The notes beneath the pieces are model-generated. The model saw only the letters and a list, made by a program, of their open reading frames with translations, ran no database searches and was not told the origin of the DNA. From Convolutriloba macropyga (taxonomy: Eukaryota), in the NCBI RefSeq assembly GCF_964194025.1, contig NC_134477.1, positions 11,160,001 to 11,224,000 of the forward strand: a stretch of DNA of 64,000 nucleotides, in the 5' to 3' direction. How positions within the stretch are numbered: the stretch's first letter is position 1; each line of letters opens with the position of its first letter. The translations under genes and the position numbers were made by a program. Of this stretch, positions 1 to 64,000 are shown one piece after another.

Positions 1-176
1 AAGGTTCAATGCGCACTATTTACGGCAAAAGTCGAGGCGTAGTTTTTTAACTAACTTGTTTCAGATTCGAAAAAAAAATATATTAATTCGGCGAATGAAA
101 TAAACACTGAAAGGTAAGAATATCTGTTATTGCACTTTAGATTTCGAAACCACTTGGAATATTGGAACTCAAATCA

Positions 177-279
177 ATGACGACGTTGTTCACAATTTTT
201 GTGGCAGCCTGTCTCTTAAACCAGGTTGTGCATGGAGGGTGGCTTTCGAAAGAAAATGAAATTCTCGCACAGGAACGAG
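177..279 (+). CDS. Secreted peptide precursor gene A, first coding exon (MTTLFTIFVAACLLNQVVHG-GWLSKENEILAQER), signal peptide
   Basis: hydrophobic N-terminus; upstream acceptor ttgcactttag at 140; phase-1 donor G|gtatt; paralogous exon at 13196-13298 with 25/34 aa identical and about 7 synonymous changes. Confidence 0.72.
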
Positions 280-805
280 GTATTATTTTCTAAAATGCTG
301 TTTCTTAGCTTTAATTGGTTATGAATTTTTGTCTCTGTGAAAATTTTCAGCTAATTTTTTTTACCGATACATAGGATATTCCTGATTTTAAAATGATAAC
401 GTGACAATGAGGAGAGGACGGGAACTTTTTTGAAAATTGAGCATCAGTAATCAAAATCATGTAAGGTTTTGATCTTTGAAGAAGTGACGACAAAAATTAT
501 AGCGCTATAAAATTGCGATGGGAACCGCTAGCTGTAGTTTGCATAGCATAAGGAAAGAGATTACTCACTACTTCGAATTTAAGAATAAAAAAAATGGCCA
601 CACTAACCCAGTTATATAAAGTCTTCGACTAAAAGTTTTTATACGCGTTTGTAATTTGACAAATGCTTTAAGGGAGAAATTTTTTATTATGGTTTTACAA
701 ACTTTAATAAGGTTTAAAAAATGCTGACAAGAAATTTCCTCAGGTTACCTTAATAAGCTATTGCCGACCCTCGGCGGTGTTTTGGGTCATTGTGTGATTT
801 TTCAG

Positions 806-868
806 ATTTTACAAAAGATCAGGAAATAGAAAGAACCTGCTCGTCTTATCGAACGTTAGGGGCCATTG
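806..868 (+). CDS. Putative internal exon of gene A (DFTKDQEIERTCSSYRTLGAI)
   Basis: tttttcag acceptor, G|gtacgt donor; 63 nt, phase 1-1, open in the required frame. Confidence 0.45.
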
Positions 869-1384
869 GTACGTACGAGTTTAAACATTTAATGATATCG
901 GATGAAATTTAGTAGTTATTTACCACAGCCCCCATATTGCTCGGATTTGTTCTGCATAAGACATACAAGCAGCGTTCCTATTTCCCTTATTTAGTAATCC
1001 AAGCTGAAAAATAATGGATAAGTTACAAATAATTAAAGATTGTTTGGAAAATAATTACCTCACTCAAACGCGGCGAGAAATTACTGCTTGGCCTATATAT
1101 CAAGATTAAAAAACGTAGATTTTTCTTACGAGTCCGAGTCAATTTACTCTCCTCTTGTTTGCGCCAATTTCACATAGTGACGGACTACATATGTGGTATA
1201 TCATGTTTCCATTCTGTGAGAGCAAACTCACACTCACCCTAACCTTCCGAAGGAAATTGGTGGTATTTTTTCGAAAATAATTTATACTGAAGATTCTGAG
1301 CATAAGAAGCATTACGTTACCAAACCTACATTTTGAGCAAGCAAATTTTCTTGCAAATGTCAGCATTTTCCGCTACCACATGTT

Positions 1385-1565
1385 GAATCTTTTTCAATTG
1401 TGCCCCTCCCCCCATCTTAGTGGGTGCATATTATTTGCACCCCCCCCCCCCCCCCTACCCCCAGACGCACGTGCCAAATTTTTACATAATGATTTAAAAT
1501 GTAATGAAACGTGCTCTGTAACTGGGGGAGCATAACGTACTGAGGGGCACAAAAGGAAAAGATCC
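1385..1565 (+). mobile_element. MITE family 1 (GGATCTTTTCC TIR, 8-bp TSD), copy a
   Basis: TSD cacatgtt at 1377-1384 and 1566-1573; homologous to 29564-29729. Confidence 0.85.
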
Positions 1566-1757
1566 CACATGTTTTAAGATTAGGCTTTATAGGGTGTTCA
1601 AAGGGTGTGCTAAGGGTGATCAAACCCAAAATTTGTCTGTTTTTCTAGCTGGGACGTGGGGTGATTGTAGGGTGAAATTCCAGCTAAGGCTTTGCAGCAC
1701 GAGCAGCACGGTGACCAAATAGATGGTTCCAAATTTGCTATTGGTGTTCTCTTCTAG

Positions 1758-1975
1758 GGGAGAGAGAAGATTGTTGGACCAAAAACGCCTTTTACGTCCG
1801 ATTCGTTGTATGATCTCAACGCTAATAATGCTAACACAACATGTTTTACCTGGCCAAGACCAGGGAGATGCATGAGGCCAGAAGACCCCGATACCACCAT
1901 CACATGGAACTGGTCCAACTCTTGGAGAATGTTGTTGGCTTTATAATAACCTGCAAAGTGTTAGAAAATAAAATA
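1758..1975 (+). CDS. Putative terminal exon of gene A; frame uncertain (phase 1 gives GEREDCWTKNAFYVRFVV*; phase 0 gives a 62-aa frame GREKIVGP...TCFTWPRPGRCMRP...LAL*)
   Basis: ttctcttctag acceptor at 1757, higher-GC sequence, AATAAA at 1967-1972. Confidence 0.4.
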
Positions 1976-2030
1976 TGTGTTTATCGGTAATTGCTGTTTT
2001 CGATCAGAGTTGACGTCGGATCCCGGGACC

Positions 2031-2125
2031 AGGTTTCACCCTTAATCCACCCCTAATTAGCTGGGATTAGGGTGTAATGCGTATTCCACTCCTATTTATT
2101 GGGGAAAAGAGAGTAAGAATAATTT
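2031..2125 (+). repeat. Dispersed repeat; inverted copy at about 48706-48798
   Basis: tttcacc.ttaatc..ccc.taatta...gggattagggtgtaatg matches the reverse complement at 48.7 kb. Confidence 0.6.
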
Positions 2126-2899
2126 TAAGATAATCATCGATCCGGGATGCTGGTAGAGTTATTCAAAGAGGACATCTGTTAGCCCGTATTACCTTTTAAT
2201 TAACATTTAATAATTTTTGATTGCGTGCAGCAAATTTGTAATGTTGTAGGGTTTTTGTTGTTTTCTTTATAAATTGTTGTTTAGTATGTCTCTCAAACGA
2301 ATTGGTTTGGTCACTGATTGAGTAAAAAGTTTTCTAAATGTTTTTTTTTCCAGATCAATTTTTGTGAAAAGCGGCGTTAGCTTTCTGTAGCAGTTTTTAT
2401 TAATAATTTTTACTAAGCAGTTTTTACTAGCAGTTTTTATTAATAATAGTTTTCTTTTTTCTTTCTTTCTTTTTGCTCAGTTTTTTCTGTATGTACCGTT
2501 TCTGTTCTTTATTTCTCAGGTGGTAGTTAATTATTGTATGAAAAAAATTTTTGTTACAAATTTTTTGCCATTAAATGTTTTTCAGTCGCAAATCGTAAAT
2601 ACTGTTTTTCAATAACTTTCAGATTTTAGACTGTGTTATCAGATTTGGCTTTTCTCAAGTTACTCTGTCATTGCCGCAAGATGACTACTGTAATCAAGAA
2701 TTCTTTATCACAAAATTTAACGCTGCATTTCACAAAAATTGTTCTGAAAAAAAAAAAACGTTTAGAAAAGTTTTTACTCGACTAGTGACCCGGCCAATTC
2801 GCTTGAGGAGGTGCAATTATTTTGATTAGTTGACTCGGATCAAAGTAAATCTACTTCGAATCGGTTCCGGAGACTTTGGGCTACGTTTTTCACATCAGT

Positions 2900-3800
2900 A
2901 TACACACTGTCTGTTCATAATAACCTACAAACAGTCTCTTTGTGGTAATCTACCAACAATTCTTTGTGCCAACGGTCCCTTGAATCGTGGTAGTCTACCC
3001 CTAGACTTTTCATGGACTAATCTACCACGGTCTTTTCACTGTAGTCTATCTGTTCATGGTTTTTATATTAAATTTTGTCATCTACTAATTGTCTTTTCAA
3101 TTATTTTGTTTCATTTTTTTTAGGGTAATCTGTCTCAAGTGTTTTCATTCTAATGTGTATACGTATGATAATTTAAAATAACAGTTTTAACGATTTTCTC
3201 ATAATGTTACAACAAACCAAAAAAAGAACCAATTACCAGTTATGTGCCATAACTCCCTTGACTAAAACTATAACTTCGTTTTTAGCGTATTTTATTAATG
3301 ATTTGTATCAAAATTGACCATAATTTTTTCACATCTTCTCTTCCACCGCTGCATCATACGTATACACATTACTCTAATATAGTCATGCTCTTTCTATTAA
3401 GAGTAATACAAAGTATTACAACGACAATTTTTTCCACAACAGTCTATCAACTCATTATTTTTCAAAAAATGGCTTCTCAATGTCAATTGACGTGCTTCAA
3501 GATGTTTTCATTGTAATTTACCGACGGTATCTTTCAATCAATATACGTTTGTCCCTCAATAGAAAACTTCTGACGGTTTTTTCCTAATAGACAAATCACC
3601 ATTTAATCAATGACATCTATCTACCCCCTGTATTTTAATGGTAATCATTTTACTGTCTTTTTGACCCATAGTCCTTTAATTTCAAGCTGACGCCATTACA
3701 GATTTTTTTCATAATAAGTCACCCACGGATTCCTCATATTAATTCATGTGCCACCTTGGTTGACCTTTCCCCGTAATTCTTCAAGGATCATAATAAATGT
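2900..3800. repeat. Highly degenerate short-period tandem repeat (..tcatggtaatctacc..)
   Basis: recurring TTTCAT/GGTAATCTA motifs; boundaries approximate. Confidence 0.45.
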
Positions 3801-4887
3801 CATATAACGTATTTCCTAGAACGATCATTGCTTGCCAACGATCATTGCTAGAACGATCATTACCAAGTAAATCCCATCTATATTCCCTGCTTAAAAACAA
3901 AGAAATCACAAAAAACTGCAGCACGAAGTTTGAAGAACTTTACTATATCGCGAGAAAGATTTGAACTAATGTCTGATTATTGACTAACGGAAATAGTCAG
4001 AAATGGAGACCTTAATGCACCTACTTTCAAAAGACATTTTCAAAATTAGTTACAAGGATCTTAAATTGAATCGGATGTTTTAAAATGATCTATAGGAAAA
4101 AGTCCCAATGTGGCGCAGAGTTGATAAGATATCCCTTGTTGATAAGATATCCCTTTTTTGCATAATCACTTTTTTTGCATAACTCTCTAGATTGCACTAT
4201 CAACTATTAATTTCTGTTCGAGAAACCGCTGGGAGTATCCGAAGCAAATTATACGCATTGGAGAAAACTACTTGTGCTGTTTGAACTAAAAATTGTGGCG
4301 CCTTTTTTGGCAGACAAAAATAAAGACTCCTTAGCCTATCCTAGTAAAAAACGCATAGTACAGAAAAAACTTAATCATACAAATACCAACCCACCACCAG
4401 AATCATCTTAAAAAGTATCTCTTTTTGGCAACTGATAATATCCCAAGGTTCGTGATCGTTCACTTAGGGCTTCTTTGGTTTCTCTAGATAACTTGACAAC
4501 TTCGTGTCGACTAGTTGAGGCATAAGGCAATTGTAACGTTAATTGCAGTTTTCGCAATAAATTTTGCAATGAATTTTGTTTAAATTTTTCAAAAAAAAGT
4601 CATTGTTGATGTGTCATGAACATAATAAATTTATTTTTGTATTAAAGTAAACATTTTAACAAAAAAATCTTGCAAAATGTCTTACCAAGTGGATTTGAAA
4701 ACTGGATTTGAGTTTTTCTGATTTTTTAAATGACTTCTGACAGTTTCTGCACTTTGCCTTTTTTGTGTCTAACAATTAAAGGAGATAACCCTCTCTTTCT
4801 CCTTCTCTCTCTTCTCTCTCTCTCTCTCTCTCTCTCTGACAGACTCATACAACACATATTATTACAAAACACAGACAATCATACATA

Positions 4888-5418
4888 NNNNNNNNNNNNN
4901 NNNNNNNNNNNNNNNNNNNNNNNNNNNNNNNNNNNNNNNNNNNNNNNNNNNNNNNNNNNNNNNNNNNNNNNNNNNNNNNNNNNNNNNNNNNNNNNNNNNN
5001 NNNNNNNNNNNNNNNNNNNNNNNNNNNNNNNNNNNNNNNNNNNNNNNNNNNNNNNNNNNNNNNNNNNNNNNNNNNNNNNNNNNNNNNNNNNNNNNNNNNN
5101 NNNNNNNNNNNNNNNNNNNNNNNNNNNNNNNNNNNNNNNNNNNNNNNNNNNNNNNNNNNNNNNNNNNNNNNNNNNNNNNNNNNNNNNNNNNNNNNNNNNN
5201 NNNNNNNNNNNNNNNNNNNNNNNNNNNNNNNNNNNNNNNNNNNNNNNNNNNNNNNNNNNNNNNNNNNNNNNNNNNNNNNNNNNNNNNNNNNNNNNNNNNN
5301 NNNNNNNNNNNNNNNNNNNNNNNNNNNNNNNNNNNNNNNNNNNNNNNNNNNNNNNNNNNNNNNNNNNNNNNNNNNNNNNNNNNNNNNNNNNNNNNNNNNN
5401 NNNNNNNNNNNNNNNNNN
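4888..5418. other. Assembly gap (531 N)
   Basis: N run. Confidence 1.
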
Positions 5419-6805
5419 ATAAAATCAACGAAGAAAATAAAAAGCAATTTTTATAAGTTTTCTTTTGAGTTTTTGACTCTGCCCACGATTCGCGTCGTTC
5501 ATTTATGTCTTGATTGTTTCATGTGGAGAACTAAGTGTGAACTACTTGAGGCAATTTTTTTTGTTATATATAGAATTGGCACCAAAATTTGAAATGACTT
5601 TTTGATTTTTCTTTTCTTTACTGTTTTGTTAGCCTAATGTACCAATTCGTTTCTTCAAGTTTCTCAAAAACTTCTAATCAGCTAGATTTCATTATCACAA
5701 TTTTGGTTTTGAACATATTTCAAACAGAAATTTGTATGAATTATGAATAAGTTTTTAAAGTGATTGGACAAGTTTTGCACCCTGACACTTATTATGTCAC
5801 ACCTATAAGGAAGTGATAAAGGATGTTTTTAAAGGCCCTTGTTCAGTAGCTATAAAGAAAGTTGGTTACAATTAAATTTTACGTTCCGGCGGTTTCACTA
5901 TTTGCAGTATTTTTAATGAAATAGAGAATTTTACCATTCTTTATGTGAACTGGGAAAAGAAGTTTTTTTATCTTTCAAAAACACTCTTTGTTTTTAATAT
6001 TAGGGCCTTCAAATAATAAACTATTCATTTTTTCATTTCGTCTCGAAAGGATAATTCGAAGAGCAATTTCAAAAAACAGAAAAAACTGAACATTATTTAA
6101 TTTTCCAACCTGGCGATCAATAAACTCTCGAACTCTCAAATTCTTTTCAATTGCATTCTGCTAGATGAGGTTGGTTCAAAAAATCTGCTCTGAAAGTATA
6201 AGGAACACAAATAAAAAAGATAAGAAAAAATTTTCATTTTTTTTAATAATGAGTTTGGTTGAACTGATGTTCATTCAATGAAACCCGTTTTTTTACCTCT
6301 TCGCGTTTTTGAAAAAAACCTAATTGTTTAGTTTCGATGAAATAAAAAGTATTGTTTGAAAAAACAACTTTAGAATTTAGACAGGAATAGATAATTTCCG
6401 TTTTTTCTTTTTTTTTACATTTTCAAAAATAATTTTTACTATTTAGAAAGCTCTAAAAAGCCTCAAGGTTTCAATTTTCCGGAGAAAATTTGTTCGACAG
6501 AGAACGATTGGTTCTTACAGTTTTTTTATTTTTCATCATCAGAAAACAGAAAAGTGGAAAAAAAATTGAACAAAGTTGTGAAGAATTAAACCAAAATAAT
6601 AGACTTTTTCGAAATTTTTGGCCAAAAAGTTAAAATCTTTATTTTTAGGCTTGAAACTGTAGAGAATTTGCTGTGAAGATCAAAAATCCCTTTAACCTAA
6701 CTTCTTTTACTACAAATTTCTCCGCTTGTATTTGATTTCGATCTCCCCCCTCCCCCCGAGCAATGTTTTTTTACGAATTTTCCTTTGAAAATTTAAATTG
6801 TCCCG

Positions 6806-6809
<4 letters not shown>

Positions 6810-6878
<69 letters not shown>
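6810..6878. repeat. (CT)n microsatellite; another at about 4791-4837
   Basis: direct observation. Confidence 0.95.
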
Positions 6879-6882
<4 letters not shown>

Positions 6883-8483
6883 TAAAATAGGTTTTTTGAT
6901 TGAGTTGGTCACCATGCTGAAGGAGATCCAATTTTTGCGAGATAACTTTTGTGTTGCTCATTTGTATGTGACCTCCACAAGTTCATGATCCAAAATGCAA
7001 GTCGTAGCTACAGTACAAAACAGATATCTTTTTCCTTTTCCATTCTGCCATGTTTATAGATGGAAAAAATCTGAGCTACAGTTTGTAGATTTAGAGTTTT
7101 TCGAGCACTTTGTCTGTATATGTGGTGACCAGCATATGTTTTTCTAATTGTAACCTCGTTAAGACACCGTAAATCGTGGCGTTGAACATTGTCTGAACAA
7201 CAGTTCATTTCTTTCTGGTAAGTTGATTTAATTCGTTTTCAGTGTGAAAAAACGTATTTGAGGTCACAGAACAAGTCAGAAGAGGTCAAATCAGATGAAT
7301 TGTATCAAAACAAAATAGTGATCTCTGATTAAACTTTCCTAAACCAATATGACCTCTGATCAGACTTTCATTACCCAATGATCCCTACTTTTTATTATCC
7401 ATACACAACTATGGATAAACCAACTCTAACGATTTTACTTAGTTAATCCTTTTACCGTGTAATCAACCTGCGCTGGAATAGCAACAATTGCATATACGAT
7501 TTGCTGGTATTTTTGCGTTCAACCGATTGTGTTGGTTGATGAGGACGAAATTTTGAAGACCCGATTGTGAGGGTTTCTGGGAACAAACAAGGCAAAGACT
7601 CAATTGCGTGGGTACCATGGTGATTTGTGGGTACAAGCCTGATCGTAATAAAACGTTCTGAGAATCGACTGAACTTAGAACTGATTTCAACCATGAGTTC
7701 CCCAACCAAGCATACCTTAAATTTATGATTTCAATGTCTAAAAAAATTTAATGGGTACCATAAAATACTATAATGAATGTCAATTTATAATTTGATTTCC
7801 CATTTTGCTGGTATGAGTCGTTAACTGCATACGGATACTACCAAATTATTTAACAGTCGATTACTGAATTATACTGCAAGATTTGATTGCTATCGAGAAG
7901 TTATTGAGCTTCGAAGCGAAGCCAATTTGGTAATAAAAAAATTGGAGAGCGCGGTAGCAACCATGTTCTTATCTGTTTAATCAATTATCGTTTTGAATAA
8001 CTTGCGTCACTGTATAGTTGATGAGATTACTTTTTCCACCAATGCCACCTCACCTCGCCATATATGAAATGTTTCCGAGAAAACACTACCAATAAGACAG
8101 CAGTCTTCTTCCAGCGCAGAGTTTTGCCAGTTTTGTTGCAGAGTTTTGATTCAGTTTGTCGAAATATTCATTAGTCATCTGAGGTTATTGCTGGCGAGTT
8201 GAATAAAACTAATGAGTGGTTAGACCAAAAGTATACGCCACTTTTTATTGACAAATGCGTTCTACTAGAAACATCAATTTAAAACACGATTATAACTCAC
8301 CGTATGACCAACTAAAGTTGGGTATGTAGAGCAAATTGTAATCGCAACGAAAGCTGACTTTCGCTAAACATCATCACATGATTTCTGTCGCGCTCTCGAA
8401 TTTACTCAACATCTCATCTTCACCAGATTTTGACAGTTTTCAATGGCTGTCGATGGTAGTAATAAACGCAGTATCCATTTTAA

Positions 8484-11303
8484 TTGTTCCGACCCCTCTT
8501 GAGGGGGGAGGAACTATATACTCAAATGGGTTTTTTATTGTTCAGTCAATTTTCGCTGATCGATATATTCATCGTAGAGAGTTGAGACTGGTATCACTAG
8601 AAAGCTCGTCCAGCGTAGAATATGGAATTAAAAAGATCTTTTTAATTTTCGTTTCTACAGGGAGTTATCGAGGTTTAAACTTCTGAAAACAGTAGAGTGA
8701 ATTCACTTTGTTTTATTCACATTTTTGCCTAATTTTTCGTCAATTTTGCTAAAATTTGTTGAAATTTTTAAGAATAGTGTCGTTGATTTTTTTTACCGAC
8801 AAAAAGCCCTTGTTGATTAATCTTATTTAATTTTTTGGTCGAAAAATCTGGATAAATGTTTCAAAATTCAGTATTTTTCATCAAAAGCAGCACGAATTAA
8901 GCTACTTTAGTCCACTTTGATAAATTTTGCCGGCACTACACCCTACACCCCCAAACAACAATAATACAATATTTGTAGACTCAGAAGGGGGCTAATGCCA
9001 CTTCAACTTTCGCTGAGAGTGCTCTGTAATTAAAACTTTGCCGTTTTTTGCTAGCTTTACTCGTTTATTTTCAAAAATGCAGAATTCTTTTTTGAGTTTT
9101 CAACTAACAAATTATCTATATCTACAATATTCGAAATATCAATAGTTCCTAACGGACAATAAGCATTAGCAGGGGTAGTTTTAGGTCAATTTTGGCCTGT
9201 TACAATCCAAAAAGAATTCGGATGGCAATCAGTCGGTTTTTTTTTTGAAAAAAGACCTTTTTTTAATAATAAAGAACAGAACATATCAAATGAATGCTCA
9301 GAAGTGATAGGTCCAATTGGTCTCCTACGCAACTCCAAGCTAATGCATTTAGTATCTTACTTGAAAGTTTCTGATTGTTTCGACTTTTATAAATAATTGA
9401 TTTTTAAGTAGATAATGGCTTAATAAACTTTTCCTCCATTTTTTTCTTAATTTGGTCAACTTTCAGCTTAGTGTCAGCAAAGAAAGAATGCTTCTTCATT
9501 CTACTGATTTAAAACTTAGTCTTGATTGCGTTTTTAAGCCTGAAGATATTGTTTTCTTCACTTCAGGCGTTTTAACGGCCTCGACACTTCTTTCTTCAAG
9601 AAATTAATTGAATTTTTTAAATTTTGTCTTTAACTGTCATTTTTACTTTGTCATTTCAGTTTTATTAAATTTCCTTTATAGTGATAGATTTCACTGACTT
9701 TTTGTGGAAGAATAGACGAGCCGATATTCTGATATCAGAAGATAGCTGATGGCTTTCATGACTTTGAAAACAATCGTTTTCCAAAACTAAAAATAAAAAT
9801 TTCTTTAATTTCTCAAGTTTGTTCTTTTTATTTTTCCTTTTGGTACCTAATCTCCTTAATTACAGCTCAAATATGACATTGTGGGGGTCATGTGAAGGCT
9901 TCAAAAGGGATAGATTTCCCAAAATCTATTTTTTTTTAAAGAATGCGTTATGACCTTACTGACTTCGACACCGGTTTTTCATAAAAAAGTAAATTAATTT
10001 GATTTTTGTAATCTTTGACGTTCTTTTTGTAGACGCAAGAATTTTTCTGGATAACTGCAGGTCCCAAAGAATTCTTTTGGATGAATAATTGATCCTATGT
10101 AATGTTTCATTTTGTAATTAATGTTTTTCATGAATTTGGATATAATTTTGTTTCGAAAAGAATCAAAATTATTACCTACTTTTGCCCTTTTCTCTTTTTT
10201 GTCTACTTGTTACCTAATCTCACTCATAAATGGCAAATACTACATCATCGGTGTTTAAAGAAGGCGCAAACAAATATAATTTGAGTGTCGAAATATGGCT
10301 TGACGGTTTTGACAGCGTTTTCTGGCAAGTTTCAATTGAATTTTTGTTTTTTTTGTTGTTCTTTTTACCCGCTTAAAGAAATGAATAAGGACAGGTCCTA
10401 ATGCTCTTTTATAGAAGCATTGATAATCGTTAACCTTTGGGATATTTTACTTGATTTCTAATGGTTTTAATTACTTTGTAGTTAATTGTTTTAAAAAAAT
10501 AAGCGAATTTTTTTAACTTTACTGTTTTTGTTCTTTTTTGTCTAATTGTTACCAAACCTTTTTATGGACTGGTCCATATCTTTCGCTGGTGATTAATAAG
10601 TCATTTTGTTTAGTTTTTGGTTCATCTGACAGCATGTTGACTCCTTTATTAAATTTTGTTTTTTAAAATGAACAAAAAATTTTTTATGTAATTAAAGTTT
10701 GTTGTTGTTGTTTGATTTTGCTGTTCGTCTTGACTCGTTTTCTTAATATTGGCAAATCACAGCAATTTACTGCTTCAATTTTTACTCCACTGAGTTATTT
10801 GCTTTGGAGGCTATCTTATCGTTTGCTTTGGAGGGGTCGAAACCTTATGTGCCATCGCACATTGCTGAGCCCACTTGTTTTAGTTAAATCCTTGAAATTT
10901 TGCTGCAAGTTGTGCAATTATTGTAATTGCAGTGGAAACTGGAAAAAATATTCTGCAGGCTTGCTACCACTTCCTTGTAGTCATTTTGAAGAATTATTTT
11001 TGACGTAAAAGCGATCAACAATAATCAAGGAAATTTTTTCTGCATGAACAAGTTAAAATTTTTGATTTTGGAACGTCAATTAATGTTTAGCTAAAAATGG
11101 AATTTCATATGAAACTCCTTGCGGATAATTTTTTACATAAAAATCCAAAATTGGGTCTGTTCAATCTTTTTACTCTGTAAACAATTTTCAAGATTTTGAG
11201 AAAAAAAATAAACCCAAACAGTCAACAGTGAAAGTGTGAAGTAGGAACAGGAATTTCAACATAAATCTCCTCTCAAAACCAGCCGTGAGAGGCTGGTGTT
11301 TTT
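8484..11303 (+). mobile_element. Helentron-type non-autonomous element (HINE/DINE-1 architecture), copy 1
   Basis: 5' TTGTTCCGACCCC...GGGG..GGAAC foldback; 3' GTAGGAACAG (degenerate subTIR, 11241-11250), then hairpin ACCAGCC-gtgaga-GGCTGGT (11278-11297) and a T run; colinear homology with 36452-41300. Confidence 0.7.
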
Positions 11304-13195
11304 CCATTAAAAATGATTTTTCGCGCAGTAAGATTTGCATTGATCAAACTAAACATTAAATTACGACGCCATGACAAACACTACTAGACACAACAAAATT
11401 GAATTAAGATTATTCTATTAATCGTTTTGAAAAACGGTCTCCTAAAAATGGACACAAGTTTTTGTTTATTCGAAATAGTTAATGCAGAAAGAGAAACGGT
11501 TTTTTATTGAAGTAGATGAGCATTCATCTTAATTGAACACTTTTGCCGCAATAACATCTGCTCTTTTGTGAAGCGCATGGAACCAAATCTCAAGAGGATT
11601 CGGGAGTAATTTGGACTGAATTTTCACCAATATCTTGTCACAACTTTGACAATCGATGGAAACTAAGCTGGATCGATTAGTAAAAAATTCTGAAAACTGA
11701 AGACAAGCTTAATGGGATATTAAAAGGGTTGTGGATTTTGAATTTCCTTTTTTGAACTCAAATCGAGGTGCTCGACTAAACTCTGATATTAATTTTAAAT
11801 CTGGGGATATTAAGTTTAAAAGGTTTTTAAATGGTTACTACAGGCAAAGGGAAGTTAAACGAGTCATTGAAAATTTTAAGAAATTGCAAATTTAATAGGT
11901 TTCAAGACAAAATGTTCCGGGATAATTCTTTATAAAGCTATCTAATTTAATATTTTACTTGAATCTTTTCTTGTGTGTAAGAGAAATTCATTTAGCCTAT
12001 AAGGATAAACTCAGTTTTGTTTGTTTGACCTCCGTGCGGAAAAAATCAGCACTAGAAAAAATCAGCTAATAGGAGATGAAATGTTTCGACGTCTAGGTTT
12101 TCTGATTGAATTAATAAGTTTTACGTAGAAGGTAAATAAATTTTTAAATACTATCCTGAATAATATCTCAGTACAAATGATGAATTTTTGGATTTGTTCT
12201 ATTCGATTGATTTGAATCTGTCAATTGTGTTCCAAAAATAAAGTATATTATTACATATTCAGTTAGCTCATAGACACATTTACAGAAAAATTGGCTTTAG
12301 TTTCACATTTGTATTTTTTAAGCATCTTGATCAAGCTTTATCAAAGCATTTGTTCTGGTTGAAATACTTCTTATGTTTCGACTTCGGAACAGCAAACAAA
12401 AGAATTTCAAAAAATCAAAAACATTTTTCAAATTTTTTTTGGTTGGATTACTTCTCGCAAATGCGCTCATTTATTATAAAAAGGAGATGAGTCAGAACGT
12501 CGCGCATGAAAAACCAAAAACGCAAACGTTGATGACTATTATCCCCCCCCCCACCTCTATGCGCTGATAAGAAACGGAAAATTGTCTAGTTTTGAAAAAC
12601 CTCAACCCTCAGCTTGGGTGATTATTATCACAGCGCGACTACAATTAAAGACAAGAGTTTGTCAGAGATGCTGTTAAACTGAGATGACAAGGCAGATACA
12701 GCTTAAAAAATCCGAGGTGGTTCTTTTAATCCATAAAATATAAAATCAAAATTTGTTTCGATAATAAAATTTTGGTTAAACATTTATATTTTAAGAACCA
12801 CTTTATAATAACATATGAATAGTTTATGTCTCTAAAAGTTTGAATAGAGATAGTGAACGCAAAAATAGATTGAGAATACATAAGTTTTGAGTAGCAAAGG
12901 AATGGGGGTTGACGATGCCATTTGGAATGGCCTGAGTTTTAGGGAACCTTCGCTTAGGTGACTCATTCAAAAAACAACGGAAATATGTACTCTTGAATTT
13001 TGAGTAATCTATTTTTCATCTTATTCATAATTCTTCAGGATGTAACTTTTTCCAAAATGTGACCTTATTTTACTTAGTGACAGATTTTAACGAGATTGGT
13101 TCAATAAACTAACTGAATACTGAAACAGAAGGAGTAATCGATATTGCATTTTAGATTTTGAAGCCGAGAAGACGTCTATATTGGACCTCGAATCC

Positions 13196-13298
13196 ATGGT
13201 GATGATGTTTACAATTTTGGTGTCTGTCTGTCTCTTGAACCAAGTTGTGCTTGGTGGGTGGCTCTCAAAACAAAATGAAATTTTCGCACAGGAGCGAG
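13196..13298 (+). CDS. Secreted peptide precursor gene B, first coding exon (MVMMFTILVSVCLLNQVVLG-GWLSKQNEIFAQER)
   Basis: paralog of 177-279 with the same length, upstream acceptor (ttgcattttag, 13154) and phase-1 donor G|gtaac. Confidence 0.72.
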
Positions 13299-13580
13299 GT
13301 AACTTTTTTAAAAAATTATGTTGTCATTTCTCTGGTTGTCTTCTATCTCCGTGAAATCCTTGAACAAATTTTTTACTTTGATGAGCTGATGTAGATGTAT
13401 TTTTTCTCTGGTATTACAGTAGTGTTAACTGGGTGGAAAACTAGCAAGATTCTTACACGAATTTGTAAAACAGAAATCTTGAAAAGAAAATAAACATGTG
13501 CTATGTTGCTCTGAAAAGTATGTTTGGAATGTTAAAGTGTACCCTGCAATTAATAATAAATTTTAAGTACTTGTTCATTT

Positions 13581-14384
13581 TTACGCGTCAGAAATTGTCG
13601 GTACGCTTGGTTTCAAACGTAAGAAATGGTGGATATGTTTGGTCTCTTAAATTCTGTATGTTAGGTCTCTTAGATTCGGTATGTTTGGTATAAAACGTAA
13701 GATAAGCGTTGCTATGCTCGGCCTCTCAGATTCGTTACGTTCCCTTCTAAACTTAAGAAATTGTTCGTATGCTCGGTCTCTCAGTTTTGATACGCTCAAT
13801 TTCTTAGTTGCCTTATGTTTGCATTGAACCGCAAGAAATCGCTGATTTTTCTAAACAAAATTCGAGTTTTTTTTGGTTTTAAAGGAGTCAAAGGTTTATG
13901 AAAGGTTTCTAATCAACGGAGTTCTTTTCGTACTCATTGGAGACAATTTCTTCAAAGAAGTTGAAAATTTATGACTGTTTTATAGCTAAATTATAAAACT
14001 AGTTGGAAAAAATGTATCCTGACAATCTAATAGACGTGTTGAACATTGTTGGGAATTCACTTCATTAAACCATATTAACTGAGTTGCTTAACCATTAAGA
14101 GAATTCCAGTACATAAGTAAGAGAATTATGAGAAATCCCGTACGTAGTGTGACATCGACTGTAGTGTAGGTTTCTTACGTTTAAAGCCGAGTATACTGAA
14201 TCTTAGAAACCGATCATACCGACAATTATCTTACTCTTAAAACTATAAACATACGTAATCTAAGAAATCGAACATAGCGATGATTTCTTATGTTTGGAAT
14301 CAAACATAACGACGATACCGAAGAAAAAAGTTTTTGTCAACGAAAATTAAACATACCGACGATTTTCTTACGTTTACAAACCCC
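13581..14384. mobile_element. Degenerate foldback element with internally repetitive arms (AAACGTAAGAAA..GTCGGTATG units), in the intron of peptide gene B
   Basis: 13590-13800 repeats appear inverted at 14170-14384; a related fragment lies at 46461-46530. Confidence 0.6.
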
Positions 14385-14737
14385 GATTTTTGTACTAAGA
14401 AAGGTGAGTGGAGAAAATATAAAATGAAACAAAAGTGCCCAGTGCATCAATCAACAGTTTTTGCGCCAATTTTCCGGCAAAGTTCCTATTATTATTCCTG
14501 GAATCCGCAAAGAAAAAGGATTGGTAATTGGTGGTTATGGTAAGTTATGGTAGAAACCTTAGATATTTAGCGGGAATACCGGGAACGCGTTTGGGACTTT
14601 ACCAGGAAAAGCGCGAATACTAAAGCTGTTAATTATAAGGACTGGCTGGACTTATTACCAGTCATCATAATAACAGAATTTTAAGAAATGAGATTGAGTA
14701 ACTTGAGTAGATATTGATTTTTTCGATTTGTGAACAG

Positions 14738-14853
14738 GTATAATCGATCGTCATCGTCATCATCACGTGAAGAAAAGAGACCTTCAATATCCCACAAGAC
14801 AAATTGGGCCTATTGAGAGAATGACACCAGATCTGCCCGCAAATGACAACTAG
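14738..14853 (+). CDS. Putative terminal exon of gene B (GIIDRHRHHHVKKR-DLQYPTRQIGPIERMTPDLPANDN*)
   Basis: acag acceptor at 14737, open in phase 1, KKR convertase-type site, TAG at 14851-14853, ATTAAA shortly downstream. Confidence 0.55.
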
Positions 14854-16589
14854 ACAATTTAGATAGTCATAGAGAAGGTGATAACTGATTAATGAATTAA
14901 AAAATAGAACTAATCAATACCAAAACGGCAGAATTAATTATTTTAAGTTTTTTAATATCAATCATTGAGTTCGCAATTACGTGTTTATTGGTGATTACAG
15001 TTTTCTGTCAGAATTGGTGTCGGTTCCTTCTTCCTAGTGACTTTTTTTAACGTGTTTACAAAACCTGTCCGACACCAAATAACACTGATTTCGTGTAAAA
15101 TTAGTTCACTTTATGAACTGATTTTTTTTATTAAAAAAAACCTCCAAAATGTTTGCTTGTTGTTGACAAAGGTTCCCAAGTTATCTCTTGTTCATGAAAA
15201 AAAAAGCGTTTTAGACTAAAATTCTTAAGAAAAAACAGAAATTAAAATGTAAACAGAATAATTTTATTGAGCAGAGAGTTCGGAAACTCAGTCCTAGTCG
15301 AGAGGTCGCGACTTAGTGAAATTACCTATATAGCTAGATAATTTACTGGAGCGAGGCGGGATGTTGATAACGTAAACCCTTACAATTATCTCATAAATAA
15401 GTTATTGTGTGAAGTTTTTTAAGATATGTTTAAATTAATCGGTAAAATGATGTCACATTCTTGAACGATCCTTCAAAATAATCATTCGGAGTTGTTTTGG
15501 GTTCATTAAACTAACAATGTCGAAAAGACAAATCTTGATAACGATCGGCCATTCATTTTTCACTACACAAACACGGCTCTTACATAATGGAGAAAGTGAA
15601 AACATATATCTACAGCAGATTCAAGGACAACAATCAAGTATGCTTTGAAGCCATCAAATTTTATTAATAAATTAAATATTTTCTCGAAACTTGTTATGAA
15701 GAGACAATCAGATGAGTTCCGGACATTTTTTTAAACTAAGCTTGATGCTCATTTTGTATCAGAAAGCCTATCTTGACATTTCTTAATGTTTAAAACTTTA
15801 ACTAGCAATTAACTAGGTTAACATAACTATTTCGATCAAACACGACATTGGTTGATCTTTGCTCTGCATTGTGATTGGACAGCCAAATTCGAATCATAGT
15901 CCCATTCATGCAGCTTACTTATAGTAATGTTCAGTTACGCGGACTTTAGTCGCAGAGCCAATCAGATCTGTATCAGTATAATCCACTTTAAAACAGAACT
16001 GTCGCATAGTATTTTCAATAGATCAAGTAAATCTCTGTCTACACAGAGTACGAACCAACTGCCATTATTATTTTATTGCATTATGCGCAACTTGCTGTTA
16101 TATTTCTGATTATGACCAAAACCATAAGCGTTTTCATCTGCTCAGTCTTTCAGATATCTCATACTGTACAGAAAACGAAAATGAAAATTTCGAAATATGA
16201 GTATGAAATGAAATCGTGGTTAACATAACTTAGATTAAAGATAGGAAGTGGAAGATAAAAAGGAAAGTAGTCAACAGTACCTAGTGAGGTTAATGGTCCA
16301 CACAACAGGTGTGTGCTACAACTGCCCAATCGAGAAGAACTCTTACAGAGAGGAAGTTTTGAATTGAACTCAAAATCCCTCTTTTCTTGACGGGAAACGC
16401 GGCAGCAGAAAAACATCTGACCCAAAACCATTATCAGAAATGCAATGCAAGATTTTGGACGAAATAGTCTTGCTAAGGATTCTGAGGCGAAACCCTGAAG
16501 TCACTTTATCAACTGATGGAACAGGGCTACGATGAAGCGAAACCCTAGAAACAAGGTCGCCTTTGTTTGGCATCTCCAATTGGGCATGG

Positions 16590-16822
16590 AGCAACAAAAA
16601 GCACGGCAACTAAACACGGCCCTCACCTCCAACTATTTTCACTCCCCACCCACCAATAACGCAATACCCCCCCACCCCAAAAAAAAAGATAATCCCCGTG
16701 GCCAGTTGACCCCCAATATTGTCGCCTCCCCATCAGCCCCACGGTACCCCTCCCACCGTGGCAAGCTAAAAAACGAAGCCAGCCGGTCGCTTTAATACAA
16801 TTTGCCCGACGTTAGTCGGCTA
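16590..16822 (+). repeat. Dispersed repeat ending in a CCGAC-nTTA-GTCGG hairpin; inverted relative at about 31711-31935
   Basis: shared cgaagcca...caatt.gcccgac.ttagtcgg and a C-rich body; boundaries approximate. Confidence 0.45.
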
Positions 16823-18013
16823 TGTTATTTATTGTGTTTGTTTTAGTTGCTTCATTTGACATGTTTTCTCTATGATGTTTTCCTAATTGACACAGTCATT
16901 CTCTGCTTTGTTAACTGCTGGCCTCTTTGATGTGTTCGTACCGTGCTTTCAATTACCACTCCCAGTTTTTGTTTCATCCGTTTCAGTGGTATGGAGATTT
17001 AGTCTGGTGATTGGATCTCTTTTCCATCTTTGTCGCTGTTATAAGACATTTCGGACAATGCGGCCATGTGAGCGACTCTGAATTGGCAGGAAGAAGTCCA
17101 TATATGTTGAAAACCCTGCCAGGGGTTACGGGAAGATAGGCATTTTGTCCTGCAATACGGGGGAATCCCGAAGGTCGCCTGAGAGTTGTGAACAATATCT
17201 AAAAGAACAATCAGTCATTTATTTTTTGAAAAAACAGGAGGAGTAAAGGCAACAGGAGTGAGGACAACAGCAGGAGTGAGGGGGAAGTGAAGAGGAATGA
17301 AATTGAACTTCATTTAATTACAAAACATGCTTTTAACTGTTCTCTCGGGGAACATTCATTTAGTAAACATTAAATGCATGATTGCTATAAAAGCATATTT
17401 AGTTTTTAATTAGTTGTTCCTCTATCATATTTCTCGTCCTACAAGAGTGGCACTTCAAGCACTTTGCAAAATTTAGTTGCCCCAAAGCGAGAAATAAGAG
17501 TAGTTTGGCGGAAATAAATATGCTCAGAAGAACGAAAGCCGGTGTTTGGTCATGCACAGTTCAATGGCAGTCGGCAATTAAATCTGCGCAGATTGATAGA
17601 AGCCGTTAATTACTCATGCTACCTCTAATGACAGCCTGTAATTATCCATGCAAAATTAAGCGATATCAAGTTTTGTTGTCTTCCGATTAAAACTTCTATA
17701 AAGGTCTGTAATTTCTAAAAGATGACAAGAACAGAGTTAGGGATATAAAAAAAAGTTTGTTTCAAAAAGAATCAGTACTGATTTCCTCGGCCACAAAGAT
17801 CCGGGTAACTGTTTAAATGTTTGCTTACTAAACAGACTAAAAGCCGATCGTAGGCTTACGTGCAGACAAATTGAAAAGTATAAAAGGGAAGCCCTCTAGT
17901 GCGTTATAAAATGACTTTGGGCAAAAAATTAGATAATTTCTGTGTTTTTGATTATTAATGAATTGGAAATGTCGGAAATTAACGCAAACGTATATGAGTT
18001 GTATGAAAAGTTG

Positions 18014-18212
18014 NNNNNNNNNNNNNNNNNNNNNNNNNNNNNNNNNNNNNNNNNNNNNNNNNNNNNNNNNNNNNNNNNNNNNNNNNNNNNNNNNNNNNNN
18101 NNNNNNNNNNNNNNNNNNNNNNNNNNNNNNNNNNNNNNNNNNNNNNNNNNNNNNNNNNNNNNNNNNNNNNNNNNNNNNNNNNNNNNNNNNNNNNNNNNNN
18201 NNNNNNNNNNNN
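18014..18212. other. Assembly gap (199 N)
   Basis: N run. Confidence 1.
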
Positions 18213-20384
18213 NTAGCAGTCGCTATTACAAGATTGTTTTAAATTGTTTATGTGGACAATATAATCCCAAGATCGGTTGTGATAGTTTTATATCCAGTCC
18301 CACGGGCCCCTTTTGGTTATATAGTCGGCTAATCCCATGTTCGGTTGTGATAGTTTGATATGAAGTCCCACGTGCCATTAAATTAGATAGTCGTCTAAAT
18401 AGTCGTTCTGATACTTTTAACAATAGGGTGAATTGGCATTGGGTAAACGGCAGGTTGGGCAAAATGGAATTGGACGAATTGTCCTGACACCGTTGAAAAA
18501 ATTCTATGGTAGTAGTTAATTGATAATACTCAATAATTGCCTTGCTTCAAAAGTTTCCTGATGCAGCGTTTGAATTATTATGTCAAAATATTACAGAGCC
18601 TCCTTTATAAAAATTAGTGGTTTCTGCGCAATTGCACTGGAACACTATTCGTGAGCAGCGGAATATTCTCAGCTGCCCTATTTATTGTTCCTCACTTGCG
18701 TTTGAAACTTTCACGTGGTACCATTATTGCAGTCAAGACAGCCAAGATTGATCAGGCTTTACTTAATTTGAAGCCTAGGGTCAAGTGAGGTCAAAGCCTC
18801 CCACGAAGCTTCACAGAGGCAGTGGATTGAACTCTCATCTGTGGCGTGTGACACTTTAGCTCTAGGCTCTTGTTTCTCAAAGAATGACTCAAGCCCGGAG
18901 GATATTTGAAAAACAATTCTATAATGAGAATATAATTTGTCAGAGTAAAATACACTATCGATACAAAGTGTTGATGTACAATATAGACTACAATGCGGTT
19001 ACATTTATTATATACAATTTTTTAGAAGAATATACGCATTTCTGATATTTTAATTATTGAAAATAAACTATGAGTGTACAACAGATATTCAAACCCTATC
19101 ATTTCAACCCTCTCGCCGATTTTTATTGCTTATAGGTGATTGATACAATTATTATTTGCAATAAAAGATACTGGGTAAAGAATTGAGGGATTAATGCTTG
19201 AAAAGATTGGTAAGGTTCGAAGAAAAAGTTTTCGGGTAAAAACTTGGCGGGGTGAAGTAGGCTTAGGGGTAAAAAAAAGTGTGATGTTAATATACGGGGG
19301 GTAAATAAATCGGGCTGAACAGAAGTAGAACTATATTTAAACTGGACATCATAAATTCAGATACAACACTGCATACAAGTATTATATAGCAAAAAATCAA
19401 ATACTTTTCCTAGTTCTCGAATTGCGATTATCGGTTTTCTCCCGGCTACCAATACCAGTTAAAAAATTGTTTCTTTCTCATGATAGCAGATATTTTTAAT
19501 CGATATCTGATTACCTCTTTCATAAAATGAGATCAAGATGGGTGCACAAACCTGCATTTCGTTTATTAATTGCATTGACCGTATCATTATTAAACCGTAT
19601 CTTATGAGGCTAAGCGAACAATTATCATTACAAAATACATGTGTTTGTTTAATTGGGGGAGGGGGTTCTTGTTCACTAAGCGGGGGGGGGGGGGGGGGGG
19701 GCTTTTACAGGAAAGTCCCGAATTATTTATAAATAATAAACATCACCAGCACATTTTTTGAACCTGAAACGTAGAATATACTGAAATATGCATACAATTT
19801 TTTAAATCCTCAAATATACAACCAACCTTTAAAAATGATAATTTGACTACATTTTGTCGAAATTTACTACATTTTGACGAAATACCAATTTTTTTGTCGA
19901 CATTTGCTTAAATGAAGCATGAAGATATAAGCTAAATTAAAACTTTCTCAAAAATATTTCTTCAATTTGTTTGCGGCTAAAATGAATGATTTGATATAGT
20001 GATGGTCAAATGAGTAGGCTAAGAATACATTTTATTGATTATACAGCATCAAACCTCATGTCAAATAAAATCGACAGTGAAAATAAGATAAAGACATAGT
20101 TTAACAGAATTTTTGAGAACACTGCATGAAAATGTTCCTTTGAAAGGAAACGTTGGGGCCATTTTTAATTTACTTGTACGTTTGAAAACCAACAGCCAAA
20201 CATGAAACAACATTTATCCTTATATGTTTACAAACTATACTAAGTGAATTAATAATACGCAATCTGTAAATGTTTAACCTTTGGTTGTATTGGTGAAATT
20301 TACATGCTTGAATTGGAATAAAAGAAGCATCATGAAATATACAGAAAGTTATAAATTTTCAAGGTCCCGTGTCACCTTTTCTGA

Positions 20385-20560
20385 GTAATCATACAAGAAT
20401 CATATATGATGTCATACAAATAATAACGTATTTTCTAGTACGATCCTTGTATGACTACTACTAAGAAATCATATATGACTTCTAAGAAATCATATATGAC
20501 TACAAAGAAATCATATTTGACCTAGTATGACTACTAAGAATTGTGTATGATTAGTAACCC
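20385..20560. repeat. About 21-bp minisatellite (AAGAAATCATATATGACTAC); related tract at 26590-26650
   Basis: visible tandem units. Confidence 0.7.
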
Positions 20561-21511
20561 GGGGTTGAAATTGCACCACTATCAATATACTAGATAAAAT
20601 TGATTCTTTGGTTTCAACATTTGTAAGTCTGGATAAAATTTCGGTTTGAAAACATTCCTTCAATGCTAGTCTCAACTCAATCTCAAAAAAATATGTATCT
20701 CAAAAATTTTGGTGATTTAAGACGACCCCCATTCATATTTTCTAAAAAAATCTTTTAGGACTATAATGTATAATTTTTTGCGCCCCATTTCAAACTATAA
20801 AAAAATTATGCAAATCAGCCGAAACACATGAGATGTTATTTAAGTTAATGGCATAATCAAATAAATAAGCAACTACGGATTCAAATAAATACATTTATTT
20901 AAAAAGTTTATAATTTTTTAAAAAAAGTTTTAAACATCCGAAGCAGCATCAGTATATCAGTTGTCTTAGCATGAAAATGATCGTCAAAATCTTGCACTGC
21001 AGAGAAATAAAGCCAAACTAACAGAATACATCACTGAAAACTTTACTATTACATTTTTTACTTTGTTTTTTTTCTCCTTCTTTGATTTTAGGTGAACAGC
21101 TGTCCATTAGTGTAGTCATTTTTTGACAGCGGGCAGTAAAAAAGCTAAAATAACAAATAGAGCAACAAATTAAACTTGTCATCTGAGCAGTAATGATACA
21201 TAAGCAGTATGCAAACTATTTTTAATCTTGCTATTAGAGTAACCATTTATGCGTTTATCGCAGCTCTCAAGTTTGTCATCAAGTTGTCAAATATTGCAGT
21301 CGGCAGTGAACATTATCAATAATGGTTTCAGAGTTATAAATAATGGTTTCTGTGCTTGATTGCAGTTGTCCAAGCAACTCATTTAGAGTTCTAATTTTCA
21401 TTTGCAGTTGATAACTTCTTTATTAACATTTTATTTATTAACCTTTATTAACCATTTTATGCTGTTTATGAAGATATCTATCCGTGCAGTTTTTTCGTTT
21501 TTGTTTCGGGT

Positions 21512-21718
21512 TCAGTTGTCCAGTTGGCATAGCAACGCCACCCCCTGTTGCACCCAATGTTGGGGTGCTTTGTCAGTTGGGAGTCGCATGTCTAGTACAA
21601 AATTGGTGGAGTGTCCAGTGGTCGAGAGAGTGCCTCGTCTCTCTGAGGTCTTGTACACTGGCGCATCATAAACCAGTCGTTTCTCAAGTTGGTCACGCTT
21701 GATCGGCTTCAACTGGAT
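21512..21718 (-). CDS. DNAH7: Dynein heavy chain terminal coding exon (...[16 protein letters not shown]...[10 protein letters not shown])
   Basis: acceptor ttcag, TGA at 21514-21512; AATAAA on the minus strand near 21419-21424. Confidence 0.94.
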
Positions 21719-24700
21719 CTGAACAGAAAAAAAAACAATACAGCGCCCCAATACAAATCAAATCCTTTGAATTGTGAAAATTGGCTTCATTTCAACTCAG
21801 ACAGTTGCTGAGCTGACCGTGATTATAATTTGCCGCAACTTCGTAAAAATTCCTCAAGTTCATCACGATTAATCGGTTTCAACTGGATCTAAACAGACCA
21901 AGAAATGCATGAAGAGAAACATTTTTTTTTAAAGTTTTATTATCAGGCACTGACTTTCGTCACAAAATGTGTGTGTCCTCACATATCAGATCTTTAGTTT
22001 ATAACTGTAGTCACATATTAATCTTTAATTAATCTTTTAGTTATCAATTTAATACAACAGTAGGAAGAAATAGAAATTGAGTGTTTTCCAGACTTTTCGG
22101 AATTCAGTTTTCGAATCAAAGAGTTACTGTTTATGGTACATTCTTGCCGACAAAAATTAAATTCAATCCATGTTTGCAAAAAATAACATTCGTAAACTTA
22201 AAAGCCTGTTAATGTTTTTAAAAATATATTAAAAAGAAAGAAAAACACCAGAGCGCAATTTTTATGAAGCTGCAGCAAGTTTTAATCACGTTCAGCTCAG
22301 CAGCGGTTTGAATTGAAATGAATGAAGCTAATTTTTTTTAATTTGTTCACTGATGATGTATGTTGCTCTTACCACAGGCATGACGTCATGTAGTTGTTTA
22401 GGGTGCGACTCGTTGATGCGTTTGATCTTTCTGTCCCACCTGGCACCCTCCATGAACAGTCCCTTTACGTACGCACCATCAGAGGGAGGCTGCTTATACT
22501 CCTTATCGTCCATTACCTAATCGCATCAGGGCGGTTGCGGAAATAAACCACCACGGAAAAAAAACCACTTCATTTTAGATAGGAAATAAACCCCCACGGA
22601 AACAAACCCCCACTTTACTCTCAACGAGCTGCGCATTTAGCGCGTTTGGCCAAGCCTCGTGGGCCATGGCCATGCCTCAGCGGCCCGTGGGACTTGGTAT
22701 GAAAATATCACAACCGAACAAATAATAACGACCAAAATTCGATTTTAAAATGGGGGTTTATTTCCGTGGGGGTTATTTTCCGTGGGGGTTTATTTCCTAT
22801 CTAAAGTTAAGTGGGGTTTTTTTTCCTTGGGGATTTATTTCCTAGACCCGTGTCAGGGTGCTTTGCTATCTCACAAATATAAGTTAGGTGACTCTGATTG
22901 AGTCACTGAAAAAATCTGGCATTCATTCGAGATGTAAGTCAGATTTTCGAAGTGGCTTTACCTTGAGTCTTGTAATCTTGATTGAAACACAAACTTAGAG
23001 AACTTTTTGGTAGAATTTTTTCGTCTCTACTCTCTTTGCAAGGTGAAGGTATTCTAATGTTTTTGTTCAGTCGAATTCGTTATTTATCTTAGAAAAATAT
23101 AAGAGGTATCATTGAAAGTCTGTTGAGCGAATATCTTAATCAAAAATTTTCGATTTGCGTATTTTTGTGTGGTGTTCGAAGTTTTAATTTTTGCGCATAA
23201 TGCTGGTTTTACATTGATTTCTTTTATTTTGTATTGTAGCAGTAGAAATACTGGATGTACACCTCCAGCCAATCAGAGAATGAGAATACACTATTCTCTT
23301 TTATATAGCGCTAACGCCACTAACTATAGTCAGTCTATTAGAGTAGTTGCACGATGTGTATGCATCTGACTCCGGTGTTAACTCTTTTATAATCGTTATA
23401 ATTGAAGTATACCTTCAATGTTTTACAGAGTCGGTTTGTCTGAGAGATATAGGTAAGCCTACTACGCGCGCAGAAATAAGTAGCCCTAGCTCTTTATACC
23501 TCAAGACTCTAAAAAGAGGCCACCTTTGGTCTGCCTTAGTATCTTTTTTAACCAAAATTAATGTGCGTAAAACTATTCTTTTAAGCAACTCACATTCAAA
23601 ATTGGCTAGATCCAAGCTAATTTCGCTTTTTTAGACCAGTTGAATCCAAATCAGTGAACTTTAGATAAAATTAATCCTCCAGCGTAGCACTGCCTTTATA
23701 TATACACGATTACTCACATAGAAATTTGGCTCAATTTCTCATAGAATGCCCAATAAATAAAATTTTACATTAAATTTAAGCCATCTTTGCAGAACTTTAA
23801 TTGTAACTACATTTTTTCAGCGGTTCGCAGTCAAGTTACGCCGTCGAGAACTCAATCTGGGAAGTCAACTACAGCTATGTTAAATAAATTCTCATTTTGT
23901 ATTACCAAAAATTTCTGCAAAACTTAAACAACATTTTGTTTTCGTAATCCAGTTCAGCTTTTCGTCAATAATACAGGACTAGGCTAATGTAAATTAAGTC
24001 AGATGATCAATATATTTTGCATTCGCTATTACACAATGACACTGAATGGATTTAAAACCAAATTCTCACGTAAAAATTGTCTCTAATTGACCTACTAAAA
24101 TTTTTTGCCATCCAACTTCCTGCATTTCAAACGCATTTATATATTAAATAACTAGCTGAGATGCAACCATTGGTCTCACATTCCATTTGGTAATTAAAAC
24201 TCAGCTCGTTTAAATTCTTTTACCTTGTTTGTCGCAATAGAGAAGTCGAAAATGATGAAATCAAAACCTCGAATTTACTAGGTTTAAAGTTTCCTCATTA
24301 AAGTTTACCTGTTAACGCACTAACAAGATTAAGTATTTGGTGCTATAGTTTTAAAACTGTTTCTAATATTTTATATTAACAAATGTTTACTTCAATTCCC
24401 CCATTATGTGAGTTCTTTAAAGTCTTCAAAATTGAATATTTTGAAATCATTAGTAAAATTATTAGACCTGTTAGCTTAAGTTAAAAACAAGTTCAAGTAA
24501 TTGCGGTTGCATGTCAAGCTTTTTAATTTTTATTTTTTCATAAAAATTGATTTCTTTTCCGTTTTGACAATGTATGGAAAGCAATATTATTAATTTGCCC
24601 AAAATAATTTTAACGAAATCCCAAATTTGTAAAATGAGCAAATTTTTATTCAGAAATTCTACTGAAGATCTTTTATTCGTATTTGCGAAATAAATAGTTG

Positions 24701-27700
24701 CATGTTATGCTAATAAATGTTTCTATTAACATTTGCTGGAGTTGAAATACCCCTCAATTGGTATTAAGTTTTCGGAGTTGGTTATAATTTTGGCTGCTAA
24801 AATCTGCTGGTCTTTATTTCTGCTTTTATTGAAGAAAGTGAATAGTTGAGCGAATTCAAACCTTTTATTACGATTCAAAGAGGAGCATTGGGGAAGTGTC
24901 TTTCCTTAACCAATTTTATTGGAGTGAATTTTGAAGCAGAAAATTTTCGTTCACGTCCCTGTTTTTTTGATTAAATGTTTTGCAAGCAAGTGAAAATTTT
25001 CGTTCACGTGCCTCTTTTTAACGCAGTTTTTTTTTCATATTTTTGATTAAAAGACTTGGTTGTGATATTTTATTAATTTTAGGCTACTTTTGATAATTGC
25101 TTGAAGGTTTCTGGAAAATAATATGAATTTTATGCTAGATTGTAGCTTTTTCTGGTATTTTGCTGAATGTTAGCCAAATTTTTGAGATTTTTTGCTTGTT
25201 GTTTTGTTTTACTACCCCCAGGAAGAATTTGAAAAGACCTTTATTACTTGAGTACCAAGTGGTTATACATCTTTAAATACCAAGGGTTTACAGTTTTGTG
25301 GGTATAAAACATTTTTTTTTTGAGAAATATGACAAAAGAGTCGAAAAATTTTAAACTATTTTTTAAATTTTTTTTGCTGTTTTTCGTTTTGTCTATAATC
25401 TTAGACCAGTTATTTTAGCCTCATATCACTTGCGTATTGTATTGTGAGCATTTAAATACTCTATTGGTTCAAAAGAATTTTTCTTTGGCTTTTTGTGGCT
25501 TTGAAATAAAAAAAATATTAATTTTTTCTATTTTTTTTTAGTTAAAGTTGCTTTTAAGAGCTTATTTTTTCATGATTTGTGTTTTCAAGTGTGTTTTTTT
25601 AAATTTCTCATGAGTGGTTTTAGTAGGTAGTAGTTGTTTTGAAGGAGTAGGTTTAAGGTAGAGACGGCTCTTTGAGTCGTTTCCGGCTTTCTTCCGGCTA
25701 TGTTTTAAATTTTCGTCTTTCTGTCCCTTTTAGCATCAACTTGCCGGTAAGAAAGGTCAGGCATTATCTACAAATTCACTATATACAATGCATTCTGTTT
25801 AACGTGTACATTTTCGACAGTGATACAATGTAGTACAGTAATCATGACTCGTGCAACTTTGTCTTGAGTAGTTGGTTTTCAGTTCTCATTGGGCGAGATG
25901 AAAAAGTAGGGAAATTCCGAATTGATTTTCTCGGCTGAATTAATTCAAAACTTCCCTATCATTGAGTGAGTTTGCATCAACACATCTAGTGCGTTTTAGA
26001 TTAGTACATACCTCGAAATCGAATATGAGATGGTCGATAGGAATTGTATATCGTCTTGCATAGTTCTGCTGTACTCCAGTCAAGAATGCCTGAGTGAAGT
26101 AGAATCGAGAGATCCAAAACACAACAGGAGGTCCATTCTCAAACCACTCCTAAATAGAAAGTCAGCAGTCCATAAAGTTACGTGCATAATTCCCGTTTCT
26201 GCCCCCCCCCTCAAGTTCTTTATGCCCCACCCAGTTACAACGCACGTGTCATTGCATAGTAAATCATTATTTAAAATATGGCGCTTTCGTGTGGGGCGCC
26301 AATAGTATGCACTCCCTAAGCTGTGGGGCACAATCGGAAAAGAACCAGTTACACTTTTTTAGTAAGTCTACATATTAAGCGGAAATTCGTCATATATAAT
26401 AGATCATGAATGAAAAATAAAATAGGTAAAAAATCAGCATGTACCAAGAAACAACAGCAAACAAGCTTGAATTGACTCAGGCAGTTTATGAAAGAGCTAC
26501 TTGTTAGATCCGGGCAAAATAACTACCCGGATTGCAGTTTCGTTGATTTCATAGAAGGATCATGTATGCTCCATATTGTCCACACTTGATTTCTTAGTAC
26601 GATCCTAGTATGACCCCAAAGAAACCATATATGATCCTTGTATGATTCCCATAGTCATTACCTTGACAATAACTTGACAAATGACTTCCGGAGACTCGAG
26701 ACTCACCATTTTTGTCAATTAATTCACAATGATTCCGAAAGTACAAGTAATGCTGTCTCCTTGTGATCACAAGTTTTAAAAAGGCGGCGGCCTGAAGAAA
26801 CTGATGCAAGTTATATTGCAGCGATACTGGTTCACATAACAGGTAGCGATGTAGAGCTTGGTAACTTAGTGATAGGAAACCGTTATAATATTTTTGCCTG
26901 TTTATAATAACTCTGGCTCTTAGGAGAACCCTCTAACCTCTAAGAAAGTGAGTCTTGCGCAAAAGTCGGACACATATCCACCCAAGGGCTTCAGAGACGG
27001 ATAACTCTTTTCCATCCACATTCTGGGGATTTTCCCGCTCAACATGCTCTGGAACACCTCTTCCAAATCGCTGGACATCACCACCAGACCCTGGATCAAA
27101 ACACTCGTTAATCTGAGCATTGTATCAAATTTACGTTTAAAATGAACACTTTTCACAATGATTTGAGCATGATTGTCTGAATGATCAGCGCAACCACTTA
27201 GTCACAGTTTTTGAATCTGTAGTCAATCCCATTAAGCTTAAATCCGCGAACGCTCCAAAAACGCCAAAACATGCAACAACGCGCACATTTGCACGCCAAG
27301 TTTTTTTTTTAATTAGCTTCATGTCAAGTACTTTTATCTACAATTTTTCAGTTTGCACTTTGACGTTTGAACTCTATCGAGTGATTTTTTTAAACGTTCG
27401 CATTTTTTTTTACTTTATGAGACACGATATATTTCCCTGAAACTGTTCAGAGAAGGCTTGTTTCCTCCGCTAGTGAAAATTCCCCAGTCGCTGTTGAGTA
27501 CAAAAGGCTTCGAAAACGTACCAAAAGGAGACACATGACACATACATAACACAGAGAAGGGGGTACCAACCGCAAATCATCAGCAGTTTAATATTTTGGG
27601 CAATCCTGAGAAAATTGACAAAGTGAAAATTTTAAATCACATAAAAGCAAATAAAATTTATTTTTCATATTTCTCGAGTAAATATAATCAATCAACTGAC

Positions 27701-30700
27701 AGCAGGATAATGTTACTAAAACGTGAGGAAAGTTGATAGTGGGAAGGTATACTATATTTGCTCACGCCTAGCCAGTTGGAGATCTCAAGGTAAAAAAGAC
27801 ATGTGATCCAAAATATATTTTCTACACTATAAATTCATGTCTCTTAATGGGTTCAAGAGCATCATAGATTTCAAAGACAAATAAAACGCGAAAATAACTG
27901 TATGACTGAGTTCCGTAGGGCAATACAAACCCTCAAATCGATCAAAGTCGGACAAAAACTGGATAGCGGTTTGCATTTAAATACGCTCTTGCGGAGAAAC
28001 ATAACTGTTGTCGTAGCTGTCCCATAGAGCTGCAACTCACAGGTAATTTTGGCGGGATACCGGCGCTTTATTGCCGTTTTTAACTGGTACCTTAGCTGCA
28101 ATTGCATCATAATAAAAACAGATATATTAGTAGTAGTGTGACAGCCTATCCACAACTTGCTTGTGGTGCGGCAACATTTCTGCATCTATGCCATGGTGAA
28201 TAACATGCGGTCCCCGGGTTAGGGGGACCAGGAGCAGGTCACAAGTATAGACGGGTTCTCAAGTATGGACGCCTCTACGCGGCAGAACTACGAGCGGACA
28301 ATCGCTCCCGGGATCTATACACTCTGTATACAGACTGCGATAAACAAGTTTTGCGACGGGATCAGGCGGACACAGTCTCCCTGGTCCCTTGTATGCATTT
28401 GACTGTGAAACACATATCTGCCCTGCTTCTTCTCATCCTCGGCGGCATTGAAACCAACCCCGACCCAACGCCTTGTGCTATTTGTCACGAAATCTAACTG
28501 AAACTCTAGCTCGATTTCATAGTTTTCGAATACAATTGTTAATGAATTATTGGGTGATAAGACAACATTTGAGAGTAGATCTAACGATTTTCCACTATAG
28601 AAGAAAAAGGAAAAAATTATTTTAGAAATCAGGATCAAATTTCGGAGTAGCTGACAAAAACTCACATTTAATGGAACCAAATTTATTTCTTTCATTGCGC
28701 AAACTTGATACATCATGGGATTTTTATGAAGAACAAAAAAAAGTGTGAACCATAAGCAATTGTAAAGTGATGATGGTATCTAAAATTTTTTTGCAGTGAG
28801 CGATGTAGAAAAATTTTCAGCTGAAATCAATGCGTTCAATGCGTTTTCTACAAAAAAATGTGAGTTTGCGACCCCTTTATTCCTGATGCAGCAGAATCAG
28901 CACCATAGGCTCAGATTTGAAGCAATTGATCCGCAAAGCTAAAAAATTTTAGGGAAACTGGATCAAAATTTTGGAGCGAAACTCCGCTGCCAATCAAAGT
29001 TTTTTTGCAAATTTAAACGCCTTATTTTCAATAGCATGCTCTGAATTCATCATGACCGACCAAGATGAGTAGATTGGTACACGTGTATTATACACTAGAT
29101 TGGAATATTATGTCAACTAAATTCATCATGACCGATCAAGATGTCATGACCGCTTGAACTTGATCTATTGATAAACAGAACCAAAGTTCAGGTGTTTCAA
29201 AATTTATTTTAACATTAATCTTCAAACATCAATTAGCCTCTTATACAATGAAATTTTGTAAATGCAACAGAATATCATGAGGACAAGATTGATGTTGTTT
29301 ATTATCATTTGTTATTATTTACAAGCTTTTTGAAGCTTAATTTTTGTCAGATTTATTATTTAGCAGAGCGATAAATCTTGATCTGGACAGTTGCTTACTC
29401 TAAATGAGCTCAATCCGAACACCTCCATTATTCATCAGATCAGCTCAGGCACCAGTAAATTAGACTAAAAAAACATTAAAGTCTAGCATATCAGTCTTAC
29501 CGCTCAATCACGTAAAATCTACGTCAAGAAACTAAAATCAGCTCCAGAGTGGCATGAACAAAAGGATCTTTTCCGTTTGTGCCCCCCCCCCCCAGCTTAC
29601 TGGGCGCATATTATTTGCACCCCCAGACGCACGTGCCATTTTTTACATGATGATTTACTATGTAATGGCACGTGGCCTGCAACTGGGGGGCGCATAACGT
29701 ACTGGGGGGGACACTAACGGAAAAGATCCGAACAAAAAATAGTGTGAGACGCCAAAATAAAAAGGAAAATTTAAGAACCGCAATATAGCTCTACACTCAG
29801 CTTAGCTGTTATAACAAACTAATTAAATGCAATCTATAATTTTTTTGGATGCCTCGACCATTCTTCCCTGTGAGAAACGTTGATTTTATCACACAAATCC
29901 TCTAAAAAAGAAAAACTCTACTGCGGAACTAGATTAAATTACAAAATAATCAAATACTTATTAAGGGGCCCTCGTTATAATTATAACAGGACTGATTTTG
30001 CAATATATAAAGTAACAAAGTTAGGAATAAATCAGTGAAGCCTACAGAAGCAATGAAGACCGGAAAACCTTATTATTACAGATACTCCCATAAAGTTCCA
30101 ACTCTGTCAAACGGTTAAAAAGTCAACGTTGAAAAATACAATTTACAAACATCAGCATTTAGATGTGCATATTGGGTTCCGAGGAGTTTTTTCGAACGAT
30201 ATTGCTGACATTGCAATTTAGTGGTAAAAAATATAGTGTAATGATACCTTGATTGCCTTCTGTATGTTGATGAGGCTGTTTCTGATCACAATGAGGAGGA
30301 CGTTGAACCTGACCATCTCCTGAACCAACACTGTGTTCATACTCTGGTTATAGTCCGTCGGATATCTACAAAATTGCGAAAAAATTTTCTTTGGTATACA
30401 TTTTTTTTAAAAAGAATAAATTTTTATAAGACCTAAAAAAGATTTATTTCCTACGAGTTCTCGGTATAAATACAATAGCAATATATCTCAATGACAGTAG
30501 TTTTCACCTCAAGGTATAATTCTGTTCAGTTCAGTAAAACTAGGTCTAGAATCATTGAATTTTAAAACTGTTGACTCACTGAACTGAAAATTGTCTTGAT
30601 TCAAGAATATTAGCGATATTGTTATTCTATTTAAACCGAGGCGGAATTCTTCAGTACCTTTTCAGTGCAGTTTCAGTGTCGAAGTTTGGAGGCAGTTTTC

Positions 30701-33700
30701 CCAGAATGTCCGACGCCACCTCATTGATAACCTGATCGGGCGTCTTTTGCTTCCCACGCGATCCCGACCGAGCCTAAAATTTATATATCAATTACAAACA
30801 TTTTTGCACAGCATCCGTATTTAAAAAAAACTGAATTAGGTTTTGAACCCCAGTGTTGGTCATGACACCCCGGGTACTTTCATGGTGATGTATGAAAAGG
30901 CTGAAAGATGTTTCATCAGATATATCTTACCATACTACCAGAACTGACACAATCCTAGTAATAGTTCAAATTATATTAGTCTTTCTTCAGTTGTATAGAG
31001 TCTGGCCACAAATTTCTATGTGTTTAATTGGTGAGGAATTCTGCAAAGTTGCTGATCGAAACGGTTCAATTCAACTCACGAAAGCGTTGACGTCACAAAA
31101 AAACAACTTCACTGGTCAACTAACAAAACTAATGACTTTTTTTAAGATGAGCTTTTGAAAAGCTCAATGTTCTTTTCACGGCGACCGGGCTGCAAATGTC
31201 TTCTGCTTGAGAAATGGGATGCATTAATGAAATTTTAAAAAGATAGAAAAGAGCATATATACCTGGCAAGCTTTAAAATACCGGCCAATAATTGGTTTAT
31301 TTTCCACTTAGAACACATTTTATGGTGAAAGACAACCCTATTCTCACGTTCTGTATTATAATGGCCGGTAATAAGAGAGTGGGTTTTGTATAATATAGGA
31401 GGGTGGGGGGGGGGGGGGTACTCACGGATAAAGTGCACTGATGATCAACTCTTTTAAAAATGTTTACCCGGGTTGACAAAACTTACTTACCATAAAACGG
31501 ACCATATATGGCCCATAAAAGTCATAAATTGTTTTCGTTCTATGATCTTGCTATGATTCTTTTGTTTCCATGTCTGCCTAGTTTTTAAAAATTTCCTGAA
31601 AATCAGGCTATTTTCTTTCTTGATCAAGACATTGAAGTTATTGTGTCAGAAAAACAAAGCAACTCTAAACGGTTCGTTCATTTTTAAGCAATCGTAAAAC
31701 AGATAATTTGACCGACTAAGGTCGGGCGAATTGGTCACTTACGATACGACAGGCAAGTAGTTGGCTTCGGTAAAAATCTAATGGCGTGAGGGGGTGGAGT
31801 GTGGGGTGGCTGAGAGGTTTGCATTGAGGTGCGTGACCAAAGTGGGCAGATATGGGAGTCGAGCAAGGGGCTAGGGGAAGGGAAGTAATGAGGTATGCAA
31901 ACCGCCAAAAAACTGCCCTCCAGAACATAAATTTACATCTTCTCAACAGCTTCGGTAAAAGGTAAGTTTAGAGATCAGTAACGCTGATCGCACACTTAAC
32001 ATGCCCTTCGGTTATTGCGCGCTTATCCCGTTTTCGAAGACGAAAAGTCAAATGACCTGACAAAGCTGATCAAGCGAAAAAGAGCATAGAAAACAACCAG
32101 CAGAGACCAAAAAACTGCCGACAATTTTTTGGGGGAGCAATTATCAAGATTTAAATAACGATAAGAAAGAATTATTTTTCACCAGAATTTTAGAAATGTT
32201 TTTTTACCATTGAGTGATTTTCTGCTACTGAATGGTTCTACCAAAAGATGTGAATTCTCTCTCTGGAGGAAGTTCATTTTTTTCCTTTATCAAACAAATT
32301 ACTGAGAGAGCATTTTTTTGTTCAGAAATCTTATGGCGAACCTTAACAACTCATAAGGATGTTTCTGCTTCTTCGAAAATAATTCAACGTTAAAACTCTT
32401 TTGCAGGAGGTAAAGTAATCTAAGTTGAACACTTCAAACATCCGTAGACTAAATTTCCGAATTTATACTTTCTGAATCGCGCCACTTTTCATATTTTAAA
32501 ATAAATCGATGTCTAAGAAATATGGTGTCTGAGTTTACATATTGGGCTATTATTTCCTAGTCTTTTTGTTCCGACCCCACTTGTGGGGGAAGGAACTATA
32601 TACTCAAATGGGTTTTTTTTGTTCAGACAATTTTGGCCGACCGATATATTCATCGTAGAGAAATGTGAGTGGTATCATTAATAAGCTAAACCGGCGTAGA
32701 ATTCGAAACTAAAAAGATTTGTTAGAATTTTGTTTTTTTTTTTCGAGGAGTTATCCAGGATTGAAATTTTGTGAACACGGGATATTTGGCATGATTGTTC
32801 ACTTTTAGTGTAATTTTTCTTCAAATTAAGATACTTTTTATTAAAATATTAATTCAAAATTAAATTTCAGGCCACAAAATGAAACAATTTTAAAAGACGA
32901 AAAGCGATATAAAGAATAGTTCTATTCTTATAGGGAACTTTACTATCGAAAAGGTTGAATTCTATTTCAGGGCTCTTTTTTAGAAATTTTTCAAATTTTT
33001 TTTGTTTTCTTGGCTCACTTAGCAACTAGTCACTTTTCATATCCAGATTCCGTTAATGACAAACCTGATTTACAGTCAAATGAAGCCCAATGAACAGAAA
33101 ATTCGTTTTCAAGTAATTGCTCGTGTTTTTTTTGGCTTCGACTCTGAGTTTTCGTAATTTTAAATGAAATTTTGATTTTCTTTTCGAGGTTTTACTAATT
33201 TTTGAAGTCCTATGCCATTGTCTCGTTGATTAAAAGTGCAATAGATTTAATAAGCATCAAGTGAACCTGTCTAGAGCTTTCAGTGGACAGCTAATGGCTG
33301 TTAAGCCTTTAAAATGATTTTTCGAGAAATTTTTTTAACATTAACCGATAATCATCTTATTTTCGTGAATTGTAAGTCAGTCACAGTAGACATGGCCACC
33401 TCCCTTTCTACTGCAACAAAAATTAACCTGGTTAGTGGTTTTATCTTCTATTTGTTTTCTGACTTCAATGTGACAAATTTTCAAAAAAACTAAAAAATAT
33501 TGTTTGATTTTTTCTTATTATTGGTTCCTCTTGAAATCTTATCACTTTATCCTGATATTGATATCCCCATTGATTTGGAAAAGACGCTTACTGGATGATA
33601 GATAAGGTTTTCAGAGAAAAGCTTTTGGTTTAAATGGCTCCGACACTTTGTTCTCGAACTTTTCTACTAAAGTTTTGGTTTTTGCCTATATTTATTAATG

Positions 33701-36700
33701 TTTCCATAGTCATAAGACTTATTGTGACGTCCTATTGGTTACCTAAGCATGACAAATATCCCTGTCCACAAATTGACGCATACATTCCAATTGAGCGTGT
33801 TTAGTGACTTCAGCTGAAAGCTATTGAATATAACGGCTGTTGAGACTTTCCAACCTTAACCAATAATTTTCCAACCTTAACCAACCTTAAACTTATTTTC
33901 GTGAGCTGCAAGTCAATCTCAGTAATGATCGGATCCCCTTTTTTCTATTGAAACCAAAATCAATCTACTTAGCGGTTTTTTTTAACTATTGGTGTTATGA
34001 CTTCGATGCACGAGTTTTCATTTTTTTAGTTTTTGGATATTTTTTTCGTAATTTTGTGTCCTTTGGGAATCTTAACACATTATCCTAATATTGACAGTTG
34101 CATTGGCTTAGAGATGACATTCAACGGATCTTATAAAAAAGTTACAGGGAAAACTTATGGTTTAAATGGCTTCGACACTTTCTTCTCGCACTTTTCTACT
34201 GATATTTAGGAGCTTGACTGGATTTCTTGTTGTTTTTATTATCTATGACTAATTGTAATGTCTAATTGATGACGTATGAATAAAAAACATTGTTGCTTTC
34301 TCTTCAAAGCATAACTTAGCGTATTTATTATCTTACGTTGAAAGCTATTGAATTTAATGGCGTTGATACTCCAGGTTTTCTCAAACAATTCGCGGTTTTA
34401 AAGTATTTGTTAATGCTTGTAGATCTTTTGGAGCCAAATTGTTTAAAAAACAATCCCATTCCAGTTAAAAAATTATTTGGAAGTAGAAAAGATCCTTCCG
34501 AAAACATCCTTTTTTTAATGGCTTCGACACTTTTCTCGCCCAATTTTTTTTTGAATTTGCGGTTTTTTTTTGCTTTTTTTCATTTAGGTAGCAATAAAAA
34601 GCTGAACGGTCCCATTAGCCTTGTATATGAGGATTGAATGCATGATGTTACCCAATCCAGTCAGTTTAATGCGAATAATCTTAAAGTTTATGATATTATA
34701 CATTTTCAAGATTTTTAAAGATCTTTCAATTTTTTCAGTTTTCGTTGTAATTTTCGTCAACTTGTAACTTAACCTCATCATTGAGACGTCCCAGTCCTTG
34801 TATTTTAAAAATTAACATGTTTACTGATATTATGACGTAACCGATGATTTTTTTGGCCAATATGCGTTTTTATAAAAGTTATGTGAGTGGTATGTTTTTG
34901 TTTCTTTTTCTCTTACTTTAGCACAATCGCGTAATAACAGATCCCAATGATTTTCAAATGTGGCCCAAGTGAACTTAATTAATCATTCAGTACAATGCTA
35001 GCTGAATTAGTATATATAAAAATTTAAATAAAAACACATAAATTTCACATAATAGCTAATGAGTTTAATGGCTTCACTAATTTGTGTTTTCGCAATGTTT
35101 GTAATCTTTGTTCGTAATTTTTTTGAGTTTTTTTGCATTTTTAGTCCGTTCCTATGGCTTAGTCTAACCAGAGACAGGGGTTATGGATTTCATTATGATT
35201 TTTTGGTAAATTTATCGAGAATTATTTCGTTAAAAGCTAATTATTTTTAAGACTTTTGAAATTATTCGGTTTAAAAATGTTGATTGATTTTTGAGTTCCG
35301 CCTCATTTTTTCTTCTTTTTGACGACTTGTTACCTAGTTTCATTCATCCCATGCGATGTTTAGTTATGAAAAACAAATTTATGCAGTTAGGATTTTGTCT
35401 GATTTTAATTTGACGTTGTTACTAGGTGCCTTTAAATTAAGATATTGAGTTTTTGTCGTGAAATTTTGTCTTTATTGCTTTTTAATGTTGTTTTTTTTCG
35501 CGCAGACTTTTTAATGGCAGATCTTGTGTTAATGAGGCATGACATTTTTTAATTCAATTATGATGTTGGTTGTGTAACGATTTTGTAAACTCAACATCTA
35601 TTTTTGATTATCTCTTTGTCAAAAATGTAAGTCAAAAGACAGTGAAGTAAAAAATATAGACAAGCGCGGGTCGGAACATCATGTGCGAACGCACATAAAC
35701 GAGCTTACTTGTTTGAGATACTTGTTGATGACACAAGAGGAGCAACCAATTGGACTGAGAAGTCGTACAATTATTAGTTGAATATTTAAACTTGAAAGCA
35801 TTTATGAACAGGAGACCAAAAATGAGAATCTTGATAAATTCCTGCAAAGGAAAAAAAGTAATCCTGGTAAACGAAAATGTGTTTTACTTGTGTCTTGAGG
35901 ATGTTGTTGAACAACATTTGTGTCTCTTGCTGCTCTTTTGTGATGTCAGCATTCGCGTGCATTCCAAACACTTCTGGCGACTGGTTGATAGGCAGGTTTT
36001 TAATGTACTCCAAATAGTGCTCAAACTAAAATGACAACCGAATTAAAATCTGGTCACTTCAGAAACGAAAGAATCCTAAAAAGCTTTAAATACCCCACTC
36101 TATAGCCGCCCGATATTTTGTCTCAAAAACCGAATCGAGGAAATACATGATTTGCCATGAATTCTCATCATAAAGCAGCGCATTTTTGGAGGGGAAATTT
36201 TTTCCATGAACTGAATCAAGTTACAGTGAAAAATTATTTTTCAACGCATTAAACACAAACGTAACAAAATTATTAATTTCAACGCAGTTCCTATGTTCTT
36301 CAGCGAGCATTGACACCTCGACGCGAGAATTTCTGAAACTATGAAGCACTATATTAAAATGATGTTTCTGTAACTAAAAGATACTAAATGATGAAATCTG
36401 ATATAATTTTCAACTGCAATTTCACCAGAATTGATGAATATAAGATATTTATTGTTCCGACCCCACTTGTGCGGGGGGAACTATATACTCAAATGGGGTT
36501 TTTTGTTCAGAAATTTTGGCCGATCGATATTTTCATCGTAGAGAGTTGAGAGTGGTATCATTAAAAAGCCCCTCCAACATTGAATATGGAATTAAAAAAG
36601 TTTTTTAAACTTCTATTTCTAGAGCGCGTTATCGGGGTTTAAATTTTTGTGAATATTAGACCGATTTGCGCCATTTATTAACATTTTCCGGAATTTTTGC

Positions 36701-39700
36701 AAAAAATTTCGTCAAATTTGCCAAAAATATTTAAAATCTTTTAACAATAGTATTGCTGATTTTATTTTTAAAGACAAAAAGGTATTGTTGACTATTTTTT
36801 GACTAAAATTTCGGCTATATATTTCAAAATTCAGCCTTTTTCATCAAAAAATGCGCGAAATAAGCTTCTTTTAATCACTTTGATAAAATTTGCCGGAAGT
36901 ACACAGCCAAAAATAACTAACACGTTTTTTAACTACAAAGGGGAGCTAATTCTACTTCCACTTTCATTGAGAGTAGTCTAAAATAAAAAGTTTTTGTTTT
37001 TTTTTTGCTTAATTTAGTCAATTCCGTTCTTTGCTAAATCGCAGCAGTTGTTTTTGATCTTTTAACGAAAAAATAGATCTATAACATTTGAAACAATTGA
37101 GAGTTCTTAATTGACGAAAAGCAATAGCCAGGTTGGTTTTGGTCCAATCTTGGACTTACAATCAAACATAATTCGGGTTGTAATCAGTCGGTCTTTTTAA
37201 TTTAAAAGTTTCGATCTTTTTTATATTAGTTAAACAACAGAACAATTCAAATCAAAGCTCACTGTTGATGTCCTATTGGTTTTCTAACTAGTTCCAAACT
37301 AATGTATCTAGTTTCTTCAGTCGAAAGATTATGGTCGTATTAAATTTTCAAAATGTCTGATTTTTAATTAAAGAATGGATTATTGAGCTTTGCCACTATT
37401 TGTCTCTTAATTTGGCTAACCTGCAGCTTACTGTCAGAAAAGAAAGAATGTTTCTATCTCCTCTTCTTTCCATTGAATTAAAAATCAATTGTTTTTGCGG
37501 CTATACGCGTAAAGTTATGGTTTTCCGGCTTTGAAACCACTAGATTTCACATTTTTTTTTTATTTTTATTCATTGGCGCATTTTTCATGTTTTTTTCTCG
37601 TTTTGTCACTTTACCACATTATTGACACTTAACATATTACATTATTGGCGTTCACAATCAGGCATAAATGAACACATAAAAGTCTTTAAAAGCATAGATA
37701 AGGGCTTTAACGGCTTCGACGCCCCTTTCTCGAAGAACTTCATTGAAATTTTTAGATTGGTCTTCAGCTGTCGTTTTTACTTTGTCTTTTCGGTCTTATG
37801 AAAAATCCTGGATAATGACTGTCTCGTTGGTTTTTTATGGAGGAATAACTGAGCCTGTATTCTGAATTGAGTAGATAGCCGATGGCTTTCATGACTTTGA
37901 AAACAATTGTTTTCAAAAATTTAAAAACGAAAACACTTTTTAACTTCGCATTTTGTTTTTTTGTCTAATTGTAAACTAGTCTCGTTAATTATAGGACACA
38001 TATGGCATTATTGTCTTAGAGTTTAGGTGCAAGAAAGCAAATGCTATTCCTTTTAAAGAATTCGTTATGAATTTACTGGTTTCGACAGTTTTTCGCAAAA
38101 ACAGTAAACAAATGTTTGATTTTTGTCTACATTAGACCATCTGTTTGTGACATTAGACATATTCTGAATAAAGAAAAGAACTCAAGTGCTTCCTTTGGAC
38201 GAATAAACGAACCTATTTAATGATATAATTTTGTAAGTAATGGCTTTCATGGCTTTGAAAAAAATGTTTTACCTAAAAAATACAAAAGTATTACACAAAT
38301 TTGGCTTTTTCTCTTATTTTGTCTACTAGTTACCTATTCTCAATAATGAGAGGTCGCATACCACATTATTGGCGTTTGAGGAAGGCTCAATTGAATATAT
38401 TTTGAGGGGCAAAATGTGGCTTTAGGGTTTCGAAAGCGTTTTCTCGCGTTTTAATTGAATTTTTGTTTGTCTCTATCTGTTGTTCTTATTGTAACCGCAT
38501 AAAAAATTGAAAGATGAGAGCTCTTAATGACCACCTAGAGAGACGCATGTAATGAAAAAACGTGATGGTTGTTTTCAATTGCTATCTAATGGTTTCACTT
38601 TGAAATTCAGTGTTTTTAAAAAACATAAGCCAATTTCTTAACATTGCTGTTCTGTTTTGTCTAATTGTTACCAAGCCTTATTATGGAGTGGTCCCATATC
38701 TTTTCTAGTGAAGTACAACTTTTTTTTGTTAGTTTCAGTTTTATCTGACGTTTTTTACCTTGTTAATAATTTTTTTTAATGAACAAAATTTGGATGTATT
38801 TAATGTTTGTTGTTATTGTTGTTTGATTTTGTTGTTCGTCTTGACTTGCTTTCTTAATAATGGCTGATCTCATCAATCTTATGCGGTAGTTTTTACTCCA
38901 CTGAGTTATTCGGGTTGGAAGCGATCTTTTTTGTCAAATTTAGTCAAGTTTGCCAAAAACTTGCAAAAAATTTCGTCAAATTTGCCAAAAATATTTAAAA
39001 TCTTTTAACAATAGTATTGCCGATTTTATTTTTAAAGACAAAAAAGTATTGTTGACTATTTGTTGACTAAAATTTCGGCTATATATTTCAAAATTCAGCC
39101 TTTTTCATCAAAAAACGCGCGAAATAAGCTTCTTTTAATCACTTTGATAAAATTTGCCGGAAGTACACAGCCAAAAATAATTAACACGTTTTTTAACTAC
39201 AAAGGGGAGCTAATTCTACTTCCACTTTCATTGAGAGTAGTCTAAAATAAAAAGTTTTTGTTTTTTTTTGCTTAATTTAGTCAATTCCGTTCTTTGCTAA
39301 ATCGCAGCAGTTGTTTTTGATCTTTTAACGAACAAATAGATCTATAACATTTGAAACAATTGAGAGTTCTTAATTGACGAAAAGCAATAGCTAGGTTGGT
39401 TTTGGTCCAATCTTGGACTGTTACAATCAAACATAATTCGGGTTGTAATCAGTCGGTCTTTTTAATTAAAAAGTTTCGATCTTTTTTATGTTAGTTAAAC
39501 AACAGAACAATTCAAATCTAAGCTCACTGTTGATGTCCTATTGGTTTTCTAACTAGTTCCAAACTAATGTATCTAGTTTCTTCAGTCGAAAGATTATGGT
39601 CGTTTTAAATTTTCAAAATGTCTGATTTTTAATTAAAGAATGGATTATTGAGCTTTGCCACTATTTGTCTCTTAATTTGGCTAACCTGCAGCTTACTGTC

Positions 39701-42700
39701 AGAAAAGAAAGAATGTTTCTATCTCCTCTTCTTTCCATTGAATTAAAAATCAATTGTTTTTGCGGCTATACGCGTAAAGTTATGGTTTTCCGGCTTTGAA
39801 ACCACTAGATTTCACATTTTTTTTTATTTTTATTCATTGGCGCATTTTTCATGTTTTTTTCTCGTTTTGTCACTTTACCACATTATTGACACTTAACATA
39901 TTACATTACTGGCGTTCACAATCAGGCATAAATGAACACATAAAAGTCTTTAAAAGCATAGATAAGGGCTTTAACGGCTTCGACACCCCTTTCTCGAAGA
40001 ACTTCATTGAAATTTTTAGATTGGTCTTCAGCTGTCGTTTTTACTTTGTTTTTTCGGTCTTATGAAAAATCCTGGATAATGACTGTCTCGTTGGTTTTTT
40101 ATGGAGGAATAACTGAGCCTGTATTCTGAATTGAGTAGATAGCCGATGGCTTTCATGACTTTGAAAACAATTGTTTTCAAAAATTTAAAAACGAAAAAAC
40201 TTTTTAACTTCGCATTTTGTTTTTTTGTCTAATTGTAAACTAGTCTCGTTAATTATAGGACACATATGGCATTATTGTCTTAGAGTTTAGGTGCAAGAAA
40301 GCAAATGCTATTCCTTTTAAAGAATTCGTTATGAATTTACTGGTTTCGACAGTTTTTCGCAAAAACAGTAAACTAATCTTTGATTTTTGTCTACATTAGA
40401 CAATCTGTTTGTGACGTTAGACATATTCTGAATAATGAAAAGGACTCAAGTGCTTCCTTTGGACGAATAAACGAACCTATTTAATTATATCATTTTGTAA
40501 GTAATGGCTTTCATGGCTTTGAAAATAATTGTTTTACCAAAAAAAAACAAAAGTATTACACAAATTTGACTTTTTCTCTTATTTTGTCTACTAGTTACCT
40601 ATTCTCAATAATGAGAGGTCGCATACCACATTATTGGCGTTTGAGGAAGGCTCAATTGAATATATTTTGAGGGGCAAAATGTGGCATTACGGTTTCGAAA
40701 GCGTTTTCTCGCGTTTTAATTGAATTTTTGTTTGTCTCTATCTGTTGTTCTTATTGTAACCGCATAAAAAATTGAAAGATTAGAGCTCTTAATGACCACC
40801 TAGAGAGACGCATGTGATGAAAAAACGTGATGGTTTTTTTCAATTGCTATCTAATGGTTTCACTTTGAAATTCAGTGTTTTTAAAAAACATAAGCCAATT
40901 TCTTAACATTGCTGTTCTGTTTTGTCTAATTGTTACCAAGCCTTATTATGGAGTGGTCCTATATCTTTTCTAGTGAAGTACAACTTTTTTTGTTAGTTTC
41001 AGTTTTATCTGACGTTTTTTACCTTGTTAATAAATTTTTTTAATGAACAAAATTTGGATGTATTTAATGTTTGTTGTTATTGTTGTTTGATTTTGTTGTT
41101 CGTCTTGACTTGCTTTCTTAATAATGGCTGATCTCATCAATCTTATGCGGTAGTTTTTACTCCACTGAGTTATTTGGGGTGGAAGCGATCTTTTTGAAAA
41201 ATACTTGAATTTTTGTGGGTTTTCTATCAATTCCAACAATCACGTGCAAGTTTAAACAGCCAAATCTTTGCAGTGCCAGATTCTTGAATGACAGATTTTT
41301 CCTTTACACAATGCCAGATTTTAAAGCTGCTGGCAATTTAGAACTTGCAGAGTGCGTGTGTTTCAAGCAAAATTACGTGACTCTGTTACAAATGGCTTCG
41401 AAACTCTGGCTTACGTCTCAAACTGCTACATGGTTCTCGACAACTTTCGACCAGATATTCATGAGAGCAGTAACTTCATCAGACTCTCGTCAACTATACT
41501 TACAAACGAAGGCAAATCTGATTTTAGGGTTGTGCAGAAATTCTAAGACGCATTCGAAGCGCGTGTACGTTAATTTGAAGGACAAACTATTATGATACAG
41601 ATTTATAACTATAAAATTAAATGTGGGTTTTCTATATTGATTTTTAACTTACAGTTAGTCCCCGGTCATACTGAAACATAAAAAAAATGAAAAAACCAAC
41701 CAATCGGACTCAAGTCTCCTCTGATGATGATATATAACAGGGACGATTATGTAATACACTGGACTATGATGACGTAACATGAGACGGCTATGATGTCATC
41801 ACCCACGTCGTCATCATTTGGAGCACAGTACTGCTTCGAAGGTTCCAGAGGGTACGACCTGAACAACAATTAAACATGGAAATCACTGAAACCATTTTTT
41901 CAAGACCCCTGAACACCACCGACTGACGTCGGATGAATCGCTCTTTACCTACCTGCGGCGATTAACACAATTATGGTGTCAACTACAAATGTCTCATACA
42001 AACCAAAAAGGCCAGAAAAACTGGACCAAATTCAAAACCATCGTTTTAAAAATTACCATTTAGAGCCTCGCTTCCTAGCAATTTTAATACTCCGTGAAAC
42101 TCGGATACTAATTACCGTTTAGCAAACCCACACCTTGACATAACGTTCTCAGATTTTACCCGATTATCCCCAATTTGTACGAAGAGTAATTAGATCGGTC
42201 AGACAAAAAGTTCGTTAAGACAGGCCAATAGCACCCAAATAACAACTACACGCTTTCGTTTCAGATCATTTTAGCATTTGAATGGGAGAAATTCAATTCA
42301 TTTAATCATTCTAATCAGCATTCATAATTTGATATAGACACAACTCCATCAGTGCAGGAGAAAGCATACATCAAGATAGCCATCAAGTATTAAGCTACTT
42401 TGATCAATTTTCTGGAGAATGAAAGATTCGAATTAAATCAAAGAAAAGCTCTGCCAAAGTTATATCCTCTGTTGTCATAAAACGAGATTTTTGGAATGCG
42501 ATTGGGGAAAAACTAATAAAACAGTATAGTGCTAGCAGATTAATAAAAGACATCACCCAACTATTTAAATTTCCAGAGTAAAAACGAACTATTCATGAAA
42601 CAACTCCAACTTTGTAAAAAAAAACTTAAGGAAACTAGAATGAAACTAAATACTTTAATTTGCATATTTATAGACAAAAACGTTGCTTGCAAGGAAAGTA

Positions 42701-45700
42701 AGCAGGTTGCCTTGAAATGAACTGATAGACAGTTGTTCGACAAAATGATAACTTGTAATCGATTCAATTATGAGTGAATTTCATTCAAAATTTTACTGAC
42801 TTTTTCCAAGTTCGGGATTTCAAGCAAAAGTTCTGGTTTTTGCTAAGTTACATTAGCAGACATGTGCTAAGTAACTGATTAGTAGAGCGGTGGTACCATC
42901 TCGTTTGAAAACGGGATAATAAAACAACCACCAATTGGTATATAAGCCAGACAGAATTTCGAAAATATTATGCCTGTGGTGTAAATGTTAAAAAGCTTAA
43001 CTTAGGCTCGGGGATTGTTAGTTCCAGTCCTCTTGGAATTAAATTATTTGCCATAATTCCCTTAGGCAACACAATTTTTCGATTGTTACTACCACTATTC
43101 TACTATTCCGCCTCCTATATAGAGCACAGCAAAACAACTCGGCAGAAATGATAAAATTTATGCCTCCCTCCGATCTCGCACTAGGAGAACCATAGCAAAA
43201 ACTCGAATAAGCGTGACGTTAAAAACCGTTACCTAAACCAGAGAAACAAAGCAAAAGCTAGCTACAGTTACTAGATGCTATATTAGATGCCATTTCAAAT
43301 GTTCAAAAATTTAGAGCAGACTGAATTTTTAAAACTGTTCTTGACGATAATCGCGGACACTGTTGCTTAGCTTATGGAGAAAGTGCAGCAAAAGTTATTA
43401 TAGCTTTTCTAATCCTACATTCTAAGCCAACCAGGCAACAAAAACTTGTTTTTAAGTACAAAAACTACTATAAAAAACTATTGCATCTCTGCATCCCAAT
43501 GCCTGTCAACCTCATTTTATCTCAACAAAATCTTCAGTACATAGTTACTTAAAAAAACTCAAACCAATGCACTTAATTAACACAAAAGCTACCTGTCAAT
43601 TATGGTTTGAACTTAACTACCAAATTAAATAATTAGCATACCGAATGCTTACCACAAAAGAGCTTAAAAAATACCGCCAACCTCCCCTAAAAAAGGAGGC
43701 CATTATTCACATTCCGAAGTAAAATTGACCCCGGAGAAAACTTCCTCCTCTCCAAAAAGCATCGCGACATCTCTGGCGTATGTTTTTTTGCGCCGACAGC
43801 AGCGTGTGAACAATTAAGTTTGTTGGGCAAAACAACACAAAACTGACAACTTCTATACTTGAGTCGGCAAAAAATGCATTGCGAAACACCATGGTCAAAC
43901 AACGTAGCAACCAACGTAACCCAATGAATCATAAACAAACATAGCAGGCAAATTGCCCGAAAATAGCCGCCGTTGATGCCCATCGGGATTGAATTAGACG
44001 ACAAAAAATAAATTAAAACTGACAGAATTTGTTTCAAAGTGTCGAAAAGTGATCTAATGTTATGAGCAGTTTTAGTCAAAAGCTAAACTTCTACTTAATT
44101 CAGCCTCTAAACTGAAGCCTATTAAAGTTTATGCTGATGCCAGTCAGCAATCGCTTTTATGAACTTTGATAACGTAATGCATTATCATTTAATGACAGGG
44201 CCGTATCGGTTTATCCCGTCTCTTCTGATTTTGCTCTTTTGACATAGACCGTATTCACTACATTGGGTAATTCAATGTGTGACCAAATTTCAAATCCACT
44301 TAGTTAAAACAGTGAGTGAGTTAAATCAGCAGTCGAACTTGAAAGTCGTGACTTATGTAAAACCAAAACGTAAACAAGGCAAAGCGAAAAAAAATCAAAT
44401 ATAGCAGGACAAGCCCTAAACTACAATTCAAAACATTAACTTAATAATTATTTAACAAAGAACTGGACCTAGAAAACATTTGGAATGACGTTGAAAACAA
44501 AACATTAAAGCTTTAAAATTCGAGTGATAAAAATCAGACTGTAAAGCCACCTGCATTTCCGCTCGGCGAGATTGAAATCGGTACACCAATTTGACTTGAA
44601 AAATTACGAGAGCGCCCCAATTAAAAGAAAAAGACAGCGCATCAGTACAATTCAAATTCTTGCACTGTATTATTGTTTGAATTGTACAAAAAGGATAGCC
44701 GCAGAGAGGCTGACGGCGGCTATTAAAAATATACACCCTACTCTGTTAGTTGGGTAGGGTCGGATAAGACCAGTTTGTGTTGGTTGGGTGTTTAATATAA
44801 AACTTCCTTCTCTACCCTAAATTGATTATTTAGTGCTGAGTTATATAATAGCAAAATCTGGGTTCCAGTTTCATATACAACTAATTTCAGTGATTTTTAG
44901 CGGAATTCTTTTATCACGGCTTAGCACAGCTATCGATCAGTAGGTTTAAGTATTTTTACTACCTCTGTTGTACAATGTCGTTACAGTAGTATCTGTTGAG
45001 GATGGTAAGAAGAGTCCTCCTGTCGTGGTCATCTGTCACTCTCCCTCCGTAGTTACACTCTCCAGCTAGGTAAGTAAGTGCCTCAAATGGGATCTCCTGC
45101 AAACAGGTAAGTTACGATAGAACCCTGACCATTGCGTAATCAACCTTAGTCAGAAGTCAAGAAGTCATTCTTGAGGCTAAGAGATATCGAACCTATTTGC
45201 TAAGATGTCCAAAAAAATAGCAACAAAGTTTGATTTATCTAAAAAAGAAAAAGTCAGATATTTAGGAAAAAGTGATGCTCAAAATTTCAGATTAAAAAAT
45301 GTATGTTTCTTTTTATTGCAGCCTTCAACCTCCAGGAAATTAAGAACATTAATCAGCTTTGAACTCACCATTTGAGTATAAATAAGGGGCTTAATTAACC
45401 CCCCTCCCAGCTTTGTGGTCATATAATGTATACCCCATCATGATAAACATACCAAAATGGAGGCTATAGTGGGACAGTCCCTGAATAAGTTTTGCTACAG
45501 TAAAATTGAACAGACCTCATATTGGTTGAGGAACATGGACAGCTGTTGGACACTGATCCTGAGATCTGTCTCGTTGAACTCATACGGAATATTCCACCCC
45601 AGTGGACCAAACTTCCTCCTCTCCTGGAGGAGTGCGTGGAAGAAACACAATCCGAACAGCATCTTCTTAAACACTTTCTGAAACACACGGCAGAGTTTAT

Positions 45701-48700
45701 GTGCTGAAGATAACTTGATGATGGTTGAATATGGTGGTGATTAAGGTTTTATGTTGGATCTTAACAGAGACTTATTCTGGAAAACAAACGGGGTCTTTTC
45801 CATTATAGCCCTCAACAGATCAGTGGTCATATAAGGTCCCCTTAACCGTGAGCATGCCATATTGGGAGAAGGGTGGCTATAACTTTGCGGTGGTGGGGGG
45901 GGGGGGGGGGGTGGAGCTACAATGGGACAAACTCTAACATTCTATGGAAAAAGCTAATACTACAAAACACAAAACTGATTGCAGCAAAAAATATCCTATT
46001 TATTCAATCGTCATTAATTTTGAATCTTTCCGTTTATCATTACTCAGCTTACTGGTGCATATTTGCAACCCACAAGCAATAGTAACAAATAATTAATTGT
46101 TATGTAATAAGACATATTTTTTAATGAACTCTAGCTTTCTTTGACATAATTCGAGAATACTCACAATCTGTTTGTTGCCAGAAAAGAATTCTGGATCATT
46201 GATTGGATCCGAAATGTAGGAACGGAGGATGTTCGCTTTGATGCCCCTCGGGGGCTCATTGGTCATTTTGACTCCATTCTGTAATACAGACACTGGGAAG
46301 TGGGGAGAGGGGTAACTGGTCAGCCAGAGACGGAAGTCAGGGTGTACTTGCTCTGGGTTCACTTCCTAAAAGTATACCACAGTTCAGGGAAAATTTTAAA
46401 ACATTTGTGGAACATCGTGTATTTACCCCCCCCCCCCCCCGTTCAGAAATGGTAGTTAGTAGACGTAAGAAAATCGTCGGTATGTTCGTTTTTTTTAGAA
46501 TTGCCATGGTCGATTTTAAACGTAAGAAACCACCCTCCCCAAATATAGCTAAAATTACCCATATATGAAAGTAAACAAATTTAGACTCAAAAATCTATAA
46601 GCGTACATCGGAATCTTTCGAAACTGCATTTATTTCCGATTAAAACAGAAATTGGACTTCCATCATGAGTAAAAATCAGGAATATGTTTTCTCCCAGCGA
46701 ATGAACTATACAAATCCAGTGTTTACTACTTACATTTCCATCAATGTCCACTTCGACCACTGCTTGTCTCTCTGCTTTCAACTTTCCCTAAAACAGCGGT
46801 TCACAACTTTTTATGTCGGTTATTTGACCACTAAAGTTTCAACTTTTGATCTCTAACTCAACTGACCTCGCAAATCTTTTCCAGGGTTCCCATCCAGGAC
46901 ACAGCCACGTGACAGTTCTGCAGAACTACCCAGATACCCTCTTTGATTCCTCTCTCAATCATGTTCACTGCAATTGGACCCTGGCCCTGTCCTAATGACA
47001 GTGTGATCATCTTGGCACCACCGAAACCCTAAAGAAAGCAACTGTGTGTGTTAGCCCGAGTAAGGAATCAACTGAAAATTTTGTAAGAATCTTGCAAGGG
47101 AATGGATAAGTCTTAGATTTTTCTTGCAAGAATCTTGCAAAATTCGCATTCTTCTTGCCAGATTTTTGCAAAATTTTGAATGCATCTGCAAAAAAAATTT
47201 AAGATTTTGAATTCACCCCTATTTTTCGAGGTTGGTCTAGCTAGAATAGTTAATCAGCTGCCGGAAAATTTACCGATGCCAAGTTATAAAATGACTTTTC
47301 GAGACTTTGCAGTATAAATATTCGTGGTTCGTTCCTCTTCCTTTTTCTTTCCTGTCTCGATGATTACTCTCCGACGTATCGAGTAATTAAGGGACGGAAG
47401 CGACGCGAAAATTAACAGAGTGAACCATTAGCAACGAGTGTAGAAAAACAGGAGTCTAATACGCTTAAGTTTCAAAAGGCATACGAGCTATATTTGTTTC
47501 TCGTCTAAATCCGAGCCGAATGCTTAGATTCTATTGACCAAAGAAACTGATTGGATTAAATAAAAGTAAAACAAGTGTAAGAAATACCAAATTATTTAGT
47601 TGTCGTCGCTTGATAATCTATGGTGTGTGGTCGGGTTGTGCTCCACTCGGGCTCTCCGTGGCCGCAACCCCTGACGGTTTTATGGGAGAAGGAGGTTCCG
47701 ACCACGGATAGACTTTCGTTACGCTATTTTGTAAGTATTTCACAAAAAAACCTCTGAAGTAGAAAGAGGTAATAACCTTAAAGATCAACCAATCAGAGAA
47801 CAAAAGATATTCGGTTTCAAATGGTGCTAGGAAAATAGGCCGACAGGGCGTTTAGCAGACAAGGAAAAAATGAGAAATTTAGGCGACAGTTTCATTGGTC
47901 CATAAATCAGTAGTCCGGTGGACCATTGTTTCTGGTGTGCGGTCGGGTGGCGCTCCACTTGGCCTCTCCGCTGCCGCAACCCCCCTCCCCACCCTGACGG
48001 GGGGAGGGGGAGGGGAGGTTGCCATCACGGATAGAACTTCGTTACGCTAGTTGCCGGTATATTTTTCCGCTTACGAAATAGTATTGGCCAATCAGAGCTT
48101 CAGAACTAATTTTATCGCTCATTTTACTTCAATTGTCGGTTAAATTTCCCATTTTTGGTTGTCGGCTAAACGCCCTGTCGGCGAATCCGGCAGCCACAGT
48201 TTCAAACCTCATTTTATGGCAGTCTGTTCTGCACCCGTTCAGCTCTACTGGCGTCCTCACTATTAGGCACTTCACGTTTAAATTCCAGTAAGCTGAATTT
48301 TGTAAAAGAGCCAAAAAAACATTTCCAAGATGGTGCTAACATTGATTTGTTTGCGTCGCATCGCCGCGACAACCGGTCAGCTGTTTTCGGATTACATCCC
48401 AAAGCGGATGAGAGGCATGGCCATGAACAGTGGTCTGCTGGTTTCTCACAACCTCTGGATTCTTTTAAAAAGAGGTATTTTGTTTCATCAATGGATTCTT
48501 TTAAAAAGAGGTATTTTGTTTCATTAGGGAATAAATTATAAATTGAAAGTACTAAAGCACTGCCTGGATTGCATTGGTTAATAATATAATATTTTAAAAA
48601 GATTGCATAGCTGTTAGATTACTTTCGGCTTGCTTTTACTTCGGCTTGCTTTGCGTTCACCGTATTAATTTATAAATCCACTCCAATTTACCTTCTCCAA

Positions 48701-50215
48701 AGAGAATTTCGTTCTTACCCCTTTTCCCATTAAATAAGGGTCGAATGGACATTACACCCTAATCCCTGATAATTAGAGGCAGATTAATGGTGAAACCTCG
48801 GCTTCAAAAAACATCAGATTTCAAAAAACGGTCCAGTTAAAAGCTTCAATAGGTGTAAATCAAATCTAACAGTTAGTATATAAATCATCAGACCAAGAGT
48901 TTGAACATTTTCATAGTTGCTCTCGTGTACAACGCCGTATCCAACTTTGTATTTAAAAAATAGACAAGGAATTTCTAATGTTTTTTTTTTTGGATTAAAG
49001 ACTTAGGATCGAGTTCAACAATGTTATTTGAAGCCTTCGAGCTCAGTAAGTCCTTAAGTAAAAAGTAAGTAAATTTTTAGCCAGATTTAACAATGGAATG
49101 CGCTTGGATTAAATTTGATCAAACTTATTTTTTGATTGAAGCAGATTATTTGCTTTAACTGAGTTTTAATGAAAAAATTTTCTCATATAGATACTTTAAC
49201 GATTAAAATACTAAAATACGTGCCTAAAATAATATCAATCTTTCAAGTCTAACCTGTAAAACATAGTGAATTAATGCGATCCCAAATTCTCATCATAATT
49301 GTCATATATTTGCTCAAGGAACATTAATTTCTAACCATATCCTCTGCGAACTTGAGCAACGCAACCATCGGGTCAGCGCCTGGTGACAACACAAATATAA
49401 TAGGAGCAGTGCACGAACTGTCTGCGAAAGTCTTTGCCAGATCAAACGGGGGAGGTTCCACAAATTGACGTCCTATTTTCTCCGAAACGAATTCCTGAAG
49501 AGCCGGGATTATCTTGTCTGGTCGGATGCATCGCATGATCAGCATGCGTTGGAAGCTTCCCAGTTTTTCTTGCCATTCGCCAGGAAAATTTTGGTGGTGA
49601 GGTTCCTAAAGATCAAGCAATACGTCAGAAATCAACATTTTTCCAAAGTAGAAATGAAAAAGGGCGCTATTGTTGTTTCAGAATTAGAAAAATAAAAAGT
49701 TTTTTCTATCTATCTCTATTTTTAACACAGATGTTGGGGAACTGCGATTTGAATATCGGATTCATTTTGGCGATAAAGATTATTTAGAAAAACCAAGAAC
49801 CAAATACGGAGTTATAAATAATATTTTTGGCAAAAACTCATTGCAAATGGTAAAAGATCAACGCAAACACTCACAAAATGTTCCGGTAAGTAAAAAAGAA
49901 CCAGGCCAGACTGGCTGATGCGATGAGAATTAAAAGATCAAGAATCGCTAATTGCAATCAACAACTCACTGGACTGTCGTAAACCATCTTCCAATAATCT
50001 TTCTGAGTCAAGAATTTCTTCCTCAAATCACTGAATCCAGGCAAGTCATCCAGTCTGCAAATCTCATCCCACGCTTTGGAAGGGAGCCAGGCAGTTGGGT
50101 TGGGATGGGGGTTGTCCAGACCAATTCCGCCAGTGAGGAGGAATCGCCATTCATCTTCGTCGATCTCTCCTTTGGTTCTCAGTACATTCACGCACAGCAG
50201 AAACGAGAAGAGGAG
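21512..50215 (-). CDS. DNAH7: Axonemal inner-arm dynein heavy chain (DNAH7-like), 3' partial gene; 14 exons, 2241 nt, 746 aa (AAA6 region and C-terminal domain)
   Basis: join of complement exons 49970-50215, 49336-49605, 46867-47028, 46165-46365, 45516-45677, 44963-45096, 41807-41858, 35888-36025, 30658-30773, 30248-30365, 26938-27090, 26012-26149, 22373-22516, 21512-21718. All introns are GT-AG with compatible phases. Motifs include [57 protein letters not shown] and [20 protein letters not shown]...GVALLCQL. The DNAH7 call over DNAH3/12 rests on recalled similarity of the C-terminus ([11 protein letters not shown]...). Confidence 0.93.
21823..21888 (-). other. Diverged partial duplicate of the dynein terminal exon start with its own splice acceptor ([21 protein letters not shown])
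   Basis: plus-strand 21853-21896 ctcaagttcatcacgattaatcggtttcaactggatctaaacag matches 21683-21726 ctcaagttggtcacgcttgatcggcttcaactggatctgaacag. Confidence 0.8.
22373..22516 (-). CDS. DNAH7: Dynein heavy chain exon ([28 protein letters not shown])
   Basis: acceptor attag, donor gtaag; 144 nt. Confidence 0.93.
22532..22850. mobile_element. Foldback MITE with long TIRs built from GGAAATAAACCCCCAC units
   Basis: about 80-100 bp imperfect TIRs; degenerate 8-bp TSD catcaggg/tgtcaggg. Confidence 0.8.
26012..26149 (-). CDS. DNAH7: Dynein heavy chain exon ([13 protein letters not shown]...[20 protein letters not shown])
   Basis: acceptor tttag, donor gtatgt; 138 nt. Confidence 0.93.
26184..26346 (-). 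mobile_element. MITE family 1, degenerate inverted copy c, 35 nt from a dynein exon
   Basis: reverse-complement match to copies a and b; degenerate TSD agttacgt/agttacac. Confidence 0.7.
26938..27090 (-). CDS. DNAH7: Dynein heavy chain exon ([10 protein letters not shown]...[12 protein letters not shown])
   Basis: acceptor tccag, donor gttag; 153 nt. Confidence 0.93.
28130..28497 (+). mobile_element. 5' fragment of a non-LTR retrotransposon (Ingi/Vingi or CR1/L2 type) with a 2A-like motif and the start of a zinc finger
   Basis: open frame 28204-28497 ends ...[28 protein letters not shown]; GC-rich island in an AT-rich intron. Confidence 0.62.
29564..29729 (+). mobile_element. MITE family 1, copy b
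   Basis: TIR GGATCTTTTCCGTT / AACGGAAAAGATCC; TSD gaacaaaa at 29556-29563 and 29730-29737. Confidence 0.9.
30248..30365 (-). CDS. DNAH7: Dynein heavy chain exon ([21 protein letters not shown]...IQKAIK); absent from the ORF track
   Basis: acceptor tgtag, donor gtatc; 118 nt, phase 2-0. Confidence 0.92.
30658..30773 (-). CDS. DNAH7: Dynein heavy chain exon (ARSGS...[18 protein letters not shown]); absent from the ORF track
   Basis: acceptor tttag, donor gtact; 116 nt, phase 0-2. Confidence 0.9.
32567..35726 (+). mobile_element. HINE-like element, copy 2 (in dynein intron)
   Basis: 5' subTIR TGTTCCGACCC (32567-32577); perfect complement GGGTCGGAACA (35668-35678); hairpin ATGTGCG-aa-CGCACAT (35681-35696); ends ...CTTGTT; first about 200 bp shared with copies 1 and 3. 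Confidence 0.75.
35888..36025 (-). CDS. DNAH7: Dynein heavy chain exon (YLEYIKNLP...[19 protein letters not shown])
   Basis: acceptor tttag, donor gtaaa; 138 nt. Confidence 0.92.
36452..41720 (+). mobile_element. HINE-like element, copy 3 (in dynein intron), with internal 2.2-kb tandem duplication; 3' end uncertain
   Basis: same 5' head TTGTTCCGACCCCACTTGTG..GGGGGAACTATATACTCAAATGGG; colinear with copy 1. Confidence 0.68.
36697..41196 (+). repeat. Near-identical direct duplication, 36697-38932 and 38961-41196
   Basis: offset about 2264; scattered SNPs and small indels only; twin ORFs at 36799 and 39060. Confidence 0.95.
41807..41858 (-). CDS. DNAH7: Dynein heavy chain small exon ([18 protein letters not shown])
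   Basis: acceptor ttcag, donor gtgggt; 52 nt, phase 2-0, exactly the phase bridge needed; fits the expected 'Y.fs.sg.Y..P' segment. Confidence 0.8.
44963..45096 (-). CDS. DNAH7: Dynein heavy chain exon ([29 protein letters not shown]); absent from the ORF track
   Basis: acceptor tgcag, donor gtagt; 134 nt, phase 0-2. Confidence 0.92.
45516..45677 (-). CDS. DNAH7: Dynein heavy chain exon (FGLCFFHA...[21 protein letters not shown])
   Basis: acceptor ttcag, donor gtctg; 162 nt. Confidence 0.93.
45791..45934. mobile_element. Probable related MITE (GGGTCTTTTCCATTATAGCCC left end, decayed right TIR)
   Basis: imperfect inverted ends and a G-run like family 1. Confidence 0.4.
46165..46365 (-). CDS. 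DNAH7: Dynein heavy chain exon ([14 protein letters not shown]...VKMTNEPP)
   Basis: acceptor tttag, donor gtgagt; 201 nt. Confidence 0.93.
46867..47028 (-). CDS. DNAH7: Dynein heavy chain exon (GFGG...[10 protein letters not shown]...WVVLQNCH...LEKICE); absent from the ORF track
   Basis: acceptor tttag, donor gtcagt; 162 nt, translated by hand. Confidence 0.93.
47839..48182. mobile_element. MITE with about 55-bp TIRs; its GC-rich core is repeated just upstream (47621-47725)
   Basis: GCCGACAGGGCGTTTAGC.GACAA.. / ..TTGTCGGCTAAACGCCCTGTCGGC; core TGGTGTGYGGTCGGG...CTCCACT...CCGCAACCCC occurs at 47621 and 47933. Confidence 0.7.
49336..49605 (-). CDS. DNAH7: Dynein heavy chain exon (EPHH...RCIRPDK...FVEPPPFDL...LSPGADPM)
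   Basis: acceptor tttag, donor gttag; 270 nt, phase 0-0. Confidence 0.93.
49970..50215 (-). CDS. DNAH7: Dynein heavy chain exon (LLFSFLLC...EWRFLLTGG...YDSP)
   Basis: acceptor tacag, donor gtgagt; 246 nt, phase 0-0. Confidence 0.93.
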
Positions 50216-50500
50216 CTGTAACAGAAGTAATAACATCAAGGGTTCGATTCCGGGTAGGGCTTAGGTTACTCGTATGCTTTTAAAGCATGAACCTTTTAAT
50301 TAAAAATGTGAGCTTCTTCTTTTTACCTATAAAGCTTGAAAAATTGGTTTAACAATCCATTAAAATTTTCCGCAACTTGCCCGCATTGGATTTGTACAAT
50401 TGCGCTTTTTCAAACTTTTTTGTCACGAAGTTGTGAATAAAACAAAGATAGGAATTATAATACAAAGATAATAGTGATAAAGAAGAACTGTGAATAATAA

Positions 50501-50842
50501 CTAGCAGGCCCGCAAAAGCATCACAAGAAAATTATTTAAAGGATAGATGGTTTAAAAGAATTCTGTTTCGCATGAACTCGCACTCGAACCTATGCCTCTC
50601 GTTTAACATCCATAGGTCTTACCGCTTACGCTACGGCTCCGTATTATTTTGGTCTATCGCCCTATGTACCAGCAATTTTTTTGTTCAACGACGTTTTAGA
50701 CTTTGGTATGTTGCATGCTTAAGGAGCGCTAAGACTTGTGCAGATAAAAAGCCTCTGCAAGTTTAAGGAGCGTTAAAACGTGCGAAGCCCAGGAGCGTAA
50801 ATATGCGGTGACATAGCATTCGAGTTAGAATTAATATATAGA
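50501..50842 (-). mobile_element. Non-autonomous canonical Helitron (342 bp)
   Basis: minus strand reads A|TCTATATATTAATTC...cttgtgatgcttttgcgggcctgCTAG|T: 5' TC, 3' CTAG, A|T target, no TSD, decayed subterminal hairpin. Confidence 0.78.
50569..50640 (-). other. tRNA-derived (SINE-head-like) sequence inside the small Helitron; not a functional tRNA
   Basis: ggagccgTAGCGTAAGCGGtaaga...cataGGTTCGAGTGC; A-box and B-box at tRNA-like spacing, but the stems do not close. Confidence 0.5.
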
Positions 50843-50904
50843 TCGGCAATGATAGATGCGGAGAAAGTCCGAGCTTCACAGAAACTTTTTTACATAGTAC
50901 CAGG

Positions 50905-53293
50905 TGTTGGCGCCACTTCAGATCAGCTAGAAAAGCCAACAGACAGCAAGAAATAACTTTTGAAACTGAAAAAATTTAGAATTTGTCATAGATCAAAAAT
51001 GGTCAAAAATGAAAAATTTTACAAGTTGGGACCGAAAATCTGTACACCCCCGATTTTGGGAAGGCAAAACCCGAGCAACCCGAGGTTATGGCAGACGGTT
51101 AGGGTTACCTCTAAGTTACTCATGGACCCAACGAAAGTTATTGCATCAGACCCACAAGTGTGGATATTAGCACTTAGTTTGTGCAAAATTGGCATTTTTA
51201 GATATTTTGTTATTTATTGTTAAATTTCTTAAGCTGTTTATTTTATGATACTTTAGATTATCATTAAAGGTGAAAAACCGTACATTAGAGGCATTTAGAG
51301 CCACGTAATAATCATCCGTGCTTATGTCAACAGAAGCAAATATTGCAGTAAATTGACATTTACTATGTAAACAATGACCTAAATCATTTTCTTGATTAAA
51401 CAATCAGAAACAAGTAGCGATGATGTTATAACTGATAAATATTTGATTATTTAATTTAATCCAATTGTTTGATTAGTGAAACCGTATTGTATTTAGAACC
51501 ATTAGAAACTGTTACCAAGAGCAGTTGGCTCTCAGATAGACTAAAATATGATTCTTTAACAACTTTAGTCTTTTCGCTAAGTTTTGCTAGATCTTAAGAT
51601 CTTGCGAGTTCTAAGTTAGTTGAGATTACTTAACGAGAAGTTAGCAACATTACTAACACTGGTTGAAGACTTACAAACTTCAGCACGAGACTGAACATAG
51701 ACTATCACTAAGGATTTTCTTAACTTCAATCAACAAAATTAAAGTAACAGTCCTTTTAATAGGTCCGAACGACTAATTATTTCTGCGAGATCGTTAGTCA
51801 ATCGAACCCTGTGAAGAACCAAGCCGGCGTAACACTCGAGAACCAGGCTGTGATATATCGGTTCCGCTGAGATTCTTGAGCAGCCGCAACATTTGGTCCA
51901 CCGACCCGGACACCAACAACAGCAGTGACACGAACAGCAACGAATCTTCGATTCAACCTGGTGGACCAAAACACAACCAGCAACGATGGCCAGCAAAAGT
52001 CCCTACAGACACTGGAAGACAGCTGATTGGAAGGCGAGTGGTCAACTCAAGACGTTAGAGAAAGAGCAAGCTGACCTACTCAAGTCCTTCTCCAGACACC
52101 TCAACGAGCTAGAAGGCTACCTGACAAAAAACAAAACAATGACGGCCGAAGGTGCTTATCGATGTTTCTTCGAGACGTACGACAACTTGGAAGACAACCG
52201 ACAACAGCAGAGGTTACTATTAAAACCAAAGTATTTTGAAAGCTTTGACAATGACACCAAGCGTATGTTCGAAGAAAAGAGTAAAGTTTTGCGATGGGCA
52301 GTTGACAAAGTACCAGATCTCTGAGACATTGAAGATTGTCGCGCAGTAGTCGTCGACTACCGGAAAGACACATTGCAATGGTACAAATTATTGGAAGATC
52401 CTGTTCCAATCGAGAACGAATTGTTAGAGCTAGAAAAGAAAATGAAAGCAGAAATTTTAACCGAATCCGAAAAACAGATACTGTGCGATCAGGCGGAACG
52501 GTTATTAGAAAAGCGAGATGAAATTTGCGCAGAAGCTATTCGAATATTGAAGACAGAAAGTTGTCCCCATGGGTTTGCGAATTTCAGTAAAGCTAGGAGT
52601 CACTATCAGGACCTGATCAAACAGTACAGGCTCAGCAAGGATTGTGGAAACCAAACATCGTTAGTGTCAACTACATCGACTGGTGACAAAGACCCAAACG
52701 ATGAAACTGTAATTGATACAGGAAATGGAGCAATAGAAAACGCTGAGGAGAACGCGGAGGTCTCTTCCAAGCATTCTGCTACACATGGAAGCCGAAAACA
52801 ACCCAGTATCGGCAACTCGCGATCATCAAAGAGGCGGCAGATCGAAGAAATGAAGCTCGAAAACCTGAAAGCAAAGAAAGAAACGAAGCAACGACTGCGA
52901 GAGCGCCAGTTGGAGTTAGAGCAGGAGCGTGAAGAAATAGAACTTCGTCACCAGCAAGAAGAGTTACGTTTACAACAACAACAACAAGAACAAGAGTTAC
53001 GTCTAAAGATGCAACAACAGGAAGATGAACTGCGTATTCGACAGCATGAACGAACACTTGAAAACAAAAGAAAGAAAGCAGAGGAAGAAGAAGAAGAAAG
53101 ACGTATGAAACTTAAGCTGACCAAAGGAAGCTCAAGAGCATCTGGATCAGTGGCGGATGAGATAGAAAGTGTTGGATCAAAACGAAATCACGAAAGAACA
53201 GCGGGGTGGGCAGAATCAGTGGCTCAACAGTCTGTCCCTAAACGGCCACTATCTCGAAATGTTGTTATCGACCCTCCAACGAATGTCATCTAG
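50905..53293 (+). mobile_element. 3'-truncated LTR retrotransposon, BEL/Pao-like (5' LTR, PBS, start of gag-like ORF)
   Basis: LTR end ...CAACA at 51891, followed by PBS TGGTCCACCGACCCGGA (51894-51910, tRNA-Tyr-like). LTR start uncertain (TGTTG at 50905 or TGTTA at 51510). No pol or 3' LTR seen. Confidence 0.65.
51986..53293 (+). pseudogene. Gag-like coiled-coil ORF (about 435 codons) with one in-frame TGA at 52322-52324
   Basis: ORFs 51986-52324 and 52373-53293 share a frame and the sequence between them is open; E/Q/R-rich coiled coil with Ser-rich spacers; ATG 76 nt after the PBS. Confidence 0.65.
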
Positions 53294-56200
53294 GGGGCAG
53301 GCGTGGCCCAAATCAGGAGTTGCTTCCATATCAGGCGTTTTAACTGCAAGAAGGCGTGGCCCAAGATCAGGAGTTCCCCTCTGGGTGAGTATTTGATGGC
53401 TTATTCAAGTGTGGCCGTTCTTCCTGTAGTGTCGATTCCTGTAGATGTAATTGTCTACGAAACCTCCTTCTATTCTACTGACCTTTATAGTTTGCCTAAT
53501 TTTCCCCATCACTTCAACGCAATTATCAAATACAAACCGAAGAAAAAACTCACATCAACTTCCAAATATGATACCTGTTTCAAACTTTATTGTATTTTGA
53601 TGAATGCAATTTCCGCTATACAATAGGCTCACTAATTAGGACAGACCGGATTTTTAGCATCTCAATTCGATATGCCATTGTGTGTTTTCTCCAAATTGCA
53701 CAAAATTTCGTTGTTTTTATTAATCATTTGTAGAAACGGGAACCAAAGTTTAAATCATTGCGCAGTGTAAACATTTCACCGCTGCAGTTCCATGCTTTCG
53801 TGAAATATAAAGAGAGCTTTTTTCGTTTTGATATTTAAAAAACTTGGCTTTTAAAGGAGACTACTCAGTGACGAACGCTGCAATTCCTCAGAATTTTTAT
53901 GCAAAAAATCAAAGCAACTTGCTTGAAAAACGACATTCAAATTTTAATTCAGTGTTACGTCATTTCTGTTGGAAGTAAAAATTGTTTCCTTATCATACAG
54001 TGAAAATAAGATCAGATTTTGTGAGATGTAACTGGAGGAACGAATTAGCTGGTAGGCAAACTTGTTGATGCCAAACAATGCTATTTTTAATGCAATAAAC
54101 AAAATGCACTGATGAAAAGCATTAGAGGAAATCTACGGGATCGGCACTCCAGTGATTCAGTAATTATCTTTCTTATCCAACAAATTTTAGAAAACAAACT
54201 GGAAACAGGGAGAGTAAACAGTTTTCATATTGAAGACAAAAACCGAGCTTTTAGATAAGATGGCGAATGCAATAGTGTAATTGTTCAAACTTCAATATCA
54301 GTCATTGTTCAGTTTGTTTGTAGCTGAAGGACAGAGAAGTGTTCCAAATAACACAGAAACCTCATTTAATTGTGACCCTTGAGTTTAATGTTTTTGAAGT
54401 TGAAGGAGCCCAAAGTCAAAGAAAAAAGGACAGAGAAATAAAAGTTTAGGCTTTCGAAAGTCAATCAATTTAATATTACATTGTCCCCCTAATCGATTTC
54501 AACAATACAAGCCAATTTCAAACTGAAATGATAAAAAGGTCTCTATACAGGCTGATTTTAAATAACAACCATGGGATGTGGTGTATACAAGCCAAAATGA
54601 TTGAAATAATTTTAATATTACAGATCACAATTAAAACTGGAGCAAGTTTGCGCGTTTCTTAATTAAACTTCAATATTGTTCCCCTGCTAGCTAATCACTG
54701 TAAATCACTAAATGCTTCTGATAAAATTTTCCTCTAATTCAGTTTCCTTTTTTGTTTATTAAGTGTCTCCACATACCTTTTGTGTATGTTGCTAGTTTAG
54801 ACTTCAAAAACTTAATTCCATTACATCATGCTGGTACTTAGGACGTTAAAATTATTATTAGAAAATTGTTTTTCTCATACAACAAATTTATGACAAATTC
54901 AAATTTCATAGGATGTCTGATAGCAACCGGGGCGCATACGTTCATAAAAATTTTTTTCCGTAAAATTGGTTTTAATTGGCAGAAAAGTTTTCTCTCGCCC
55001 GATTACCTTTGAAGTTGGCTCAAATCTTGTCCATCTAATATCCTAGAGAACCTCTAATGACTATCAAACACCTGAAATGTTTCAAAAACTCTTTCGACTA
55101 AAGAACAACGTTCTTCTCATTTAGGATTTTCATACTGATTACAGTCTCGTTGCCAACAAACCCGCCGGATCAACGAGAACAACATTTGAGTTAAAAAATT
55201 TTTTAAAAAAATTGTTAATGGACTAGGCAAAAACAAAGACGACAGAGCAGATACTGCACATAAATTATTTGTGAGAATGGCTGATGAGAACGATTACTTC
55301 TGGTGTCGGGTTTTCGAGATGTCTGCCAACACTGTCTGCCTACTGCGAACTCACGCTCGAAACAAATCGTTTGTAAGATTTGTTCTAAACAGACCATGAC
55401 AATTATGAAGTCTTTCTGCAATGAAAAGGATTCAACGCGAAGCTAAATCAAACGTCAATTTTTCTTGAATAGTTACATATTTTTTAAAGAAAAATTATTC
55501 AACCCTCTTGTGTCTTAAAGTTGGCATACCACTAACCGTTGGATTAAAACCAACGTCCAAGCCACAACTAAAATAGCAGGAATACCGTGCACACCTTTTT
55601 GACAAAACCGCAATTATTGTCAATTTTTTATAGTGAAAACAATCAGCCTTGGCGGAAATATTTTTACCGTATTTTGATTTAACATTCAATAACATATTCC
55701 AGTCCACATTTACTTAAAGGAAAACATTTATTCACAACTTATTTGACATTTCTGAGATCGAAAAAAGTACCTATTAATTAGAACGAAATCCTAATAATAT
55801 CTTTGTGGTATCAAACTGAGACAGGTGTAAATTAATTAGTGTTTTCGGATAGAAGCCAACTCCAGAATGTGAGTTCTGCAAGAGTTCGTGAAGACTGCTT
55901 GATATTAACCTCTCAGCCTAGAGAATAAAAGGAGTTGACCTCGTAACATGAAATCAATATGTAACTAAACTTGAAATATAGCCCAAAAAATTTGTTTTTA
56001 TAGAAACCAATTTGCACTCCAAAAAATATCATAATTGAGGCCTTATAGTAAAAATTAGTCATTTTGAGAAATAATTTTCAGACATTAATAACACTAAGGT
56101 TGGGTAACTACGAATTTGTGCTTGAGGGATACAAACAAAATTTCCAGGACAATCCTCTATACCGTTTTAATGAAAAATGTCATTACTTTTAGCTTCTTCA

Positions 56201-58573
56201 ATATTAAGCGAGCACATCTCATTCGATTTCCATTCAAACAATTTTCAAAATTCCAAATTTTAATCTCTTTGCTGTTTGCAATCTCGAGTACAATTTAAGC
56301 TGCATTCAAAAGGTCAAAAACAACTGGAATGCAAACACTGGAATGTTAAAACATAATTCAATCAGCTCTAATTAAAAAGATTTGTGGCTATTAAAATCCG
56401 TGTTCCGCCGCGGCGAAGTTAGTGTACGTGAAATGGACCTGACACCAATTTTTTATCTTCATAAAATTAAAAGGGATGACTACAGGGTCAAAAACTACAC
56501 TGTTTCCCACTTTTGAAACAAAATTTCCAGCCTTTTTTGCCGTTCCTTGATGCAACAAGATTCATGGTCAGATTCATAGCAGTTTTTTAACATTTTACCG
56601 TACTATATCTTTCTTATAGTCCTCCGCACTTTAGGTATCAGACTAATTTTTAACTATGATTATGTATTCCAGCAATTTCACCATCGCAGCGTCATGAAAA
56701 CTACGATCCTTCATTTTTGTAGTACAATAATTAAGGCAAAGTTGAGGAACCACAATCACATGTTGACTTCTCCAATTTATATTCCAAATTCCATGGGAAA
56801 AAGGGGCAAAAACCACGGAAGCATTAAACTACTGGCCTCGAGTCAGAAAATTAAGATAGCATTGAATTAGTTTCTCAAAAATCTTCCAGAAATCAACAGC
56901 CCAACGATAGGAATCACCGCTCATGTCAGCCTAAGCCCTAATAACGCACAAATTACCAGCATCGGAGGTAAACAACATAAGTTTTCTTTGGATGTTTTTA
57001 AAAACTTCTCAACTATTCTCAAACTACATAACCGATCACACATACAAAACTCAAGGTTGCATGAATTCAATGGGCCATAGACCTAATAAACCTGAACTGG
57101 TTCGCACCTCCAATGCATCAAAAATGCTTCCCACATTCTTCTGACAAGATTGAAATATACTTCACATCGGTTTCAAGTTATCGGTTTTATGGGCAACAAA
57201 CATTTGCAAGTAAAATAAGACATAATCTGTCACATTTAATTCAGAACTGAACTGAATAATCACGGACGGCGCAATTCTTTTATGGTTTAGGACCATTCAA
57301 CTCACTAACCACGCCCAAACTTAGACTTTTTTATTGACGTTTTTCATTGACTTTTCAAAGGTATTTGAATTATAATTAAAAGTGACCAAAAAAGATGATA
57401 ATTAAAGTAGAGATAAAATTAGGTTAAAAAACTGTTCCAAGACACATTAAGTCAGCCTACTTTTGCTTTTTTTCTTTTCATAGATTCATGAAGCCAAACC
57501 TTCCGTCAGTTTGTAGCAGACACTATTTTTTTAGAAAATTGACTTTCTCAAAAACTAACCCTATCCAGAGAGGAAAAAACGCAATTCGTAAACAACTCTT
57601 GCAACATTGTAGCTCATAAGTTTAAGTAAGTTTGAGTGTTTAGTTCGCGGTTAAGTATTCAAATACTCATCCTAAAGCTTTTTTCATACAGCGCCATTCT
57701 TCCACACTAAACTGAAAATTGTTTTCATTCAAGGTGAAGTTCCTTTTCTAACCAAATTATCCAATTAGTTCCCCGGAAATTGATCAATAACAATGAAAAG
57801 TAAATTTCAATTACCTCGTAGCAAAAATATGTGGGAACAATAGTTTTGGATTTCACGACAGAAACCTTAAGTTAAGGTCACTTGTGCAATCATATTTGGA
57901 ACAAAATGTGCAGATTTTCTGCTTAGTTACAGCTGATTAAAAAAACTTTGGGGTGGAAAAAATTCAAGGTTTCTTAATATAAGAGTAAATGCGGTTTTCT
58001 TTTACAATAATTACCAAGCCTCGTTGAACAAAACAAAAGTCTGATTTTCAACTTCTTAACCATTCGTAGACATTTTCGAAAAAACGGTCCGCTAATTAAT
58101 GTAAAAGAGGTCAGAATTTACAAACGAATCGCAAGTAAAAAAATTCATGAGCTGTAAATTAGTTTGGAAGCCAGCACCTACACTTCGGGAATGTTTCACG
58201 GTCAGTTTTTATGAAAAGCGGAAAAAAGAAACGCATTTTTTATTAACAGAAAGCAAAACAAAATTAATTATTATTAGTAAACAATATATCAATTCGGATT
58301 AGCAGGAACAGAACAAAAAAATTACAGAGGAGAACAGTCTTCAGAAAACAGATATTTATAAGAGAGTCACTGCCTCTAAAAGTACAGAAGTTAGCAGCAA
58401 ATGAACCTGGCATTCAAATCCTTATAAATTTACATCACAGATATCATTGACGTACTTTGACGTAACAAAGGGAAAAGATGAAAAGTTGCAAAGCAAAACA
58501 CAATCCATATCTGAATCCCCCTTACATCTGAATCCCCCCATATCATAAGAAGGAGGCGAGAAAAACATAAAAT

Positions 58574-58609
58574 AGGTAGCATTTTCTGAATAGACAGAAA
58601 ATGCTACCT
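58574..58609. other. Perfect 15-bp hairpin about 75-110 nt downstream of the RepHel stop; candidate 3' terminal stem-loop
   Basis: AGGTAGCATTTTCTG-aataga-CAGAAAATGCTACCT. Confidence 0.6.
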
Positions 58610-58682
58610 TGTTTGACAATAACGTAACGAATTGCGCAAAAATTTTATTTAGAAATGCACATAAAAGTTTGAAATGCATCAC

Positions 58683-61600
58683 CTACAACAGATTGTTGGT
58701 GTTAATTTTACCACAGAAAGAGAATAAGAGGCAACCAAGCCACTCTTGAAAATATAGTCGTATGAGTTGGTGGAAGTCTACAATATTAAATGGCTGAAAC
58801 ATTATCTTTTGTTCTTCAATATCAGAACACACACGCAAGCGTTCAGCCTCGTTTTGGAAATTCCACGCATAGAAAAATGGAGCCCAAGGTTGTTTTGAGT
58901 AGAAGGAGGGACATACTTTGTCTGAAGAGCTGTTTAACTCTCTCAGTGTTTCAGACAACCCATTTTCTGTCTCCATGATATGAACGACTTTCATTGCTGG
59001 ATCACGGAGAGATAGGAGCCCAAACACAAATCCATTAGCGGTCCTCGGTACATGAAATGTTGCTCTCATATACGGATGAATTGGTATTTCGGTGGCCTGC
59101 TGCATAGATACGGCTCGACGAACACTCGCAAAAAACTTGTAGATTCGCTCCTCTTTCAGGTTACGTTTTTGCAAGATTTCTGTCAATGAATTAGCTGTCT
59201 CTACTCTGCTTCCAACAAATGTAAGAGTGCTCAATCGGCGAACCCGACTTCCGATAACAAAGACCTGTGATGGCAGCCACAACGAATATTTTGATTTGGA
59301 GGACGAAATTGATGTGGTCATTCGTGGGAATCCGTCGCCCATCAACCTATGGCAATTCGATGCCACATAGTTGCAAAGCGGAAACTGTCGTCTGCGAACA
59401 CTACTACCGCGATAATTCACAATGAAACCTGCCTTCACGCTGACTCTCTTCAATGGCCACTGTCTGTACATCTCAGTTTCAATTGCTGGTCTGGTAACTA
59501 GATCTGGCGCAGGAGCAGCATAAAAGGCAACGGACGCTTGTGTGCATGCTGCAAAGTTTAAAACTCCAATTGATCCCTGAGAAAGCCCCGATGAGTTAGC
59601 TGTAATTCTCACAAGCCCTTTGTCATAAATCAGTAATTCATCTGGCTCTCTAACTTTATTGTTAAGAAATCTGGTTATCCAAACATCACCCAATCTCCAC
59701 ATAGTTGATCCCAGCATTCTTTTCTCATCAACTGATTTTGCCAAAAAATATTGCACGCAACTTCGACGAACATAATCAAAATGACGAGCAATACTTTCAC
59801 GTTCGGCACTTTTTTTGCCAAAAACTCGCATCACGGATGGATCGTCAATCTCATCCCATGAGGACACAAAATGGCAATTCTCCATAAACAGTTCCACGAT
59901 TCGCTCAACATCTTGTTCTGGAATAGGCCTTTGCTCCATCAGTCGAAGAAGAAGCCGCCCCTGCTGATCTTCGATTCTCACTAGATTTTCTAGGAACTTG
60001 AAGTTGAATCCGAACAGTAAGGAAGATGTGGTAAAAATCTCGCACCCAGACACTGTAGGAAGTTGACAACAGTCTCCATTTGCCAGAACGTACACGCCGC
60101 CAAAAGGTAAAAGGTTATCCTTCAATCGTTGTAGCACCTTATCCATAGCCGCCCACAATTCGCCATTAATGACACTGATCTCTTCAACCAGAAGAAATTG
60201 TAGTGTTCGCAAGTAATTCTGACGCTTTACATCCCTTGACAAGGCAATAAGTGCCTCCTGGGCTAATTCTTGGCTAGAAGTATTTCTACATGGGATATGA
60301 AACAACCGGTGGGCATGCTCACCTCCGAGTTGATTTGACCGCCGGGCAGCTAAACTTGTAATCATACAATTGAAACCGTTGTGCAAGGCAAAAGCTAAAG
60401 CAACTCGACAAAGAAAACTTTTTCCAGAACCAGGTGGTCCTAGGACAAGATCATTTTTGCAGGTTTCATTAGTGGAACCCAAATGGGACTGAAAAGAACT
60501 GACAAGATGTTGAAGTAACGCCGCTTGTTCCAATTTGATGTTTCCGATTGATGATCTGCAAAAGATATTTGTGGAATCCAAAGCAACTCATTATTTTCAC
60601 GGTTCAAATCTCCTATGTTAACCAAATTCAGTTCCTCGACATGGCTGAGAAGAGATTGCTTTACCGACAATTTGAACGCTTCCACTTCGTTGGACAAATC
60701 ATCTACAATTTCCGTTGTAAGAACAGCCGGATAATTTGGAAGAATGCCATCCTGAACACCCAATAAACGGGAAAAGGTCGTTTTAGCAGAAACAAGCTTA
60801 GCACTAAAAGTCAAAGCACCTCCTGGCAAAAAACGCAGTTCGTTATACGCGTAGCAGTGAAGCGACGATAACACATCCTCTTCAGTGTATGTTGGTTTTG
60901 CTTCTAAAATATGAGCAAACACATAAGCGCATCTCAGAGAGCCTTGATGATAAAGATCCAGTTCTGTTTCAAAGTGCCCGAAGCGTAGTAGAAAAAACAC
61001 CAAAAACTGAATTTCATTACGAGGATGAACATTTTTGAAAACAATTTCCGGAATCAATTTCCCCTCATCTATTATCCAATCGTTATCAAGCTCTACTGAG
61101 TTCAAGAATGTCAAAACTATGTTTCGCACACGAATAACTTTGAGATTTTGAGGACGTGTATCTAAGAATTGGAGTAACTGCTGTGCAGCCGCTTTACGAA
61201 GTCGTTCCCTTTTCCCAAAACAATTAATCCACGGCCAATTTTGACCAGAATTTGCTCTTTGCTCAAGGTCGCAAATACTTGGTATGTAGGCTTCAATAAC
61301 AAAGAATCGAAAATAGACCTCCACGGAGTCAATACACAGCAATTCTGGCGAGCGCAGCCCAAACACAGTAATGCGGTCATAATGCTCTTGACAATGCAAC
61401 GAATCATCAATGAGCGATTCTTGTGACACAGTTGTCGCACGGCTATCGCCCGGAGGAAACAAACGCCTTCGCAATTGAAGTACATTAGAAAGTTTTCTCG
61501 TTGTTCCGGATGAGGCGATGTAGCGGTCCTCAGGAGGTACATTTGGCACATGAATAAAAGAAAGGTTACTGAAAACGTGTGGTAATTGACATAACCAATG

Positions 61601-64000
61601 CACTCCTTCAGTAATAGACAACAAGGTACATTCAACTTTCTCAACTTGTCGTTCCCTCTTTTTGTCTGCATTTAAAAGTTGATTGACACTTGCAATTCCC
61701 CGGTTCTCGATGCCTTCATTACGCAGGCGGAAGCTTTTTCCATCAAGACTGGGCGTGATCTGTCCGCTAGCATGCTCCTCAACTTTGGTCACGTAATAAG
61801 TTAAATAAGACGAAACAAATGATCCCGTGAGGCCAAGAACATTTGTACTCGACTTTGTCACTGCGAACAAATGCGCACAAGTAGAAATGATGTGCTCGCC
61901 CTTTGAGGCTCCATACATCCACTTCTCGCATTTCATGACACCATCAGGAACTAACCAGTCTGGCATTGAGTCACAGGCAGGAGCTGCCATTCCTATCTGG
62001 GCCATGATATTCAAAGCTTCTTGAGGGTACTGGACCAAAATGGGAAGCTTCCAATGACAGTTGCTCACAGGATAGGGTGGCGTGCGACAAACTTTGTTTC
62101 CTTCAACGTCTATGCGTTTAAGGCATCTATAATTGGACTTCTCGCACTTATGTGTGTGGATCTGGATACACAAATCAAACAAATCGTTCAAGTGCTTTTC
62201 ATTTTCGATCAGTCCAATGTTAGAATTCATCACAGCCTCTAAAGCATGCCTTATATGTTTGTTTGCGCTTTGAACTGTGTCATCTAACTGAAACGAGTTT
62301 ATATCCGACCAGATGAGAATATGGTAGTGAGGCAAATTTCCAACAGTAGTCTGAAATTCCGCTCTGCCCCAAACTTTCCTCACTCGCCCCAAAATTTGTT
62401 CCTGGCAGTTCAGCAAGTGCTCAACAAGAAAACCAACGCAATGGCTCCAAGAGCGGACAATTGTTGTCATCACACTATCCACTGCTGCTTTTTTTTACTT
62501 CATCACTGCTATTGTGAAAATGGGTATTTAGTTGGGCCATAATGCTACTAATACCTGGAAACTGCTTTTGGTTACAAGTAATTGTTAAAAACAACGATGG
62601 GGCTTCAGTAGCAACAGCTGCCGCTAGTTCTTTCACACAGCGTTCTGAATCGTTTGTCTGAAAAGACACTTCCCGGAAAAATAATGGCGACTTCTCTCCA
62701 TTGATTTCCAAAGACTGTAGGCCTTTTCTAAAAAAGGTTTGCGAGTGGTGTTTTCCAAGGGAGCAGTTAATGAGGAAATCGACGGCTTATTGAATATAGG
62801 GAATTGATGACGATGTCAGAAGAGCAATATCAGTGATTCTGGTTAAAAAGTGATTAAGCATGTCTTCGAAACCCAATCGAGCACATTCTGACGACAACGA
62901 ATACAAAAAATGCGGAATTGCACCAGGGAAGGAACCATCTTCCATCTGGTGGTAAAATATAGCCGGGAAAAGAAGAGCCTCAGGTTGCACCAATGAAATA
63001 GAACACATAGGCATTTTTGCTGTTAACGTCTGCAAGAAACGTTTTACTCGTGTTGTTGTGTCAACTGGGTTTTTCGGACGATTGATCACAGCCAAAAAGC
63101 TATTGAACAGCGCCTGTATTGGAATTGAGTCCAAATCTTTTGAGGGGTTGCTCAATTCAACAGGAGATGACAATACTCCTGCGTCTGTATCAGCTTCCAC
63201 ACCTAACACATCAGAAGCGTGTATTGGCGGTTCGAAAGTTACGTTATCATTCTCACAATACCCATCATATTCAAACAAAGTCATTCGATTGTACAGAACC
63301 TTTTAGTGCCAGCGAGACATCACGTTTATGTTGGCGGTGCCACTGAACTAGAATACATGTGAAGTCAACTAGATTGTCAAGATCGAGAAAATCTGAACGA
63401 TTAGAACTAAGAGCGCAACAAATAAAAGAGCCATTGAAATTGTTCAGGGCTTTAACGAGGTTTTCTACGCTGTAAACAAAACAAAATTCAGCAAGTTTTC
63501 CGAATACAGAAAGAAACAAAGTTGACAAAATACAAGTACTCTGTATAAAAAGAGACTCACACATTGCCCTGCAATTGACCATTGTTCCACTTAGCAAAAA
63601 TTTCGCTATTCTTCTACTTGCAGACGATTGCGTTAAGTTCGTAATAGATCGATTCAAACAATCTATGTTTCGTAATATAAGCCAAAAACATGCGCAACCA
63701 TGGTATTTAGTCCACAGACATTTTTCGGGAAGAACAAGTTGTTTGGCAGTTGACTGGTTTGCATGTTGCAGAACTGGCGGAACAATAACAACTTCTGCAC
63801 TAGAATTATCCAATTGGGTCTTCAGCGATACAATTGCATTCAGCGACACGTACGATGATCCAATTAAAAATCGTCATAGTTGCTCGGAATCTCCCAGTCC
63901 GTACACTTCAGTTCGTCAATGAATTTACTGCCCAGGTGATACTCGTCGGCAATTCTTGAAAGGTTCTCGAACATATCCTTTCGTTTCCTTAAGAAAATGA
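58683..64000 (-). mobile_element. Helitron-like rolling-circle element, Rep(HUH-Y2)/PIF1 helicase with a C-terminal GIY-YIG-like domain; disrupted and running off the window end
   Basis: Rep motif 1 PSLFLTITCN, motif 2 EFQTTVGNLPHYH (HUH at 62321-62329), HTHKC..C..CR, motif 3 YLTYYVTK (about 61784-61807). PIF1 motifs GPPGSGKS (about 60417-60440), LLVEEIS, PFGG...GDCCQLP, RRQFPL, QVFVIGSR. Five ORF-track fragments plus a 5' frame join via four 1-nt frameshifts and one TAA. Confidence 0.9.

Follow-up and report, generated by a model that had tools for sequence, protein, structure and literature searches.

In the conotoxin superfamilies of Conus, a conserved signal exon is combined with dissimilar downstream coding sequence to give small secreted products, and these superfamilies comprise tens of paralogues with cysteine frameworks, conserved introns and a measured non-synonymous excess. 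Precursors of the preprodermaseptin type from frog skin, a vertebrate family, have a signal peptide ahead of a segment that is conserved and rather acidic, then variable C-terminal parts, with a propiece that ends in Lys-Arg and a cationic mature peptide. We know of no toxin or antimicrobial peptide family in Xenacoelomorpha. Short secreted neuropeptide precursors have been described from this animal group (Thiel et al., 2018; PMC6188537), and in S. roscoffensis, a relative of Convolutriloba macropyga, 30% of genes are spliced leader (SL) trans-spliced (PMC9911081).

Two short exons in the window (the whole analysed stretch of 64,000 nucleotides from C. macropyga), here called copies A and B, can be compared with each of these systems. 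As in conotoxin genes, the idea is that of a conserved signal exon with dissimilar downstream coding sequence and a small secreted product, but the pair consists of two copies with 2 (A) or 0 (B) cysteines in the candidate products, unalignable introns, downstream exons that are candidates, and no sequence similarity to conotoxins. Like preprodermaseptin-type precursors, the pair would encode a signal peptide and then a conserved, rather acidic segment (net charge about -1) followed by variable C-terminal parts; this segment, however, ends in Glu-Arg at the end of the exon, and there is no homology to the frog family. With the xenacoelomorph neuropeptide precursors (PMC6188537) the pair shares the animal group, the presumed short secreted format and a single KKR, which is found only in candidate product B, 14 residues past the conserved segment, whereas repeated peptides and a Gly-basic amidation signal are lacking (neither candidate product contains a G-K/R motif) and candidate A has no dibasic site. 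Of the conotoxin or frog-skin architecture proposed in an earlier, sequence-only reading, none of the defining features that we tested was found, whether a large number of paralogues, a cysteine framework or a propiece ending in KR, and two members are insufficient for a hypervariable family. Instead, we believe, with a probability of roughly 0.55, that the pair represents the 5' ends of two lineage-restricted paralogous genes which accept the spliced leader and encode a small secreted product; in other words, these are probably two orphan genes for small secreted proteins. Strand, secretion, trans-splicing and expression are parts of this best explanation that we infer, while paralogy, constraint, copy number, the signals and the occurrence of the leader sequence in the genome are shown.

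Both exons measure 103 nt from ATG to donor, end in phase 1, retain an intact AG/GTA donor and are preceded by a conserved TTTAG/ATTT acceptor (Table 1), so that the equal length, phase and acceptor reported previously were borne out, as was, on recount, the identity of 25 of the 34 residues. The two copies are, by this sequence comparison, paralogues. Their 18 base differences fall 5, 4 and 9 times on codon positions 1, 2 and 3, and correspond to 8 synonymous and 10 non-synonymous changes by Nei-Gojobori counting, slightly more in the synonymous class than the roughly seven given before. In a segment-wise comparison conservation is highest in the coding part, which alone aligns without gaps, with 83% identity versus 57-71% in the flanks and about 40% in the background. 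Past the donor, the partial identity of the first 90 nt gives way to 38-44%, which equals background.

Table 1. Positions of the paired features within the window.
Feature	Position	Strand	Description
Copy A pre-acceptor conserved stretch	107..140	+	ACTGAAA branch-point-like motif, TATTGCAYTTTAG; 71% identical to 13121-13154 versus 38% further upstream; AG at 139-140
Copy A leader, acceptor to ATG	141..176	+	36 nt; no upstream ATG; 64% identity including an indel
Copy A first coding exon	177..279	+	MTTLFTIFVAACLLNQVVHG/GWLSKENEILAQER; ATG at 177, final exon base 279; ends in phase 1, then GTATTA
Copy A post-donor, partly conserved	280..369	+	Intron start, or unspliced tail GIIF with stop at 291-293 and 3' UTR; 57-63% identity with indels
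Copy A candidate exon 2	806..868	+	63 nt, phase 1 to phase 1; canonical AG/GT, open frame; unique sequence
Copy A candidate last coding exon	1758..1813	+	GEREDCWTKNAFYVRFVV, stop at 1811-1813
Copy A second conserved block	1961..2035	+	Starts at AATAAA (1967); collinear with 14965-15039; single copy
Assembly gap or masked stretch between copies	4888..5418	.	Adjoins a (CT)n run
Copy B pre-acceptor conserved stretch	13121..13154	+	71% identity with copy A 107..140; AG at 13153-13154
Copy B leader, acceptor to ATG	13155..13195	+	41 nt; no upstream ATG
Copy B first coding exon	13196..13298	+	MVMMFTILVSVCLLNQVVLG/GWLSKQNEIFAQER; ATG at 13196, final exon base 13298; ends in phase 1, then GTAACT
Copy B post-donor, partly conserved	13299..13383	+	If unspliced, tail GNFFKKLCCHFSGCLLSP with stop at 13352-13354
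Copy B candidate last exon	14738..14853	+	GIIDRHRHHHVKKRDLQYPTRQIGPIERMTPDLPANDN, stop at 14851-14853; unique sequence, with repeat-derived intron parts on either side
Copy B second conserved block	14965..15039	+	Collinear with 1961-2035

The claim that the exons are selected as coding holds with respect to constraint and is weaker with respect to the coding strand. For the whole exon dN/dS is 0.28 (p = 0.022; 34 codons, and hence little statistical power), and for the 14 residues after the signal it is 0.13. In neutral simulations, the AG, the ATG, the GT, an open frame and the 25/34 identity were all kept in 2.8% of cases at 17.5% divergence and in less than 0.1% at 25-36%. These results support the view that the exon pair is under constraint. 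The antisense frame, on the other hand, is also open in both copies and has a dN/dS of 0.20; since it is equally open and scores equally well, the strand is assigned solely by the start codon, the splice signals and the resemblance to a signal sequence.

The conserved acceptor, 36 nt (A) or 41 nt (B) before the ATG, is probably a trans-splice site, because C. macropyga carries the spliced leader of Symsagittifera. The 32-nt leader of S. roscoffensis, GCCTAATTGTTGTGATAAACTTATTAAATAG(A), matches 2 612 places in the C. macropyga genome with up to 3 mismatches versus 0 for the control, and the match is exact in all 100 places listed, that is, in at least 100. We found no conserved upstream exon within 20 kb, though there is conservation across the 34 nt that precede the acceptor. 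This arrangement resembles that of SL trans-spliced genes of Convolutidae, with an AG that follows a conserved upstream stretch shortly before the first ATG, no cis donor nearby, and the same 32-nt leader in the genome. Leader addition would be expected at 140/141 and 13154/13155.

Both N-termini pass a simple home-made signal-peptide heuristic with the same predicted cut after Gly20, as do about 6% of random ATG ORFs of the window. Both N-termini thus look like the signal peptides of some 20 residues proposed before, which would make the gene product small and secreted, either a protein or a peptide. The 14 residues that follow, GWLSK(E/Q)NEI(L/F)AQER, were previously called a pro-region; they are the most conserved part after the signal and may equally well carry the function. 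The N-terminal WLSK motif is also that of Ascaris cecropin P1. Beyond this motif the segment did not fit cecropins, which have a cationic amphipathic helix: Pfam returned no cecropin hit at E up to 1, and in copy A there are 3 acidic versus 2 basic residues. In line with the earlier statement that the exon is unlike recognised families, a profile search of 1.84 billion representatives, with no restriction on protein length, did not find it, nor did word-indexed searches with the two open frames among proteins of 28-133 residues in 5.8 billion clusters, and the ESM Atlas gave no usable match. Pfam returned nothing above cut-off; its sole hit, for the frame of copy A, was DUF5408 at a level far short of that cut-off. 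Rfam was blank. Moreover, the exon motifs are absent from the supplementary sequence files of Thiel et al. (2018; PMC6188537).

Protein searches with either copy, together with a degenerate pattern, detected exactly two copies in the 1.18-Gb C. macropyga genome. Matches to the pattern with 3 mismatches were at control level and included WFSKRNEI (L014), which lacks a signal-like frame. DNA contigs from four runs reproduce positions 1-429, 630-963 and 1518-2045 around copy A without difference and indicate single-copy depth. The sequencing runs listed for copy A included none of RNA, a point against the gene readings. The exon is therefore not a dispersed repeat, a possibility that had been named as refuting the earlier interpretation, and the peptide "family" of that interpretation reduces to two members. 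The coordinates of the exons, 13 kb apart, also stand. Copy B, however, lies on a 12.6-kb contig (5419-18013) with a gap at either end, so that the spacing, order and shared tandem orientation derive from scaffolding alone, and the spacing and relative orientation are provisional. All proposed exons and conserved blocks are more than 2.8 kb from the gap between the copies, none of the proposed frames crosses it, and the ORFs listed across this gap are N-to-X artefacts. A scan for bacterial promoters and terminators was set aside as irrelevant to animal DNA.

About 1.8 kb downstream of each exon copy lies a second conserved block, 77% identical over 53 nt and on the same diagonal (E ~1e-6 against the 3.2-kb copy-B region). 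The collinearity of this block suggests that the duplication covered whole units of about 1.9 kb. A 13-kb duplication unit was dismissed, as the only further near-diagonal match (12396 versus 25332) is A/T low complexity. We rejected the block as a shared coding exon, since its sole common open frame runs into a stop only four codons upstream, in A as in B, and, in A, no acceptor is compatible with phase 1; we also rejected it as a structured RNA (folding term -0.5 kcal/mol; Rfam blank). Between exon and block, local alignments of A and B did not exceed those of shuffled sequences, bar two weak AT-rich patches, and the interiors are equally long (1 591 nt) by coincidence, given that about 270 nt in A and 790 nt in B are repeat insertions. 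The second collinear block, the spliced leader in C. macropyga and the gap-bounded contig of copy B are new relative to the sequence-only reading.

The exons proposed earlier to complete the two genes, through junctions 279>806>1758 and 13298>14738, do use canonical sites and give closed frames with products of 73 and 72 residues. They are not unique, being one of 23 equally legal phase-1 continuations for copy A and one of 18 for copy B. Their mutual dissimilarity was confirmed by comparison of A with B, in which they cannot be aligned. An alternative frame at 1758-1943 is open for 62 codons, for which no homologue was found. The remaining coding sequence may consist of these exons, of others, or of no further exon. 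The downstream coding candidates are not conserved between A and B, which would be atypical of a gene subject to purifying selection and counts against the favoured gene reading.

Doubtful, though deserving serious weight, is the view that there is no working protein gene at all and that the pair is a conserved non-coding element, an exon on the minus strand, or decaying gene relics in which a short frame has survived by chance. It fits with the missing annotation and homologues, with an antisense frame as open and "selected" as the sense frame, and with the share of random ORFs that look signal-like; it accounts less well for a coding part free of gaps between flanks that both contain indels, and for the ATG, AG and GT kept in A as well as B, an outcome that drift seldom produces. 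Moreover, on inspection, the minus strand offers neither a start codon in A nor conserved splice signals, and the blank Rfam result and the second block without a fold also count against this view. Quite unlikely, in our view, is the earlier proposal of a conserved signal/pro exon with unrelated, fast-evolving mature exons that encode toxin, defence or signalling peptides. Besides the canonical sites and closing frames, it draws on candidate last exons that lie 213 nt (A) and 237 nt (B) before the second block, on AATAAA or ATTAAA hexamers after the candidate stops, on candidate exons that are unique sequence amid repeat-derived intron parts, and on the region 1601-1900, which is GC-richer (0.46) than its surroundings. 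Against this stand the many equally legal continuations, only two members genome-wide, the lack of a cysteine framework, of homologues and of a Pfam match above cut-off, and mature exons so dissimilar that fast evolution is not measurable. A related model, an acoel-specific system in which a conserved prepro exon joined to the spliced leader is followed by unrelated downstream coding exons, seems to us distinctly improbable.

The extent of conservation (107-369) is suited at least as well by a reading that was absent from the earlier interpretation, in which both copies are unspliced single-exon ORFs of 38 (A) and 52 (B) residues, the conserved island at 107-369 is approximately the whole transcript, and the mature peptides are GWLSKENEILAQERGIIF and a 32-residue counterpart. 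Conservation that stops about 90 nt past the "donor" would suit a 3' UTR better than an intron, G35 and F38 are common to both read-through tails, AATAAA follows the stops by 293 nt (A) and 137 nt (B), and unconserved exons are not required. Yet 38 residues would be an exceptionally small length for a precursor that includes a signal peptide, the donor is intact in both copies, and the second block 1.8 kb downstream is left without explanation, so that we hold this reading to be decidedly improbable. Still less probable is the notion that A and B are mutually exclusive 5' exons of one longer unit with shared exons downstream of B. Equal phase and length, an apparently common strand and the fact that no conserved private downstream exon was found would agree with it, but A and B are each accompanied by a separate collinear block downstream, a splice from A would have to span the assembly gap, no recognisable plus-strand coding exon occurs between position 15 kb and the convergent dynein heavy-chain gene at about 27 kb, and neither exon is part of any protein in the searched collections.

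Our favoured reading, two paralogous genes, would combine these observations as follows. A unit of about 1.9 kb would have been duplicated in C. macropyga or a recent ancestor to give two genes, each of which would begin at a splice acceptor to which the C. macropyga spliced leader is most likely added. An ATG-free stretch of 36 or 41 nt would come next, and then the 34-codon exon, encoding a cleavable signal peptide and a probably helical 14-residue segment of a small protein or peptide destined for secretion. At present, such a gene pair is plausible but unproven, and its main practical value is as a check target once the announced RNA-based annotation of the assembly appears.

A recent paper reports that major immune signal transduction pathways are absent from the animal group of C. 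macropyga. The pair would, if expressed, provide an orphan secreted peptide for a group in which very little has been described of the secretome, the toxins or the immune effectors, and a clean, small case of duplicates that keep a signal exon while the rest diverges. Should the acoel-specific system prove true, it would be the first toxin- or defence-like architecture of conserved leader and variable payload in Xenacoelomorpha.

Copies A and B, two paralogous short exons that each encode a candidate signal peptide followed by a conserved 14-residue segment, are borne out by coordinates and sequence as the sequence-only reading had described them, equal in length and phase and with a shared upstream acceptor. 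This acceptor (TATTGCAYTTTAG/ATTT) lies 36 nt upstream of the ATG in copy A and 41 nt upstream in copy B, the acceptor-to-start interval contains no ATG in either copy, and the encoded peptides (MTTLFTIFVAACLLNQVVHGGWLSKENEILAQER and MVMMFTILVSVCLLNQVVLGGWLSKQNEIFAQER) are identical at 25 of 34 positions. Whole-genome searches of the photosymbiotic acoel C. macropyga (1 175 981 408 bases in 4 694 scaffolds) with either peptide or with a degenerate pattern recovered only these two copies. In DNA contigs from four runs copy A is reproduced with the depth of a single-copy sequence, against depths of 10^4 to 10^5 for true repeats at 1305-1630 and ~2046-2110. A dispersed repeat, the outcome that had been named as speaking against the paired exons, is therefore ruled out, and the pairing is confirmed.

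Our diagonal scan and BLAST comparison identified a second, single-copy conserved block that is 77% identical over 53 nt (E ~1e-6 against the 3.2-kb copy-B region) and lies on nearly the same diagonal as the exons (offset 13004 vs 13014-13019). We read this collinear block as evidence that whole ~1.9-kb units headed by copies A and B (units A and B) were duplicated, beyond the exon alone. No frame in the block is usable in both copies and no RNA fold was found; it opens with AATAAA in copy A and is possibly part of the 3' end region. The unit interiors do not align with each other and have taken up different repeats. The short repeats within and just past unit A (the latter at ~2046-2110) are very high-copy, with at least 2 540 first-look genome candidates and a k-mer depth of 10^4 to 10^5 vs ~20 for unique sequence, and the one at 1387-1565 recurs at 26207-26296 and 29566-29729. 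The putative intron of unit B consists largely of repeat units, two parts in inverted orientation, which form tandem arrays elsewhere (for example at C3:13.99 Mb, C9:54.64 Mb, and C13:8.75 and 9.00 Mb). DNA contigs carry dense heterozygous differences and small indels at 3053-4350, unlike unit A (1-963, 1518-2045), where none occurs among the rows listed, a contrast that may reflect a haplotype-block effect rather than constraint.

Because the 12.6-kb contig carrying unit B (5419-18013) has an N run at each end, the distance, order and relative orientation of the units rest on scaffolding; of the proposed tandem pair, the paralogy stands and the tandem arrangement depends on the scaffold. From the end of conservation in unit A to the 531-N run is 2.85 kb, and a further 7.7 kb separate the run from unit B; ORFs spanning it were discarded as N-to-X artefacts, and all proposed features are read without crossing it. 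Downstream of unit B, the first recognisable gene is convergent with it and carries an exon that matches the dynein heavy chain C-terminal domain.

Features of the paired units and their surroundings (window coordinates; the window spans C10:11160001-11224000)
Feature	Position	Strand	Remarks
Copy A exon	177 (ATG)-279, then GTATTA	+	103 nt, ends in phase 1
Copy B exon	13196 (ATG)-13298, then GTAACT	+	103 nt, ends in phase 1
Second conserved block, A	1961-2035		
Second conserved block, B	14965-15039		
Repeat in unit A	1310-1583		
Repeats in unit B	13572-14004, 14166-14399, 14518-14643		
N run	4888-5418		531 N; adjoins (CT)n run
N run	18014-18213		200 N
Dynein heavy chain C-terminal domain exon	26920-27153	-	PF18199, E 1.3e-18

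In S. roscoffensis, which belongs to the same family as C. macropyga, 30.2% of genes are SL trans-spliced with a 32-nt leader (PMC9911081). Since the C. macropyga genome contains this leader at 2 612 places (<=3 mismatches; the 100 listed are exact; reversed control 0), the conserved 34-nt stretch upstream of the acceptor includes ACTGAAA ~30 nt before the AG, and no conserved upstream exon was found within 20 kb, the acceptor is best read as a trans-splice site. The leader copies are dispersed genome-wide, and all eight inspected (loci L022-L029 from the genome-wide search, for example 1501-1532 in L022 and L024 and 1501-1534 in L029) run into ORF-like sequence, not an SL RNA intron; three of the eight share the extension GATGAGCCAGCGAGGCATG. 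GT directly follows the leader in only two copies, which run into ORFs as well. The inspected copies resemble reverse-transcribed mRNAs capped by the leader, or transposon transcripts.

Identity between the copies is highest in the coding part (83%, gap-free), is lower and accompanied by indels over the 34 nt before the AG (71%), in the leader (64%) and over the 90 nt that follow the donor (57-63%), and is at background (38-44%) outside 107-369. Base differences by codon position are 5/4/9, and dN/dS is 0.28 for the exon pair (Fisher p = 0.022) and 0.13 over the 14 residues past the predicted signal cleavage. In neutral simulations run at the 17.5% divergence seen here, AG, ATG, GT, an open frame and 25/34 identity survive together in only 2.8% of copies, and in <0.1% at flank-like divergence. 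The antisense frame is also open in both copies with a dN/dS of 0.20, so the substitution pattern fits either strand; we prefer the plus strand for its conserved ATG, AG/GTA donor, acceptor region and signal-like N-terminus, and on inspection the minus-strand reading lacks a start codon in A as well as homologously placed splice signals. Both copies pass a home-made signal-peptide heuristic with a cut after Gly20, as do ~6% of random ATG ORFs in the AT-rich window. Among sequencing runs searched for copy A, four DNA-like ones, all from a single study, and no RNA holder came up, which is not proof of silence. If RNA runs of the species are indexed, however, a toxin or defence peptide made in abundance would probably have been picked up. 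A non-coding, antisense or relic reading is a possibility we take seriously, less probable than a coding gene pair.

The sequence-only reading had proposed the junctions 279>806>1758 and 13298>14738 and drawn a comparison with conotoxin and frog-skin peptide families. These junctions are legal and canonical, with a product of 73 residues in A (stop 1811-1813) and one of 72 in B (stop 14851-14853), but they are not a unique choice, being drawn from 23 acceptors after A and 18 after B at which a YAG preceded by a pyrimidine tract opens a phase-1 frame >=15 codons long. Judged by sequence, a direct 279>1758 join (in frame, 52 residues), a 279>1864 join entering a 62-codon frame (1758-1943) in the GC-richer stretch 1601-1900, and unspliced read-through (38 residues in A, stop at 291; 52 in B, stop at 13352) are just as legal, and none of the candidate products, spliced or read-through, has a Pfam match or homologue. 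Where testable, the defining features of conotoxin and frog-peptide families are absent; we consider these specific models and their analogy unlikely. Slightly less likely still are unspliced small ORFs, which fit the extent of the conserved island at 107-369 well. That both copies are alternative first exons of one gene seems improbable. The specific models and the unspliced version are special cases of an orphan gene pair, and the probabilities we assign do not sum to 1.

Searches for relatives found no words common to either frame in a 5.8-billion-cluster protein collection (28-133 residues), no match of a two-sequence profile to 1.84 billion representatives of any length, no exon motifs in the precursor files that supplement the xenacoelomorph neuropeptidome paper, and nothing in Rfam for positions 1-20 000. 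As only two members and neither a transcript nor relatives were found, the finding is a modest one. We favour, with a probability of roughly 0.55, a pair of orphan genes for small secreted proteins that share a conserved, probably SL-accepting signal exon.
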